Positions 1-64,000 of a stretch of DNA of 64,000 bases are shown here, piece by piece. The stretch comes from Eledone cirrhosa. Taxonomy: Eukaryota. The notes below the pieces were generated by a model, which worked only from the letters and a program-made list of their open reading frames with translations, made no database searches and had not been told where the DNA came from. The translations under genes and the position numbers were made by a program. The stretch spans positions 170,376,001 to 170,440,000 of the forward strand of contig OZ024741.1 in NCBI GenBank assembly GCA_964016885.1. Reading direction: 5' to 3'. How positions within the stretch are numbered: the first letter of the stretch is position 1; each line of letters opens with the position of its first letter.

Positions 1-794
1 AAAGAGTTGACAGGTTTGCTAATAAGGGATGGTATGAAGCTATAACCAGAAGCGGTCTATATGTGACTATATAGTAATGTTTTAGATATAGCATGTTGAT
101 GCCTAAATTATCTATATTCGTCATATTCCTTCATACTATTTCATGATTACGTGGAAAATCTGGTCAATGTTTCAAGTAAGTTGAAGGATTACGTAAAAAG
201 TATTTCGTTACCTAGATGTTTGTAGTTGTTGTTTAACCCCATTGTAAGTAAACATAGAAAGAAAGAGATTTGACCAAGATATGCGTGTCTGTGACCAACA
301 ATCTCTTATTCAAACATATTGCATTTATCTGGTAGAACTATATCATCTAATGTGTGAGATTTGAGGGATATATTACTAGCGTTTCCAACAGATTGAACCA
401 TTATGCAAGGTTTCAACGTGTTGGGTAGTCTTACCGTTTCTATATACAGTATGTCAATTATTAGTACAACAAAAATTACAACGGAAATGGTGCTTTTCGC
501 AAAAACTTTCAACTTCCTAGTAAGATGGGCGTACTTGTGTTCGACAACCATTATCACAGAACTATTCTCCATTTAGATCTTCCAATATTTCGGAGCCTCT
601 ATGAGGCAGCTCAACCTGCAAGCAATAGCAGTCAAATTGCTTCAACGCACAACACACTGTGTTAAATAAAACGGGACACATTAGATAATGTAATCCTGCA
701 TATCCAATATTTGACCACAAAATTGCAATTATTGAAGCTATATCCCCGTACATTTGGAAATACTTTAGGCTGTACTGTTTGTTGTTTATTTCCT

Positions 795-828
<34 letters not shown>

Positions 829-3194
829 GAAAGTAAAAATGCGTCTATGATCGATGATGAAAAGCATTCCAGCCCTGGCGATACTATCTGTTTTTCTCAG
901 ATGAAATGTTTATCTGTTTCTACATTACCCAATGTGTACTTTCTTTTCTGGTAACGATCTGGAGGAGTTTTGGCTACATCTCTTGGTTTCCCTCCTCCGT
1001 TTCTGTAGACTGAATCGACTATATACCCCACTCTAGATGCTGACTTAGTCAAGTGGGAGAGAGTAACGTCCATGACCTTTTCTTAGGGTCACTGAGATTC
1101 ATTATAGGAAGGAATAAAGTTATCTTCAGTCTAGGGACTTTTTCCGAACTTTTGCAACATATTGGACTGTGCTAACAACTATATCATTTTATATACAACT
1201 CAGGAACGTATAGAATGCATCACATCAGCTTTCGCACAGTTTCCGTTCATCTTCCCAGCAGAATCGAACGTATCAACAAGATTTTGAACAGAACTACTTA
1301 ATCATGCAGCTATTTATTTACCCCACTGGCCATGTGAATCTGTAACAAAACTGTATTTAACGTGACGAAGCTACAAAAACAAGCACATTTTGAACAACAT
1401 TGTCCTTCATACATATAAAATATGTATGACTATTTAATAGTTATATCTTAGACTAGAAATAATACGTTTTGGATATTGGAAGCCAACCTCTAAAAAGCAG
1501 AGATTATAAGTAGACACTTACAATAACCTTCTAAAGACAAACAGAAATAAATCTCATTAGTTAATAAGAACTTCCCATAACTTTTGCGAATACTCTCGAA
1601 TATAATTGTATTCTTGTATTCTAATAACTGAAGTAATTTGTGAGTGCTTAAAAATAATATTAAAAAAAACAATGTCATTTACTGGGAATTAGACTGTTTT
1701 AAATATTTAAGATGGACTAATCCCTACATATTAATAATGCGAATTGGCTGTCATTAGACGTCTGATAAAAGGTGTCACGGTATTTATTTTAGTTGTTTAC
1801 CTTCTCAGTGTAATTCCCGAAGCGGTAGAATGGCAGAATTATTGTATCGTCATAAGTATTATACCCAAGTGCTTTGCGACATCTGCTTTGCTTCTGTAGG
1901 TATTGTTTTTCCGGCAAAATGGTCACACGAGATAACTTCTTGTTCTGCCACTAAAACATCAAAGACGCCTACTTTACACACGCTGGCATAAAAGGTATCA
2001 GCAATAAATATAATATTTACAAAAAACTTATTTTAGATGAGATATTGCTGATGAAATTGTCAACTATATTTTCAAGACAACTACAATATTCAACATGAAT
2101 CTAATGTGTACAAATCTTAAGATATAATGTGTTTGAAGTCGTAAGATGACGAATATATTGACGTTTTGAACATTTAATTAATCCAATTTTAAAAAGTATA
2201 TTGTTTTCGCTTACCTAATACCAACTCGAATCTATTTTCATTAATTTGCTTCTGTGTATGTTATGTACGTGTGGGAGGACTAAACAACAACATATAAATA
2301 AGTAGATACGACAAAATAAAAGATAATTCAAATAGAAACCCTCTGAAGTATTTATTTCTGTATGAGTTATGTCCCTTAACGTCAAGGTCGATATCTTTTC
2401 GCCCCTTACGAGAATTTTGTTTTAAATTCTTTGTAATTTTTACATATAAATGAACTAGGAAAATCTGTACGTTGAACAGATATTTCTTATACGATTTTGT
2501 TTCTATTTAATTATGCCACTTTATGACTTCTTTTATGTTTTAAGAAGACGATACAATACGTAGCAGTACAAATATTGGGTTAAATATAATCAACTAAAAA
2601 CACCATCGAATTCGATACTCAGCATAACTGAAATGCAATGTCTAAAACCTACAGTAGAATAAACAGAATACCGTTTGAACAAACATCATTTGACTTTGGA
2701 GAATTATCAAATCGAATGAAATCGAACCGCAGAAAAAAGTTATAATAATCATCAAATGAAATATTATTTTCTTTCAGAACTAACCTTCATGGATCGTTTC
2801 CGAGTTAACCGGGTTACCCCTACTACTCGCTCATGTTAATAAAGTGTGTAGCCAAATCTTCTTTAAATTCCATCCGATAGTCGTAAACGTGAAAGGGTAC
2901 AAAATCATTAGATCATCCGATATAATTAGAGAGTATTCGACCTGGTACTCTGCACGCCGTATTCATATTTCCCCAAGGTAAACATTACCTATCATCATTT
3001 TGAAGTCGATTAATAAACTAATATTTCGATACTGGTGACGATCTTCTCTCCATTTCTATCTTAATTTCTGGAAGAGAGTTTGTTATGCTTTGAGACAGAT
3101 ATACTCCACCGGGATTAAAACGAAGATAACACACTAAATGTCTTGATAGTGCCCCTTCCATTCAGTCAGTAGTTGAGGACCCAAGGCAAGAGAA

Positions 3195-4162
3195 GACCCC
3201 TTCTTCCTCTTTTATCCATAGCTGGCGATTGGGGAAGATTGCACTCTCAACCAATACGCTGCTGTGGGTGGCGTTGGATAATGGACACCACGCTTTTCTA
3301 TCCATGGCTCTGATCTTAGCATGGTCGAGGTCGAGGCTCTGCGATTTCAGGTCTTCCTCGATTTGTTTCGCCCATGTCTTCTTCGGTGCGCTGCGCTAGA
3401 TTCTCCAGTGCACAGGTCGTTGTCGTGACAAAAGTCGGTGTGATAATCTTCCGATGCTAATCTTGCAGACGTGACAAAACCAGAATAGCCTACGTTGCCG
3501 GATTTCTTTTGTTGTTTGAGATTTAGTCACCAAGGATCTGACGAAGACATCACATTTGGAACACCTCGAGCTTTTTCAGGTCTTGTTTGAGGATGATCCA
3601 GCTCTCAGCACTGTAGAGGTGCACATATAGGACCAGAGTGCGGAAAAGACGGATCTAGTCCTCATGGCGCTATTAGGCTTCTTCCAGACACACCATCGAA
3701 GAGATCCAAAGCAGAAGTCACAGACCTTATTCAGCAGTTGATCTCTGCTGATGATGCCACTTTTCTTTTTACCTCTCCGAAGAATTCGCCAACAGGAAAG
3801 GATTGTGATAAGAAGATGTGGTTTAGCCTCTACAGTTCAATGTTATCATTGACAGCATCATGTGGCAAGCTTTTGAAGGCTGAAGTGTTGTACAGTTTGA
3901 CACGAACAAAACCGGCCTCTATTTTCCAATGACAGCACCATTTCACCGACAATGATGCCAAAGCAACAAATATCTTGCAAAATATTGCCCCTTTTGCTCG
4001 GCCTTATGGTCTCATGATCAATGTGGACAAGACAAAAGTTCTAACAATAGCTGGATCGCTGGACATTGTGCATATTGATAGCAATCAGATTGAGCAGGTC
4101 CTGGAGTTCAAATATCGCGGCTCACTAGTTGCAGAGATAAAAGTCGGGTAAACAGCAGAGAT
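3195..4162 (-). mobile_element. Decayed RTE-type LINE fragment with inverted 5' segment
   Basis: The - strand at ~3195-3770 gives an RTE RT C-terminus (AESWIILKQDLKKLEVFQM*CLRQILG...RQRRLFWFCHV...PKKTW). The + strand at ~3780-4162 gives upstream RT (PLQFNVIIDSIM...YGLMINVDKTKVL...IEQVLEFKYRGSLV). Stops and frameshifts present. CAAGAGAA occurs at both flanks (3187, 4163). Confidence 0.8.
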
Positions 4163-6790
4163 CAAGAGAATTCCTCAATACCTTTATAAAAACGCGATGG
4201 ACATGGCTGAAATCCCATTCAATATAAATTTGCTCAATGAAGATTCATTTGTTGTTCTGTAACAACATAGATTTTATTTTTTCTTAAAACGTTTTAAGTG
4301 TGCATTAAAAAATATTGTTTTCATGGAGGAGGGAAGGAACAATCCATGCCTGCTTTCAGATCATCGTTGTCTTTTGGGAATAAATTATCATGAGAATGGA
4401 GATATAGTTTGAAAGATTCCGTTACAAATGTCTTCACTAAAGGTATTCAAGGGCCAGGCGGTATTAAACCGGGTGACGAAATAAATGAACCACACATGAT
4501 GAGGAACAACAAATTCAAAGACAGCGATTCAGTTTACCAAATCTCTATCACGAAGCTTTGATCGTTCCCAAACTATTGTAGAAGATAGTTTTTCAGGGTG
4601 TCCCCTTATGCCATCCATTCCGAAAGCAAAGCGAACCTCTTAACCACACAAACATTCCAACGCCCACAGATACAAATGATATCTGTAGGAAATAGAAGAG
4701 CAAGAAAAGAGTAACTTGTTACACACATTTTCAAATATTTATTCTGAAATCCGTGCGTTTGTATGAAAATCCTAAAAGCTATGATCAACATTTTCCATTT
4801 GCCTCTGTCTACAAATGTTTCTAATCTGCAAGAGACTTTCTCATTCCTTTATTCCGTCAATCATGTTCGAAAAAGCAGCAGAGAGAGTTGCTTTTAGAAT
4901 TTAATCCTGCTTTACTGTTATAATGAATAGTAATCCGAGTGTATCAACTAATTCTCACTGAATGACAGACAATAACATTTCATATCTGGAGAATCAACTG
5001 AAAGGAGATTTGGCGTGATGCTGGTGATGGGTGAGATGATGTGGGAGAAGAAAATATAGAAAAGGAAACTAACAGAGAAGAATAGACTAACATATCGCCA
5101 TATAGAAAAGAAGAGAGATGAATCGATATATAGTTATATAGACACAGACAGTTGCACACATGTATATATATTTGTGTGCGTCCATTATATATGCACTACA
5201 CAGTAAGATAACACAAATTTACGGTAGAGGTCTTTACCAAACACACATTTTAACCCTCGTTGTGAAAATTAGATAATGTGGTTAAAACATTTCATTGTTC
5301 TCTCTGTACAAAGGTGTATAAAAACAGAATAAAACTGTCCGAAAATTATTGAATAGTATATATTAATACAGGCAGCTATAAAGAGATAAATGGAATTTAT
5401 AAAATGGAATAAAATAGCACAAGATTATAAAAATCCATTGACTATTTCGACTGTTTTTTAACACATCGTCAAATATCACTTACTGATTCTTCTGATCATG
5501 GAAAAAATAGCTTGTAAATATTTATAGTTTATATAAACTCAAAAAGGACTGAGTTGATGTGCTTTCATTTTTGTATAACATTTCAAACACTGGTATCGTG
5601 CATTGATTTATTAATAGATGCGTTACACAGCATTTTAAAAAGAAATAAAGTGACTTAGGGTGTGTGTTTGTGCTAAAGGTATATGTTTCGCATCACACTG
5701 AAAAGAAAATACAATATTTAAACAATGTCGTGTCCTCTTTCTGATCAGGGAACTGAGATCAGATTCACTAGCTTCCAACGCGTACCGCTTCATCAAACAT
5801 CGATTACTAAATATATACACCACAGAGAAAATATTATTTTATAGCTATGTGGTCAGAAGAATAAGTAACTGATGCATGGTGAAGTATGTATCACTGTTGT
5901 ATCAACGTTTGCCAGACTCATGCATATAACTATTGTGACTTCTAAGCTCAAATGAATCAACTGATGAAACATAATATTACATGAGAAGCAGATCCGGCGA
6001 AACTTTGATGTCACGGTCGTACTTTCCGTTTCCTCTATGCATTCACACACAGACAAACACTTACATACACACTCAAACACGCACTAAAACACACACTCAC
6101 ATACACACTAAGCCACACACACGAAGTAACATAGCGATAGATAGAGAGATATAGAGAGACACAGAGATACATACATAATCTCACATACAAACGTAGGTAC
6201 ATTTTTATACATACATGCCTGCATAAAAATAAATCTAAGGTCATATTTTGTTCAGTACAAGGAGAGACAAAGTAAATGATAAAAGTATTTTGGCTATTTT
6301 CACGTTCTGTAATGTATAAATTAAATAACACATTCATGAATTAATTAATCCGTATTGCCAGCGCATGCATTTTTATCAAAAACAGAACCCATTTTAGCCA
6401 AGTCATATTTTGTATGCACTATAATACGTTATAATATAATTATGTCTCGTGGGCAGAAGATGACTATGTTTCACCAATGAAGCTTTAGCAAAACCATCAA
6501 CCAGTGAAATTGATCATTTTTCTGTTCAGGAACTGAAATTATTCTGCATGCAACTACTCTGCTTACTGTTCCCAGCTAGCCTAAATTGTATGTATATCAA
6601 GCCAGGTATATCTTATATTTCAAATTTTATATACATATATATATATATATATTAGAAAGTGAGGTTTTTTTTACAAAATGAAAAATAACCGAGGTGTCGT
6701 ACACGAGTGAAAGTATAAAGAAAAAAAGATGAAATCGAAAATGCAACTGGAGTCTTATTTAAAAAAAAAAAAAATATATATATATGGTTC

Positions 6791-6826
6791 CTTTACCGGT
6801 TTCGCAGTTCTTCTGCTTTTCAAAAG
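6791..6826 (-). ncRNA. Minimal type I hammerhead-like motif, U3-A8 core variant
   Basis: - strand reads ctt-TTGAAAA-gcag aagaa ctgc-GAAAC-cg-GTA-aag: 4-bp stem II, palindromic stem III (ACCGGT), only 3-bp stem I. Lies in a ~210-bp island between (TA)n tracts. Confidence 0.5.
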
Positions 6827-6858
6827 TAGAGTTGAGATGGAGGGTCTGTGGTTTTTCT

Positions 6859-6907
<49 letters not shown>

Positions 6908-6909
<2 letters not shown>

Positions 6910-7023
6910 CGAAGGAAATGTGGTAAGGAACCAGGTGGAACATAACGCACCAAAGTACTCAATACTTAGGGTAGTAGAGTGGGTAATAGGAACAAGTAAG
7001 ACCCCGTCGGGGTCTTACTTGTT

Positions 7024-7028
<5 letters not shown>
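6908..7028. mobile_element. Short (TA)n-flanked element ending in a perfect 20-bp hairpin; related to 41446-41620
   Basis: ATAGGAACAAGTAAGACCCC-gtc-GGGGTCTTACTTGTTCCTAT at 6986-7028; first ~80 bp align with 41446-41530. Confidence 0.65.
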
Positions 7029-7092
<64 letters not shown>

Positions 7093-7526
7093 CGACATAC
7101 ATACTGACATATAGCATGCCCACAATCTATCCCTATATATACGTATATATATGTATATATATATACATACGTATATATATACATATATATATATATGAGT
7201 GTGTGTGGGTGTGCATATGCGCGCGTGTGTGTGAGTATCTGTAGATGTGTGTCTGTATGTATGTGTCTGTGTATGTGTGTGTGTAGATGGGTACTAATGG
7301 GTGAGTATAGAGAGGTATGCGCTTATGAATATATTGATATATATGTACACATATGTTTGTCCATACATATGTGTGTTTTGTAAATAATAGTGTGTAGAGT
7401 ACATGGGAAGGGGAATACATTTGTTATTCATGAAACAATAAGTTGAATTATCTCCGAGAATATGCTTTTTATCTGGAGATCTACACACAGAGTATGTGTA
7501 TGTGACATTGGTAGTGGTGCTGATGG

Positions 7527-10500
7527 TTATAGTGATGGTGGGAGTGGAGGAAGTGGTGTGTTCATCGTGGCAGTTATGGTGATTGTGGTGTAGGTGGTTA
7601 TGTTGAAAGGGGCTGTGGTGAAGGTTGTGGTGTCGGTGGTTATGTTGAAAGGGGCTGTGGTGTAGGTTGTGGTGTCGGTGGTTATGTTGAAAGGGGCTGT
7701 GGTCAAGGTTGTGGTGTCGGTGGTTATGTTGAAAGGGGCTGTGGTGTAGGTTGTGGTGTCGGTGGTTATGTTGAAAGGGGCTGTGGTGAAGGTTGTGGTG
7801 TCGGTGGTTATGTTGAAAGGGGCTGTGGTGTAGGTTGTGGTGTCGGTGGTTATGTTGAAAGGGGCTGTGGTCAAGGTTGTGGTATCGGTGGTTATGTTGA
7901 AAGGGGCTGTGGTGTAGGTTGTGGTGTCGGTGGTTATGTTGAAAGGGGCTGTGGTCAAGGTTGTGGTGTCGGTGGTTATGTTGAAAGGGGCTGTGGTGTA
8001 GGTTGTGGTGTAGGTGGTTATGTTGAAAGGGGCTGTGGTGAAGGTTGTGGTGTCGGTGGTTATGTTGAAAGGGGCTGTGGTGAAGGTTGTGGTGTCGGTG
8101 GTTATGTTGAAAGGGGCTGTGGTGTAGGTTGTGGTGTCGGTGGTTATGTTGAAAGGGGCTGTGGTGTAGGTTGTGGTGTAGGTGGTTATGTTGAAAGGGC
8201 CTGTTGTGAAGGTTGTGGTGTCGGTGGTTATGTTGAAAGGGGCTGTGGTGAAGGTTGTGGTGTCGGTGGTTATGTTGAAAGGGGCTGTGGTCAAGGTTGT
8301 GGTGTCGGTGGTTATGTTGAAAGGGGCTGTGGTGAAGGTTGTGGTGTCGGTGGTTATGTTGAAAGGGGCTGTGGTGAAGGTTGTGGTGTCGGTGGTTATG
8401 TTGAAAGGGGCTGTGGTCAAGGTTGTGGTGTCGGTGGTTATGTTGAAAGGGGCTGTGGTGAAGGTTGTGGTGTAGGTGGTTATGTTGAAAGGGGCTGTGT
8501 TCAAGGTTGTGGTGTCGGTGGTTATGTTGAAAGGGGCTGTGGTGAAGGTTGTGGTGTCGGTGGTTATGTTGAAAGGGGCTGTGGTGAAGGTTGTGGTGTC
8601 GGTGGTTATGTTGAAAGGGGCTGTGGTGAAGGTTGTGGTGTCGGTGGTTATGTTGAAAGTGGCTGTGGTGTAGGTTGTGGTGTCGGTGGTTATGTTGAAA
8701 GGGGCTGTGGTCATTGTTGTGGGGTCGGTGGTTAAGTTGAAAGGGGCTGTGGTGTAGGTTGTGGTGTCGGTGGTTATGTTGAAAGGGGCTGTGGTGTAGG
8801 TTGTGGTGTCGGTGGTTATGTTGAAAGGGGCTGTGGTCAAGGTTTTGGTGTCGGTGGTTATGTTGAAAGGGGCTGTGGTGAAGGTTGTGGTGTCGGTGGT
8901 TATGTTGAAAGGGGCTGTGGTGTAGGTTGTGGTGTCGGTGGTTATGTTGAAAGGGGCTGTGGTGAAGGTTGTGGTGTAGGTGGTTATGTTGAAAGGGGCT
9001 GTGATCAAGGTTGTGGTGTCGGTGGTTATGTTGAAAGGGGCTGTGGTGAAGGTTGTGGTGTCGGTGGTTATGTTGAAAGGGGCTGTGGTCAAGGTTGTGG
9101 TGTCGGTGGTTATGTTGAAAGGGGCTGTGGTGTAGGTTGTGGTGTCGGTGGTTATGGTGAAAGGGGCTGTGGTGTAGGTTGTGGTGTCGGTGGTTATGTT
9201 GAAAGGGGCTGTGGAGTAGGTTGTGGTGTAGGTGGTTATGTTGAAAGGGGCTGTGGTGTAGGTTGTGGTGAGGGTGGTTATGTTGAAAGTGGCTGTGGTC
9301 AGGGTTGTGGTGTCGGTGGTAATGTTGAAAGGGGCTGTGGTCAAGGTTGTGGTGTCGGTGGTTATGTTGAAAGGGGCTGTGGTGTAGGTTGTAGTGTAGG
9401 TGGTTATGTTGAAAGTGGCTGTGGTCAGGGTTGTGGTGTCGGTGGTAATGTTGAAACGGGCTGTGGTCAAGGTTGTGGTGTCGGTGGTTATGTTGAAAGG
9501 GGCTGTGGTCAAGGTTTTGGTGTCGGTGGTTATGTTGAAAGGGGCTGTGGTGAAGGTTGTGGTGTCGGTGGTTATGTTGAAAGTGGCTGTGGTGTAGGTT
9601 GTGGTGTAGGTGGTTATGTTGAAAGGGGCTGTGGTGTAGGTTGTGGTGTCGGTGGTTATGTTGAAAGGGGCTGTGGTGAAGGTTGTGGTGTAGGTGGTTA
9701 TGTTGAAAGGGGCTGTGGTGAAGGTTGTGGTGTCGGTTGTTATGTTGAAAGGGGTTGTGGTGAAGGTTGTGGTGTAGGTGGTTATGTTGAAAGGGGCTGT
9801 GGTGAAGGTTGTGGTGTCGGTGGTTATGTTGAAAGGGGCTGTGGTGAAGGTTGTGGTGTCGGTGGTTATGTTGAAAGGGGCTGTGGTGTAGGTTGTGGTG
9901 TCGGTGGTTATGTTGAAAGTGGCTGTGGTGTAGGTTGTGGTGTCGGTGGTTATGTTGAAAGGGGCTGTGGTCAAGGTTGTGGTGTCGGTGGTTATGTTGA
10001 AAGTGGCTGTGGTGAAGGTTGTGGTGTAGGTGGTTATGTTGAAAGGGGCTGTGGTGTAGGTTGTGGTGTAGGTGGTTATGTTGAAAGGGGCTGTGGTGTA
10101 GGTTGTGGTGTCGGTGGTTATGTTGAAAGGGGCTGTGGTGAAGGTTGTGGTGTCGGTGGTTATGTTGAAAGGGGCTGTGGTCAAGGTTGTGGTGTCGGTG
10201 GTTATGTTGAAAGTGGCTGTGGTGTAGGTTGTGGTGTCGGTGGTTATGTTGAAAGGGGCTGTGGTCAAGGTTGTGGTGTAGGTGGTTATGTTGAAAGGGG
10301 CTGTGGTGAAGGTTGTGGTGTCGGTGGTTATGTTGAAAGGGGCTGTGGTCAAGGTTGTGGTGTCGGTGGTTATGTTGAAAGTGGCTGTGGTGAAGGTTGT
10401 GGTGTCGGTGGTTATGTTGAAAGGGGCTGTGGTGAAGGTTGTGGTGTAGGTGGTTATGTTGAAAGGGGCTGTGGTGTAGGTTGTGGTGTCGGTGGTTATG

Positions 10501-13500
10501 TTGAAAGGGGCAGTGGTGAAGGTTGTGGTGTCGGTGGTTATGTTGAAAGGGGCTGTGGTGAAGGTTGTGGTGTCGGTGGTTATGTTGAAAGGGGCTGTGG
10601 TCAAGGTTGTGGTGTCGGTGGTTATGTTGAAAGGGGCTGTGGTGTAGGTTGTGGTGTCGGTGGTTATGTTGAAAGGGGCTGTGGTGTAGGTTGTGGTGTC
10701 GGTGGTTATGTTGAAAGGGGCTGTGGAGTAGGTTGTGGTGTCGGTGGTTATGTTGAAAGGGGCTGTGGTGTAGGTTGTGGTGTCGGTGGTTATGTTGAAA
10801 GGGGCTGTGGAGTAGGTTGTGGTGTAGGTGGTTATGTTGAAAGGGGCTGTGGTGTAGGTTGTGGTGTCGGTGGTTATGTTGAAAGGGGCTGTGGAGTAGG
10901 TTGTGGTGTAGGTGGTTATGTTGAAAGGGGCTGTGGTGTAGGTTGTGGTGTCGGTGGTTATGTTGAAAGGGGCTGTGGAGTAGGTTGTGGTGTAGGTGGT
11001 TATGTTGAAAGTGGCTGTGGTGAAGGTTGTGGTGTCGGTGGTTATGTTGAAAGGGGCTGTGGTCAAGGTTGTGGTGTCGGTGGTTATGTTGAAAGGGGCT
11101 GTGGTGAAGGTTGTGGTGTCGGTGGTTATGTTGAAAGGGGCTGTGGTGTAGGTTGTGGTGTCGGTGGTTATGTTGAAAGGGGCTGTGGTGAAGGTTGTGG
11201 TGTCGGTGGTTATGTTGAAAGTGGCTGTGGTGTAGGTTGTGGTGTGGGTGGTTATGTTGAAAGGGGCTGTGGTGAAGGTTGTGGTGTCGGTGGTTATGTT
11301 GAAAGGGGCTGTGGTGTAGGTTGTGGTGTCGGTGGTTATGTTGAAAAGGGCTGTGGTGAAGGTTGTGGTGTCAGTGGTTATGTTGAAAGGGGCTGTGGTG
11401 TAGGTTGTGGTGTGGGTGGTTATGTTGAAAGGGGCTGTGGTGTAGGTTGTGGTGTCGGTGGTTATGTTGAAAGGGGCTGTGGTGAAGGTTGTGGTGTCGG
11501 TGGTTATGTTGAAAGTGCCTGTGGTGTAGGTTGTGGTGTGGGTGGTTATGTTGAAAAGGGCTGTGGTGTAGGTTGTGGTGTCGGTGGTTATGTTGAAAGG
11601 GGCTGTGGTCAAGGTTGTGGCGTCGGTGGTTATGTTGAAAGGGGCTGTGGTGTAGGTTGTGGTGTCGGTGGTTAGGTTGAAAGGGGCTGTGGTGTAGGTT
11701 GTGGTGTAGGTGGTTATGTTGAAAGTGGCTGTGGTGAAGGTTGTGGTGTCGGTGGTTATGTTAAAAGGGGCTGTGGTCAAGGTTGTGGTGTCGGTGGTTA
11801 TGTTGAAAGGGGCTGTGGTGAAGGTTGTGGTGTCGGTGGTTATGTTGAAAGGGGCTGTGGTGAAGGTTGTGGTGTCGGTGGTTATGTTGAAAGTGGCTGT
11901 GGTGTAGGTTGTGGTGTGGGTGGTTATGTTGAAAGGGGCTGTGGTCAAGGTTGTGGTGTCGGTGGTTATGTTGAAAGTGGCTGTGGTGTAGGTTGTGGTG
12001 TGGGTGGTTATGTTGAAAGGGGCTTTGGTCAAGGTTGTGGTGTAGGTGGTTATGTTGAAAGGGGCTGTGGTGAAGGTTGTGGTGTCGGTGGTTATGTTGA
12101 AAGGGGCTGTGGTGTAGGTTGTGGTGTCGGTGGTTATGTTGAAAGGGGCTGTGGTGTAGGTTGTGGTGTAGGTGGTTATGTTGAAAACGGCTGTGGTGTA
12201 GGTTGTGGTGTCGGTGGTTATGTTGAAAGGGGCTGTGGTGTAGGTTGTGGTGTCGGTGGTTATGTTGAAAGGGGCTGTGGTCAAGGTTGTGGTGTAGGTG
12301 GTTATGTTGAAAGGGGCTGTGGTGTAGGTTGTGGTGTCGGTGGTTATGTTGAAAGGGGCTGTGGTGAAGGTTGTGGTGTCGGTGGTTATGTTGAAAGGGG
12401 CTGTGGTGTAGGTTGTGGTGTCGGTGGTTATGTTGAAAGGGGCTGTGGTCAAGGTTGTGGTGTAGGTGGTTATGTTGAAAGGGGCTGTGGTGTAGGTTGT
12501 GGTGTCGGTGGTTATGTTGAAAGGGGCTGTGGTCAAGGTTGTGGTGTAGGTGGTTATGTTGAAAGGGGCTGTGGTGTAGGTTGTGGTGTCGGTGGTTATG
12601 TTGAAAGGGGCTGTGGTGAAGGTTGTGGTGTCGGTGGTTATGTTGAAAGGGGCTGTGGTGTAGGTTGTTGTGTCGGTGGTTATGTTGAAAGGCGCTGTGG
12701 TCAAGGTTGTGGTGTAGGTGGTTATGTTGAAAGTGCCTGTGGTGTAGGTTGTGGTGTGGGTGGTTATGTTGAAAAGGGCTGTGGTGTAGGTTGTGGTGTC
12801 GGTGGTTATGTTGAAAGGGGCTGTGGTCAAGGTTGTGGCGTCGGTGGTTATGTTGAAAGGGGCTGTGGTGTAGGTTGTGGTGTCGGTGGTTAGGTTGAAA
12901 GGGGCTGTGTTGTAGGTTGTGGTGTAGGTGGTTATGTTGAAAGTGGCTGTGGTGAAGGTTGTGGTGTCGGTGGTTATGTTGAAAGGGGCTGTGGTCAAGG
13001 TTGTGGTGTCGGTGGTTATGTTGAAAGGGGCTGTGGTGAAGGTTGTGGTGTCGGTGGTTATGTTGAAAGGGGCTGTGGTGAAGGTTGTGGTGTCGGTGGT
13101 TATGTTGAAAGTGGCTGTGGTGTAGGTTGTGGTGTGGGTGGTTATGTTGAAAGGGGCTGTGGTCAAGGTTGTGGTGTCGGTGGTTATGTTGAAAGTGGCT
13201 GTGGTGTAGGTTGTGGTGTGGGTGGTTATGTTGAAAGGGGCTGTGGTCAAGGTTGTGGTGTAGGTGGTTATGTTGAAAGGGGCTGTGGTGAAGGTTGTGG
13301 TGTCGGTGGTTATGTTGAAAGGGGCTGTGGTGTAGGTTGTGGTGTCGGTGGTTATGTTGAAAGGGGCTGTGGTGTAGGTTGTGGTGTAGGTGGTTATGTT
13401 GAAAGGGGCTGTGGTGTAGGTTGTGGTGTCGGTGGTTATGTTGAAAGGGGCTGTGGTGTAGGTTGTGGTGTCGGTGGTTATGTTGAAAGGGGCTGTGGTC

Positions 13501-16500
13501 AAGGTTGTGGTGTAGGTGGTTATGTTGAAAGGGGCTGTGGTGTAGGTTGTGGTGTCGGTGGTTATGTTGAAAGGGGCTGTGGTGAAGGTTGTGGTGTCGG
13601 TGGTTATGTTGAAAGGGGCTGTGGTGTAGGTTGTGGTGTCGGTGGTTATGTTGAAAGGGGCTGTGGTCAAGGTTGTGGTGTAGGGGGTTATGTTGAAAGG
13701 GGCTGTGGTGTAGGTTGTGGTGTCGGTGGTTATGTTGAAAGGGGCTGTGGTCAAGGTTGTGGTGTAGGTGGTTATGTTGAAAGGGGCTGTGGTGTAGGTT
13801 GTGGTGTCGGTGGTTATGTTGAAAGGGGCTGTGGTGAAGGTTGTGGTGTCGGTGGTTATGTTGAAAGGGGCTGTGGTGTAGGTTGTTGTGTCGGTGGTTA
13901 TGTTGAAAGGGGCTGTGGTCAAGGTTGTGGTGTAGGTGGTTATGTTGAAAGGGGCTGTGGTGTAGGTTGTGGTGTCGGTGGTTATGTTGAAAGGGGCTGT
14001 GGTCAAGGTTGTGGTGTCGGTGGTTATGTTGAAAGGGGCTGTGGTCAAGGTTGTGGTGTAGGTGGTTATGTTGAAAGGGGCTGTGGTCAAGGTTGTGGTG
14101 TCGGTGGTTATGTTGAAAGGGGCTGTGGTCAAGGTTTTGGTGTCGGTGGTTATGTTGAAAGGGGCTGTGGTGAAGGTTGTGGTGTCGGTGGTTATGTTGA
14201 AAGTGGCTGTGGTGTAGGTTGTGGTGTAGGTGGTTATGTTGAAAGGGGCTGTGGTGTAGGTTGTGGTGTCGGTGGTTATGTTGAAAGGGGCTGTGGTGAA
14301 GGTTGTGGTGTAGGTGGTTATGTTGAAAGGGGCTGTGGTGAAGGTTGTGGTGTCGGTGGTTATGTTGAAAGGGGTTGTGGTGAAGGTTGTGGTGTAGGTG
14401 GTTATGTTGAAAGTGGCTGTGGTGAAGGTTGTGGTGTCGGTGGTTATGTTGAAAGGGGCTGTGGTGAAGGTTGTGGTGTCGGTGGTTATGTTGAAAGGGG
14501 CTGTGGTGTAGGTTGTGGTGTCGGTGGTTATGTTGAAAGTGGCTGTGGTGTAGGTTGTGGTGTCGGTGGTTATGTTGAAAGGGGCTGTGGTCAAGGTTGT
14601 GGTGTCGGTGGTTATGTTGAAAGTGGCTGTGGTGTAGGTTGTGGTGTAGGTGGTTATGTTGAAAGGGGCTGTGGTGTAGGTTGTGGTGTCGGTGGTTATG
14701 TTGAAAGGGGCTGTGGTGAAGGTTGTGGTGTAGGTGGTTATGTTGAAAGGGGCTGTGGTGAAGGTTGTGGTGTCGGTGGTTATGTTGAAAGGGGTTGTGG
14801 TGAAGGTTGTGGTGTAGGTGGTTATGTTGAAAGGGGCTGTGGTGAAGGTTGTGGTGTCGGTGTTTATGTTGAAAGGGGCTGTGGTGAAGGTTGTGGTGTC
14901 GGTGGTTATGTTGAAAGGGGCTGTGGTGTAGGTTGTGGTGTCGGTGGTTATGTTGAAAGTGGCTGTGGTGTAGGTTGTGGTGTCGGTGGTTATGTTGAAA
15001 GGGGCTGTGGTCAAGGTTGTGGTGTCGGTGGTTATGTTGAAAGTGGCTGTGGTGAAGGTTGTGGTGTAGGTGGTTATGTTGAAAGGGGCTGTGGTGTAGG
15101 TTGTGGTGTAGGTGGTTATGTTGAAAGGGGCTGTGGTGTAGGTTGTGGTGTCGGTGGTTATGTTGAAAGGGGCTGTGGTGAAGGTTGTGGTGTCGGTGGT
15201 TATGTTGAAAGGGGCTGTGGTCAAGGTTGTAGTGTCGGTGGTTATGTTGAAAGTGGCTGTGGTGTAGGTTGTGGTGTCGGTGGTTATGTTGAAAGGGGCT
15301 GTGGTCAAGGTTGTGGTGTAGGTGGTTATGTTGAAAGGGGCTGTGGTGAAGGTTGTGGTGTCGGTGGTTATGTTGAAAGGGGCTGTGGTCAAGGTTGTGG
15401 TGTCGGTGGTTATGTTGAAAGTGGCTGTGGTGAAGGTTGTGGTGTCGGTAGTTATGTTGAAAGGGGCTGTGGTGAAGGTTGTGGTGTAGGTGGTTATGTT
15501 GAAAGGGGCTGTGGTGTAGGTTGTGGTGTCGGTGGTTATGTTGAAAGGGGCAGTGGTGAAGGTTGTGGTGTCGGTTGTTATGTTGAAAGGGGCTGTGGTG
15601 AAGGTTGTGGTGTCGGTGGTTATGTTGAAAGGGGCTGTGGTCAAGGTTGTGGTGTCGGTGGTTATGTTGAAAGGGGCTGTGGTGTAGGTTGTGGTGTCGG
15701 TGGTTATGTTGAAAGGGGCTGTGGAGTAGGTTGTGGTGTAGGTGGTTATGTTGAAAGGGGCTGTGGTGTAGGTTGTGGTGTCGGTGGTTATGTTGAAAGG
15801 GGCTGTGGAGTAGGTTGTGGTGTAGGTGGTTATGTTGAAAGGGGCTGTGGTGTAGGTTGTGGTGTCGGTGGTTATGTTGAAAGGGGCTGTGGAGTAGGTT
15901 GTGGTGTAGGTGGTTATGTTGAAAGTGGCTGTGGTGAAGGTTGTGGTGTCGGTGGTTATGTTGAAAGGGGCTGTGGTCAAGGTTGTGGTGTCGGTGGTTA
16001 TGTTGAAAGGGGCTGTGGTGAAGGTTGTGGTGTCGGTGGTTATGTTGAAAGGGGCTGTGGTGTAGGTTGTGGTGTCGGTGGTTATGTTGAAAGGGGCTGT
16101 GGTGAAGGTTGTGGTGTCGGTGGTTATGTTGAAAGTGGCTGTGGTGTAGGTTGTGGTGTGGGTGGTTATGTTGAAAGGGGCTGTGGTGAAGGTTGTGGTG
16201 TCGGTGGTTATGTTGAAAGGGGCTGTGGTGTAGGTTGTGGTGTCGGTGGTTATGTTGAAAGGGGCTGTGGTGAAGGTTGTGGTATCGGTGGTTATGTTGA
16301 AAGGGGCTGTGGTGTAGGTTGTGGTGTGGGTGGTTATGTTGAAAAGGGCTGTGGTGTAGGTTGTGGTGTCGGTGGTTATGTTGAAAGGGGCTGTGGTCAA
16401 GGTTGTGGTGTCGGTGGTTATGTTGAAAGTGGCTGTGGTGTAGGTTGTGGTGTGGGTGGTTATGTTGAAAGGGGCTGTGGTGTAGGTTGTGGTGTCGGTG

Positions 16501-19500
16501 GTTATGTTGAAAGGGGCTGTGGTCAAGGTTGTGGTGTCGGTGGTTATGTTGAAAGGGGCTGTGGTGAAGGTTGTGGTGTCGGTGGTTATGTTGAAAGTGG
16601 CTGTGGTGAAGGTTGTGGTGCCGCTGGTTATGTTGAAAGGGGCTGTGGTGTAGGTTGTGGTGTCGGTGGTTATGTTGAAAGGGGCTGTGGAGTAGGTTGT
16701 GGTGTCGGTGGTTATGTTGGAAGGGGCTGTGGTCAAGGTTGTGGTGTCGGTGGTTATGTTGAAAGTGGCTGTGGTGAAGGTTGTGGTGTCGGTGGTTATG
16801 TTGAAAGGGGCTGTGGTGAAGGTTGTGGTGTCGGTGGTTATGTTGGAAGGGGCTGTGGTCAAGGTTGTGGTGTCGGTGGTTATGTTGAAAGGGGCTGTGG
16901 TCAAGGTTGTGGTGTCGGTGGTTATGTTGAAAGGGGCTGTGGTGTAGGTTGTGGTGTGGGTGGTTATGTTGAAAGGGGCTGTGGTCAAGGTTGTGGTGTC
17001 GGTGGTTATGTTGAAAGTGGCTGTGGTGTAGGTTGTGGTGTCGGTGGTTATGTTGAAAGGGGCTGTGGTGTAGGTTGTGGTGTGGGTGGTTATGTTGAAA
17101 GGGGCTGTGGAGTAGGTTGTGGTGTGGGTGGTTATGTTGAAAGTGGCTGTGGTCAAGGTTGTGGTGTCGGTGGTTATGTTGAAAGGGGCTGTGGTGTAGG
17201 TTGTGGTGTCGGTGGTTATGTTGAAAGGGGCTGTGGAGTAGGTTGTGGTGTAGGTGGTTATGTTGAAAGGGGCTGTGGTGTAGGTTGTGGTGTCGGTGGT
17301 TATGTTGAAAGGGGCTGTGGAGTAGGTTGTGGTGTAGGTGGTTATGTTGAAAGGGGCTGTGGTGTAGGTTTTGGTGTCGGTGGTTATGTTGAAAGGGGCT
17401 GTGGAGTAGGTTGTGGTGTAGGTGGTTATGTTGAAAGTGGCTGTGGTGAAGGTTGTGGTGTCGGTGGTTATGTTGAAAGGGGCTGTGGTCAAGGTTGTGG
17501 TGTCGGTGGTTATGTTGAAAGGGGCTGTGGTGAAGGTTGTGGTGTCGGTGGTTATGTTGAAAGGGGCTGTGGTGTAGGTTGTGGTGTCGGTGGTTATGTT
17601 GAAAGGGGCTGTGGTGAAGGTTGTGGTGTCGGTGGTTATGTTGAAAGTGGCTGTGGTGTAGGTTGTGGTGTGGGTGGTTATGTTGAAAGGGGCTGTGGTG
17701 AAGGTTGTGGTGTCGGTGGTTATGTTGAAAGGGGCTGTGGTGTAGGTTGTGGTGTCGGTGGTTATGTTGAAAGGGGCTGTGGTGAAGGTTGTGGTATCGG
17801 TGGTTATGTTGAAAGGGGCTGTGGTGTAGGTTGTGGTGTGGGTGGTTATGTTGAAAGGGGCTGTGGTGTAGGTTGTGGTGTCGGTGGTTATGTTGAAAGG
17901 GGCTGTGGTGAAGGTTGTGGTGTCGGTGGTTATGTTGAAAGTGGCTGTGGTGTAGGTTGTGGTGTGGGTGGTTATGTTGAAAAGGGTTGTGGTGTAGGTT
18001 GTGGTGTTGGTGGTTATGTTGAAAGGGGCTGTGGTCAAGGTTGTGGCGTCGGTGGTTATGTTGAAAGGGGCTGTGGTGTAGGTTGTGGTGTCGGTGGTTA
18101 TGTTGAAAGGGGCTGTGGTGTAGGTTGTGGTGTAGGTGGTTATGTTGAAAGTGGCTGTGGTGAAGGTTGTGGTGTCGGTGGTTATGTTGAAAGGGGCTGT
18201 GGTCAAGGTTGTGGTGTCGGTGGTTATGTTGAAAGGGGCTGTGGTGAAGGTTGTGGTGTCGGTGGTTATGTTGAAAGGGGCTGTGGTCAAGGTTGTGGTG
18301 TCGGTGGTTATGTTGAAAGTGGCTGTGGTGTAGGTTGTGGTGTGGGTGGTTATGTTGAAAGGGGCTGTGGTCAAGGTTGTGGTGTCGGTGGTTATGTTGA
18401 AAGTGGCTGTGGTGTAGGTTGTGGTGTGGGTGGTTATGTTGAAAGGGGCTGTGGTCAAGGTTGTGGTGTAGGTGGTTATGTTGAAAGGGGCTGTGGTGAA
18501 GGTTGTGGTGTCGGTGGTTATGTTGAAAGGGGCTGTGGTGTAGGTTGTGGTGTCGGTGGTTATGTTGAAAGGGGCTGTGGTGTAGGTTGTGGTGTAGGTG
18601 GTTATGTTGAAAGGGGCTGTGGTGTAGGTTGTGGTGTCGGTGGTTATGTTGAAAGGGGCTGTGGTGTAGGTTGTGGTGTCGGTGGTTATGTTGAAAGGGG
18701 CTGTGGTCAAGGTTGTGGTGTAGGTGGTTATGTTGAAAGGGGCTGTGGTGTAGGTTGTGGTGTCGGTGGTTATGTTGAAAGGGGCTGTGGTGAAGGTTGT
18801 GGTGTCGGTGGTTATGTTGAAAGGGGCTGTGGTGTAGGTTGTGGTGTCGGTGGTTATGTTGAAAGGGGCTGTGGTCAAGGTTGTGGTGTAGGTGGTTATG
18901 TTGAAAGGGGCTGTGGTGTAGGTTGTGGTGTCGGTGGTTATGTTGAAAGGGGCTGTGGTCAAGGTTGTGGTGTAGGTGGTTATGTTGAAAGGGGCTGTGG
19001 TGTAGGTTGTGGTGTCGGTGGTTATGTTGAAAGGGGCTGTGGTGAAGGTTGTGGTGTCGGTGGTTATGTTGAAAGGGGCTGTGGTGTCGGTGGTTATGTT
19101 GAAAGGGGCTGTGGTCAAGGTTGTGGTGTAGGTGGTTATGTTGAAAGGGGCTGTGGTGTAGGTTGTGGTGTCGGTGGTTATGTTGAAAGGGGCTGTGGTC
19201 AAGGTTGTGGTGTCGGTGGTTATGTTTAAAGGGGCTGTGGTGAAGGTTGTGGTGTCGGTGGTTATGTTGAAAGTGGCTGTGGTGAAGGTTGTGGTGCCGC
19301 TGGTTATGTTGAAAGGGGCTGTGGTGTAGGTTGTGGTGTCGGTGGTTATGTTGAAAGGGGCTGTGGAGTAGGTTGTGGTGTCGGTGGTTATGTTGGAAGG
19401 GGCTGTGGTCAAGGTTGTGGTGTCGGTGGTTATGTTGAAAGTGGCTGTGGTGAAGGTTGTGGTGTCGGTGGTTATGTTGAAAGGGGCTGTGGTGAAGGTT

Positions 19501-22500
19501 GTGGTGTCGGTGGTTATGTTGGAAGGGGCTGTGGTCAAGGTTGTGGTGTCGGTGGTTATGTTGAAAGGGGCTGTGGTGAAGGTTGTGGTATCGGTGGTTA
19601 TGTTGAAAGGGGCTGTGGTGTAGGTTGTGGTGTGGGTGGTTATGTTGAAAAGGGCTGTGGTGTAGGTTGTGGTGTCGGTGGTTATGTTGAAAGGGGCTGT
19701 GGTCAAGGTTGTGGTGTCGGTGGTTATGTTGAAAGTGGCTGTGGTGTAGGTTGTGGTGTGGGTGGTTATGTTGAAAGGGGCTGTGGTGTAGGTTGTGGTG
19801 TCGGTGGTTATGTTGAAAGGGGCTGTGGTCAAGGTTGTGGTGTCGGTGGTTATGTTGAAAGGGGCTGTGGTGAAGGTTGTGGTGTCGGTGGTTATGTTGA
19901 AAGTGGCTGTGGTGAAGGTTGTGGTGCCGCTGGTTATGTTGAAAGGGGCTGTGGTGTAGGTTGTGGTGTCGGTGGTTATGTTGAAAGGGGCTGTGGAGTA
20001 GGTTGTGGTGTCGGTGGTTATGTTGGAAGGGGCTGTGGTCAAGGTTGTGGTGTCGGTGGTTATGTTGAAAGTGGCTGTGGTGAAGGTTGTGGTGTCGGTG
20101 GTTATGTTGAAAGGGGCTGTGGTGAAGGTTGTGGTGTCGGTGGTTATGTTGGAAGGGGCTGTGGTCAAGGTTGTGGTGTCGGTGGTTATGTTGAAAGGGG
20201 CTGTGGTCAAGGTTGTGGTGTCGGTGGTTATGTTGAAAGGGGCTGTGGTGTAGGTTGTGGTGTGGGTGGTTATGTTGAAAGGGGCTGTGGTCAAGGTTGT
20301 GGTGTCGGTGGTTATGTTGAAAGTGGCTGTGGTGTAGGTTGTGGTGTCGGTGGTTATGTTGAAAGGGGCTGTGGTGTAGGTTGTGGTGTGGGTGGTTATG
20401 TTGAAAGGGGCTGTGGAGTAGGTTGTGGTGTGGGTGGTTATGTTGAAAGTGGCTGTGGTCAAGGTTGTGGTGTCGGTGGTTATGTTGAAAGGGGCTGTGG
20501 TGTAGGTTGTGGTGTCGGTGGTTATGTTGAAAGGGGCTGTGGAGTAGGTCGTGGTGTAGGTGGTTATGTTGAAAGGGGCTGTGGTGTAGGTTGTGGTGTC
20601 GGTGGTTATGTTGAAAGGGGCTGTGGAGTAGGTTGTGGTGTAGGTGGTTATGTTGAAAGGGGCTGTGGTGTAGGTTGTGGTGTCGGTGGTTATGTTGAAA
20701 GGGGCTGTGGAGTAGGTTGTGGTGTAGGTGGTTATGTTGAAAGTGGCTGTGGTGAAGGTTGTGGTGTCGGTGGTTATGTTGAAAGGGGCTGTGGTCAAGG
20801 TTGTGGTGTCGGTGGTTATGTTGAAAGGGGCTGTGGTGAAGGTTGTGGTGTCGGTGGTTATGTTGAAAGGGGCTGTGGTGTAGGTTGTGGTGTCGGTGGT
20901 TATGTTGAAAGGGGCTGTGGTGAAGGTTGTGGTGTCGGTGGTTATGTTGAAAGTGGCTGTGGTGTAGGTTGTGGTGTGGGTGGTTATGTTGAAAGGGGCT
21001 GTGGTGAAGGTTGTGGTGTCGGTGGTTATGTTGAAAGGGGCTGTGGTGTAGGTTGTGGTGTCGGTGGTTATGTTGAAAGGGGCTGTGGTGAAGGTTGTGG
21101 TATCGGTGGTTATGTTGAAAGGGGCTGTGGTGTAGGTTGTGGTGTGGGTGGTTATGTTGAAAGGGGCTGTGGTGTAGGTTGTGGTGTCGGTGGTTATGTT
21201 GAAAGGGGCTGTGGTGAAGGTTGTGGTGTCGGTGGTTATGTTGAAAGTGGCTGTGGTGTAGGTTGTGGTGTGGGTGGTTATGTTGAAAAGGGTTGTGGTG
21301 TAGGTTGTGGTGTTGGTGGTTATGTTGAAAGGGGCTGTGGTCAAGGTTGTGGCGTCGGTGGTTATGTTGAAAGGGGCTGTGGTGTAGGTTGTGGTGTCGG
21401 TGGTTATGTTGAAAGGGGCTGTGGTGTAGGTTGTGGTGTAGGTGGTTATGTTGAAAGTGGCTGTGGTGAAGGTTGTGGTGTCGGTGGTTATGTTGAAAGG
21501 GGCTGTGGTCAAGGTTGTGGTGTCGGTGGTTATGTTGAAAGGGGCTGTGGTGAAGGTTGTGGTGTCGGTGGTTATGTTGAAAGGGGCTGTGGTCAAGGTT
21601 GTGGTGTCGGTGGTTATGTTGAAAGTGGCTGTGGTGTAGGTTGTGGTGTGGGTGGTTATGTTGAAAGGGGCTGTGGTCAAGGTTGTGGTGTCGGTGGTTA
21701 TGTTGAAAGTGGCTGTGGTGTAGGTTGTGGTGTGGGTGGTTATGTTGAAAGGGGCTGTGGTCAAGGTTGTGGTGTAGGTGGTTATGTTGAAAGGGGCTGT
21801 GGTGAAGGTTGTGGTGTCGGTGGTTATGTTGAAAGGGGCTGTGGTGTAGGTTGTGGTGTCGGTGGTTATGTTGAAAGGGGCTGTGGTGTAGGTTGTGGTG
21901 TAGGTGGTTATGTTGAAAGGGGCTGTGGTGTAGGTTGTGGTGTCGGTGGTTATGTTGAAAGGGGCTGTGGTGTAGGTTGTGGTGTCGGTGGTTATGTTGA
22001 AAGGGGCTGTGGTCAAGGTTGTGGTGTAGGTGGTTATGTTGAAAGGGGCTGTGGTGTAGGTTGTGGTGTCGGTGGTTATGTTGAAAGGGGCTGTGGTGAA
22101 GGTTGTGGTGTCGGTGGTTATGTTGAAAGGGGCTGTGGTGTAGGTTGTGGTGTCGGTGGTTATGTTGAAAGGGGCTGTGGTCAAGGTTGTGGTGTAGGTG
22201 GTTATGTTGAAAGGGGCTGTGGTGTAGGTTGTGGTGTCGGTGGTTATGTTGAAAGGGGCTGTGGTCAAGGTTGTGGTGTAGGTGGTTATGTTGAAAGGGG
22301 CTGTGGTGTAGGTTGTGGTGTCGGTGGTTATGTTGAAAGGGGCTGTGGTGAAGGTTGTGGTGTCGGTGGTTATGTTGAAAGGGGCTGTGGTGTCGGTGGT
22401 TATGTTGAAAGGGGCTGTGGTCAAGGTTGTGGTGTAGGTGGTTATGTTGAAAGGGGCTGTGGTGTAGGTTGTGGTGTCGGTGGTTATGTTGAAAGGGGCT

Positions 22501-25500
22501 GTGGTCAAGGTTGTGGTGTCGGTGGTTATGTTTAAAGGGGCTGTGGTGAAGGTTGTGGTGTCGGTGGTTATGTTGAAAGTGGCTGTGGTGAAGGTTGTGG
22601 TGCCGCTGGTTATGTTGAAAGGGGCTGTGGTGTAGGTTGTGGTGTCGGTGGTTATGTTGAAAGGGGCTGTGGAGTAGGTTGTGGTGTCGGTGGTTATGTT
22701 GGAAGGGGCTGTGGTCAAGGTTGTGGTGTCGGTGGTTATGTTGAAAGTGGCTGTGGTGAAGGTTGTGGTGTCGGTGGTTATGTTGAAAGGGGCTGTGGTG
22801 AAGGTTGTGGTGTCGGTGGTTATGTTGGAAGGGGCTGTGGTCAAGGTTGTGGTGTCGGTGGTTATGTTGAAAGGGGCTGTGGTCAAGGTTGTGGTGTCGG
22901 TGGTTATGTTGAAAGGGGCTGTGGTGTAGGTTGTGGTGTGGGTGGTTATGTTGAAAGGGGCTGTGGTCAAGGTTGTGGTGTCAGTGGTTATGTTGAAAGT
23001 GGCTGTGGTGTAGGTTGTGCTGTCGGTGGTTATGTTGAAAGGGGCTGTGGTGTAGGTTGTGGTGTGGGTGGTTATGTTGAAAGGGGCTGTGGAGTAGGTT
23101 GTGGTGTAGGTGGTTATGTTGAAAGGGGCTGCGGTGTAGGTTGTGGTGTCGGTGGTTATGTTGAAAGGGGCTGTGGTGTAGGTTGTGGTGTAGGTGGTTA
23201 TGTTGAAAGGGGCTGTGGTGTAGGTTGTGGTTTCGGTGGTTATGTTGAAAGGGGCTGTGGTCAAGGTTGTGGTGTAGGTGGTTATGTTGAAAGGGGCTGT
23301 GGTGTAGGTTGTGGTGTAGGTGGTTATGTTGAAAGGGGCTGTGGTGTAGGTTGTGGTGTAGGTGGTTATGTTGAAAGGGGCTGTGGTGTAGGTTGTGGTG
23401 TCGGTGGTTATGTTGAAAGGGGCTGTGGTGAAGGTTGTGGTGTCGGTGGTTATGTTGAAAGGGGCAGTGGTGAAGGTTGTGGTGTCGGTGGTTATGTTGA
23501 AAGGGGCTGTGGTCAAGGTTGTGGTGTAGGTGGTTATGTTGAAAGGGGCTGTGGTCAAGGTTGTGGTGTCGGTGGTTATGTTGAAAGTGGCTGTGGTGTA
23601 GGTTGTGGTGTAGGTGGTTATGTTGAACGGGGCTGTGGTGTAGGTTGTGGTGTAGGTGGTTATGTTGAAAGGGGCTGTGGTGAAGGTTGTGGTGTCGGTG
23701 GTTATGTTGGAAGTGGCTGTGGTGTAGGTTGTGGTGTCGGTGGTTATGTTGAAAGGGGCTGTGGTCAAGGTTGTGGTGTAGGTGGTTATGTTGGAAGTGG
23801 CTGTGGTGTAGGTTGTGGTGTAGGTGGTTATGTTGAAAGGGGCTGTGGTGTAGGTTGTGGTGTAGGTGGTTATGTTGAAAGGGGCTGTGGTGAAGGTTGT
23901 GGTGTCGGTGGTTATGTTGGAAGTGGCTGTGGTGTAGGTTGTGGTGTCGGTGGTTATGTTGAAAGGGGCTGTGGTCAAGGTTGTGGTGTAGGTGGTTATG
24001 TTGAAAGGGGCTGTGGTCAAGGTTGTGGTGTAGGTGGTTATGTTGAAAGGGGCTGTGGTGAAGGTTGTGGTGTGGTGGTTATGTTGAAAGGGGCTGTGGT
24101 GTAGGTTGTGGTGTAGGTGGTTATGTTGAAAGGGGCTGTGGTGAAGGTCGTGGTGTCGGTGGTTATGTTGAAAGGGGCTGTGGTCAAGGTTATGGTGTCG
24201 GTGGTTATGTTGAAAGGGGCTGTGGTGTAGGTTGTGGTGTCGGTGGTTATGTTGAAAGGGGCTGTGGTGTAGGTTGTGGTGTAGGTGGTTATGTTGAAAG
24301 GGGCTGTGGTGAAGGTTGTGGTGTCGGTGGTTATGTTGAAAGTGGCTGTGGTGAAGGTTGTGGTGTCGGTGGTTATGTTGAAAGGGGCTGTGGTGAAGGT
24401 TGTGGTGTCGGTGGTTATGTTGAAAGGGGCTGTGGTGAAGGTTGTGGTGTCGGTGGTTATGTTGAAAGGGGCTGTGGTGAAGGTTGTGGTGTAGGTGGTT
24501 ATGTTGAAAGGAGCTGTGGTCAAGGTTGTGGTGTAGGTGGTTATGTTGAAAGTGGCTGTGGTCAAGGTTGTGGTGTCGGTGGTTATGTTGAAAGGGGCTG
24601 TGGTCAAGGTTGTGGTGCCGCTGGTTATGTTGAAAGGGGCTGTGGTGAAGGTTGTGGTGTCGGTGGTTATGTTGAAAGGGGCTGTGGTGTAGGTTGTGGT
24701 GTCGGTGGTTATGTTGAAAGGGGCTGTGGTGAAGGTTGTGGTGTCGGTGGTTATGTTGAAAGGGGCTGTGGTGAAGGTTGTGGTGTCGGTGGTTATGTTG
24801 AAAGGGGCTGTGGTGAAGGTTGTGGTGTCGGTGGTTATGTTGAAAGGGGCTGTGGTGTAGGTTGTGGTGTCGGTGGTTATGTTGAAAGGGGCTGTGGTGA
24901 AGGTTGTGGTGTCGGTGGTTATGTTGAAAGGGGCTGTGGTGAAGGTTGTGGTGTCGGTGGTTATGTTGAAAGGGGCTGTGCTCAAGGTTGTGGTGTCGGT
25001 GGTTATGTTGAAAGGGGCTGTGGTGAAGGTTGTGGTGTAGGTGGTTATGTTGAAAGGGCTGTGGTGTAGGTTGTGGTGTCGGTGGTTATGTTGAAAGGGG
25101 CTGTGGTCAAGGTTATGGTGTCGGTGGTTATGTTGAAAGGGGCTGTGGTCAAGGTTGTGGTGTCGGTGGTTATGTTGAAAGGGGCTGTGGTGTAGGTTGT
25201 GGTGTCGGTGGTTATGTTGAAAGGGGCTGTGGTGTAGGTGGTGGTGTAGGTGGTTATGTTGAAAGGGGCTGTGGTGAAGGTTGTGGTGTCGGTGGTTATG
25301 TTGAAAGTGGCTGTGGTGTAGGTTGTGGTGTCGGTGGTTATGTTGAAAGGGGCTGTTGTCAAGGTTGTGGTGTCGGTGGTTATGTTGAAAGGGGCTGTGG
25401 TCAAGGTTGTGGTGTCGGTGGTTATGTTGAAAGGGGCTGTGGTGAAGGTTGTGGTGTCGGTGGTTATGTTGACAGGGGCTGTGGTCAAGGTTGTGGTGTC

Positions 25501-27804
25501 GGTGGTTATGTTGAAAGGGGCTGTGGTGAAGGTTGTGGTGTAGGTGGTTATGTTGAAAGGGGCTGTGTTGAAGGTTGTGGTGTCGGTGGTTATGTTGAAA
25601 GGGGCTGTGGTGTAGGTTGTGGTGTAGGTGGTTATGTTGAAAGGGGCTGTGGTGTAGGTCGTGGTGTCGCTGGTTATGTTGAAAGAGGCTGTGGAGTAGG
25701 TTGTGGTGTCGGTGGTTATGTTGAAAGGGGCTGTGGTCAAGGTTGTGGTGTCGGTGGTTATGTTGAAAGGGGCTGTGGTGTAGGTTGTGGTGTCGGTGGT
25801 TATGTTGAAAGTGGCTGTGGTGTAGGTTGTGGTGTCGGTGGTTATGTTGAAAGGGGCTGTGGTGTAGGTTGTGGTGTCGGTGGTTATGTTGAAAGGGGCT
25901 GTGGTGAAGGTTGTGGTGTCGGTGGTTATGTTGAAAGGGGCTGTGGTGAAGGTTGTGGTGTCGGTGGTTATGTTGAAAGGGGCTGTGGTGAAGGTGGTGG
26001 TGTCGCTGGTTATATTGAAAGGGGCTGTGGTGTAGGTTGTGGTGTTGGTGGTTATGTTGAAAGGGGCTGTGGTGTAGGTTGTGGTGTCGGTGGTTATGTT
26101 GAAAGGGGCTGTGGTGTAGATTGTGGTGTAGGTGGTTATGTTGAAAGGGGCTGTGGTGTAGGTTGTGGTGTCGGTGGTTATGTTGAAAGGGGCTGTGGTG
26201 TAGGTTGTGGTGTAGGTGGTTATGTTGAAAGGGGCTGTGGTGAAGGTTGTGGTGTCGGTGGTTATGTTGAAAGGGGCTGTGGTGTAGGTTGTGGTGTCGG
26301 TGGTTATGTTGAAAGGGGCTGTGGTGAAGTTTGTGGTGTCGGTAGTGATGTTGAAAGGGGCTGTTGTCAAGGTTGTGGTGTCGGTGGTTATGTTGAAAGG
26401 GGCTGTGGTGTAGGTTGTGGTGTAGGTGGTTATGTTGAAAGGGGCTGTGGTCAAGGTTGTGGTGTCGGTGGTTATGTTGAAAGTGGCTGTGGTCAAGGTT
26501 GTGGTGTCGGTGGTTATGTTGAAATGGGCTGTGGTGTAGGTTGTGGTGTAGGTGGTTATGTTGAAAGTGGCTGTGGTGTAGGTTGTGGTGTAGGTGGTTA
26601 TGTTGAAAGGGGCTGTGGTGTAGGTTGTGGTGTCGGTGGTTATGTTGAAAGGGGCTGTGGTGTAGGTTGTGGTGTAGGTGGTTATGTTGAAAGTGGCTGT
26701 GGTGAAGGTTGTGGTGTAGGTGGTTATGTTGAAAGGGGCTGTGGTCAAGGTTGTGGTGTCGGTGGTTATGTTGAAAGGGGCTGTGGTGTAGGTTGTGGTG
26801 TCGGTGGTTATGTTGAAAGGGGCTGTGGTCAAGGTTGTGGTGTCGGTGGTTATGTTGAAACGGGCTGTGGTGAAGGTTGTGGTGTCGGTGGTTATGTTGA
26901 AAGGGGCTGTGGTGTAGGTTGTGGTGTCGGTGGTTATGTTGAAAGGGGCTGTGGTGTAGGTTGTGGTGTCGGTGGTTATGCTGAAAGTGGCTGTGGTGAA
27001 GGTTGTGGTGTCGGTGGTTATGTTGAAAGGGGCTGTGGTGAAGGTTGTGGTGTCGGTGGTTATGTTGAAAGGGGCTGTGGTGAAGGTTTGGGTGTCGGTG
27101 GTTATGTTGAAAGGAGCTGTGGTGTAGGTTGTGGTGTCGGTGGTTATGTTGAAAGGGGCTGTGATCAAGGTTGTGGTGCCGGTCGTTATGTTGAAAGGGG
27201 CTGTGGTCAAGGTTGTCGTGCTGATGGTTATGTTGAAAGGGGCTGTGGTGAAGGTTGTGGTGTCGGTGGTTATGTTGAAAGGGGCTGTGTTGTAGGTTGT
27301 GGTGTCGGTCGTTATGTTGAAAGGTGCTGTGATCAAGGTTGTGGTGCCGGTCGTTATGTTGAAAGGGGCTGTGGTCAAGGTTGTCGTGCTGATGGTTATG
27401 TTGAAAGGGGCTGTGGTCAAGGTTGTGGTGTAGGTGGTCATGTTGAAAGGGGCTGTGATCAAGGTTCTGCTGCTGGTGGTCCTGTTGAAAGGGGCTGTGA
27501 TCAAGGTTGTCGTGCTGATGGTTATGTTGAAAGGGGCTGTGGTCAAGGTTGTGGTGTTGGTGGTCATGTTGAAAGGGGCTGTGATCAAGGTTCTGGTGCT
27601 GGTGGTTATGTTGAAAGGGGCTGTGATCAAGGTTCTGGTGCTGGTGGTTATGTTGAAAGGGGCTGTGGTCAAGGTTGTGGTGCCGGTCTCAGTAATTTTT
27701 GAAATAGCGAATTGGATCTTGTTGGTGGTTTCGTGGATATGGCAATAGTTTGGTGAAAGTGATGGTGGTGGTTGTAGTTGTGATGATGATAGTGGTACTT
27801 TCAT
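7527..27804 (-). CDS. Possible giant mucin-like ORF/exon (TTAPFNITT[D/Y/H]TTT[Y/F/L])n, broken by two 1-bp deletions; coding status unproven
   Basis: ORF pieces 25045-27804, 24038-24985 and 7527-24020 join if 1-bp deletions near 24074 and 25057 are restored (~6760 codons). No in-frame stops. N-I-T sequon in nearly every unit. No signal peptide or flanking globular domain seen. Confidence 0.3.
7583..27687. repeat. ~20 kb tandem array of a 42-bp unit (~480 copies) with higher-order duplications
   Basis: Unit GGTGGTTATGTTGAAAGGGGCTGTGGT(GTA/GAA/CAA)GGTTGTGGTGT(C/A/G). Rare variants recur at 1218-bp (29 units) and 3306-bp (79 units minus 12 bp) spacing. Units degenerate at the right end. Confidence 0.99.
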
Positions 27805-28049
27805 CTTGGTGGTTGTAGTGAATGTGGTTATGGTGTCGGTGATTTTGGTGAAGGTGATTGTGGTGGTGGTGGACGCTTTTGGCCGTGGTTGAAGTGCTGG
27901 TGGTTGGGTTATGTTCGTTGTGATGATAGTGGTTGTTGTGCTGGTGATTGTGGTGATCGTTGTGGCAGTGGTCCTGGTAGCGGTAGTTTTGGTTGTGCTG
28001 GGGAGGGGTAGACATTGCAGTAGTATTTATGGTGCTGGTGATGCTGGTT

Positions 28050-28244
28050 ATAATTTTTTCTACATTCGGCACAAGGTCAGCAACTAATTATTTCCAGTGC
28101 ATTACTGGTATTTTATTTTATGGACCCCGTAAGGATGAAAGGCAAAGTTAACCTCGACGGGATTTGAACTCAGACCGTAAAGGGACGTAACTATGCTATA
28201 AAGCATGGCGTCCAGCCCTCTACCGATACTGACAATTCACCACC
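28050..28244 (-). mobile_element. tRNA-derived SINE with Meta/MESC-like central domain
   Basis: Reverse strand has B-box GAGTTCAAATCCC followed by ...CTTTGCCTTTCATCCTTACGGGGTC...AATACCAG; same family as other copies in the window. Confidence 0.8.
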
Positions 28245-28256
28245 CTAATGCTGGTA

Positions 28257-28447
28257 ATAATTTTTTCTACATTTGGCACAAGGCCAGCAATTAATTATTC
28301 CAGTACATTACTGGTACTTTATTTTATCGACCCCGTAAGGATGAAAGGCAAAGTTGACCTCGGCGGGATTTGAACTCAAAATGGAAAGGGCCGTAACTCT
28401 ATGCGTCAAAGCATGACGTGCGACCCTCTACCGATACTGCCAATCCA
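28257..28447 (-). mobile_element. tRNA-derived SINE (tandem second copy)
   Basis: A-box TGGCAGTATCGG, B-box GAGTTCAAATCCC, GCCTTTCATCCTTACGGGGTCGATAAAATAAAGTACCAG. Confidence 0.85.
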
Positions 28448-28844
28448 AATAATGTATGACAGTGGTACGATGGTAGGATGCCGAGGGTTGTTGACGATAG
28501 AGGTGTTCATGGGTTGTTTGTGGTGTTTATTGCATTGATAATGATGATGATGATGAATAGAAACCTTTCAGCTTCATTTATGTGTTAGTGGTATATTCTA
28601 CATTCACCACTAATTACAATAACCGCATATATATTTCGCTTTGGGGTATATGTTATTACTCTTCTAATTATTATACGTGATCTCTATTTGGATAAATTCT
28701 ACCGACTGAATATTTAAATCACGTGGTCAGTATTTGGAATACATTGTCCACCAGGACAAATGACAGAGTCGATATACTATACGACAAAATGCCTTATGGT
28801 ATTTGTTCTGTATCACTGAACACTGAGAAGAATTAGGAAACTTG

Positions 28845-28930
28845 TTAGTGTGCCGGACGAAAAGATTTGTTGTATCACTCACAGATTTTTGTATTCTGAG
28901 TTCAAATCACTTTGTGGGCATTAGACTTAA
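28845..28930 (+). mobile_element. Degenerate SINE head fragment
   Basis: TTAGTGTGCCGGACGAAAAG...TTCTGAGTTCAAATCAC resembles the SINE head. Confidence 0.45.
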
Positions 28931-29095
28931 TACGTCGCCCATTTTAACATCACCATCTGTGTTGGGGTTCATTTAGCAGAGTTTATTTTGTTGGAAGCAT
29001 TTGGACAAGGTCTCTGGTTTCTGTCTCTCTCTCTCTCTCATATATATATATACATTTTTAAGCTTGTTGAATCCCAACAAATTAAATATAACCTC

Positions 29096-29149
<54 letters not shown>

Positions 29150-29218
29150 GAGGTTATATTTAATTTTCATGAGGAAAGTATATACTTTCGAACGTTCAAC
29201 TATCTGGCAGATGGGTAT

Positions 29219-29261
29219 ACGGTGCTGATGATAGCTAACAAGCTTGAAACTAGTACATCGT
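29219..29261 (+). ncRNA. Type I hammerhead ribozyme (family A, copy 1)
   Basis: acggtg-CTGATGA-t agct aaca agct t-GAAAC-ta-GTA/-catcgt; 6-bp stem I, palindromic stem III ACTAGT, predicted cleavage after 29255. Confidence 0.85.
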
Positions 29262-29413
29262 TCCTGTGTCAGTGTTGAACCAAAAGGTGACGTGGTTGCC
29301 TTAACACCGTACGGCATAAAAATTCAAGCTGTTCAGTTTGTTTACAAACAAACAAAGCGGCGTTATAATAAGCGTCCGCTAAACTGATACGTGCATATAT
29401 GTATGTGTACCTG

Positions 29414-29444
<31 letters not shown>

Positions 29445-29683
29445 GCATGCTACTGTACGTCTGTATACATATATGTATGTACGTATACATGCATACTTAC
29501 ATTTAAGTAAGTGCCGTACTAAGAGTGAGAAAGGAAATTTCGTTTTCATTTTATTTCAACTTATCGTTTTCGGTATGCCTGACCGACTTAGCTCACTCGA
29601 TATGCAAATTAGGCTGCTCAGCCGTTAATTTTCATAAGGAAAGTATATACTTTCGAACGTTCAACTATCTGGCAGATGGGTAT

Positions 29684-29726
29684 ACGGTGCTGATGATAGC
29701 TAACAAGCTTGAAACTAGTACATCGT
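29684..29726 (+). ncRNA. Type I hammerhead ribozyme (family A, copy 2)
   Basis: Identical motif 465 bp downstream. Confidence 0.85.
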
Positions 29727-29962
29727 TCCTGTGTCAGTGTTGAACAAAAAGGTGACGTGGTTGCCTTAACACCGTACGGCATAAAATTTCAGGCTGTTCA
29801 GTTTGTTTACAAACGAACAAAGCGGCGTTATAATAAGCGTCCGCTAAACTGATACGTGCATATATGTATGTGTACCTGTATGTATATATATATATATATA
29901 TATATATGCATGCTACTGTACGTCTGTATACATATATGTATGTACGTACGTATACACACATA

Positions 29963-30024
<62 letters not shown>

Positions 30025-30108
30025 AAAGGTAAACAGAAATAACAACACAATCGGTACAGTGTATGGAAGGTATATATTAGGTTAACGCTTGATATAGCAA
30101 GAAGAGGG

Positions 30109-30144
30109 TTTTAACGTTTCGGACGCTAGAACTTCATCAGAAAA
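30109..30144 (-). ncRNA. Minimal PLE-type hammerhead relic
   Basis: - strand reads tttt-CTGATGA-agttctagcgtcc-GAAAC-GTT-aaaa; palindromic AACGTT stem III; stem II decayed; in a ~200-bp island between (TA)n tracts. Confidence 0.55.
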
Positions 30145-30223
30145 ACGAATGAGAAATAAAATAGATTAAGGGGAAAAAATGTCTTTAGATAAAAATAATA
30201 GGTCCATTCATGTTGACATCTCT

Positions 30224-30302
<79 letters not shown>

Positions 30303-30329
30303 GTGTGTGTGTGTGTGTGCGTGTGTGTA

Positions 30330-30480
30330 AGGGCAGTAGATTGGCAGAATAATTAGAGTGTCAAATAAAATGCTTTGCCGTATTTGTTTCGGATCATTAC
30401 GTCGCCGGTGTCCACTTTGTCTTTCATTCTTCTGAATCGATAAAATATAACACCAGTTAAGTACTAGGGTAGATTTAAAC
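30330..30480 (+). mobile_element. Older SINE copy
   Basis: GATTGGCAGAATAATTAGAGTG...ACTTTGTCTTTCATTCTTCTGAATCGATAAAATATAACACCAG. Confidence 0.65.
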
Positions 30481-30716
30481 GACTACTACCTCTAACATTG
30501 CTGATCTGCTCTATTTATTTGGTCTGCACCTGAGTATGTTTTTTACAGGCTACTGACTATGCATTTATTTGTAATCCTATGTATCTATATGTGTACTCGA
30601 GTTCTCTGCATTGGAACCTATTCCATTTTATTATTATAGCCACTGACAACAGTACAAACTATAGTGTTTCAATGTAGCCATGAGTAGAAAGATTTTACTG
30701 TAGTATTCATATTATT

Positions 30717-30902
30717 GTGGATTGGCTGTATCGGTAGAGGGTCGGACACCATGCTTTGCAGCACAGTTATGTCCCTTTACGGACTGAGTTAAATCCCGCC
30801 GAGGTTAACTTTGCTTTTCATCCTTACGGGGTCGATAAAATAAAGTACCAGTAATGTACTGGTTAATTGCTGGCCTTGTGCCAAAATTAGAAACAATTAT
30901 TG
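30717..30902 (+). mobile_element. tRNA-derived SINE, near full length
   Basis: A-box TGGCTGTATCGG, B-box GAGTTAAATCCC, central TTTCATCCTTACGGGGTCGATAAAATAAAGTACCAG, tail GCCTTGTGCCAAAATTAGAAAC. Confidence 0.85.
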
Positions 30903-31559
30903 TATATATATATTTGAGTTCATTACAAATATATATGATATTGAAAAGAAGTGATTCACATATATGATATACAATTAACTTCCTAAAAACTTTGGTAATT
31001 TCGAAAATGATTAATAAATAATTAGAACTTCAAACATGCAGACGTTTCTGATAGCTCGTTCCATGTTTTTAAGCAAGTTATGCATCAAACAAAATAAAGC
31101 AATGTCAAAAATTGATCCATCAGCTAATTTATTGATGGTAAGTTATATTGGATATGGTGCAGAGTGATTGAAGAGATGTACAAAAAATATAGGATGAATT
31201 TTCATAGGTACGTAGTGTCGTGCTTAGTTATGCCGTAAAATACATTGTAATGACATTATTGAAATGATAATGTTAGTTTTGCAATATCACTAGCAACATT
31301 ATGTAAAACAAATAAATAAAGTAGTCTCTAGAAATTTATTAATATTAAGGCCCCTCCGTTTTTATCATTTGTCGTTATAATATCCTTCATCCGTAAACTT
31401 TATAAATCAATATATAAAGTGGGAAACAGCAATTGTGTCACAAATATTTTGATGAGTGTTTCAAATGTACTTTTGAATCTAAATATGAAAGCAGGCTTTC
31501 CATATCAGGCGTAGTCATCTTGTGGCACCATGTTCGTATATAATAGTATCAGACACTAC

Positions 31560-32380
31560 AGGTTGTCATGAAATTGACAATCTGTAGTGTCTGACATCTT
31601 TCATATACAGGGGATGGATCATTTTCTTGCCGTAGCATATCCATGCATCTTTAGCATCTCAAATAATGGTGCCAATGGCAGTGAAAGAGAATCCTCTTAA
31701 AATTTTCATTTATTTCTGTATAAATGTTTTCCACTTTCTCATGGCATGTTTAGTGAATGTTTTTCTTGTTGGCGCTACTTTGTTTATGGCTTGTATTTTC
31801 AGTATTCACATATGTGGATCACTCTTAAACACCTTCTCGTATTCAATTGCTACCATGTTGAGGATAGTTTATCCTTTTGTTCAGGATTCTGTTTTCTCTT
31901 TGCTGATTAGCATTTGGTCTTTAGAATCCATTCTGCTCTTCGGGAAACAGGTTGTTTCTTTTTTCACATGTTTCGTCAGTTTCTGTGATGCTAATGCAAT
32001 TATGGACTTGTAAGGTGTAGAAAGGCATGTTATAAGTCTGCTGTTCACAGAGTTTGCCGAGTCATTATTTTTGGATGTCTGGGTTATCTCCTTAGTGAGC
32101 CAGTCTCGTGTTATTTCTTACTCCGTCAGAATCTCATTCAAGTTCTCTGCAAGTATAACATGTGCCTGGTTAATTATTTCAACAAGAGCTTTAGGATTTT
32201 GTCATGTCCTGGTGCCTTCCAGTTACTTTATGTTTTTAGTTTTTATACACTTCCTCTGTTGTAATTCTTCCCTCAGTTGTTCTGTTGCTGTATTAGTTGT
32301 TCTAACTAGACCCGTGCTCATGCTCAGTGGTACAGCTTGGTGCATATGTAGTGTTACGTGATGGTGCTGTTGCTATTGTA
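31560..32380 (-). mobile_element. Heavily decayed non-LTR RT fragment, R4/Dong-like
   Basis: - strand remnants WKAPGHDKI, SRLITCLSTPYKSII, DSKDQMLISKE, LNMVAIEYEKVFKSDPHM*IL resemble R4-clade RT motifs (YRPITCLST, KDQLLI, LSMAWIDYKKAFDSVPH). Confidence 0.6.
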
Positions 32381-32799
32381 TTGGCAATTCTCTACGAAAC
32401 ATTTGTGCAATGAAAGTGGTCGATCGGCAGAATTGCAGAGAAAAAATCACATTTTATTTCAATTTCATAAAGAAATGTAGGAAATTTAGTTAAGTCTAGT
32501 GCTTTTGTAGTAAGGGGTTTGAACTGCCCAAATATTGGCAAAGGCGGTTGATGGGACCCTTCAGTCACGATATGGAAAGCTCTTAAGTACTGGTGGCATG
32601 AAAAATGCACCTAGAGATCACGTTAATGATGTCGAAAAAAATTTCAAAAATTCTAAAGTCGATATAAGAACAAACCCAGACAAATAAACAGTTATACTCA
32701 CATGTACACTAGGTCGGAACACAGAGGAACCAAACTGTCCCCGCCTTCGCCTCTCCCGCTCTCCCCATCTCTCATCATTATGAGCAAATTGGGGCCCAC

Positions 32800-32925
32800 G
32801 CGCTGCTGTCCGCTCCGTAGAATGTTTAGAGCGTCGGTAGAATTTCTTTGAAGCATTACTTCCGTCGCTTTACTCGTTCTGCATTCAAATTCCGTTGTGG
32901 TCAACTTTGCCTTTCATACAGGGGG
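32800..32925 (+). mobile_element. Degenerate SINE fragment
   Basis: TTCTGCATTCAAATTCCGTTGTGGTCAACTTTGCCTTTCAT. Confidence 0.6.
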
Positions 32926-34561
32926 CTTCATTACAGTTAGTCAAATGTTTATACTTATGAAACACTGTACCACTCCGATCCCCCTCCCCCCGATAATTGC
33001 GCTAATACTCAGCTACTTACACATTATTTTAACACGTAGATTGTTCCGTTGACGAAATAACTGGAATTCTATTTCTCGAAACGGGTGGAGGTTCATTTTT
33101 AATATATTTGTGATTTTCCAAACAAATAACTATATCCAAGGTTATATCACTTATATACAAAAATAATAAAATATAATGTAATTTTACATAAATCAAAACC
33201 CAAACAATAAACAGAGAAAAACGATGGAATATGATGGAAAAAGATAACAAAAAAAACAACAACAAAAACAGCCACGCCTCTTGAATATATTTCTTGAATA
33301 AGTGTCATCAACACATTTACATTCACTCACTGAACTGCTCTCAAATTTTCAATAAGGTATCATTTTGGGAATTTTTAGCTGCTGCTATTTCTACCAATTC
33401 GAATGACCAAGTAAAAGGTCCCCCGTGGTCTGCTATATTATGAAGCGGATATTATATTGAGGTTTTTGAGTTTCTAAATTAATTAAATAATCATTTCCAT
33501 ATTGAATATTTTGCTTAAAATATTTTTGCCTAAGACAATATAGAAGATCCTGATGATATTAATGTTGCTCTCGTTCTCAATGCAGTCATCTTCGTCGTTG
33601 TTAGATTTTGGTTTTGTTCACATTTCTTTTGCAGATTTCTTGCCGTTTGTACTAAATATAGTAAGACAAAGACTGAAAGCTACAGGAGTGGGATGAGGAA
33701 AGTATTATCTTTTTTATTTTCTATTTATTTTTATGTACACAGTCTTCGTCTAACATTCCCTCTTCCGTTGTTTATCTTCGGTTTTACGGATAGGCTTCTT
33801 GTCTTTACGTTTTTTTTTGTTTTTTTTAGATTATATATTTATATATATTTTCTTTATTCTTTCTTACCCAGTGTCATAATTTAATTTTCTTAGTTTCTAA
33901 CTAGTCTTTGTTTTTGCTGTTGTTGTATGTAGCAATTGTATTTATTATGTTTTCTCTTGGTTTCTTTGTTTATTTCTGTAGAAATTGACAACAAATCCAA
34001 TTTCCCTCATATGTATCATTATGCTAGATCCCACAATTTTATTTCTCCATTGGAACTTACTGGTGTCTTACTGAACTTCTTATAAAATCAGAATATCTCT
34101 CTCACTATCTCTCATTCTCTCTCACCGCGTCTTTCACTTGCTCTCACACTGTGTCTCTCTCCGTCTTAAATCTCGTCTCTCTCTCTCTCTATCTCTAGCT
34201 CTCTCCATCTTTCATCTCATATCCCTCTCTCTGTCTCTCGCTCTCACAATCTCTCTTTCTCTTAGGCAAGCTGCTTACTATATAGAGACTGAAAATGCAG
34301 ATTATGCTGTGTAATAGAACATAAGGTCAGATTGATGATTTCACTTAAAGGTCACCGCATTACCAACACCACCATTAATGCCACCAACACTACCACCCTC
34401 GCCACTAATACCACCACTCCACACTACGAGGGATTATTGTAATTTGTCGATACTAGAATTAACAACCGCAACTCCCTCAAATCATACTCTACACTTTTAA
34501 GGATAAAGTTGCACTGAATTCACTATGTACATAAAACCTACTACTTCAACTACAGTTGTCA

Positions 34562-34680
34562 GTTCTTCTTCTTCTTCTTCTTCTTCTGCTGCTAACACTA
34601 CTACTACTGCTACTACTACTACTGCTGCTGCTGCTGCTACTACTGCTGCTGCTGCTGCTACTACTACTACTACTACTACT
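34562..34680. repeat. Compound trinucleotide microsatellite (TTC)n(CTG)n(CTA)n
   Basis: Direct reading. Confidence 0.95.
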
Positions 34681-35185
34681 TGATTGATATGCCACATCAA
34701 TTATGCGTATGACTCGCCAATTAAATGACCTTGGCCACTTCCGGAACCACTTTTTTACCTTCGGATACTTCAGCAATAAAATTGTGTTTCCACTGTGGTT
34801 TATCGGGAAAGAACAAATAACTACTTTTGAACAGGGTACGTTCTCTCCTTATAGCATCGGCAACTATCTAAATAATATCTAATTTCTCTGACACAGACAC
34901 AGAGAGCGTCTGCTTAATATGCGTAACACCCATTCAGATACACTAAATCTTTGACTAGTAATGTAAGTACCACCGACCACCTGCAGCACTACAATTCTGT
35001 TTTGGGGTTTCTCCAACATTGCTATTCCCTTTCCGCTTGGCTACTTCGGAACAAATCCTTATCTTCAAGCTTGGCACATCATATAGCATTAACGTCAGCA
35101 ATATTTTATATTTGATCTGGCTTTTGATTTATGTAAGTACTCACACTACTTGCCCTTCCCGTTTACATGCCCAACTGCATATCTA

Positions 35186-35834
35186 CAGGGTGGACTAGAA
35201 TTCATGACTCGCTTGTTAGTTATATTTCTTAACGAAATTAATTAAATGTGTACATTTGTGTGCTTACCGTATCTTGTTCATGATTGTATGCCTGTCTTAG
35301 ATTCTTCCGCGCCGTTCGGCGCATCGAGCAGTAAGTACTCGCTAACGGTCACGATCAACGGCAACTTTTTCGAGACCGTGCCAGGTTAAGTTGGCTGCCA
35401 TTAGGTCCTTCCGGAACGTTCGTCGCCAGGTGATCCTTGGGCAACCCCGCCTCCGTTTACCGCCAGGCGGAGTCCAGTTCATCACTGTTTTCGAATGCCG
35501 TTCATTTGGCAGACGCAGATTATGGCCAGTCAGACGGCACCGACGCTCCGTGACCACTCTCTGTAGCGTCCACGACTCGGCTCTACGCAGCATCTCCTCG
35601 TTTCGCACTCGGTCGCGCTAGGGCACACGAAGGATCTTTCGCAGGCACCGCTGATGTAAAGCGTTCAGCCGTCTCTCTATTTTTGCTGTACTCTTCCAGG
35701 TCTCGCTCGCATAAAGCACTGTCGCCAGCACGATGCTCTTGTATATGGTATTATATTCCTTAATTTGTTTGATAACATTTTGTGTTAATAGATCTATAAA
35801 TAATCAAGTGAGTCATGAATTTTGGCCGACCCTG
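35186..35834. mobile_element. Tc1/mariner-type MITE (TA-flanked, CAGGGT termini) interrupted by an RTE fragment
   Basis: TA|CAGGGTGGACTAGAATTCATGACTCGCTTG versus reverse complement of the right end TA|CAGGGTCGGCCAAAATTCATGACTCACTTG. Confidence 0.7.
35295..35746 (-). mobile_element. 5'-truncated RTE-type LINE 3' end
   Basis: IYKSIVLATVLYASETWKST...HQRCLRKIL...RNEEMLRR...GHNLRLPNERHSKTVMNWTPPGGKRRRGCPRITWRRT. Confidence 0.85.
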
Positions 35835-36807
35835 TACATATTTTGTGTCAAAAGATAAACATTCATGTTGATAGACACACACATCGACTCCGCTACTATT
35901 TACCATTCTTTTTTGCGCATTTCACCTATGTATGTATACCAAATATCAATGAACCTCTACGCTTCTGAACTCAGAAATTACACATTACTTTCTTGGTGTA
36001 TTGCTTCTATGAATAATGAATTCTTTGTTTTTTCCACTTTTCTCTCTTTGTTTATTTTGACAAAATGTCTGAATATACAGCATCTGTAATTTTCTGTTTT
36101 ATTACAGCAATTACACTTTTATTTTTATTTGCTACTACGTATATTTTATATACACATACTTACATCGTATAATATTTAAAATTCATGCGGGCATTACTAT
36201 TTTGTTTTAATAGAACGAAATCTGAGATTGTATCTGTTAAATAACTGTTCAATATAGCTTTATACAAGTAGAGGCGGGATTGAGATAACAATGACGAAAT
36301 CACACCTCATCTCGTTATATCGTTCTATGTCATTGCTCACAAAAACAATAAAAAAAATAATCAATATATATATAGATATTTAAATCCTTATACGTTATCT
36401 CTAATATTTTGTAAGGCTCAGAGCTATAAAAAAGTCAGAATTTTAACATTTTTATCAGTTTACTGTTTTCAACTAGTTGATCGTTTTCATATCACGCGAA
36501 GAATATAAAAACGTCATACCAAATGACGTGGACAATATCAAAAATTGTTCATGATATTGTTTACCCCAAGTGTTAGCCCCGAATAAGCAGACTTCTAATC
36601 AAAGGTATTCGAGCTCCAAACATTCCGTCTCTGCATATGTCAAGTATGACATTTTTCAAGGTAGAAAATCGGTAGAAACATTAGAGAATCGCACGAAATA
36701 CATTGTGTTATGTATTCCGATACATTGCCTGCTGAGTTCAAATTCTGTCGAACTCGCCTTTGACTTGGTAAATAAATAACGCACCAATCAAGGGCGCTTG
36801 ATTAATG

Positions 36808-37016
36808 ATTTCTAGTATAGGCACAAGGCCAGTAATTTGGGGGGAGGGGAAAGTTGATTAAATCAGCCCCAGGGCTACTTTATCTATCGACACCGTAAGG
36901 ATGAAAGGCAAAGTTAACCTCGGTGGGATTTGAACTTAGACCGTAAAGGGCTGTAACTCTATGCTGCAAAGCACGTTGTCCGACTCTCTACCGATACTGC
37001 CAATCCACCACCCTCT
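36808..37016 (-). mobile_element. tRNA-derived SINE with 16-bp target-site duplication
   Basis: SINE motifs as in other copies; GGGCGCTTGATTAATG (36792) and GGGCGCATGATTAATG (37017) flank it. Confidence 0.9.
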
Positions 37017-37507
37017 GGGCGCATGATTAATGGAACTGTTATATAATTAGATGAGAAATTTGTGGCATTTGTTCAAATTCTTAGTCCTACTTTCACTGTG
37101 GCTTAATACCCGAACATAGTACTTTGGTGATTTTAATGGAATCTGCTTTACTGCATTCATTCTATACATTTCTCCAGAAGTTTCTCAGTCACAGAAAATG
37201 GTCATAGGCATTGCCTTTTCCTATATTATGAGAAGAAATATGAAAAGTAGATCCAGAACTGTTCATGTTATTGTGTAACCCCAGATCTGTCCTCATCATA
37301 TAGACGTATTTGATTACAGAGATTAGAACGTGATATGAATAATAACCCTTTCCTGAAGTCTAAGAAATTCCTCCTTCGCTCGTATTCAAAATATGCATTG
37401 GTGCCAAATTGGTAATGTTTTAATTCTTGGTCACTTCATTTTTATTATATTCTTCTAAATAAATTTTATAACGTCATTAATTCCGTTCCAGTTTCCGATT
37501 AAAAATG

Positions 37508-37510
<3 letters not shown>

Positions 37511-37578
<68 letters not shown>

Positions 37579-37697
37579 TATACATATATATATATATATA
37601 ATGTATATATATATATACATATATATATATATTTTATTATATATATTATATATATATATATATATTATATATATATATATATATTATATATATATAT

Positions 37698-37729
<32 letters not shown>

Positions 37730-37744
37730 ATTATATATATATAT

Positions 37745-37778
<34 letters not shown>

Positions 37779-37808
37779 ATATATAATATATATATAATAT
37801 ATATATAT

Positions 37809-37839
<31 letters not shown>

Positions 37840-38008
37840 ATATATATACATATATATAATATATATATAATATATATATATATATAATATATATATTACA
37901 TATATATATATTACACACATATATATATATATATATAATATATATTTATATATATATATATATACATATATATTACATATATATAATATATATATATATA
38001 TATATTAC

Positions 38009-38070
<62 letters not shown>
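37511..38070. repeat. Long imperfect (TA)n tract
   Basis: Direct reading. Confidence 0.98.
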
Positions 38071-38077
<7 letters not shown>

Positions 38078-38121
38078 CGTAAAATAAGAAATTATAAAAT
38101 TGACTTACTTACTAAAATATC

Positions 38122-38203
38122 ACTTCCAACTAATTAGTTTCTGGAATGGAATAAATATATTTTCCGAAGAAGATACTGAGAAGCATTCCGTCGTCAGGGA
38201 AGT
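38122..38203 (-). ncRNA. Type I hammerhead ribozyme (family B)
   Basis: acttcc-CTGACGA-c ggaatg...cattcc a-GAAAC-taatta-GTT/-ggaagt. Confidence 0.85.
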
Positions 38204-38644
38204 CTATTCTCATCTAAGTATCCAGGCAAAGCGTGGACACTGGAAACTTATTAAAAAAATAATTCAGTGGATAGAAAATAGCAAAGCGTGGACTGAATTC
38301 CTAGCCATTGAGAAAATCACTGCCTCTGCGTCGGTGGCAAATTCAAAAAGAATCAATCACGTGACATCGAGGTCAATCAATGGAAAGTGGTTTGCTAATA
38401 AGACAGCGGCCTGCCTGCTACCATAGCAGCAGTCATGGCCAATATTGCTCGACAAATAATTTGGAGATAATTATAAAGAATTAATATCTAGTAACATATA
38501 TATACATACAGATGCATATCAATGCTAGCAAATATATAGGTTTTGTCTTAGTAACTTTGTGGTTCAATGCATAGGGTTGCAGAACAATAATATGAGAGAC
38601 GTAACATAAGAAAATTATAAAATTGACTTACTTACTAAAATATC

Positions 38645-38726
38645 ACTTCCAACTAATTAGTTTCTGGAATGGAATAAATATATTTTCCGAAGAAGATACA
38701 GAGAAGCATTCCGTCGTCAGGGAAGT
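38645..38726 (-). ncRNA. Type I hammerhead ribozyme (family B)
   Basis: Same motif 523 bp away. Confidence 0.85.
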
Positions 38727-39408
38727 CTATTCTCATCTAAGTATCCAGGCAAAGCGTGGACACTGGAAACTTATTTAAAAAATAATTCAGTGGATAGAAA
38801 ATAGCAAAGCGTGGACTGAATTCCTAGCCATTGAGAAAATCACTGCCTCTGCGTCGGTGGCAAATTCAAAAAGAATCAATCACGTGACATCGAGGTCAAT
38901 CAGTTGAAAGTGGTTTGCTAATAAGACAGCGGCCTGCCTGCTACCATAGCAGCAGTCATGGCCAATATTGCTCGACAAATAATTTGGAGAAAATTATAAA
39001 CTTATTTTACGTCTCTCATATTATTGTTCTGCAACCCCATGCATTGAACCACAAAGTTACTAAGACAAAACCTATGTATTTGCTAGCATTGATAAGCATC
39101 TGTATGTATACATATGTTACTAGATATTAATTCTTTAAAATTATCTCCAAATTATTTGTCGAGCAATATTGGCCATGACTGCTGCTATGGTAGCAGGCAG
39201 GCCGCTGTCTTATTAGCAAACCACTTTCCACTTGATTGACCTCGATGTCACGTGATTGATTCTTTTTGAATTTGCCACCGACGCAGAGGCAGTGATTTTC
39301 TCAATGGCTAGGAATTCAGTCCACGCTTTGCTATTTTCAATCCACTGAATTATTTTTTTAATAAGTTTCCAGTGTCCACGCTTTGCCTGGATACTTAGAT
39401 GAGAATAG

Positions 39409-39490
39409 ACTTCCCTGACGACGGAATGCTTCTCAGTATCTTCTTCGGAAAATATATTTATTCCATTCCAGAAACTAATTAGTTGGAAGT
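39409..39490 (+). ncRNA. Type I hammerhead ribozyme (family B)
   Basis: 6-bp stem I ACTTCC/GGAAGT, core CTGACGA at 39415, GAAAC at 39471, palindromic stem III AACTAATTAGTT, predicted cleavage after 39484. Confidence 0.85.
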
Positions 39491-39660
39491 GATATTTTAG
39501 TAAGTAAGTCAATTTTATAATTTTCTTATTTTACGTCTCTCATATTATTGTTCTGCAACCCCATGCATTGAACCACAAAGCTACTAAGACAAAACCTATA
39601 TATTTGCTAGCATTGATATGCATCTGTATGTATATATATGTTACTAGATATTAATTCTTT

Positions 39661-40103
<443 letters not shown>

Positions 40104-40104
40104 C

Positions 40105-40710
40105 TGTAGCATGCGACAGCGGCCACACCCCAGTAGACCGCCTTGGCTGGCGGGCTGAACCAGGTTGAGGGTAGCCGGATGGGTCTGACCCCCCCCCCCC
40201 CCCCGGTGAGTTAGATAGGGGATACCTGCCCCTGCATGCGAAGACTGGACCCGGCGGTGTGAGTGGAGGAGTACAACATCATCCCAACGGTCACAAAGGC
40301 GGCGACAGCAAGCGGTGGGGAGCACTCGGGGACGACAAGGCACTACAGACGTCGTGGCCATCCACTGCAGCTAAAGAAGTCCCTGGTCGTGACGGTCCTC
40401 CGTACAACCGAATTCTGGCTTCTGTGGCCGAGTGAGTGGGACCGTCACTGTGCACTGGCCCTCCCACTATAAACCTTTCCCGCACAGGTTTCTTCTTTAG
40501 CGTGCACTCCCAAAGCCCTGCGGCGATGGGCGAGAGGTGAGGAAACAGGTGGAGGTAACTTCTGGGAGTTCCCAGTCTGACTCCGGTCTCTCCCCCTGTC
40601 TCCACTGTCCCCGGACCTGCAAGTCAAGGATCGGCCTCCACAGCCACCTTCGTGCCCACGGCAGACGGGAACAACAATAAAGAAGATGTCATCATCGTTT
40701 ACGATGGACA
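40105..40710 (+). mobile_element. Probable solo LTR (GC-rich island in TA tract)
   Basis: TG...CA ends, TATAAA at 40468, AATAAA at 40676, AAGC at 40101 and 40710 (overlapping the terminal A). Confidence 0.5.
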
Positions 40711-40712
40711 AG

Positions 40713-40766
<54 letters not shown>

Positions 40767-41387
40767 CACGAACGGTTCCTGAGCGATCAGTCGGCCTTTA
40801 GGTACCCGGGCAAATAGTCATCCTCGAAACTCGCGAGCCCCGTATGGTTTCTCAAGGACTCAAGTATAGACTACTCCATTCAATGGAAAGCCATCACTAA
40901 GTCCACGCCATTCGCAAGGGGCAATCCGTCGTTCGGACTATGTATTGATGAACGAATTAATATTTTAAAGAGATTACGCAATAGCAATTGCCTGAATTCG
41001 AGAAATGAATTCTTCACACGTTGTACACCCCTCTGGCAACACCTTACATAATTACAAAGCTCCGGATTGAATTACAACAACATCGTAATTTTCTCATCAA
41101 CTAGAAACTTTCTGACTTTCGCAGTTATCTCCCTTACACCTCTCGCACACGATTTTGTATTACCTGGGTGAAGCGACCGTTTCTGCGCATGCGTGTTCAT
41201 ACGGTTGTCTTTCCTGTTCCGTATAACCATGTCCATTACAAGCTGAGGATTCGCTAAGGTGAAACAATTGTTCTCGGTATTATGAACTAACTGTTGTGGA
41301 AACACTTCTACCTTACTCGTCCCATGGACTGAGTGCTCTAACACTACGGATATTACCTTCCAGTATACTACCTCTCTCTCTCTCTCT

Positions 41388-41440
<53 letters not shown>

Positions 41441-41445
41441 TATAT

Positions 41446-41615
41446 AACAAAGGAATTGTGGTAACGAACCAGATGGACCATAACGCACCAGAGTACTCAA
41501 TACTTATGGTAGTAGAGTGGGAAATAGGAAATTGGAAAAAGTATTATCCCGACGGTAGAGTCCAGAAATCGCCGGTCGAAAAGGCTTGAGCTCTGCCGTC
41601 GGGGTCATACATTTT

Positions 41616-41620
<5 letters not shown>
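41446..41620. mobile_element. Short TA-flanked element with terminal GC hairpin; related to 6908-7028
   Basis: Shared 5' ~80 bp; CCCGACGGTAGAG...CTCTGCCGTCGGG stem. Confidence 0.65.
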
Positions 41621-41656
<36 letters not shown>

Positions 41657-41670
41657 GTATATATATATAT

Positions 41671-41722
<52 letters not shown>

Positions 41723-41726
<4 letters not shown>

Positions 41727-41891
41727 GTTATTCCGGGTTGAATCGGAGGTAACCACAGTAAGTAAGGTACTCAATACATAGCAGAGTATAACAGTTTTAA
41801 TATAGATGAGATTCTACAGGAATCGTCAGGATTCCTGATGATTTCAAATGAATGAAACAGTTCTAGTCCTGTAGAATCTCATCTATATTAA

Positions 41892-41895
<4 letters not shown>
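41723..41895. mobile_element. Short TA-flanked element with 29-bp inverted repeat enclosing an HHR-like core
   Basis: Inverted repeat 41793-41821 / 41867-41895; CTGATGA at 41835 and GAAAC at 41854; GGTAAC..GTACTCAATAC module shared with the 41446 and 6908 elements. Confidence 0.55.
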
Positions 41896-41922
<27 letters not shown>

Positions 41923-41926
<4 letters not shown>

Positions 41927-42497
41927 CCCGGAAAAAATGAAACGAAATTTCATTTCTCACTCTTAGTACGGCTGTTACTTAAATATAAGTATGTATACGT
42001 ACATACATATATGTATACAGACGTACAGTAGTATGTATATATATATATACATACATGCACATATATATATATATATGTACGTATGGATTCACCGAACATT
42101 TATTATAATGTTCGCTGTGTTTGTAAACAAACATCCCGAATTAAGCCGTACAGTGTCTAGCAACCATCGTTGCTCATTTGTTCAACGTTAATATGCATAA
42201 GGAAAGTATATACTTTCAGACGTTCAACCATCTGGCAGGAAGGTATACGTTGCTAACGATAGCTAATAAGCTTGAAACTAGTACATCGTACCTTTGTCAG
42301 TGTTGAACAAATGAGCAACGATGGTTGCTAGACACTGTACGGCTTAATTCGGGATGTTTGTTTACAAACACACCGAGCATTCTAATAAATGTTCGGTGAA
42401 TCCATACGTACATATATATATGTATGCATGTATGTATATATATATACATACTACTGTACGTCTGTATACATATATGTATGTACGTATACATACTTAT
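41923..42497. mobile_element. Diverged family A element, head-to-head inverted, with mutated HHR core
   Basis: 42197-42497 aligns with the 29165-29500 region; 41923-42187 is the inverted 3' part; HHR core at 42253 reads CTAACGA (G5 lost). Confidence 0.75.
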
Positions 42498-42953
42498 ATA
42501 TATATATATTATGTATATATATATATATATATATTATGTATATATATATATTATGTATGTATATATATATTTATTATGTATATATATTATATATATATAT
42601 ATATATTATGTATATATATATATTATGTATATATATATATTATATATATATATATATTATGTATACATATATATTATATATATACATATAATATGTATAT
42701 ATATATATTATGTATATATATATATATTATGTATATATATTATGTATATATATATATTATGTATATATATATATTATGTATATATATATTATGTATATAT
42801 ATATATATACATTCTGCTTCTTCCCATGTATAACCTACAGTTAGAAGCTTCAACGGGCTGTTTTTGACTCTGAAAAATACGCGTTTTGAAGCTTTAAGCT
42901 CTAGGTTAATTTTCAATAAGAATACATCTGCTCAAGGTTCCAAAAGCAGAACA

Positions 42954-43059
<106 letters not shown>

Positions 43060-43109
43060 TTATTAATATACCATCTATATAAATAATACATATATGTATA
43101 CATAATGGT

Positions 43110-43385
43110 AGACACAAGGGCAATAAATTCGGGGAAGGAATGTCAATTTAATCGAACCATTTATTTTATTGTAAGGATGAAAGGCAAAGCTAACCTCAGC
43201 AGTATTTGAACACAGAACGTAAAGGGGCGTAACTCTATGTCACGATGCATATGATAATAATTGTTTCTACTTCAGGCACAAGGCCAGCAATTACCCAGTA
43301 CATTACTGGTACTTTATTTTATCGACCCCGTAAGGATGAAATCAAAGTTAACCTCGGCGGGATTTGAACTCAGACTGTAAAGCAT
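43110..43385 (-). mobile_element. Two partial SINE copies
   Basis: AAGGATGAAAGGCAAAGCTAACCTC and CGACCCCGTAAGGATGAAATCAAAGTTAACCTCGGCGGGATTTGAACTC. Confidence 0.8.
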
Positions 43386-43417
43386 ATGATAATAATAATA
43401 CAAATATATATATATAT

Positions 43418-43730
43418 ATATCATCTAGAAATTGATTGACATATATATATATATAAAATAAGCACATGAAACAATCACAGGGGATAATTTGTAAAGTGTG
43501 TAAGCACACACAGCTAGGTAGGTAACTAATTAAAGCTTAACTAGAACTTCAAATATAGATAGCTTTTAAAATAATTAATCTTCCTTGTATATATTTCATC
43601 TAGTTAAACTTTAATTAGTTACCTACCAAGGTTGGTGTGCTTACACACTTCACAAATTATCCCCTGTGATTGTTTCATGTGCTTATTTTAGATATATATA
43701 TATACATGTCAATCAATTTCTAGATGATAT
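43418..43730. repeat. ~130-bp imperfect inverted repeat (foldback) adjoining (TA)n
   Basis: ATATCATCTAGAAATTGATTGAC...TAACTAGA mirrored at ~43598-43730. Confidence 0.85.
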
Positions 43731-43821
43731 AAAATGCTCGGATCTATTCATTGCAATCTTTGAGCTTATTCTACGGTGGTTATGGTGCATGTCTCGGACA
43801 TGACACCCTTAATTTAATTTT

Positions 43822-43870
<49 letters not shown>

Positions 43871-43995
43871 TGTATATATAGTGTATTTTGTAATACACTG
43901 TATGCTTAATTAAAAGAATTTTGAAGACCTTACGCTATTGTTTTAGAGTAGTGACAGTCTCACTTACTTTATTTTTCAGCAAACAGGGGAGATAA

Positions 43996-44040
43996 AGCTG
44001 ACTGAACTCTGTTTCGCACTTTTTGGTGCCTATCAAAGCT
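43996..44040 (-). ncRNA. Degenerate family C hammerhead
   Basis: agct-TTGATAG-gcac...gtgc-GAAAC-agagttca-GTC-agct; A9 changed and stem III palindrome broken. Confidence 0.55.
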
Positions 44041-44377
44041 AAGTACTCCGCCTGTTTGCTGAAAATCATGAATGTTTGATTCTTATAGAATTCTAGTAAT
44101 AATCAGGAACTGATTATACAGAGCGTTTGCCGGTCAAGGAGAAATTGAAAATTAGAATTGGTGCTCTGAAATAGCGATATATATATGAATGTATATATAG
44201 TGTATTTTGCAATACACTGTATGCTTAATTAAAAGCATTTTGAAGACCTTACGCTATTATTTTAGAGTAGTGACAGTCTCACTTAGTTTAATTTTCAGCA
44301 AACAGGGGAGATAAAGTTGACAGTTGAGTTCTGTTCCTGATTATTACTAGAATTCTATAAGAATCAAACATTCATGA

Positions 44378-44470
44378 TTTTCAGCAAACAGGCGGAGTAC
44401 TTAGCTTTGATAAGCACCAACAAGTGCGAAACAGAGCTCTGTCAGCTTTATCCCCCCTGTTTGCTGAAAA
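44378..44470 (+). ncRNA. Type I hammerhead ribozyme with U3-A8 core (family C)
   Basis: agct-TTGATAA-gcac caacaa gtgc-GAAAC-agagctct-GTC/-agct; distal stem I TTTTCAGCAAACAGG/CCTGTTTGCTGAAAA; predicted cleavage after 44443. Confidence 0.8.
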
Positions 44471-44604
44471 GTAAAGTAAGTGAGACTGTCACTACTCTAA
44501 AACAATAGCGTAAGGTCTTTGAAATGCTTTTAATTCAGTATACAGTGTATTGCAAAATACACTATATATACATTCTTATATATATCGCTATTTCAGAGCA
44601 CCAA

Positions 44605-44772
<168 letters not shown>

Positions 44773-44817
44773 TAAACAAATAATGAACAAACAATTCCTT
44801 ATATTAAACAAAAAAAG

Positions 44818-44972
44818 TTCACTATTTAACGATCGTTTCTAGGGTATATATGTGTTATAATTGGTATGCATATTTAACAGATCTATGTACAAAATTATAC
44901 AAAATTATACAAATTATCAAGATTAAATATACATACCTAACTCATATATACGCCGTCTTCAGAAATAATGAA
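44818..44972 (-). ncRNA. Hammerhead ribozyme in PLE pseudo-LTR (inverted copy)
   Basis: Reverse complement of 50293-50447. Confidence 0.75.
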
Positions 44973-45740
44973 GTATATTTATTGATAATAACAACAATTC
45001 AAAATATCAGTTCAAAATTGACCAATGAAAACACAAAGGGTTAAAAGCAGTTTGGTGTGTGTATATACATGTAAAAACCTTACACATATTTTACAATAAT
45101 GTGTGTATAATTTGTATGTGCATACTAAAAAGATGGATGCAAACACAAAATTTCAAGGTTAATATCTCTGTAAGCTTAATGCGCTGATAAGATACGCAAT
45201 GATACTTATGGAGTCAAGCATATAAATATATTTTTTTCATACTCACACATATCAGTATAATCACACATACATGTGCGTATATGCATAAATATACACATAA
45301 CCACGAACATACAAACACACACACTCCCCCACTCACATTTATATATGTGGATATAAAATCATAAGCAAATAGAAATTAAGTCACTCACATAAAAACACTG
45401 GCACACACATTTCAAGATCAAGATACAGAAATTAGGTGGGAGGGGGGGGGAGGGGTCAGTATTAGATTGTCAGACCAGACTGCCTAATATAAATGTATCT
45501 ATAAATTAAGAAAAATAAAAAAATAAAAACAATAAAATATAATAAATATAATATAATGTACATACACATACAGATATACATACACATAGATACATGTACG
45601 CGCACATAGAGATATTTACACATACATACATACACACACACCTATACAGTCATACACACACATACATTTACACGAACATACACATACACATATAAAAAGA
45701 TATAAATACACACACACTCACGCGCAACACATACACACAT

Positions 45741-45793
<53 letters not shown>

Positions 45794-46123
45794 TAGACTC
45801 TTATATATATATATACATATACATATATATATATAAACATATATATCCACACACTCATACCACCATAAATACACATACAAACACCCACATGTATATATAT
45901 ATATATATATATATATCCACATACACACACGTACACATATATATATATATACATATATACACATACATATATATATATACACACACATAAAAAACAGACA
46001 TGCACATATATATATATATATATATATTTCATTACTCTTATATATACACATAGTATATATACATACACAACCTCACTTATACACATATACACATAAGTTA
46101 TATTACAATAATAATAAAGAATA

Positions 46124-46184
<61 letters not shown>

Positions 46185-46325
46185 TACATACATACACATA
46201 CATACATACACATAAATATATACATACATAAATACACACATACGAAAAGACATATATTCACACATAGACACCTATATACACATATATATATATATATATA
46301 TATATCTATATATATATACATACAC

Positions 46326-46356
<31 letters not shown>

Positions 46357-48090
46357 CACACACACACACACACACAGACACACATACACACTCACATATA
46401 TATATATATATATGTGTATGTGAGTGTGCGCAAATACACATATATATACACACACACATACAAACACACACAAACACATACATATGCATACGTGCACACA
46501 CACACACATATATCACATAGATACGAAGATAAACATATAAATAGAGAGACATACAAATATATACAGAACCCATATACACATACATACAAACACGCATATA
46601 CATATACATACATATATACACATATATATATTCCTATATACAAGCATACACATACATACACATATATACATATACATACACATATACATACCACACATTC
46701 ACATACACATACATATATAATACATATATATACATATATATACATACATATGTATGTACGATCATATATACACACTCAATCTTACATTCATATTTACATG
46801 CTCATATATGTATTTTTATATTTAGAAATAAATACCAAAACCTATATAGACACCCACCTACACATATATTCATACATATACGCTTACAAAAACAGATGAT
46901 AATAGTATGGGGGAAAGGGGGGGTTTGGAGAAAGGGATCAAAGTAAATATATGTTTCAAGAAACATATAATATTTTCCGTATCTTAATTCAATGTATGTT
47001 CTTACATATTTTCAGTGCTAGGAAATACGAAATCTATGCATCTCAAAACAAAAAAGTATACCATTAATCATATGTTAACTAAACCAAAGATAGTCAACAT
47101 ATTGATTTCCAAGGTGTAAATTAGTTAGGTTTATAATATTTGAAGCAGAATTATGAAGTCAAACAGTAGTAGATTATTAATTACATTATAACTAAATTAA
47201 AGTTAATAACGTTATGGTATCAATATTAGGAGATGAATTTAGTAATAGGGAAAAGAAACCCAAATAAAAATAAAATAAAGTATTACATCGGTAGTAGCAT
47301 ATAAATTATATGTTAACTAAATTAAAAATTATATATTTATTTCAATAGTATACGTTAATTAGTATATGTTAATTAGGTATACAATACATAAAGCAGATAT
47401 TGTATTTCATCAATAGCATAATATAATTATATGCAAATAAAAATCAAAATTAATACGCATACATATACATATACATACACATACACATACATATACATAT
47501 ACACACATATATATATATATATACATATATATACACATATATACATATATACTCACATAAATATACATACAGATACACATACAACACACACATATACATA
47601 TACATATAGATATACAAATCTTTTTCAAAAAATTGCACAGAATATATTAACTAGGTATATATCAAAAACACATCCCATTCTATGATTACATGACATTCTG
47701 CAATTCGTCTGTACAAGGATACTAATTTTAAGCAAATTAAAATTAAAGTTTTAGGTTGATTAAAACTAAAACCAAATAATAAATATATTTCCAAAATGTA
47801 TATTAATTAGGTCTATAATACTAAAAATTCTTTCTCCGTCATTGGATACATGATATTATTTTGTTATATTTTATCTGTAAAAGAATTATAATAAAAAAAA
47901 TTATAATAAAAGGTTAAAATAAATTAAAATTAATCTATAAATTAAATTACTGAGTATATATTAGTAATATTTAAAGGTTTTTCAAAATTTATGATTACAT
48001 AATATTTTCTCATCTGTAATAAAATATTAATTAAATTAAATTTATAGGTTAACTAACATTTAAATTAAATTAAATTCTAGAATAATGTTA

Positions 48091-50016
48091 TTAATTAGGT
48101 TTATAATATTTAAATGTTTTTTTTAGTTTATGATTACACGATATAATTAATTCCTGTCTTTTATTTAATAAGATATCCCTAGACTTCATTATTTCAAATA
48201 GTTCTTGGGAACATAATCTACATTCCTTTCTATTATTTTGATAAGGGGTGGCTCTTTTGAGCACACTCCAGGTCAAATCATATTTTATATTTTTATTTTT
48301 ATAACTATTGATTTTTTCTGCTAGAGATGTTGTATTAGCCAGTGCGGCATTTTTAAAGCTATGTTTGTGGGTATTATACCTTGTCTTAAAATTGTTAGAG
48401 GTAGCTCCTATATATGAGCAAATAGAATCTTTAGTTTTAACATTACATTTATAGACTATGTTGTTAACAAGACAATTCCCTTTTAATGGGCAGTTTGTTT
48501 TGTTTCTACAGTTACATCCTTTCGTTAATTCTGTATTTGAGGAGATATTATTGTTAATTTGATGTACTGGTGGTATACTTATGGTTTTCTTACATTTATA
48601 TGCATTATATGCACTTATATTTTGTTTTATGTTATTTGTTGTAGAGTATGAGAATTTAACTGTAGACCTATTTAAGATTTGATGGTATTTGTGGTTTGGC
48701 GGGAAGTTTTTCTCAAGGATATAAAAAAATTTTTTAGCAATATTATCCTTAACTTGTAAATTAAAAGGAGCATTATACCAAGTAACTCGTCTATTACGGT
48801 TTCTATGTTGTTTATTATTTTTATTATTTTTATATGTTGTATCATGATTTTTACTAGGAGGATTAATGTTAATGATCTCACCACAACTATTTTTAGTTAT
48901 ATTTGTAGATTTAGGTGTTTTATCTTTTTTATTAGGAGTTTTATTATTAATATTTATTATAGTTGTATGATGAGTAGTTTTTTGAGGGTTACTATACTTT
49001 ATATTAGAAGATTTAGTATTTTGGGGTATACTGTGGGTGGCATTTAGGTGTGTACTTTTCATTTGGTGTTTGTTGGTAATATTATGCTGTATGCTTTCAG
49101 TATTTTTAGTAGAAGGTATATACTCTAATCTATTTTTGTGGCCACTTCTATCTAGAGCTTCATTATAAAAGGTCGCATTTTTATCAAATACATCTTGGTT
49201 AGAAGAAAGGTTAGAAATTCTAAGTGATATATTATATGCAAGGTTTTTAAGGATAGATTTAGGGTGATTAGATTGTGAGTGTATGTAATGTAAGTTTTGG
49301 TTAGGTTTATGGTAAGGTTGGTATATACCCGTAGCTAAATCTAAAGTTATATCTAGGAAATTTACTACTTTACTTGTTTTTTCAAAAGTAATATTAAGAT
49401 TATAATAGTCTTTAAGGAAAGTTCTAATATGCTTTTTGTTTTTTTCGATTTCTGAAAGGCTAAGGTTGTTAGAAAGAAGAAGACAGTCATCACGATATAA
49501 ACCACCTTTGAGGTGGGGAAAAGAGGCATTTATGTTGAAAAGGAGAAAGAGGCCCACAAGATCAGTAATTTGGGCGGAATCGCTTGAACCCATAGTAATA
49601 TCAAAAAGATTACTGTATGTGTTTCTGGTCCAGTATTCATTCTGAAATTCAATAAGTGTTTGTCTAGCATGTGTAATAATGTTAATGTCATCCGAAGTTA
49701 AATTAGATCTATTTTTAGCAAATATTAATGCTTTGTTCAGGAGTATGGGTGATATAGAAGAATAGTAATTATCTATATCAAATTGTAGGAAAGAAGCAGA
49801 AGATTTACACCTAATATTTTTAAACCAATTAATTACCTGGGAGGTGTTTTCCCAGAGTGGTAAAATAACGTATTTTCTTATTTGTGGGATGACTCTATCT
49901 AAAATTTTTTTGCTAATTATTCCAATATCTGATTTGGAGGGACATATAAGTCTAATAGAAGGATTAGAGTTAAAGTTAGATTTGTGATCTTTCAGGTTGA
50001 AGTGTGGTCTTTTCAA
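48091..50016 (-). pseudogene. 5'-truncated PLE RT/GIY-YIG ORF (641 aa)
   Basis: Matches the C-terminal 641 residues of the 820-aa ORF; truncated at the inversion junction. Confidence 0.95.
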
Positions 50017-50023
50017 TGCATTT

Positions 50024-50500
50024 TCTTGAAATGTGTGTGCCAGTGTTTTTATGTGAGTGACTTAATTTCTATTTGCTTATGATTTTATATCCACATATAT
50101 AAATGTGAGTGGGGGAGTGTGTGTGTTTGTATGTTCGTGGTTATGTGTATATTTATGCATATACGCACATGTAAAATATGTGTAAGGTTTTTACATGTAT
50201 ATACACACACCAAACTGCTTTTAACCCTTTGTGTTTTCATTGGTCAATTTTGAACTGATATTTTGAATTGTTGTTATTATCAATAAATATACTTCATTAT
50301 TTCTGAAGACGGCGTATATATGAGTTAGGTATGTATATTTAATCTTGATAATTTGTATAATTTTGTATAATTTTGTACATAGATCTGTTAAATATGCATA
50401 CCAATTATAACACATATATACCCTAGAAACGATCGTTAAATAGTGAACTTTTTTTGTTTAATATAAGGAATTGTTTGTTCATTATTTGTTTAATATTTTA
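50024..50500 (+). repeat. 5' pseudo-LTR of the PLE (partial tandem copy, 176-bp internal deletion)
   Basis: Matches 55902-56554 except for a deletion at ~50172 bounded by TGTA microhomology. Confidence 0.9.
50293..50447 (+). ncRNA. Type I hammerhead ribozyme with 116-nt stem II in PLE pseudo-LTR
   Basis: TTCATTATTT-CTGAAGA-[116 nt, mostly paired]-GAAAC-gatc-GTT/-AAATAGTGAA; 10-bp stem I with one GU pair, palindromic stem III AACGATCGTT. Confidence 0.75.
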
Positions 50501-50790
50501 TCTTGACTCTGTATACCGTTTATCTTTCACCGAAAGTGGATTTTCATTACATCTCTTCTTTCCATGATATCCGGAATACATTGAGTTCTTCATACGGATT
50601 GGACACTACCGTAAACTCTTGGTAGATTTATCTACATAATTTTGCTCCTATTTTCACGGAAATATTCGTATTTTTGTACTGTATGTGTGTATTAATTTTA
50701 TATTTATGTATAAACATATATATATGTATGATTTTGTAAACCCATATACATTTAGTTGAGCTCTTTCAATTGTCCATCATCCATATCACA

Positions 50791-53232
50791 ATGGAAAAAC
50801 AATATTTAGGAACCTCCTTAAAAAACATACCAATACCTTCTAAGGACGACTTCTTACTCCTTATGATTCAGAAAACTAATAATTTTATCAGAAGGGTTAG
50901 ATGGAGAGCCTACCACTTCGATAGAAAATCTAAACAAGCAGATCGGAAATATATGTATGATTTCAACACTTACAAGAATCCACCACACAACTTTTTACTT
51001 GAAGACTTCGAGAAAGACCTTTTTAATTTAATTAAACACCTCAAATTTAAAAAGTATAAATCCGTCTTTCAAAAGGACCTTGATTCTACCCTATTGGACC
51101 TAAAAAAGTCTAAAAAAATCCATGTCCACTCGGACAAAACTGGTTACTTGTATCATATGGATATTGAACATTATAATGAGTTCATATATAAAGAACTCAG
51201 AAAAAATTATAAAAAATCTAATAATGTGTCACTCACCAACATCAACAACAAAACACACAACATAGTAAAAAAACTAAATATTGAAGATAGAACTGAACCT
51301 TTGGCATTGAAAAGACCACACTTCAACCTGAAAGATCACAAATCTAACTTTAACTCTAATCCTTCTATTAGACTTATATGTCCCTCCAAATCAGATATTG
51401 GAATAATTAGCAAAAAAATTTTAGATAGAGTCATCCCACAAATAAGAAAATACGTTATTTTACCACTCTGGGAAAACACCTCCCAGGTAATTAATTGGTT
51501 TAAAAATATTAGGTGTAAATCTTCTGCTTCTTTCCTACAATTTGATATAGATAATTACTATTCTTCTATATCACCCATACTCCTGAACAAAGCATTAATA
51601 TTTGCTAAAAATAGATCTAATTTAACTTCGGATGACATTAACATTATTACACATGCTAGACAAACACTTATTGAATTTCAGAATGAATACTGGACCAGAA
51701 ACACATACAGTAATCTTTTTGATATTACTATGGGTTCAAGCGATTCCGCCCAAATTACTGATCTTGTGGGCCTCTTTCTCCTTTTCAACATAAATGCCTC
51801 TTTTCCCCACCTCAAAGGTGGTTTATATCGTGATGACTGTCTTCTTCTTTCTAACAACCTTAGCCTTTCAGAAATCGAAAAAAACAAAAAGCATATTAGA
51901 ACTTTCCTTAAAGACTATTATAATCTTAATATTACTTTTGAAAAAACAAGTAAAGTAGTAAATTTCCTAGATATAACTTTAGATTTAGCTACGGGTATAT
52001 ACCAACCTTACCATAAACCTAACCAAAACTTACATTACATACACTCACAATCTAATCACCCTAAATCTATCCTTAAAAACCTTGCATATAATATATCACT
52101 TAGAATTTCTAACCTTTCTTCTAACCAAGATGTATTTGATAAAAATGCGACCTTTTATAATGAAGCTCTAGATAGAAGTGGCCACAAAAATAGATTAGAG
52201 TATATACCTTCTACTAAAAATACTGAAAGCATACAGCATAATATTACCAACAAACACCAAATGAAAAGTACACACCTAAATGCCACCCACAGTATACCCC
52301 AAAATACTAAATCTTCTAATATAAAGTATAGTAACCCTCAAAAAACTACTCATCATACAACTATAATAAATATTAATAATAAAACTCCTAATAAAAAAGA
52401 TAAAACACCTAAATCTACAAATATAACTAAAAATAGTTGTGGTGAGATCATTAACATTAATCCTCCTAGTAAAAATCATGATACAACATATAAAAATAAT
52501 AAAAATAATAAACAACATAGAAACCGTAATAGACGAGTTACTTGGTATAATGCTCCTTTTAATTTACAAGTTAAGGATAATATTGCTAAAAAATTTTTTT
52601 ATATCCTTGAGAAAAACTTCCCGCCAAACCACAAATACCATCAAATCTTAAATAGGTCTACAGTTAAATTCTCATACTCTACAACAAATAACATAAAACA
52701 AAATATAAGTGCATATAATGCATATAAATGTAAGAAAACCATAAGTATACCACCAGTACATCAAATTAACAATAATATCTCCTCAAATACAGAATTAACG
52801 AAAGGATGTAACTGTAGAAACAAAACAAACTGCCCATTAAAAGGGAATTGTCTTGTTAACAACATAGTCTATAAATGTAATGTTAAAACTAAAGATTCTA
52901 TTTGCTCATATATAGGAGCTACCTCTAACAATTTTAAGACAAGGTATAATACCCACAAACATAGCTTTAAAAATGCCGCACTGGCTAATACAACATCTCT
53001 AGCAGAAAAAATCAATAGTTATAAAAATAAAAATATAAAATATGATTTGACCTGGAGTGTGCTCAAAAGAGCCACCCCTTATCAAAATAATAGAAAGGAA
53101 TGTAGATTATGTTCCCAAGAACTATTTGAAATAATGAAGTCTAGGGATATCTTATTAAATAAAAGACAGGAATTAATTATATCGTGTAATCATAAACTAA
53201 AAAAAACATTTAAATATTATAAACCTAATTAA
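50791..53232 (+). CDS. PLE reverse transcriptase-GIY-YIG endonuclease protein (813 aa from first ATG)
   Basis: SDKT, RLICP, QFDIDNYYSSI, MGSSDSA, LYRDD, FLDITL, HSQSNHP, CNCRNKTNCPLKGNC, IVYKC...YIGATSNNFKTRYNTH, CRLC, SCNH. Confidence 0.97.
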   Translation: MEKQYLGTSLKNIPIPSKDDFLLLMIQKTNNFIRRVRWRAYHFDRKSKQADRKYMYDFNTYKNPPHNFLLEDFEKDLFNLIKHLKFKKYKSVFQKDLDSTLLDLKKSKKIHVHSDKTGYLYHMDIEHYNEFIYKELRKNYKKSNNVSLTNINNKTHNIVKKLNIEDRTEPLALKRPHFNLKDHKSNFNSNPSIRLICPSKSDIGIISKKILDRVIPQIRKYVILPLWENTSQVINWFKNIRCKSSASFLQFDIDNYYSSISPILLNKALIFAKNRSNLTSDDINIITHARQTLIEFQNEYWTRNTYSNLFDITMGSSDSAQITDLVGLFLLFNINASFPHLKGGLYRDDCLLLSNNLSLSEIEKNKKHIRTFLKDYYNLNITFEKTSKVVNFLDITLDLATGIYQPYHKPNQNLHYIHSQSNHPKSILKNLAYNISLRISNLSSNQDVFDKNATFYNEALDRSGHKNRLEYIPSTKNTESIQHNITNKHQMKSTHLNATHSIPQNTKSSNIKYSNPQKTTHHTTIININNKTPNKKDKTPKSTNITKNSCGEIININPPSKNHDTTYKNNKNNKQHRNRNRRVTWYNAPFNLQVKDNIAKKFFYILEKNFPPNHKYHQILNRSTVKFSYSTTNNIKQNISAYNAYKCKKTISIPPVHQINNNISSNTELTKGCNCRNKTNCPLKGNCLVNNIVYKCNVKTKDSICSYIGATSNNFKTRYNTHKHSFKNAALANTTSLAEKINSYKNKNIKYDLTWSVLKRATPYQNNRKECRLCSQELFEIMKSRDILLNKRQELIISCNHKLKKTFKYYKPN

Positions 53233-54966
53233 TAACATTATTCTAGAATTTAATTTAATTTAAATGTTAGTTAACCTATAAATTTAATTTAATTAATATT
53301 TTATTACAGATGAGAAAATATTATGTAATCATAAATTTTGAAAAACCTTTAAATATTACTAATATATACTCAGTAATTTAATTTATAGATTAATTTTAAT
53401 TTATTTTAACCTTTTATTATAATTTTTTTTATTATAATTCTTTTACAGATAAAATATAACAAAATAATATCATGTATCCAATGACGGAGAAAGAATTTTT
53501 AGTATTATAGACCTAATTAATATACATTTTGGAAATATATTTATTATTTGGTTTTAGTTTTAATCAACCTAAAACTTTAATTTTAATTTGCTTAAAATTA
53601 GTATCCTTGTACAGACGAATTGCAGAATGTCATGTAATCATAGAATGGGATGTGTTTTTGATATATACCTAGTTAATATATTCTGTGCAATTTTTTGAAA
53701 AAGATTTGTATATCTATATGTATATGTATATGTGTGTGTTGTATGTGTATCTGTATGTATATTTATGTGAGTATATATGTATATATGTGTATATATATGT
53801 ATATATATATATATATGTGTGTATATGTATATGTATGTGTATGTGTATGTATATGTATATGTATGCGTATTAATTTTGATTTTTATTTGCATATAATTAT
53901 ATTATGCTATTGATGAAATACAATATCTGCTTTATGTATTGTATACCTAATTAACATATACTAATTAACGTATACTATTGAAATAAATATATAATTTTTA
54001 ATTTAGTTAACATATAATTTATATGCTACTACCGATGTAATACTTTATTTTATTTTTATTTGGGTTTCTTTTCCCTATTACTAAATTCATCTCCTAATAT
54101 TGATACCATAACGTTATTAACTTTAATTTAGTTATAATGTAATTAATAATCTACTACTGTTTGACTTCATAATTCTGCTTCAAATATTATAAACCTAACT
54201 AATTTACACCTTGGAAATCAATATGTTGACTATCTTTGGTTTAGTTAACATATGATTAATGGTATACTTTTTTGTTTTGAGATGCATAGATTTCGTATTT
54301 CCTAGCACTGAAAATATGTAAGAACATACATTGAATTAAGATACGGAAAATATTATATGTTTCTTGAAACATATATTTACTTTGATCCCTTTCTCCAAAC
54401 CCCCCCTTTCCCCCATACTATTATCATCTGTTTTTGTAAGCGTATATGTATGAATATATGTGTAGGTGGGTGTCTATATAGGTTTTGGTATTTATTTCTA
54501 AATATAAAAATACATATATGAGCATGTAAATATGAATGTAAGATTGAGTGTGTATATATGATCGTACATACATATGTATGTATATATATGTATATATATG
54601 TATTATATATGTATGTGTATGTGAATGTGTGGTATGTATATGTGTATGTATATGTATATATGTGTATGTATGTGTATGCTTGTATATAGGAATATATATA
54701 TGTGTATATATGTATGTATATGTATATGCGTGTTTGTATGTATGTGTATATGGGTTCTGTATATATTTGTATGTCTCTCTATTTATATGTTTATCTTCGT
54801 ATCTATGTGATATATGTGTGTGTGTGTGCACGTATGCATATGTATGTGTTTGTGTGTGTTTGTATGTGTGTGTGTATATATATGTGTATTTGCGCACACT
54901 CACATACACATATATATATATATATATGTGAGTGTGTATGTGTGTCTGTGTGTGTGTGTGTGTGTG

Positions 54967-54997
<31 letters not shown>

Positions 54998-55164
54998 GTG
55001 TATGTATATATATATAGATATATATATATATATATATATATGTGTATATAGGTGTCTATGTGTGAATATATGTCTTTTCGTATGTGTGTATTTATGTATG
55101 TATATATTTATGTGTATGTATGTATGTGTATGTATGTATGTATATATATATATATATGTATATA

Positions 55165-55197
<33 letters not shown>

Positions 55198-55527
55198 TAT
55201 TCTTTATTATTATTGTAATATAACTTATGTGTATATGTGTATAAGTGAGGTTGTGTATGTATATATACTATGTGTATATATAAGAGTAATGAAATATATA
55301 TATATATATATATATGTGCATGTCTGTTTTTTATGTGTGTGTATATATATATATGTATGTGTATATATGTATATATATATATATGTGTACGTGTGTGTAT
55401 GTGGATATATATATATATATATATATATACATGTGGGTGTTTGTATGTGTATTTATGGTGGTATGAGTGTGTGGATATATATGTTTATATATATATATGT
55501 ATATGTATATATATATATAAGAGTCTA

Positions 55528-55578
<51 letters not shown>

Positions 55579-56346
55579 ATGTGTGTATGTGTTGCGCGTG
55601 AGTGTGTGTGTATTTATATCTTTTTATATGTGTATGTGTATGTTCGTGTAAATGTATGTGTGTGTATGACTGTATAGGTATGTGTGTATGTATGTATGTG
55701 TAAATATCTCTATGTGCGCGTACATGTATCTATGTGTATGTATATCTGTATGTGTATGTACATTATATTATATTTATTATATTTTATTGTTTTTATTTTT
55801 TTATTTTTCTTAATTTATAGATACATTTATATTAGGCAGTCTGGTCTGACAATCTAATACTGACCCCTCCCCCCCCCTCCCACCTAATTTCTGTATCTTG
55901 ATCTTGAAATGTGTGTGCCAGTGTTTTTATGTGAGTGACTTAATTTCTATTTGCTTATGATTTTATATCCACATATATAAATGTGAGTGGGGGAGTGTGT
56001 GTGTTTGTATGTTCGTGGTTATGTGTATATTTATGCATATACGCACATGTATGTGTGATTATACTGATATGTGTGAGTATGAAAAAAATATATTTATATG
56101 CTTGACTCCATAAGTATCATTGCGTATCTTATCAGCGCATTAAGCTTACAGAGATATTAACCTTGAAATTTTGTGTTTGCATCCATCTTTTTAGTATGCA
56201 CATACAAATTATACACACATTATTGTAAAATATGTGTAAGGTTTTTACATGTATATACACACACCAAACTGCTTTTAACCCTTTGTGTTTTCATTGGTCA
56301 ATTTTGAACTGATATTTTGAATTGTTGTTATTATCAATAAATATAC

Positions 56347-56501
56347 TTCATTATTTCTGAAGACGGCGTATATATGAGTTAGGTATGTATATTTAATCTT
56401 GATAATTTGTATAATTTTGTATAATTTTGTACATAGATCTGTTAAATATGCATACCAATTATAACACATATATACCCTAGAAACGATCGTTAAATAGTGA
56501 A
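56347..56501 (+). ncRNA. PLE hammerhead ribozyme
   Basis: Identical to 50293-50447. Confidence 0.75.
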
Positions 56502-56844
56502 CTTTTTTTGTTTAATATAAGGAATTGTTTGTTCATTATTTGTTTAATATTTTATCTTGACTCTGTATACCGTTTATCTTTCACCGAAAGTGGATTTTCA
56601 TTACATCTCTTCTTTCCATGATATCCGGAATACATTGAGTTCTTCATACGGATTGGACACTACCGTAAACTCTTGGTAGATTTATCTACATAATTTTGCT
56701 CCTATTTTCACGGAAATATTCGTATTTTTGTACTGTATGTGTGTATTAATTTTATATTTATGTATAAACATATATATATGTATGATTTTGTAAACCCATA
56801 TACATTTAGTTGAGCTCTTTCAATTGTCCATCATCCATATCACA

Positions 56845-59286
56845 ATGGAAAAACAATATTTAGGAACCTCCTTAAAAAACATACCAATACCTTCTAAGGA
56901 CGACTTCTTACTCCTTATGATTCAGAAAACTAATAATTTTATCAGAAGGGTTAGATGGAGAGCCTACCACTTCGATAGAAAATCTAAACAAGCAGATCGG
57001 AAATATATGTATGATTTCAACACTTACAAGAATCCACCACACAACTTTTTACTTGAAGACTTCGAGAAAGACCTTTTTAATTTAATTAAACACCTCAAAT
57101 TTAAAAAGTATAAATCCGTCTTTCAAAAGGACCTTGATTCTACCCTATTGGACCTAAAAAAGTCTAAAAAAATCCATGTCCACTCGGACAAAACTGGTTA
57201 CTTGTATCATATGGATATTGAACATTATAATGAGTTCATATATAAAGAACTCAGAAAAAATTATAAAAAATCTAATAATGTGTCACTCACCAACATCAAC
57301 AACAAAACACACAACATAGTAAAAAAACTAAATATTGAAGATAGAACTGAACCTTTGGCATTGAAAAGACCACACTTCAACCTGAAAGATCACAAATCTA
57401 ACTTTAACTCTAATCCTTCTATTAGACTTATATGTCCCTCCAAATCAGATATTGGAATAATTAGCAAAAAAATTTTAGATAGAGTCATCCCACAAATAAG
57501 AAAATACGTTATTTTACCACTCTGGGAAAACACCTCCCAGGTAATTAATTGGTTTAAAAATATTAGGTGTAAATCTTCTGCTTCTTTCCTACAATTTGAT
57601 ATAGATAATTACTATTCTTCTATATCACCCATACTCCTGAACAAAGCATTAATATTTGCTAAAAATAGATCTAATTTAACTTCGGATGACATTAACATTA
57701 TTACACATGCTAGACAAACACTTATTGAATTTCAGAATGAATACTGGACCAGAAACACATACAGTAATCTTTTTGATATTACTATGGGTTCAAGCGATTC
57801 CGCCCAAATTACTGATCTTGTGGGCCTCTTTCTCCTTTTCAACATAAATGCCTCTTTTCCCCACCTCAAAGGTGGTTTATATCGTGATGACTGTCTTCTT
57901 CTTTCTAACAACCTTAGCCTTTCAGAAATCGAAAAAAACAAAAAGCATATTAGAACTTTCCTTAAAGACTATTATAATCTTAATATTACTTTTGAAAAAA
58001 CAAGTAAAGTAGTAAATTTCCTAGATATAACTTTAGATTTAGCTACGGGTATATACCAACCTTACCATAAACCTAACCAAAACTTACATTACATACACTC
58101 ACAATCTAATCACCCTAAATCTATCCTTAAAAACCTTGCATATAATATATCACTTAGAATTTCTAACCTTTCTTCTAACCAAGATGTATTTGATAAAAAT
58201 GCGACCTTTTATAATGAAGCTCTAGATAGAAGTGGCCACAAAAATAGATTAGAGTATATACCTTCTACTAAAAATACTGAAAGCATACAGCATAATATTA
58301 CCAACAAACACCAAATGAAAAGTACACACCTAAATGCCACCCACAGTATACCCCAAAATACTAAATCTTCTAATATAAAGTATAGTAACCCTCAAAAAAC
58401 TACTCATCATACAACTATAATAAATATTAATAATAAAACTCCTAATAAAAAAGATAAAACACCTAAATCTACAAATATAACTAAAAATAGTTGTGGTGAG
58501 ATCATTAACATTAATCCTCCTAGTAAAAATCATGATACAACATATAAAAATAATAAAAATAATAAACAACATAGAAACCGTAATAGACGAGTTACTTGGT
58601 ATAATGCTCCTTTTAATTTACAAGTTAAGGATAATATTGCTAAAAAATTTTTTTATATCCTTGAGAAAAACTTCCCGCCAAACCACAAATACCATCAAAT
58701 CTTAAATAGGTCTACAGTTAAATTCTCATACTCTACAACAAATAACATAAAACAAAATATAAGTGCATATAATGCATATAAATGTAAGAAAACCATAAGT
58801 ATACCACCAGTACATCAAATTAACAATAATATCTCCTCAAATACAGAATTAACGAAAGGATGTAACTGTAGAAACAAAACAAACTGCCCATTAAAAGGGA
58901 ATTGTCTTGTTAACAACATAGTCTATAAATGTAATGTTAAAACTAAAGATTCTATTTGCTCATATATAGGAGCTACCTCTAACAATTTTAAGACAAGGTA
59001 TAATACCCACAAACATAGCTTTAAAAATGCCGCACTGGCTAATACAACATCTCTAGCAGAAAAAATCAATAGTTATAAAAATAAAAATATAAAATATGAT
59101 TTGACCTGGAGTGTGCTCAAAAGAGCCACCCCTTATCAAAATAATAGAAAGGAATGTAGATTATGTTCCCAAGAACTATTTGAAATAATGAAGTCTAGGG
59201 ATATCTTATTAAATAAAAGACAGGAATTAATTATATCGTGTAATCATAAACTAAAAAAAACATTTAAATATTATAAACCTAATTAA
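56845..59286 (+). CDS. PLE RT-GIY-YIG protein, copy 2
   Basis: Translation identical to copy 1. Confidence 0.97.
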   Translation: MEKQYLGTSLKNIPIPSKDDFLLLMIQKTNNFIRRVRWRAYHFDRKSKQADRKYMYDFNTYKNPPHNFLLEDFEKDLFNLIKHLKFKKYKSVFQKDLDSTLLDLKKSKKIHVHSDKTGYLYHMDIEHYNEFIYKELRKNYKKSNNVSLTNINNKTHNIVKKLNIEDRTEPLALKRPHFNLKDHKSNFNSNPSIRLICPSKSDIGIISKKILDRVIPQIRKYVILPLWENTSQVINWFKNIRCKSSASFLQFDIDNYYSSISPILLNKALIFAKNRSNLTSDDINIITHARQTLIEFQNEYWTRNTYSNLFDITMGSSDSAQITDLVGLFLLFNINASFPHLKGGLYRDDCLLLSNNLSLSEIEKNKKHIRTFLKDYYNLNITFEKTSKVVNFLDITLDLATGIYQPYHKPNQNLHYIHSQSNHPKSILKNLAYNISLRISNLSSNQDVFDKNATFYNEALDRSGHKNRLEYIPSTKNTESIQHNITNKHQMKSTHLNATHSIPQNTKSSNIKYSNPQKTTHHTTIININNKTPNKKDKTPKSTNITKNSCGEIININPPSKNHDTTYKNNKNNKQHRNRNRRVTWYNAPFNLQVKDNIAKKFFYILEKNFPPNHKYHQILNRSTVKFSYSTTNNIKQNISAYNAYKCKKTISIPPVHQINNNISSNTELTKGCNCRNKTNCPLKGNCLVNNIVYKCNVKTKDSICSYIGATSNNFKTRYNTHKHSFKNAALANTTSLAEKINSYKNKNIKYDLTWSVLKRATPYQNNRKECRLCSQELFEIMKSRDILLNKRQELIISCNHKLKKTFKYYKPN

Positions 59287-61020
59287 TAACATTATTCTAG
59301 AATTTAATTTAATTTAAATGTTAGTTAACCTATAAATTTAATTTAATTAATATTTTATTACAGATGAGAAAATATTATGTAATCATAAATTTTGAAAAAC
59401 CTTTAAATATTACTAATATATACTCAGTAATTTAATTTATAGATTAATTTTAATTTATTTTAACCTTTTATTATAATTTTTTTTATTATAATTCTTTTAC
59501 AGATAAAATATAACAAAATAATATCATGTATCCAATGACGGAGAAAGAATTTTTAGTATTATAGACCTAATTAATATACATTTTGGAAATATATTTATTA
59601 TTTGGTTTTAGTTTTAATCAACCTAAAACTTTAATTTTAATTTGCTTAAAATTAGTATCCTTGTACAGACGAATTGCAGAATGTCATGTAATCATAGAAT
59701 GGGATGTGTTTTTGATATATACCTAGTTAATATATTCTGTGCAATTTTTTGAAAAAGATTTGTATATCTATATGTATATGTATATGTGTGTGTTGTATGT
59801 GTATCTGTATGTATATTTATGTGAGTATATATGTATATATGTGTATATATATGTATATATATATATATATGTGTGTATATGTATATGTATGTGTATGTGT
59901 ATGTATATGTATATGTATGCGTATTAATTTTGATTTTTATTTGCATATAATTATATTATGCTATTGATGAAATACAATATCTGCTTTATGTATTGTATAC
60001 CTAATTAACATATACTAATTAACGTATACTATTGAAATAAATATATAATTTTTAATTTAGTTAACATATAATTTATATGCTACTACCGATGTAATACTTT
60101 ATTTTATTTTTATTTGGGTTTCTTTTCCCTATTACTAAATTCATCTCCTAATATTGATACCATAACGTTATTAACTTTAATTTAGTTATAATGTAATTAA
60201 TAATCTACTACTGTTTGACTTCATAATTCTGCTTCAAATATTATAAACCTAACTAATTTACACCTTGGAAATCAATATGTTGACTATCTTTGGTTTAGTT
60301 AACATATGATTAATGGTATACTTTTTTGTTTTGAGATGCATAGATTTCGTATTTCCTAGCACTGAAAATATGTAAGAACATACATTGAATTAAGATACGG
60401 AAAATATTATATGTTTCTTGAAACATATATTTACTTTGATCCCTTTCTCCAAACCCCCCCTTTCCCCCATACTATTATCATCTGTTTTTGTAAGCGTATA
60501 TGTATGAATATATGTGTAGGTGGGTGTCTATATAGGTTTTGGTATTTATTTCTAAATATAAAAATACATATATGAGCATGTAAATATGAATGTAAGATTG
60601 AGTGTGTATATATGATCGTACATACATATGTATGTATATATATGTATATATATGTATTATATATGTATGTGTATGTGAATGTGTGGTATGTATATGTGTA
60701 TGTATATGTATATATGTGTATGTATGTGTATGCTTGTATATAGGAATATATATATGTGTATATATGTATGTATATGTATATGCGTGTTTGTATGTATGTG
60801 TATATGGGTTCTGTATATATTTGTATGTCTCTCTATTTATATGTTTATCTTCGTATCTATGTGATATATGTGTGTGTGTGTGCACGTATGCATATGTATG
60901 TGTTTGTGTGTGTTTGTATGTGTGTGTGTATATATATGTGTATTTGCGCACACTCACATACACATATATATATATATATATGTGAGTGTGTATGTGTGTC
61001 TGTGTGTGTGTGTGTGTGTG

Positions 61021-61051
<31 letters not shown>

Positions 61052-61218
61052 GTGTATGTATATATATATAGATATATATATATATATATATATATGTGTA
61101 TATAGGTGTCTATGTGTGAATATATGTCTTTTCGTATGTGTGTATTTATGTATGTATATATGTATGTGTATGTATGTATGTGTATGTATGTATGTATATA
61201 TATATATATATGTATATA

Positions 61219-61251
<33 letters not shown>

Positions 61252-61581
61252 TATTCTTTATTATTATTGTAATATAACTTATGTGTATATGTGTATAAGT
61301 GAGGTTGTGTATGTATATATACTATGTGTATATATAAGAGTAATGAAGTATATATATATATATATATATGTGCATGTCTGTTTTTTATGTGTGTGTATAT
61401 ATATATATGTATGTGTATATATGTATATATATATATATGTGTACGTGTGTGTATGTGGATATATATATATATATATATATATACATGTGGGTGTTTGTAT
61501 GTGTATTTATGGTGGTATGAGTGTGTGGATATATATGTTTATATATATATATGTATATGTATATATATATATAAGAGTCTA

Positions 61582-61636
<55 letters not shown>

Positions 61637-62406
61637 ATGTGTGTATGTGTTGCGCGTGAGTGTGTGTGTATTTATATCTTTTTATATGTGTATGTGTATG
61701 TTCGTGTAAATGTATGTGTGTGTATGACTGTATAGGTATGTGTGTATGTATGTATGTGTAAATATCTCTATGTGCGCGTACATGTATCTATGTGTATGTA
61801 TATCTGTATGTGTATGTACATTATATTATATTTATTATATTTTATTGTTTTTATTTTTTTATTTTTCTTAATTTATAGATACATTTATATTAGGCAGTCT
61901 GGTCTGACAATCTAATACTGACCCCTCCCCCCCCCCCTCCCACCTAATTTCTGTATCTTGATCTTGAAATGTGTGTGCCAGTGTTTTTATGTGAGTGACT
62001 TAATTTCTATTTGCTTATGATTTCATATCCACATATATAAATGTGAGTGGGGGAGTGTGTGTGTTTGTATGTTCGTGGTTATGTGTATATTTATGCATAT
62101 ACGCACATGTATGTGTGATTATACTGATATGTGTGAGTATGAAAAAAATATATTTATATGCTTGACTCCATAAGTATCATTGCGTATCTTATCAGCGCAT
62201 TAAGCTTACAGAGATATTAACCTTGAAATTTTGTGTTTGCATCCATCTTTTTAGTATGCACATACAAATTATACACACATTATTGTAAAATATGTGTAAG
62301 GTTTTTACATGTATATACACACACCAAACTGCTTTTAACCCTTTGTGTTTTCATTGGTCAATTTTGAACTGATATTTTGAATTGTTGTTATTATCAATAA
62401 ATATAC

Positions 62407-62561
62407 TTCATTATTTCTGAAGACGGCGTATATATGAGTTAGGTATGTATATTTAATCTTGATAATTTGTATAATTTTGTATAATTTTGTACATAGATCT
62501 GTTAAATATGCATACCAATTATAACACATATATACCCTAGAAACGATCGTTAAATAGTGAA
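62407..62561 (+). ncRNA. PLE hammerhead ribozyme
   Basis: Identical to 50293-50447. Confidence 0.75.
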
Positions 62562-62614
62562 CTTTTTTTGTTTAATATAAGGAATTGTTTGTTCATTATT
62601 TGTTTAATATTTTA

Positions 62615-64000
62615 TCTTGACTCTGTATACCGTTTATCTTTCACCGAAAGTGGATTTTCATTACATCTCTTCTTTCCATGATATCCGGAATACATTGAGT
62701 TCTTCATACGGATTGGACACTACCGTAAACTCTTGGTAGATTTATCTACATAATTTTGCTCCTATTTTCACGGAAATATTCGTATTTTTGTACTGTATGT
62801 GTGTATTAATTTTATATTTATGTATAAACATATATATATGTATGATTTTGTAAACCCATATACATTTAGTTGAGCTCTTTCAATTGTCCATCATCCATAT
62901 CACAATGGAAAAACAATATTTAGGAACCTCCTTAAAAAACATACCAATACCTTCTAAGGACGACTTCTTACTCCTTATGATTCAGAAAACTAATAATTTT
63001 ATCAGAAGGGTTAGATGGAGAGCCTACCACTTCGATAGAAAATCTAAACAAGCAGATCGGAAATATATGTATGATTTCAACACTTACAAGAATCCACCAC
63101 ACAACTTTTTACTTGAAGACTTCGAGAAAGACCTTTTTAATTTAATTAAACACCTCAAATTTAAAAAGTATAAATCCGTCTTTCAAAAGGACCTTGATTC
63201 TACCCTATTGGACCTAAAAAAGTCTAAAAAAATCCATGTCCACTCGGACAAAACTGGTAACTTGTATCATATGGATATTGAACATTATAATGAGTTCATA
63301 TATAAAGAACTCAGAAAAAATTATAAAAAATCTAATAATGTGTCACTCACCAACATCAACAACAAAACACACAACATAGTAAAAAAACTAAATATTGAAG
63401 ATAGAACTGAACCTTTGGCATTGAAAAGACCACACTTCAACCTGAAAGATCACAAATCTAACTTTAACTCTAATCCTTCTATTAGACTTATATGTCCCTC
63501 CAAATCAGATATTGGAATAATTAGCAAAAAAATTTTAGATAGAGTCATCCCACAAATAAGAAAATACGTTATTTTACCACTCTGGGAAAACACCTCCCAG
63601 GTAATTAATTGGTTTAAAAATATTAGGTGTAAATCTTCTGCTTCTTTCCTACAATTTGATATAGATAATTACTATTCTTCTATATCACCCATACTCCTGA
63701 ACAAAGCATTAATATTTGCTAAAAATAGATCTAATTTAACTTCGGATGACATTAACATTATTACACATGCTAGACAAACACTTATTGAATTTCAGAATGA
63801 ATACTGGACCAGAAACACATACAGTAATCTTTTTGATATTACTATGGGTTCAAGCGATTCCGCCCAAATTACTGATCTTGTGGGCCTCTTTCTCCTTTTC
63901 AACATAAATGCCTCTTTTCCCCACCTCAAAGGTGGTTTATATCGTGATGACTGTCTTCTTCTTTCTAACAACCTTAGCCTTTCAGAAATCGAAAAAAACA
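62615..64000 (+). mobile_element. PLE unit 3, running off the window end
   Basis: Same 5' region and ORF start as units 1 and 2. Confidence 0.95.
62905..64000 (+). CDS. PLE RT protein, copy 3 (partial, open to window end)
   Basis: ATG at 62905; one visible change TAC>AAC (Y>N) at 63259; includes LYRDD. Confidence 0.93.
   Translation, partial: MEKQYLGTSLKNIPIPSKDDFLLLMIQKTNNFIRRVRWRAYHFDRKSKQADRKYMYDFNTYKNPPHNFLLEDFEKDLFNLIKHLKFKKYKSVFQKDLDSTLLDLKKSKKIHVHSDKTGNLYHMDIEHYNEFIYKELRKNYKKSNNVSLTNINNKTHNIVKKLNIEDRTEPLALKRPHFNLKDHKSNFNSNPSIRLICPSKSDIGIISKKILDRVIPQIRKYVILPLWENTSQVINWFKNIRCKSSASFLQFDIDNYYSSISPILLNKALIFAKNRSNLTSDDINIITHARQTLIEFQNEYWTRNTYSNLFDITMGSSDSAQITDLVGLFLLFNINASFPHLKGGLYRDDCLLLSNNLSLSEIEKN

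What the first reader, a model, noticed from the sequence alone, without database searches (positions are those of the whole stretch)
38071..39660. Family B: 523-bp HHR concatemer whose ribozyme shares unusual features with the PLE HHR
Three intact HHRs are present. Like the PLE HHR they have C after the core and A before GAAA (C10.1.A11.1), an enlarged stem II (49 nt), a palindromic stem III and a GUU site, with no other visible sequence similarity. The two outer ends stop at different monomer positions, each at a short TA-like microhomology (..TCTCATA, ..CTTTATA). This fits priming by (TA)n on a multimeric or circular RNA. Copies are near-identical, so the insertion is young.
Basis: partly seen in the sequence, partly recalled or inferred. 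Interest (0 to 1): 0.7.

Follow-up and report, generated by a model that had tools for sequence, protein, structure and literature searches.

The report
Penelope-type inverted retrozyme insertion
A non-coding 523-base repeat carrying a self-cleaving RNA motif has been pasted into a TA microsatellite in the head-to-head, one-arm-longer pattern left by Penelope-like retrotransposons, which supports the idea that such 'retrozymes' move by borrowing Penelope enzymes.

Summary
The three hammerheads (HHRs) and their listed features are real. The array is not a simple concatemer. It is two partial tandems joined head-to-head at 39000/39001, with both 3' ends pointing out into (TA)n. The left arm ends 56-60 nt after the cleavage site; the neighbouring PLE (Hydra-clade motifs) ends at 61-64 nt. 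The right arm carries an extra 118-nt tail. Both ends recur in public runs: 14 contigs of X1 at 38590 and 1 of X5 at 38472. This points to two preferred reverse-transcription start sites, as shown for a Poseidon PLE (PMC11167929), not priming at any TA microhomology. Among 70 distinct HHR candidates beside related PLE ORFs, C·A occurs in 2 and no GU-site motif has a long stem II, so those two shared traits are rare; GUU and a palindromic stem III are generic. Units differ by 1.3-3.6%, against 0.15% for the PLE copies. Verdict: a non-LTR retrozyme, probably moved in trans by a Hydra-type PLE. The class and PLE link are published; cleavage, circRNA and helper identity are untested. The scan earlier noted a similar pattern, without an HHR, in another genome.

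The parts
37511..38071 (.). Left (TA)n target array; its last 4 nt are shared with the element end
38068..39000 (-). Left arm, sense on minus: m134-524 (39000-38611), a full unit (38610-38089), m1-21; m1 = 39001; tail-less 3' end 56-60 nt after the cleavage site
38122..38203 (-). HHR 1 (type I; core 38197, cleavage after 38128)
38645..38726 (-). HHR 2 (core 38720, cleavage after 38651)
38988..39021 (.). Head-to-head (5'-5') junction at 39000/39001. The left arm starts at about m134 and the right arm at m1, each near the other arm's 3' end site
39001..39663 (+). Right arm: a full unit (39001-39524) plus m1-139; 3' end 175-179 nt after the cleavage site
39409..39490 (+). HHR 3 (core 39415, cleavage after 39484)
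39546..39663 (+). 118-nt 'tail' (m22-139) present at the 3' end of this arm only
   Evidence: both termini recur
39660..40101 (.). Right (TA)n target array. Its start and the end of the left array share one interruption pattern, a possible but unprovable ~90-bp target-site duplication
44764..64000 (.). Neighbouring autonomous PLE (6.05-kb units, 830-aa stop-free frames at 50740-53232 and 56794-59286; an inverted 5'-truncated arm 50019-44764 ends in (TA)n). Candidate type of helper, not part of family B

Best explanation
Family B is a non-autonomous, non-coding PLE derivative (a non-LTR retrozyme) with a 523-nt unit. A multi-unit RNA (read-through transcript or circle) was bound by the RT-endonuclease of a Hydra-type Penelope-like element. 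The enzyme nicked both strands of a (TA)n tract. Each 3'-OH primed reverse transcription at one of two preferred internal start sites, about 58 and about 177 nt downstream of the HHR cleavage site, with 4 nt of TA pairing at most as a help. The two 5'-truncated cDNAs were joined head-to-head, giving an inverted insertion with a 118-nt tail on one arm only. Shown: anatomy, HHR motif, no ORF, recurrence of the ends and of the 523-nt tandem joint, rarity of C·A plus long stem II. Inferred: trans-mobilisation, Hydra-type helper, double nicking and two start sites (by analogy with PAc in vitro), and HHR activity (probably as a dimer through the stem III palindrome).
For: Inverted partial-tandem layout in (TA)n matches PLE architecture with a tail at one end (PMC8557442 passages). 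PAc nicks and extends both strands and starts at two internal sites that define the tail (PMC11167929 parts 1-2). Recurrence: 14 X1 contigs pass into (TA)n at 38590; 1 X5 contig does so at 38472; the 523-nt tandem joint is in 392 X15 reads from 54 starts. Cleavage-to-(TA)n distance is 57 nt (B left), 175 (B right) and 61 (window PLE). In related PLE loci it is bimodal: 19 of 31 at 32-63 nt and 10 of 31 at 92-140 nt. Locus L080 (8248-8687) has an inverted HHR pair in (TA)n ending at 54 and 116 nt. The window PLE has RWR, DKT and CxCX5C and lacks CX2-5CxxC, the Hydra diagnostics, and that clade inserts in (TA)n. C·A in 2 of 70 and stem II over 25 nt in 0 of 66 GU-site HHRs (positive control and shuffles). 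Longest ATG ORF on the circularised unit is 34 aa. Of 17 core-region positions only the variable N7 is among the 39 displayed variant places, though 12 of them fall in the 82-nt HHR span.
Against: No whole genome is held, so termini were not mapped genome-wide. One search hid 245 loose ends and 158 variant rows, and the tailed end rests on one outside contig that could be this same locus. There is no nucleotide similarity to the local PLE, and B is about tenfold more diverged, so that exact PLE family need not be the helper. The tail (118 nt) is longer than the 30-40 nt described for PLEs. The HHR helices have near-zero pairing probability in the predicted fold of the arm or circle, and the circle is not unusually stable (z -1.7). 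Depth in X1 is several-fold higher over 38450-38685 than over the rest of the unit (a poor measure), which could mean a longer relative shares only the 3' part.
Confidence: 0.7

Rival explanations
1. The array is the 5'-truncated 3' end of an autonomous PLE whose terminal region is itself a 523-nt HHR tandem; no independent non-autonomous family exists.
For: All features (HHR, tail, inverted layout, TA target) are those of PLE 3' ends. X1 depth is highest over the HHR-to-tail part. The preprint 10.64898/2026.07.22.740005 finds retrozyme-pLTR homology in 21 PLE annotations.
Against: Both arms hold complete 523-nt turns and no ORF. The tandem joint recurs in X15, X5 and X1. The share of X1 contigs running on into unlike sequence is reported as 0, and no displayed loose end shows a fixed foreign 5' neighbour (contigs are short and many rows hidden).
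Confidence: 0.17
2. One reading: nicked (TA)n primes at any short TA microhomology on a multimeric or circular RNA, so ends are opportunistic.
For: Both ends sit on 4-nt TA-type matches, and they differ in position.
Against: 10 such runs exist in the unit, and longer ones (6, 7, 9 nt) are not used here. The same ends recur and fall at PLE-like distances from the HHR. PAc starts at sites not homologous to the target.
Confidence: 0.08
3. A satellite-like repeat amplified locally at DNA level (unequal crossover, fold-back repair) from one old pLTR, without repeated retrotransposition.
For: This model is offered for retrozyme arrays in the preprint's discussion. (TA)n tracts are fragile (general knowledge).
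Against: Outward-facing 3' ends at RT-type positions, recurrence of the same junction with (TA)n in 14 contigs, and partial rather than whole units at all four arm ends.
Confidence: 0.05

Closest known systems
Metazoan non-LTR retrozymes (Cervera & de la Pena 2020, PMC7229834; Li, Clavereau & Pollet 2026 preprint 10.64898/2026.07.22.740005)
   Same: Non-coding, AT-rich tandem units each with a type I HHR. The unit length lies inside the 51-972 bp range of the preprint. Co-occurs with PLEs, which both papers propose as the helper or source.
   Different: HHR with C·A at the base of stem II and a 49-nt stem II. Head-to-head insertion with two defined 3' ends in (TA)n: word searches of both main texts found no description of head-to-head layout or tails. 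Expression and circles are not shown here.
Hydra-clade Penelope-like elements (Craig et al. 2021, PMC8557442)
   Same: (TA)n target, type I HHR shortly before the 3' end, mismatch often at the base of stem II, GUU site common, inverted 5'-truncated arm, tail at one end.
   Different: No ORF. None of the 25 Hydra-family HHRs in File S2 has C·A or a loop II over 10 nt (C·A appears there only in Chara PLE-X1). The tail is longer.
Poseidon PAc of Anolis, in vitro (Frangieh et al. 2024, PMC11167929)
   Same: Both-strand priming and two internal RT start sites defining a tail would produce this anatomy.
   Different: Autonomous, a different clade, 30-40 nt tail. The mechanism is transferred by analogy only.

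Membership tests
Non-LTR retrozyme | Tandem units of a few hundred bp, each with a type I HHR; at least two consecutive HHR units | tested here: met
   Left arm has two consecutive HHRs 523 nt apart; tandem joint also in X15, X5 and X1
Non-LTR retrozyme | No protein-coding capacity | tested here: met
   Longest ATG ORF 27 aa sense and 34 aa antisense on the circularised unit
Non-LTR retrozyme | Dispersed multi-copy family | tested here: met
   1983 contigs of X1 and 5302 reads of X15 laid, with many variants; present under three organism labels. Copy number not measurable
Non-LTR retrozyme | HHR self-cleaves | not testable with these tools
   Core intact; predicted masked in the full unit; needs an in vitro assay
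Non-LTR retrozyme | Expressed as monomeric linear and circular RNA | not testable with these tools
Non-LTR retrozyme | Highly self-paired circular fold | tested here: inconclusive
   Circular MFE -111.2 kcal/mol, 63% paired, z -1.7 on 60 shuffles
Non-LTR retrozyme | TSD longer than 4 bp when present | tested here: inconclusive
   Matching interruption pattern of about 90 bp at both junctions, but inside a degenerate TA array
Autonomous Hydra-clade PLE | RT plus C-terminal GIY-YIG ORF | tested here: not met
   No ORF in 38068-39663; the ORF belongs to the neighbouring element
Autonomous Hydra-clade PLE | Insertion into (TA)n, partial tandem plus inverted arm, tail at one end | tested here: met
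Derivative of the window's own PLE family | Nucleotide homology to that PLE's pLTR | tested here: not met
   Local score 24 against shuffle mean 22; 82 of 300 shuffles as high; blastn found only AT-rich scraps
Neighbouring PLE as Hydra clade | RWK-like, DKT and CxCX5C motifs, short C-terminal-EN ORF, HHR, (TA)n target | tested here: met
   Motif scan against section 11 of PMC8557442. No tree with named Hydra sequences was built; absence of CCHH was not tested

The most novel reading that the evidence does not exclude
The insertion records two PLE reverse transcriptases working on one circular (or protein-decorated multimeric) retrozyme RNA, each stopping where the other starts. The right arm's 5' end lies 19-21 nt beyond the left arm's start site, and the left arm's 5' end lies 3-5 nt beyond the right arm's start site, so the two arms sum to three units plus about 20 nt. 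The C·A, long-stem-II hammerhead would be a lineage tag, or a recognition element, pairing this retrozyme with one Hydra-type RT. That would be genomic evidence for a circular intermediate in PLE-driven transposition and would name an enzyme-template pair to test.
Probability: 0.15. Interest if true: 0.72.

Novelty: new variant of a known kind. Interest (0 to 1): 0.4.

Why it matters
How animal retrozymes move is open. PMC7229834 names PLEs as a strong candidate, and the 2026 preprint shows homology and co-occurrence but leaves the mechanism open and also offers local amplification. This locus carries the PLE integration signature (TA target, head-to-head arms, two start sites with a one-sided tail) on an ORF-less HHR tandem. 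An intact-looking Hydra-type RT-EN with an HHR of the same rare build lies 5 kb away. Together they give a concrete RNA and enzyme for an in vitro priming test, and an HHR variant that Rfam misses.

Tried and rejected
Whole-genome mapping: no genome held. Rfam: no HHR hit at the gathering threshold or at E<=10, where only two chance mir-297 hits appeared. Exact HHR pattern in metagenome contigs: 0. Viral contigs held no PLE relative. Pfam gave no significant family for the PLE ORF; the Atlas gave GIY-YIG/HTH_animal look-alike clusters. Short motifs of family B and of the window PLE are absent from the Craig et al. supplement. A paper search for C10.1/A11.1 returned nothing relevant. Lunse et al. 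(PMC5785218) is not held, so its HHR variants could not be checked for C·A or long stem II; I saw only its citation and a summary in PMC6765202. The preprint's supplements are closed, and those of PMC7229834 and PMC4209133 were not opened; they may show similar motifs. The scan's earlier notes had no look-alike by sequence or place. Rejected: GUU and palindrome as evidence of a specific link (generic); HHR cleavage site as an arm boundary (no arm end lies there); three long-stem candidates (non-GU sites; shuffles give such hits). The reciprocal-junction geometry as a general rule is not supported: the window PLE's junction and two other opposite-strand joints in X15 (38735/38861, 15 reads; 38397/38652, 3 reads) lie elsewhere.

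Full report
OBSERVATION. Self-comparison shows a 522-524-nt unit arranged as two arms in opposite orientation. Taking 39001 as m1, the right arm reads on plus m1-524 then m1-139 (39001-39663). The left arm reads on minus m134-524, m1-523, m1-21 (39000-38068). The 5' ends meet at 39000/39001 and both 3' ends run into (TA)n arrays (37511-38071, 39660-40101). A descriptor search finds three type I hammerheads, with cores at 38197(-), 38720(-) and 39415(+). Each has a 6-bp stem I, C·A next to the core, a 49-nt stem II region with a 6-bp basal helix, a palindromic stem III and GUU. Chance is excluded (0 of 300 region shuffles; 0 of 100 window shuffles). Rfam misses them. The unit has no ORF above 34 aa even when circularised.

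THE NEIGHBOURING PLE. From 44764 to the window end lies a PLE with 6.05-kb units, an 830-aa open frame and an inverted truncated arm ending in (TA)n. Its protein has RWR, DKT, YRDD, CxCX5C and a GIY-like motif, and no CX2-5CxxC. These are the Hydra-clade diagnostics of Craig et al. (section 11); I built no tree with named members. It shares no significant sequence with family B (82 of 300 shuffles as good).

HOW UNUSUAL THE SHARED TRAITS ARE. The scan found 93 HHR candidates in 61 loci, 70 of them distinct. Pairs next to the core were G-C 28, U·U 22, others 18 and C·A 2 (both in L050, with a 21-nt stem II). Stem II was at most 25 nt in all 66 GU-site motifs. Three longer candidates lack a GU site and match the false-positive class seen in shuffles (2 in 3 passes). 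The same scan recovers all seven C·A long-stem HHRs of the window. GUU (11 of 70) and exact palindromes (17 of 70) are ordinary. In Craig's File S2, 10 of 25 Hydra families have GUU and none has C·A or a loop over 10 nt. A short palindromic helix III is described as typical of metazoan and PLE HHRs (PMC4209133 parts 1-2). So two of the four shared traits are informative. They suggest common descent from, or co-evolution with, a PLE lineage like the local one (inference), but they do not identify the helper.

THE ENDS. The left end lies 56-60 nt after the cleavage site, the right end 175-179 nt, and the PLE's end 61-64 nt. In the relatives, 31 of 93 candidates have (TA)n within 260 nt: 19 at 32-63 nt, 10 at 92-140 nt, and two others at 6 and 74. 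Distances computed from Craig's tables for 24 families are similarly spread, with 10 at 30-48 nt and most of the rest at 88-153. L080 holds an inverted HHR pair in (TA)n ending at 54 and 116 nt, the same one-sided tail. Laying four runs on one unit gave 14 X1 contigs passing into (TA)n at 38590 (m21) and one X5 contig at 38472 (m139). It also gave the 523-nt tandem joint in 392 X15 reads from 54 starts. Limits: 245 loose ends were hidden, TA flanks cannot be counted as loci, the X5 contig could be this locus, and I do not know which coded organism matches the window. The unit has 10 alternating-TA runs; those of 9, 7 and 6 nt are not used here. Craig et al. describe partial tandems, an inverted truncated arm and a tail at one end (passages). 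Frangieh et al. show that a PLE protein nicks and extends both strands and starts at two internal sites that delimit the tail, without homology to the target and without needing HHR cleavage (parts 1-2). Family B fits this, with a longer tail.

AGE AND TEMPLATE. The five segments differ at 14 columns (1.3-3.6% pairwise among the long ones), against 99.85% identity between PLE units. Only 5 of the 39 displayed variant places vary among the window's units. Three of those are letters private to one unit. All three units share a letter at 38625 that is rare in the contig runs. This suggests a uniform template and later mutation, so the insertion is probably older than the PLE copy beside it (inference). 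It does not separate a circle from a homogeneous multimer.

RIBOZYME FUNCTION. Among displayed variants, 12 places fall in the HHR span, but of 17 core-region positions only N7 varies. Two stem I changes keep G-U pairs; one hits the terminal pair. Changes at 38711 and 38708 would break basal stem II pairs unless compensated in hidden rows. A variant in X4 and X5 swaps the stem II interior while keeping at least four bases of the basal helix. The isolated motif folds with stems I-III. In the full arm or circle these helices have near-zero probability, and stem III is stable only as an intermolecular duplex (-9 kcal/mol), which favours dimeric or protein-assisted cleavage. The circular fold is not exceptional (z -1.7). 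Activity is untested.

AN UNEXPLAINED DETAIL. Each arm's 5' end lies close to the other arm's 3' end site (m1 against m19-21; m134 against m137-139). Under uniform truncation the chance is 0.2-0.7%, but this is post hoc and both points are AT-rich near-repeats. The first 13 nt of the left arm match the sequence just before m1 better than their own position (one base). One coincidence would follow from twin priming on one RNA (an L1 concept recalled, not from a call). Both need a circle, or stalling at protein-bound start sites. The window PLE's junction and two weakly supported opposite-strand joints in X15 do not show it, so I keep it as the novel case at 0.15.

COMPARISON AND NOVELTY. It works like a PLE 3' end and meets the testable criteria of non-LTR retrozymes (PMC7229834 parts 2-4). 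The PLE origin of retrozymes is argued in a 2026 preprint (parts 1-3). Word searches of those two main texts found no head-to-head or tail description, and library searches found none for retrozymes. Subscription papers, Lunse et al. and several supplements were out of reach, so absence from print is not established. An earlier scan note (e1-7810660) reports a tRNA-bearing, HHR-less tandem with the PLE pattern in TA microsatellites of another genome; I did not check it. Verdict: new variant of a known kind, interest 0.4.

Noticed in passing
window 29160-30024 and 41934-42561: A second HHR tandem (465-nt period, U·U type I HHRs at 29225 and 29690, GUA site) with an internal (TA)n, and an older 77-79% identical copy arranged as an inverted pair around 42186.
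   Followed up: partly
window 41793-41895, 41243, 30140(-): Further HHR-like cores next to (TA)n; 41835 lies in a self-complementary stretch and ends 21 nt before a TA run.
   Followed up: no
window 43824-44643 and 43417-43731: A TA-flanked inverted and partial-tandem element with no HHR found by the scans, and a 315-nt palindrome; PLE-like layout.
   Followed up: no
window 44764-64000: Very young Hydra-type PLE (units 99.85% identical, open 830-aa frame) with an unusually long 6.05-kb unit that is mostly low-complexity CA/TA sequence and an HHR with a 116-nt stem II hairpin; the direct arm starts with a 150-nt piece followed by a ~170-nt deletion.
   Followed up: partly
window 7583-27687: A 20-kb array of a 42-bp unit, open for thousands of codons on the minus strand as a Thr-rich, mucin-like repeat.
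   Followed up: no
L078-L092: Contigs filed as bacterial MAGs carry Hydra-type PLE ORFs, HHRs and (TA)n tracts, most likely animal host DNA in the bins.
   Followed up: no
L050 265 and 3024: An independent PLE family with a C·A HHR but a short (21-nt) stem II.
   Followed up: partly
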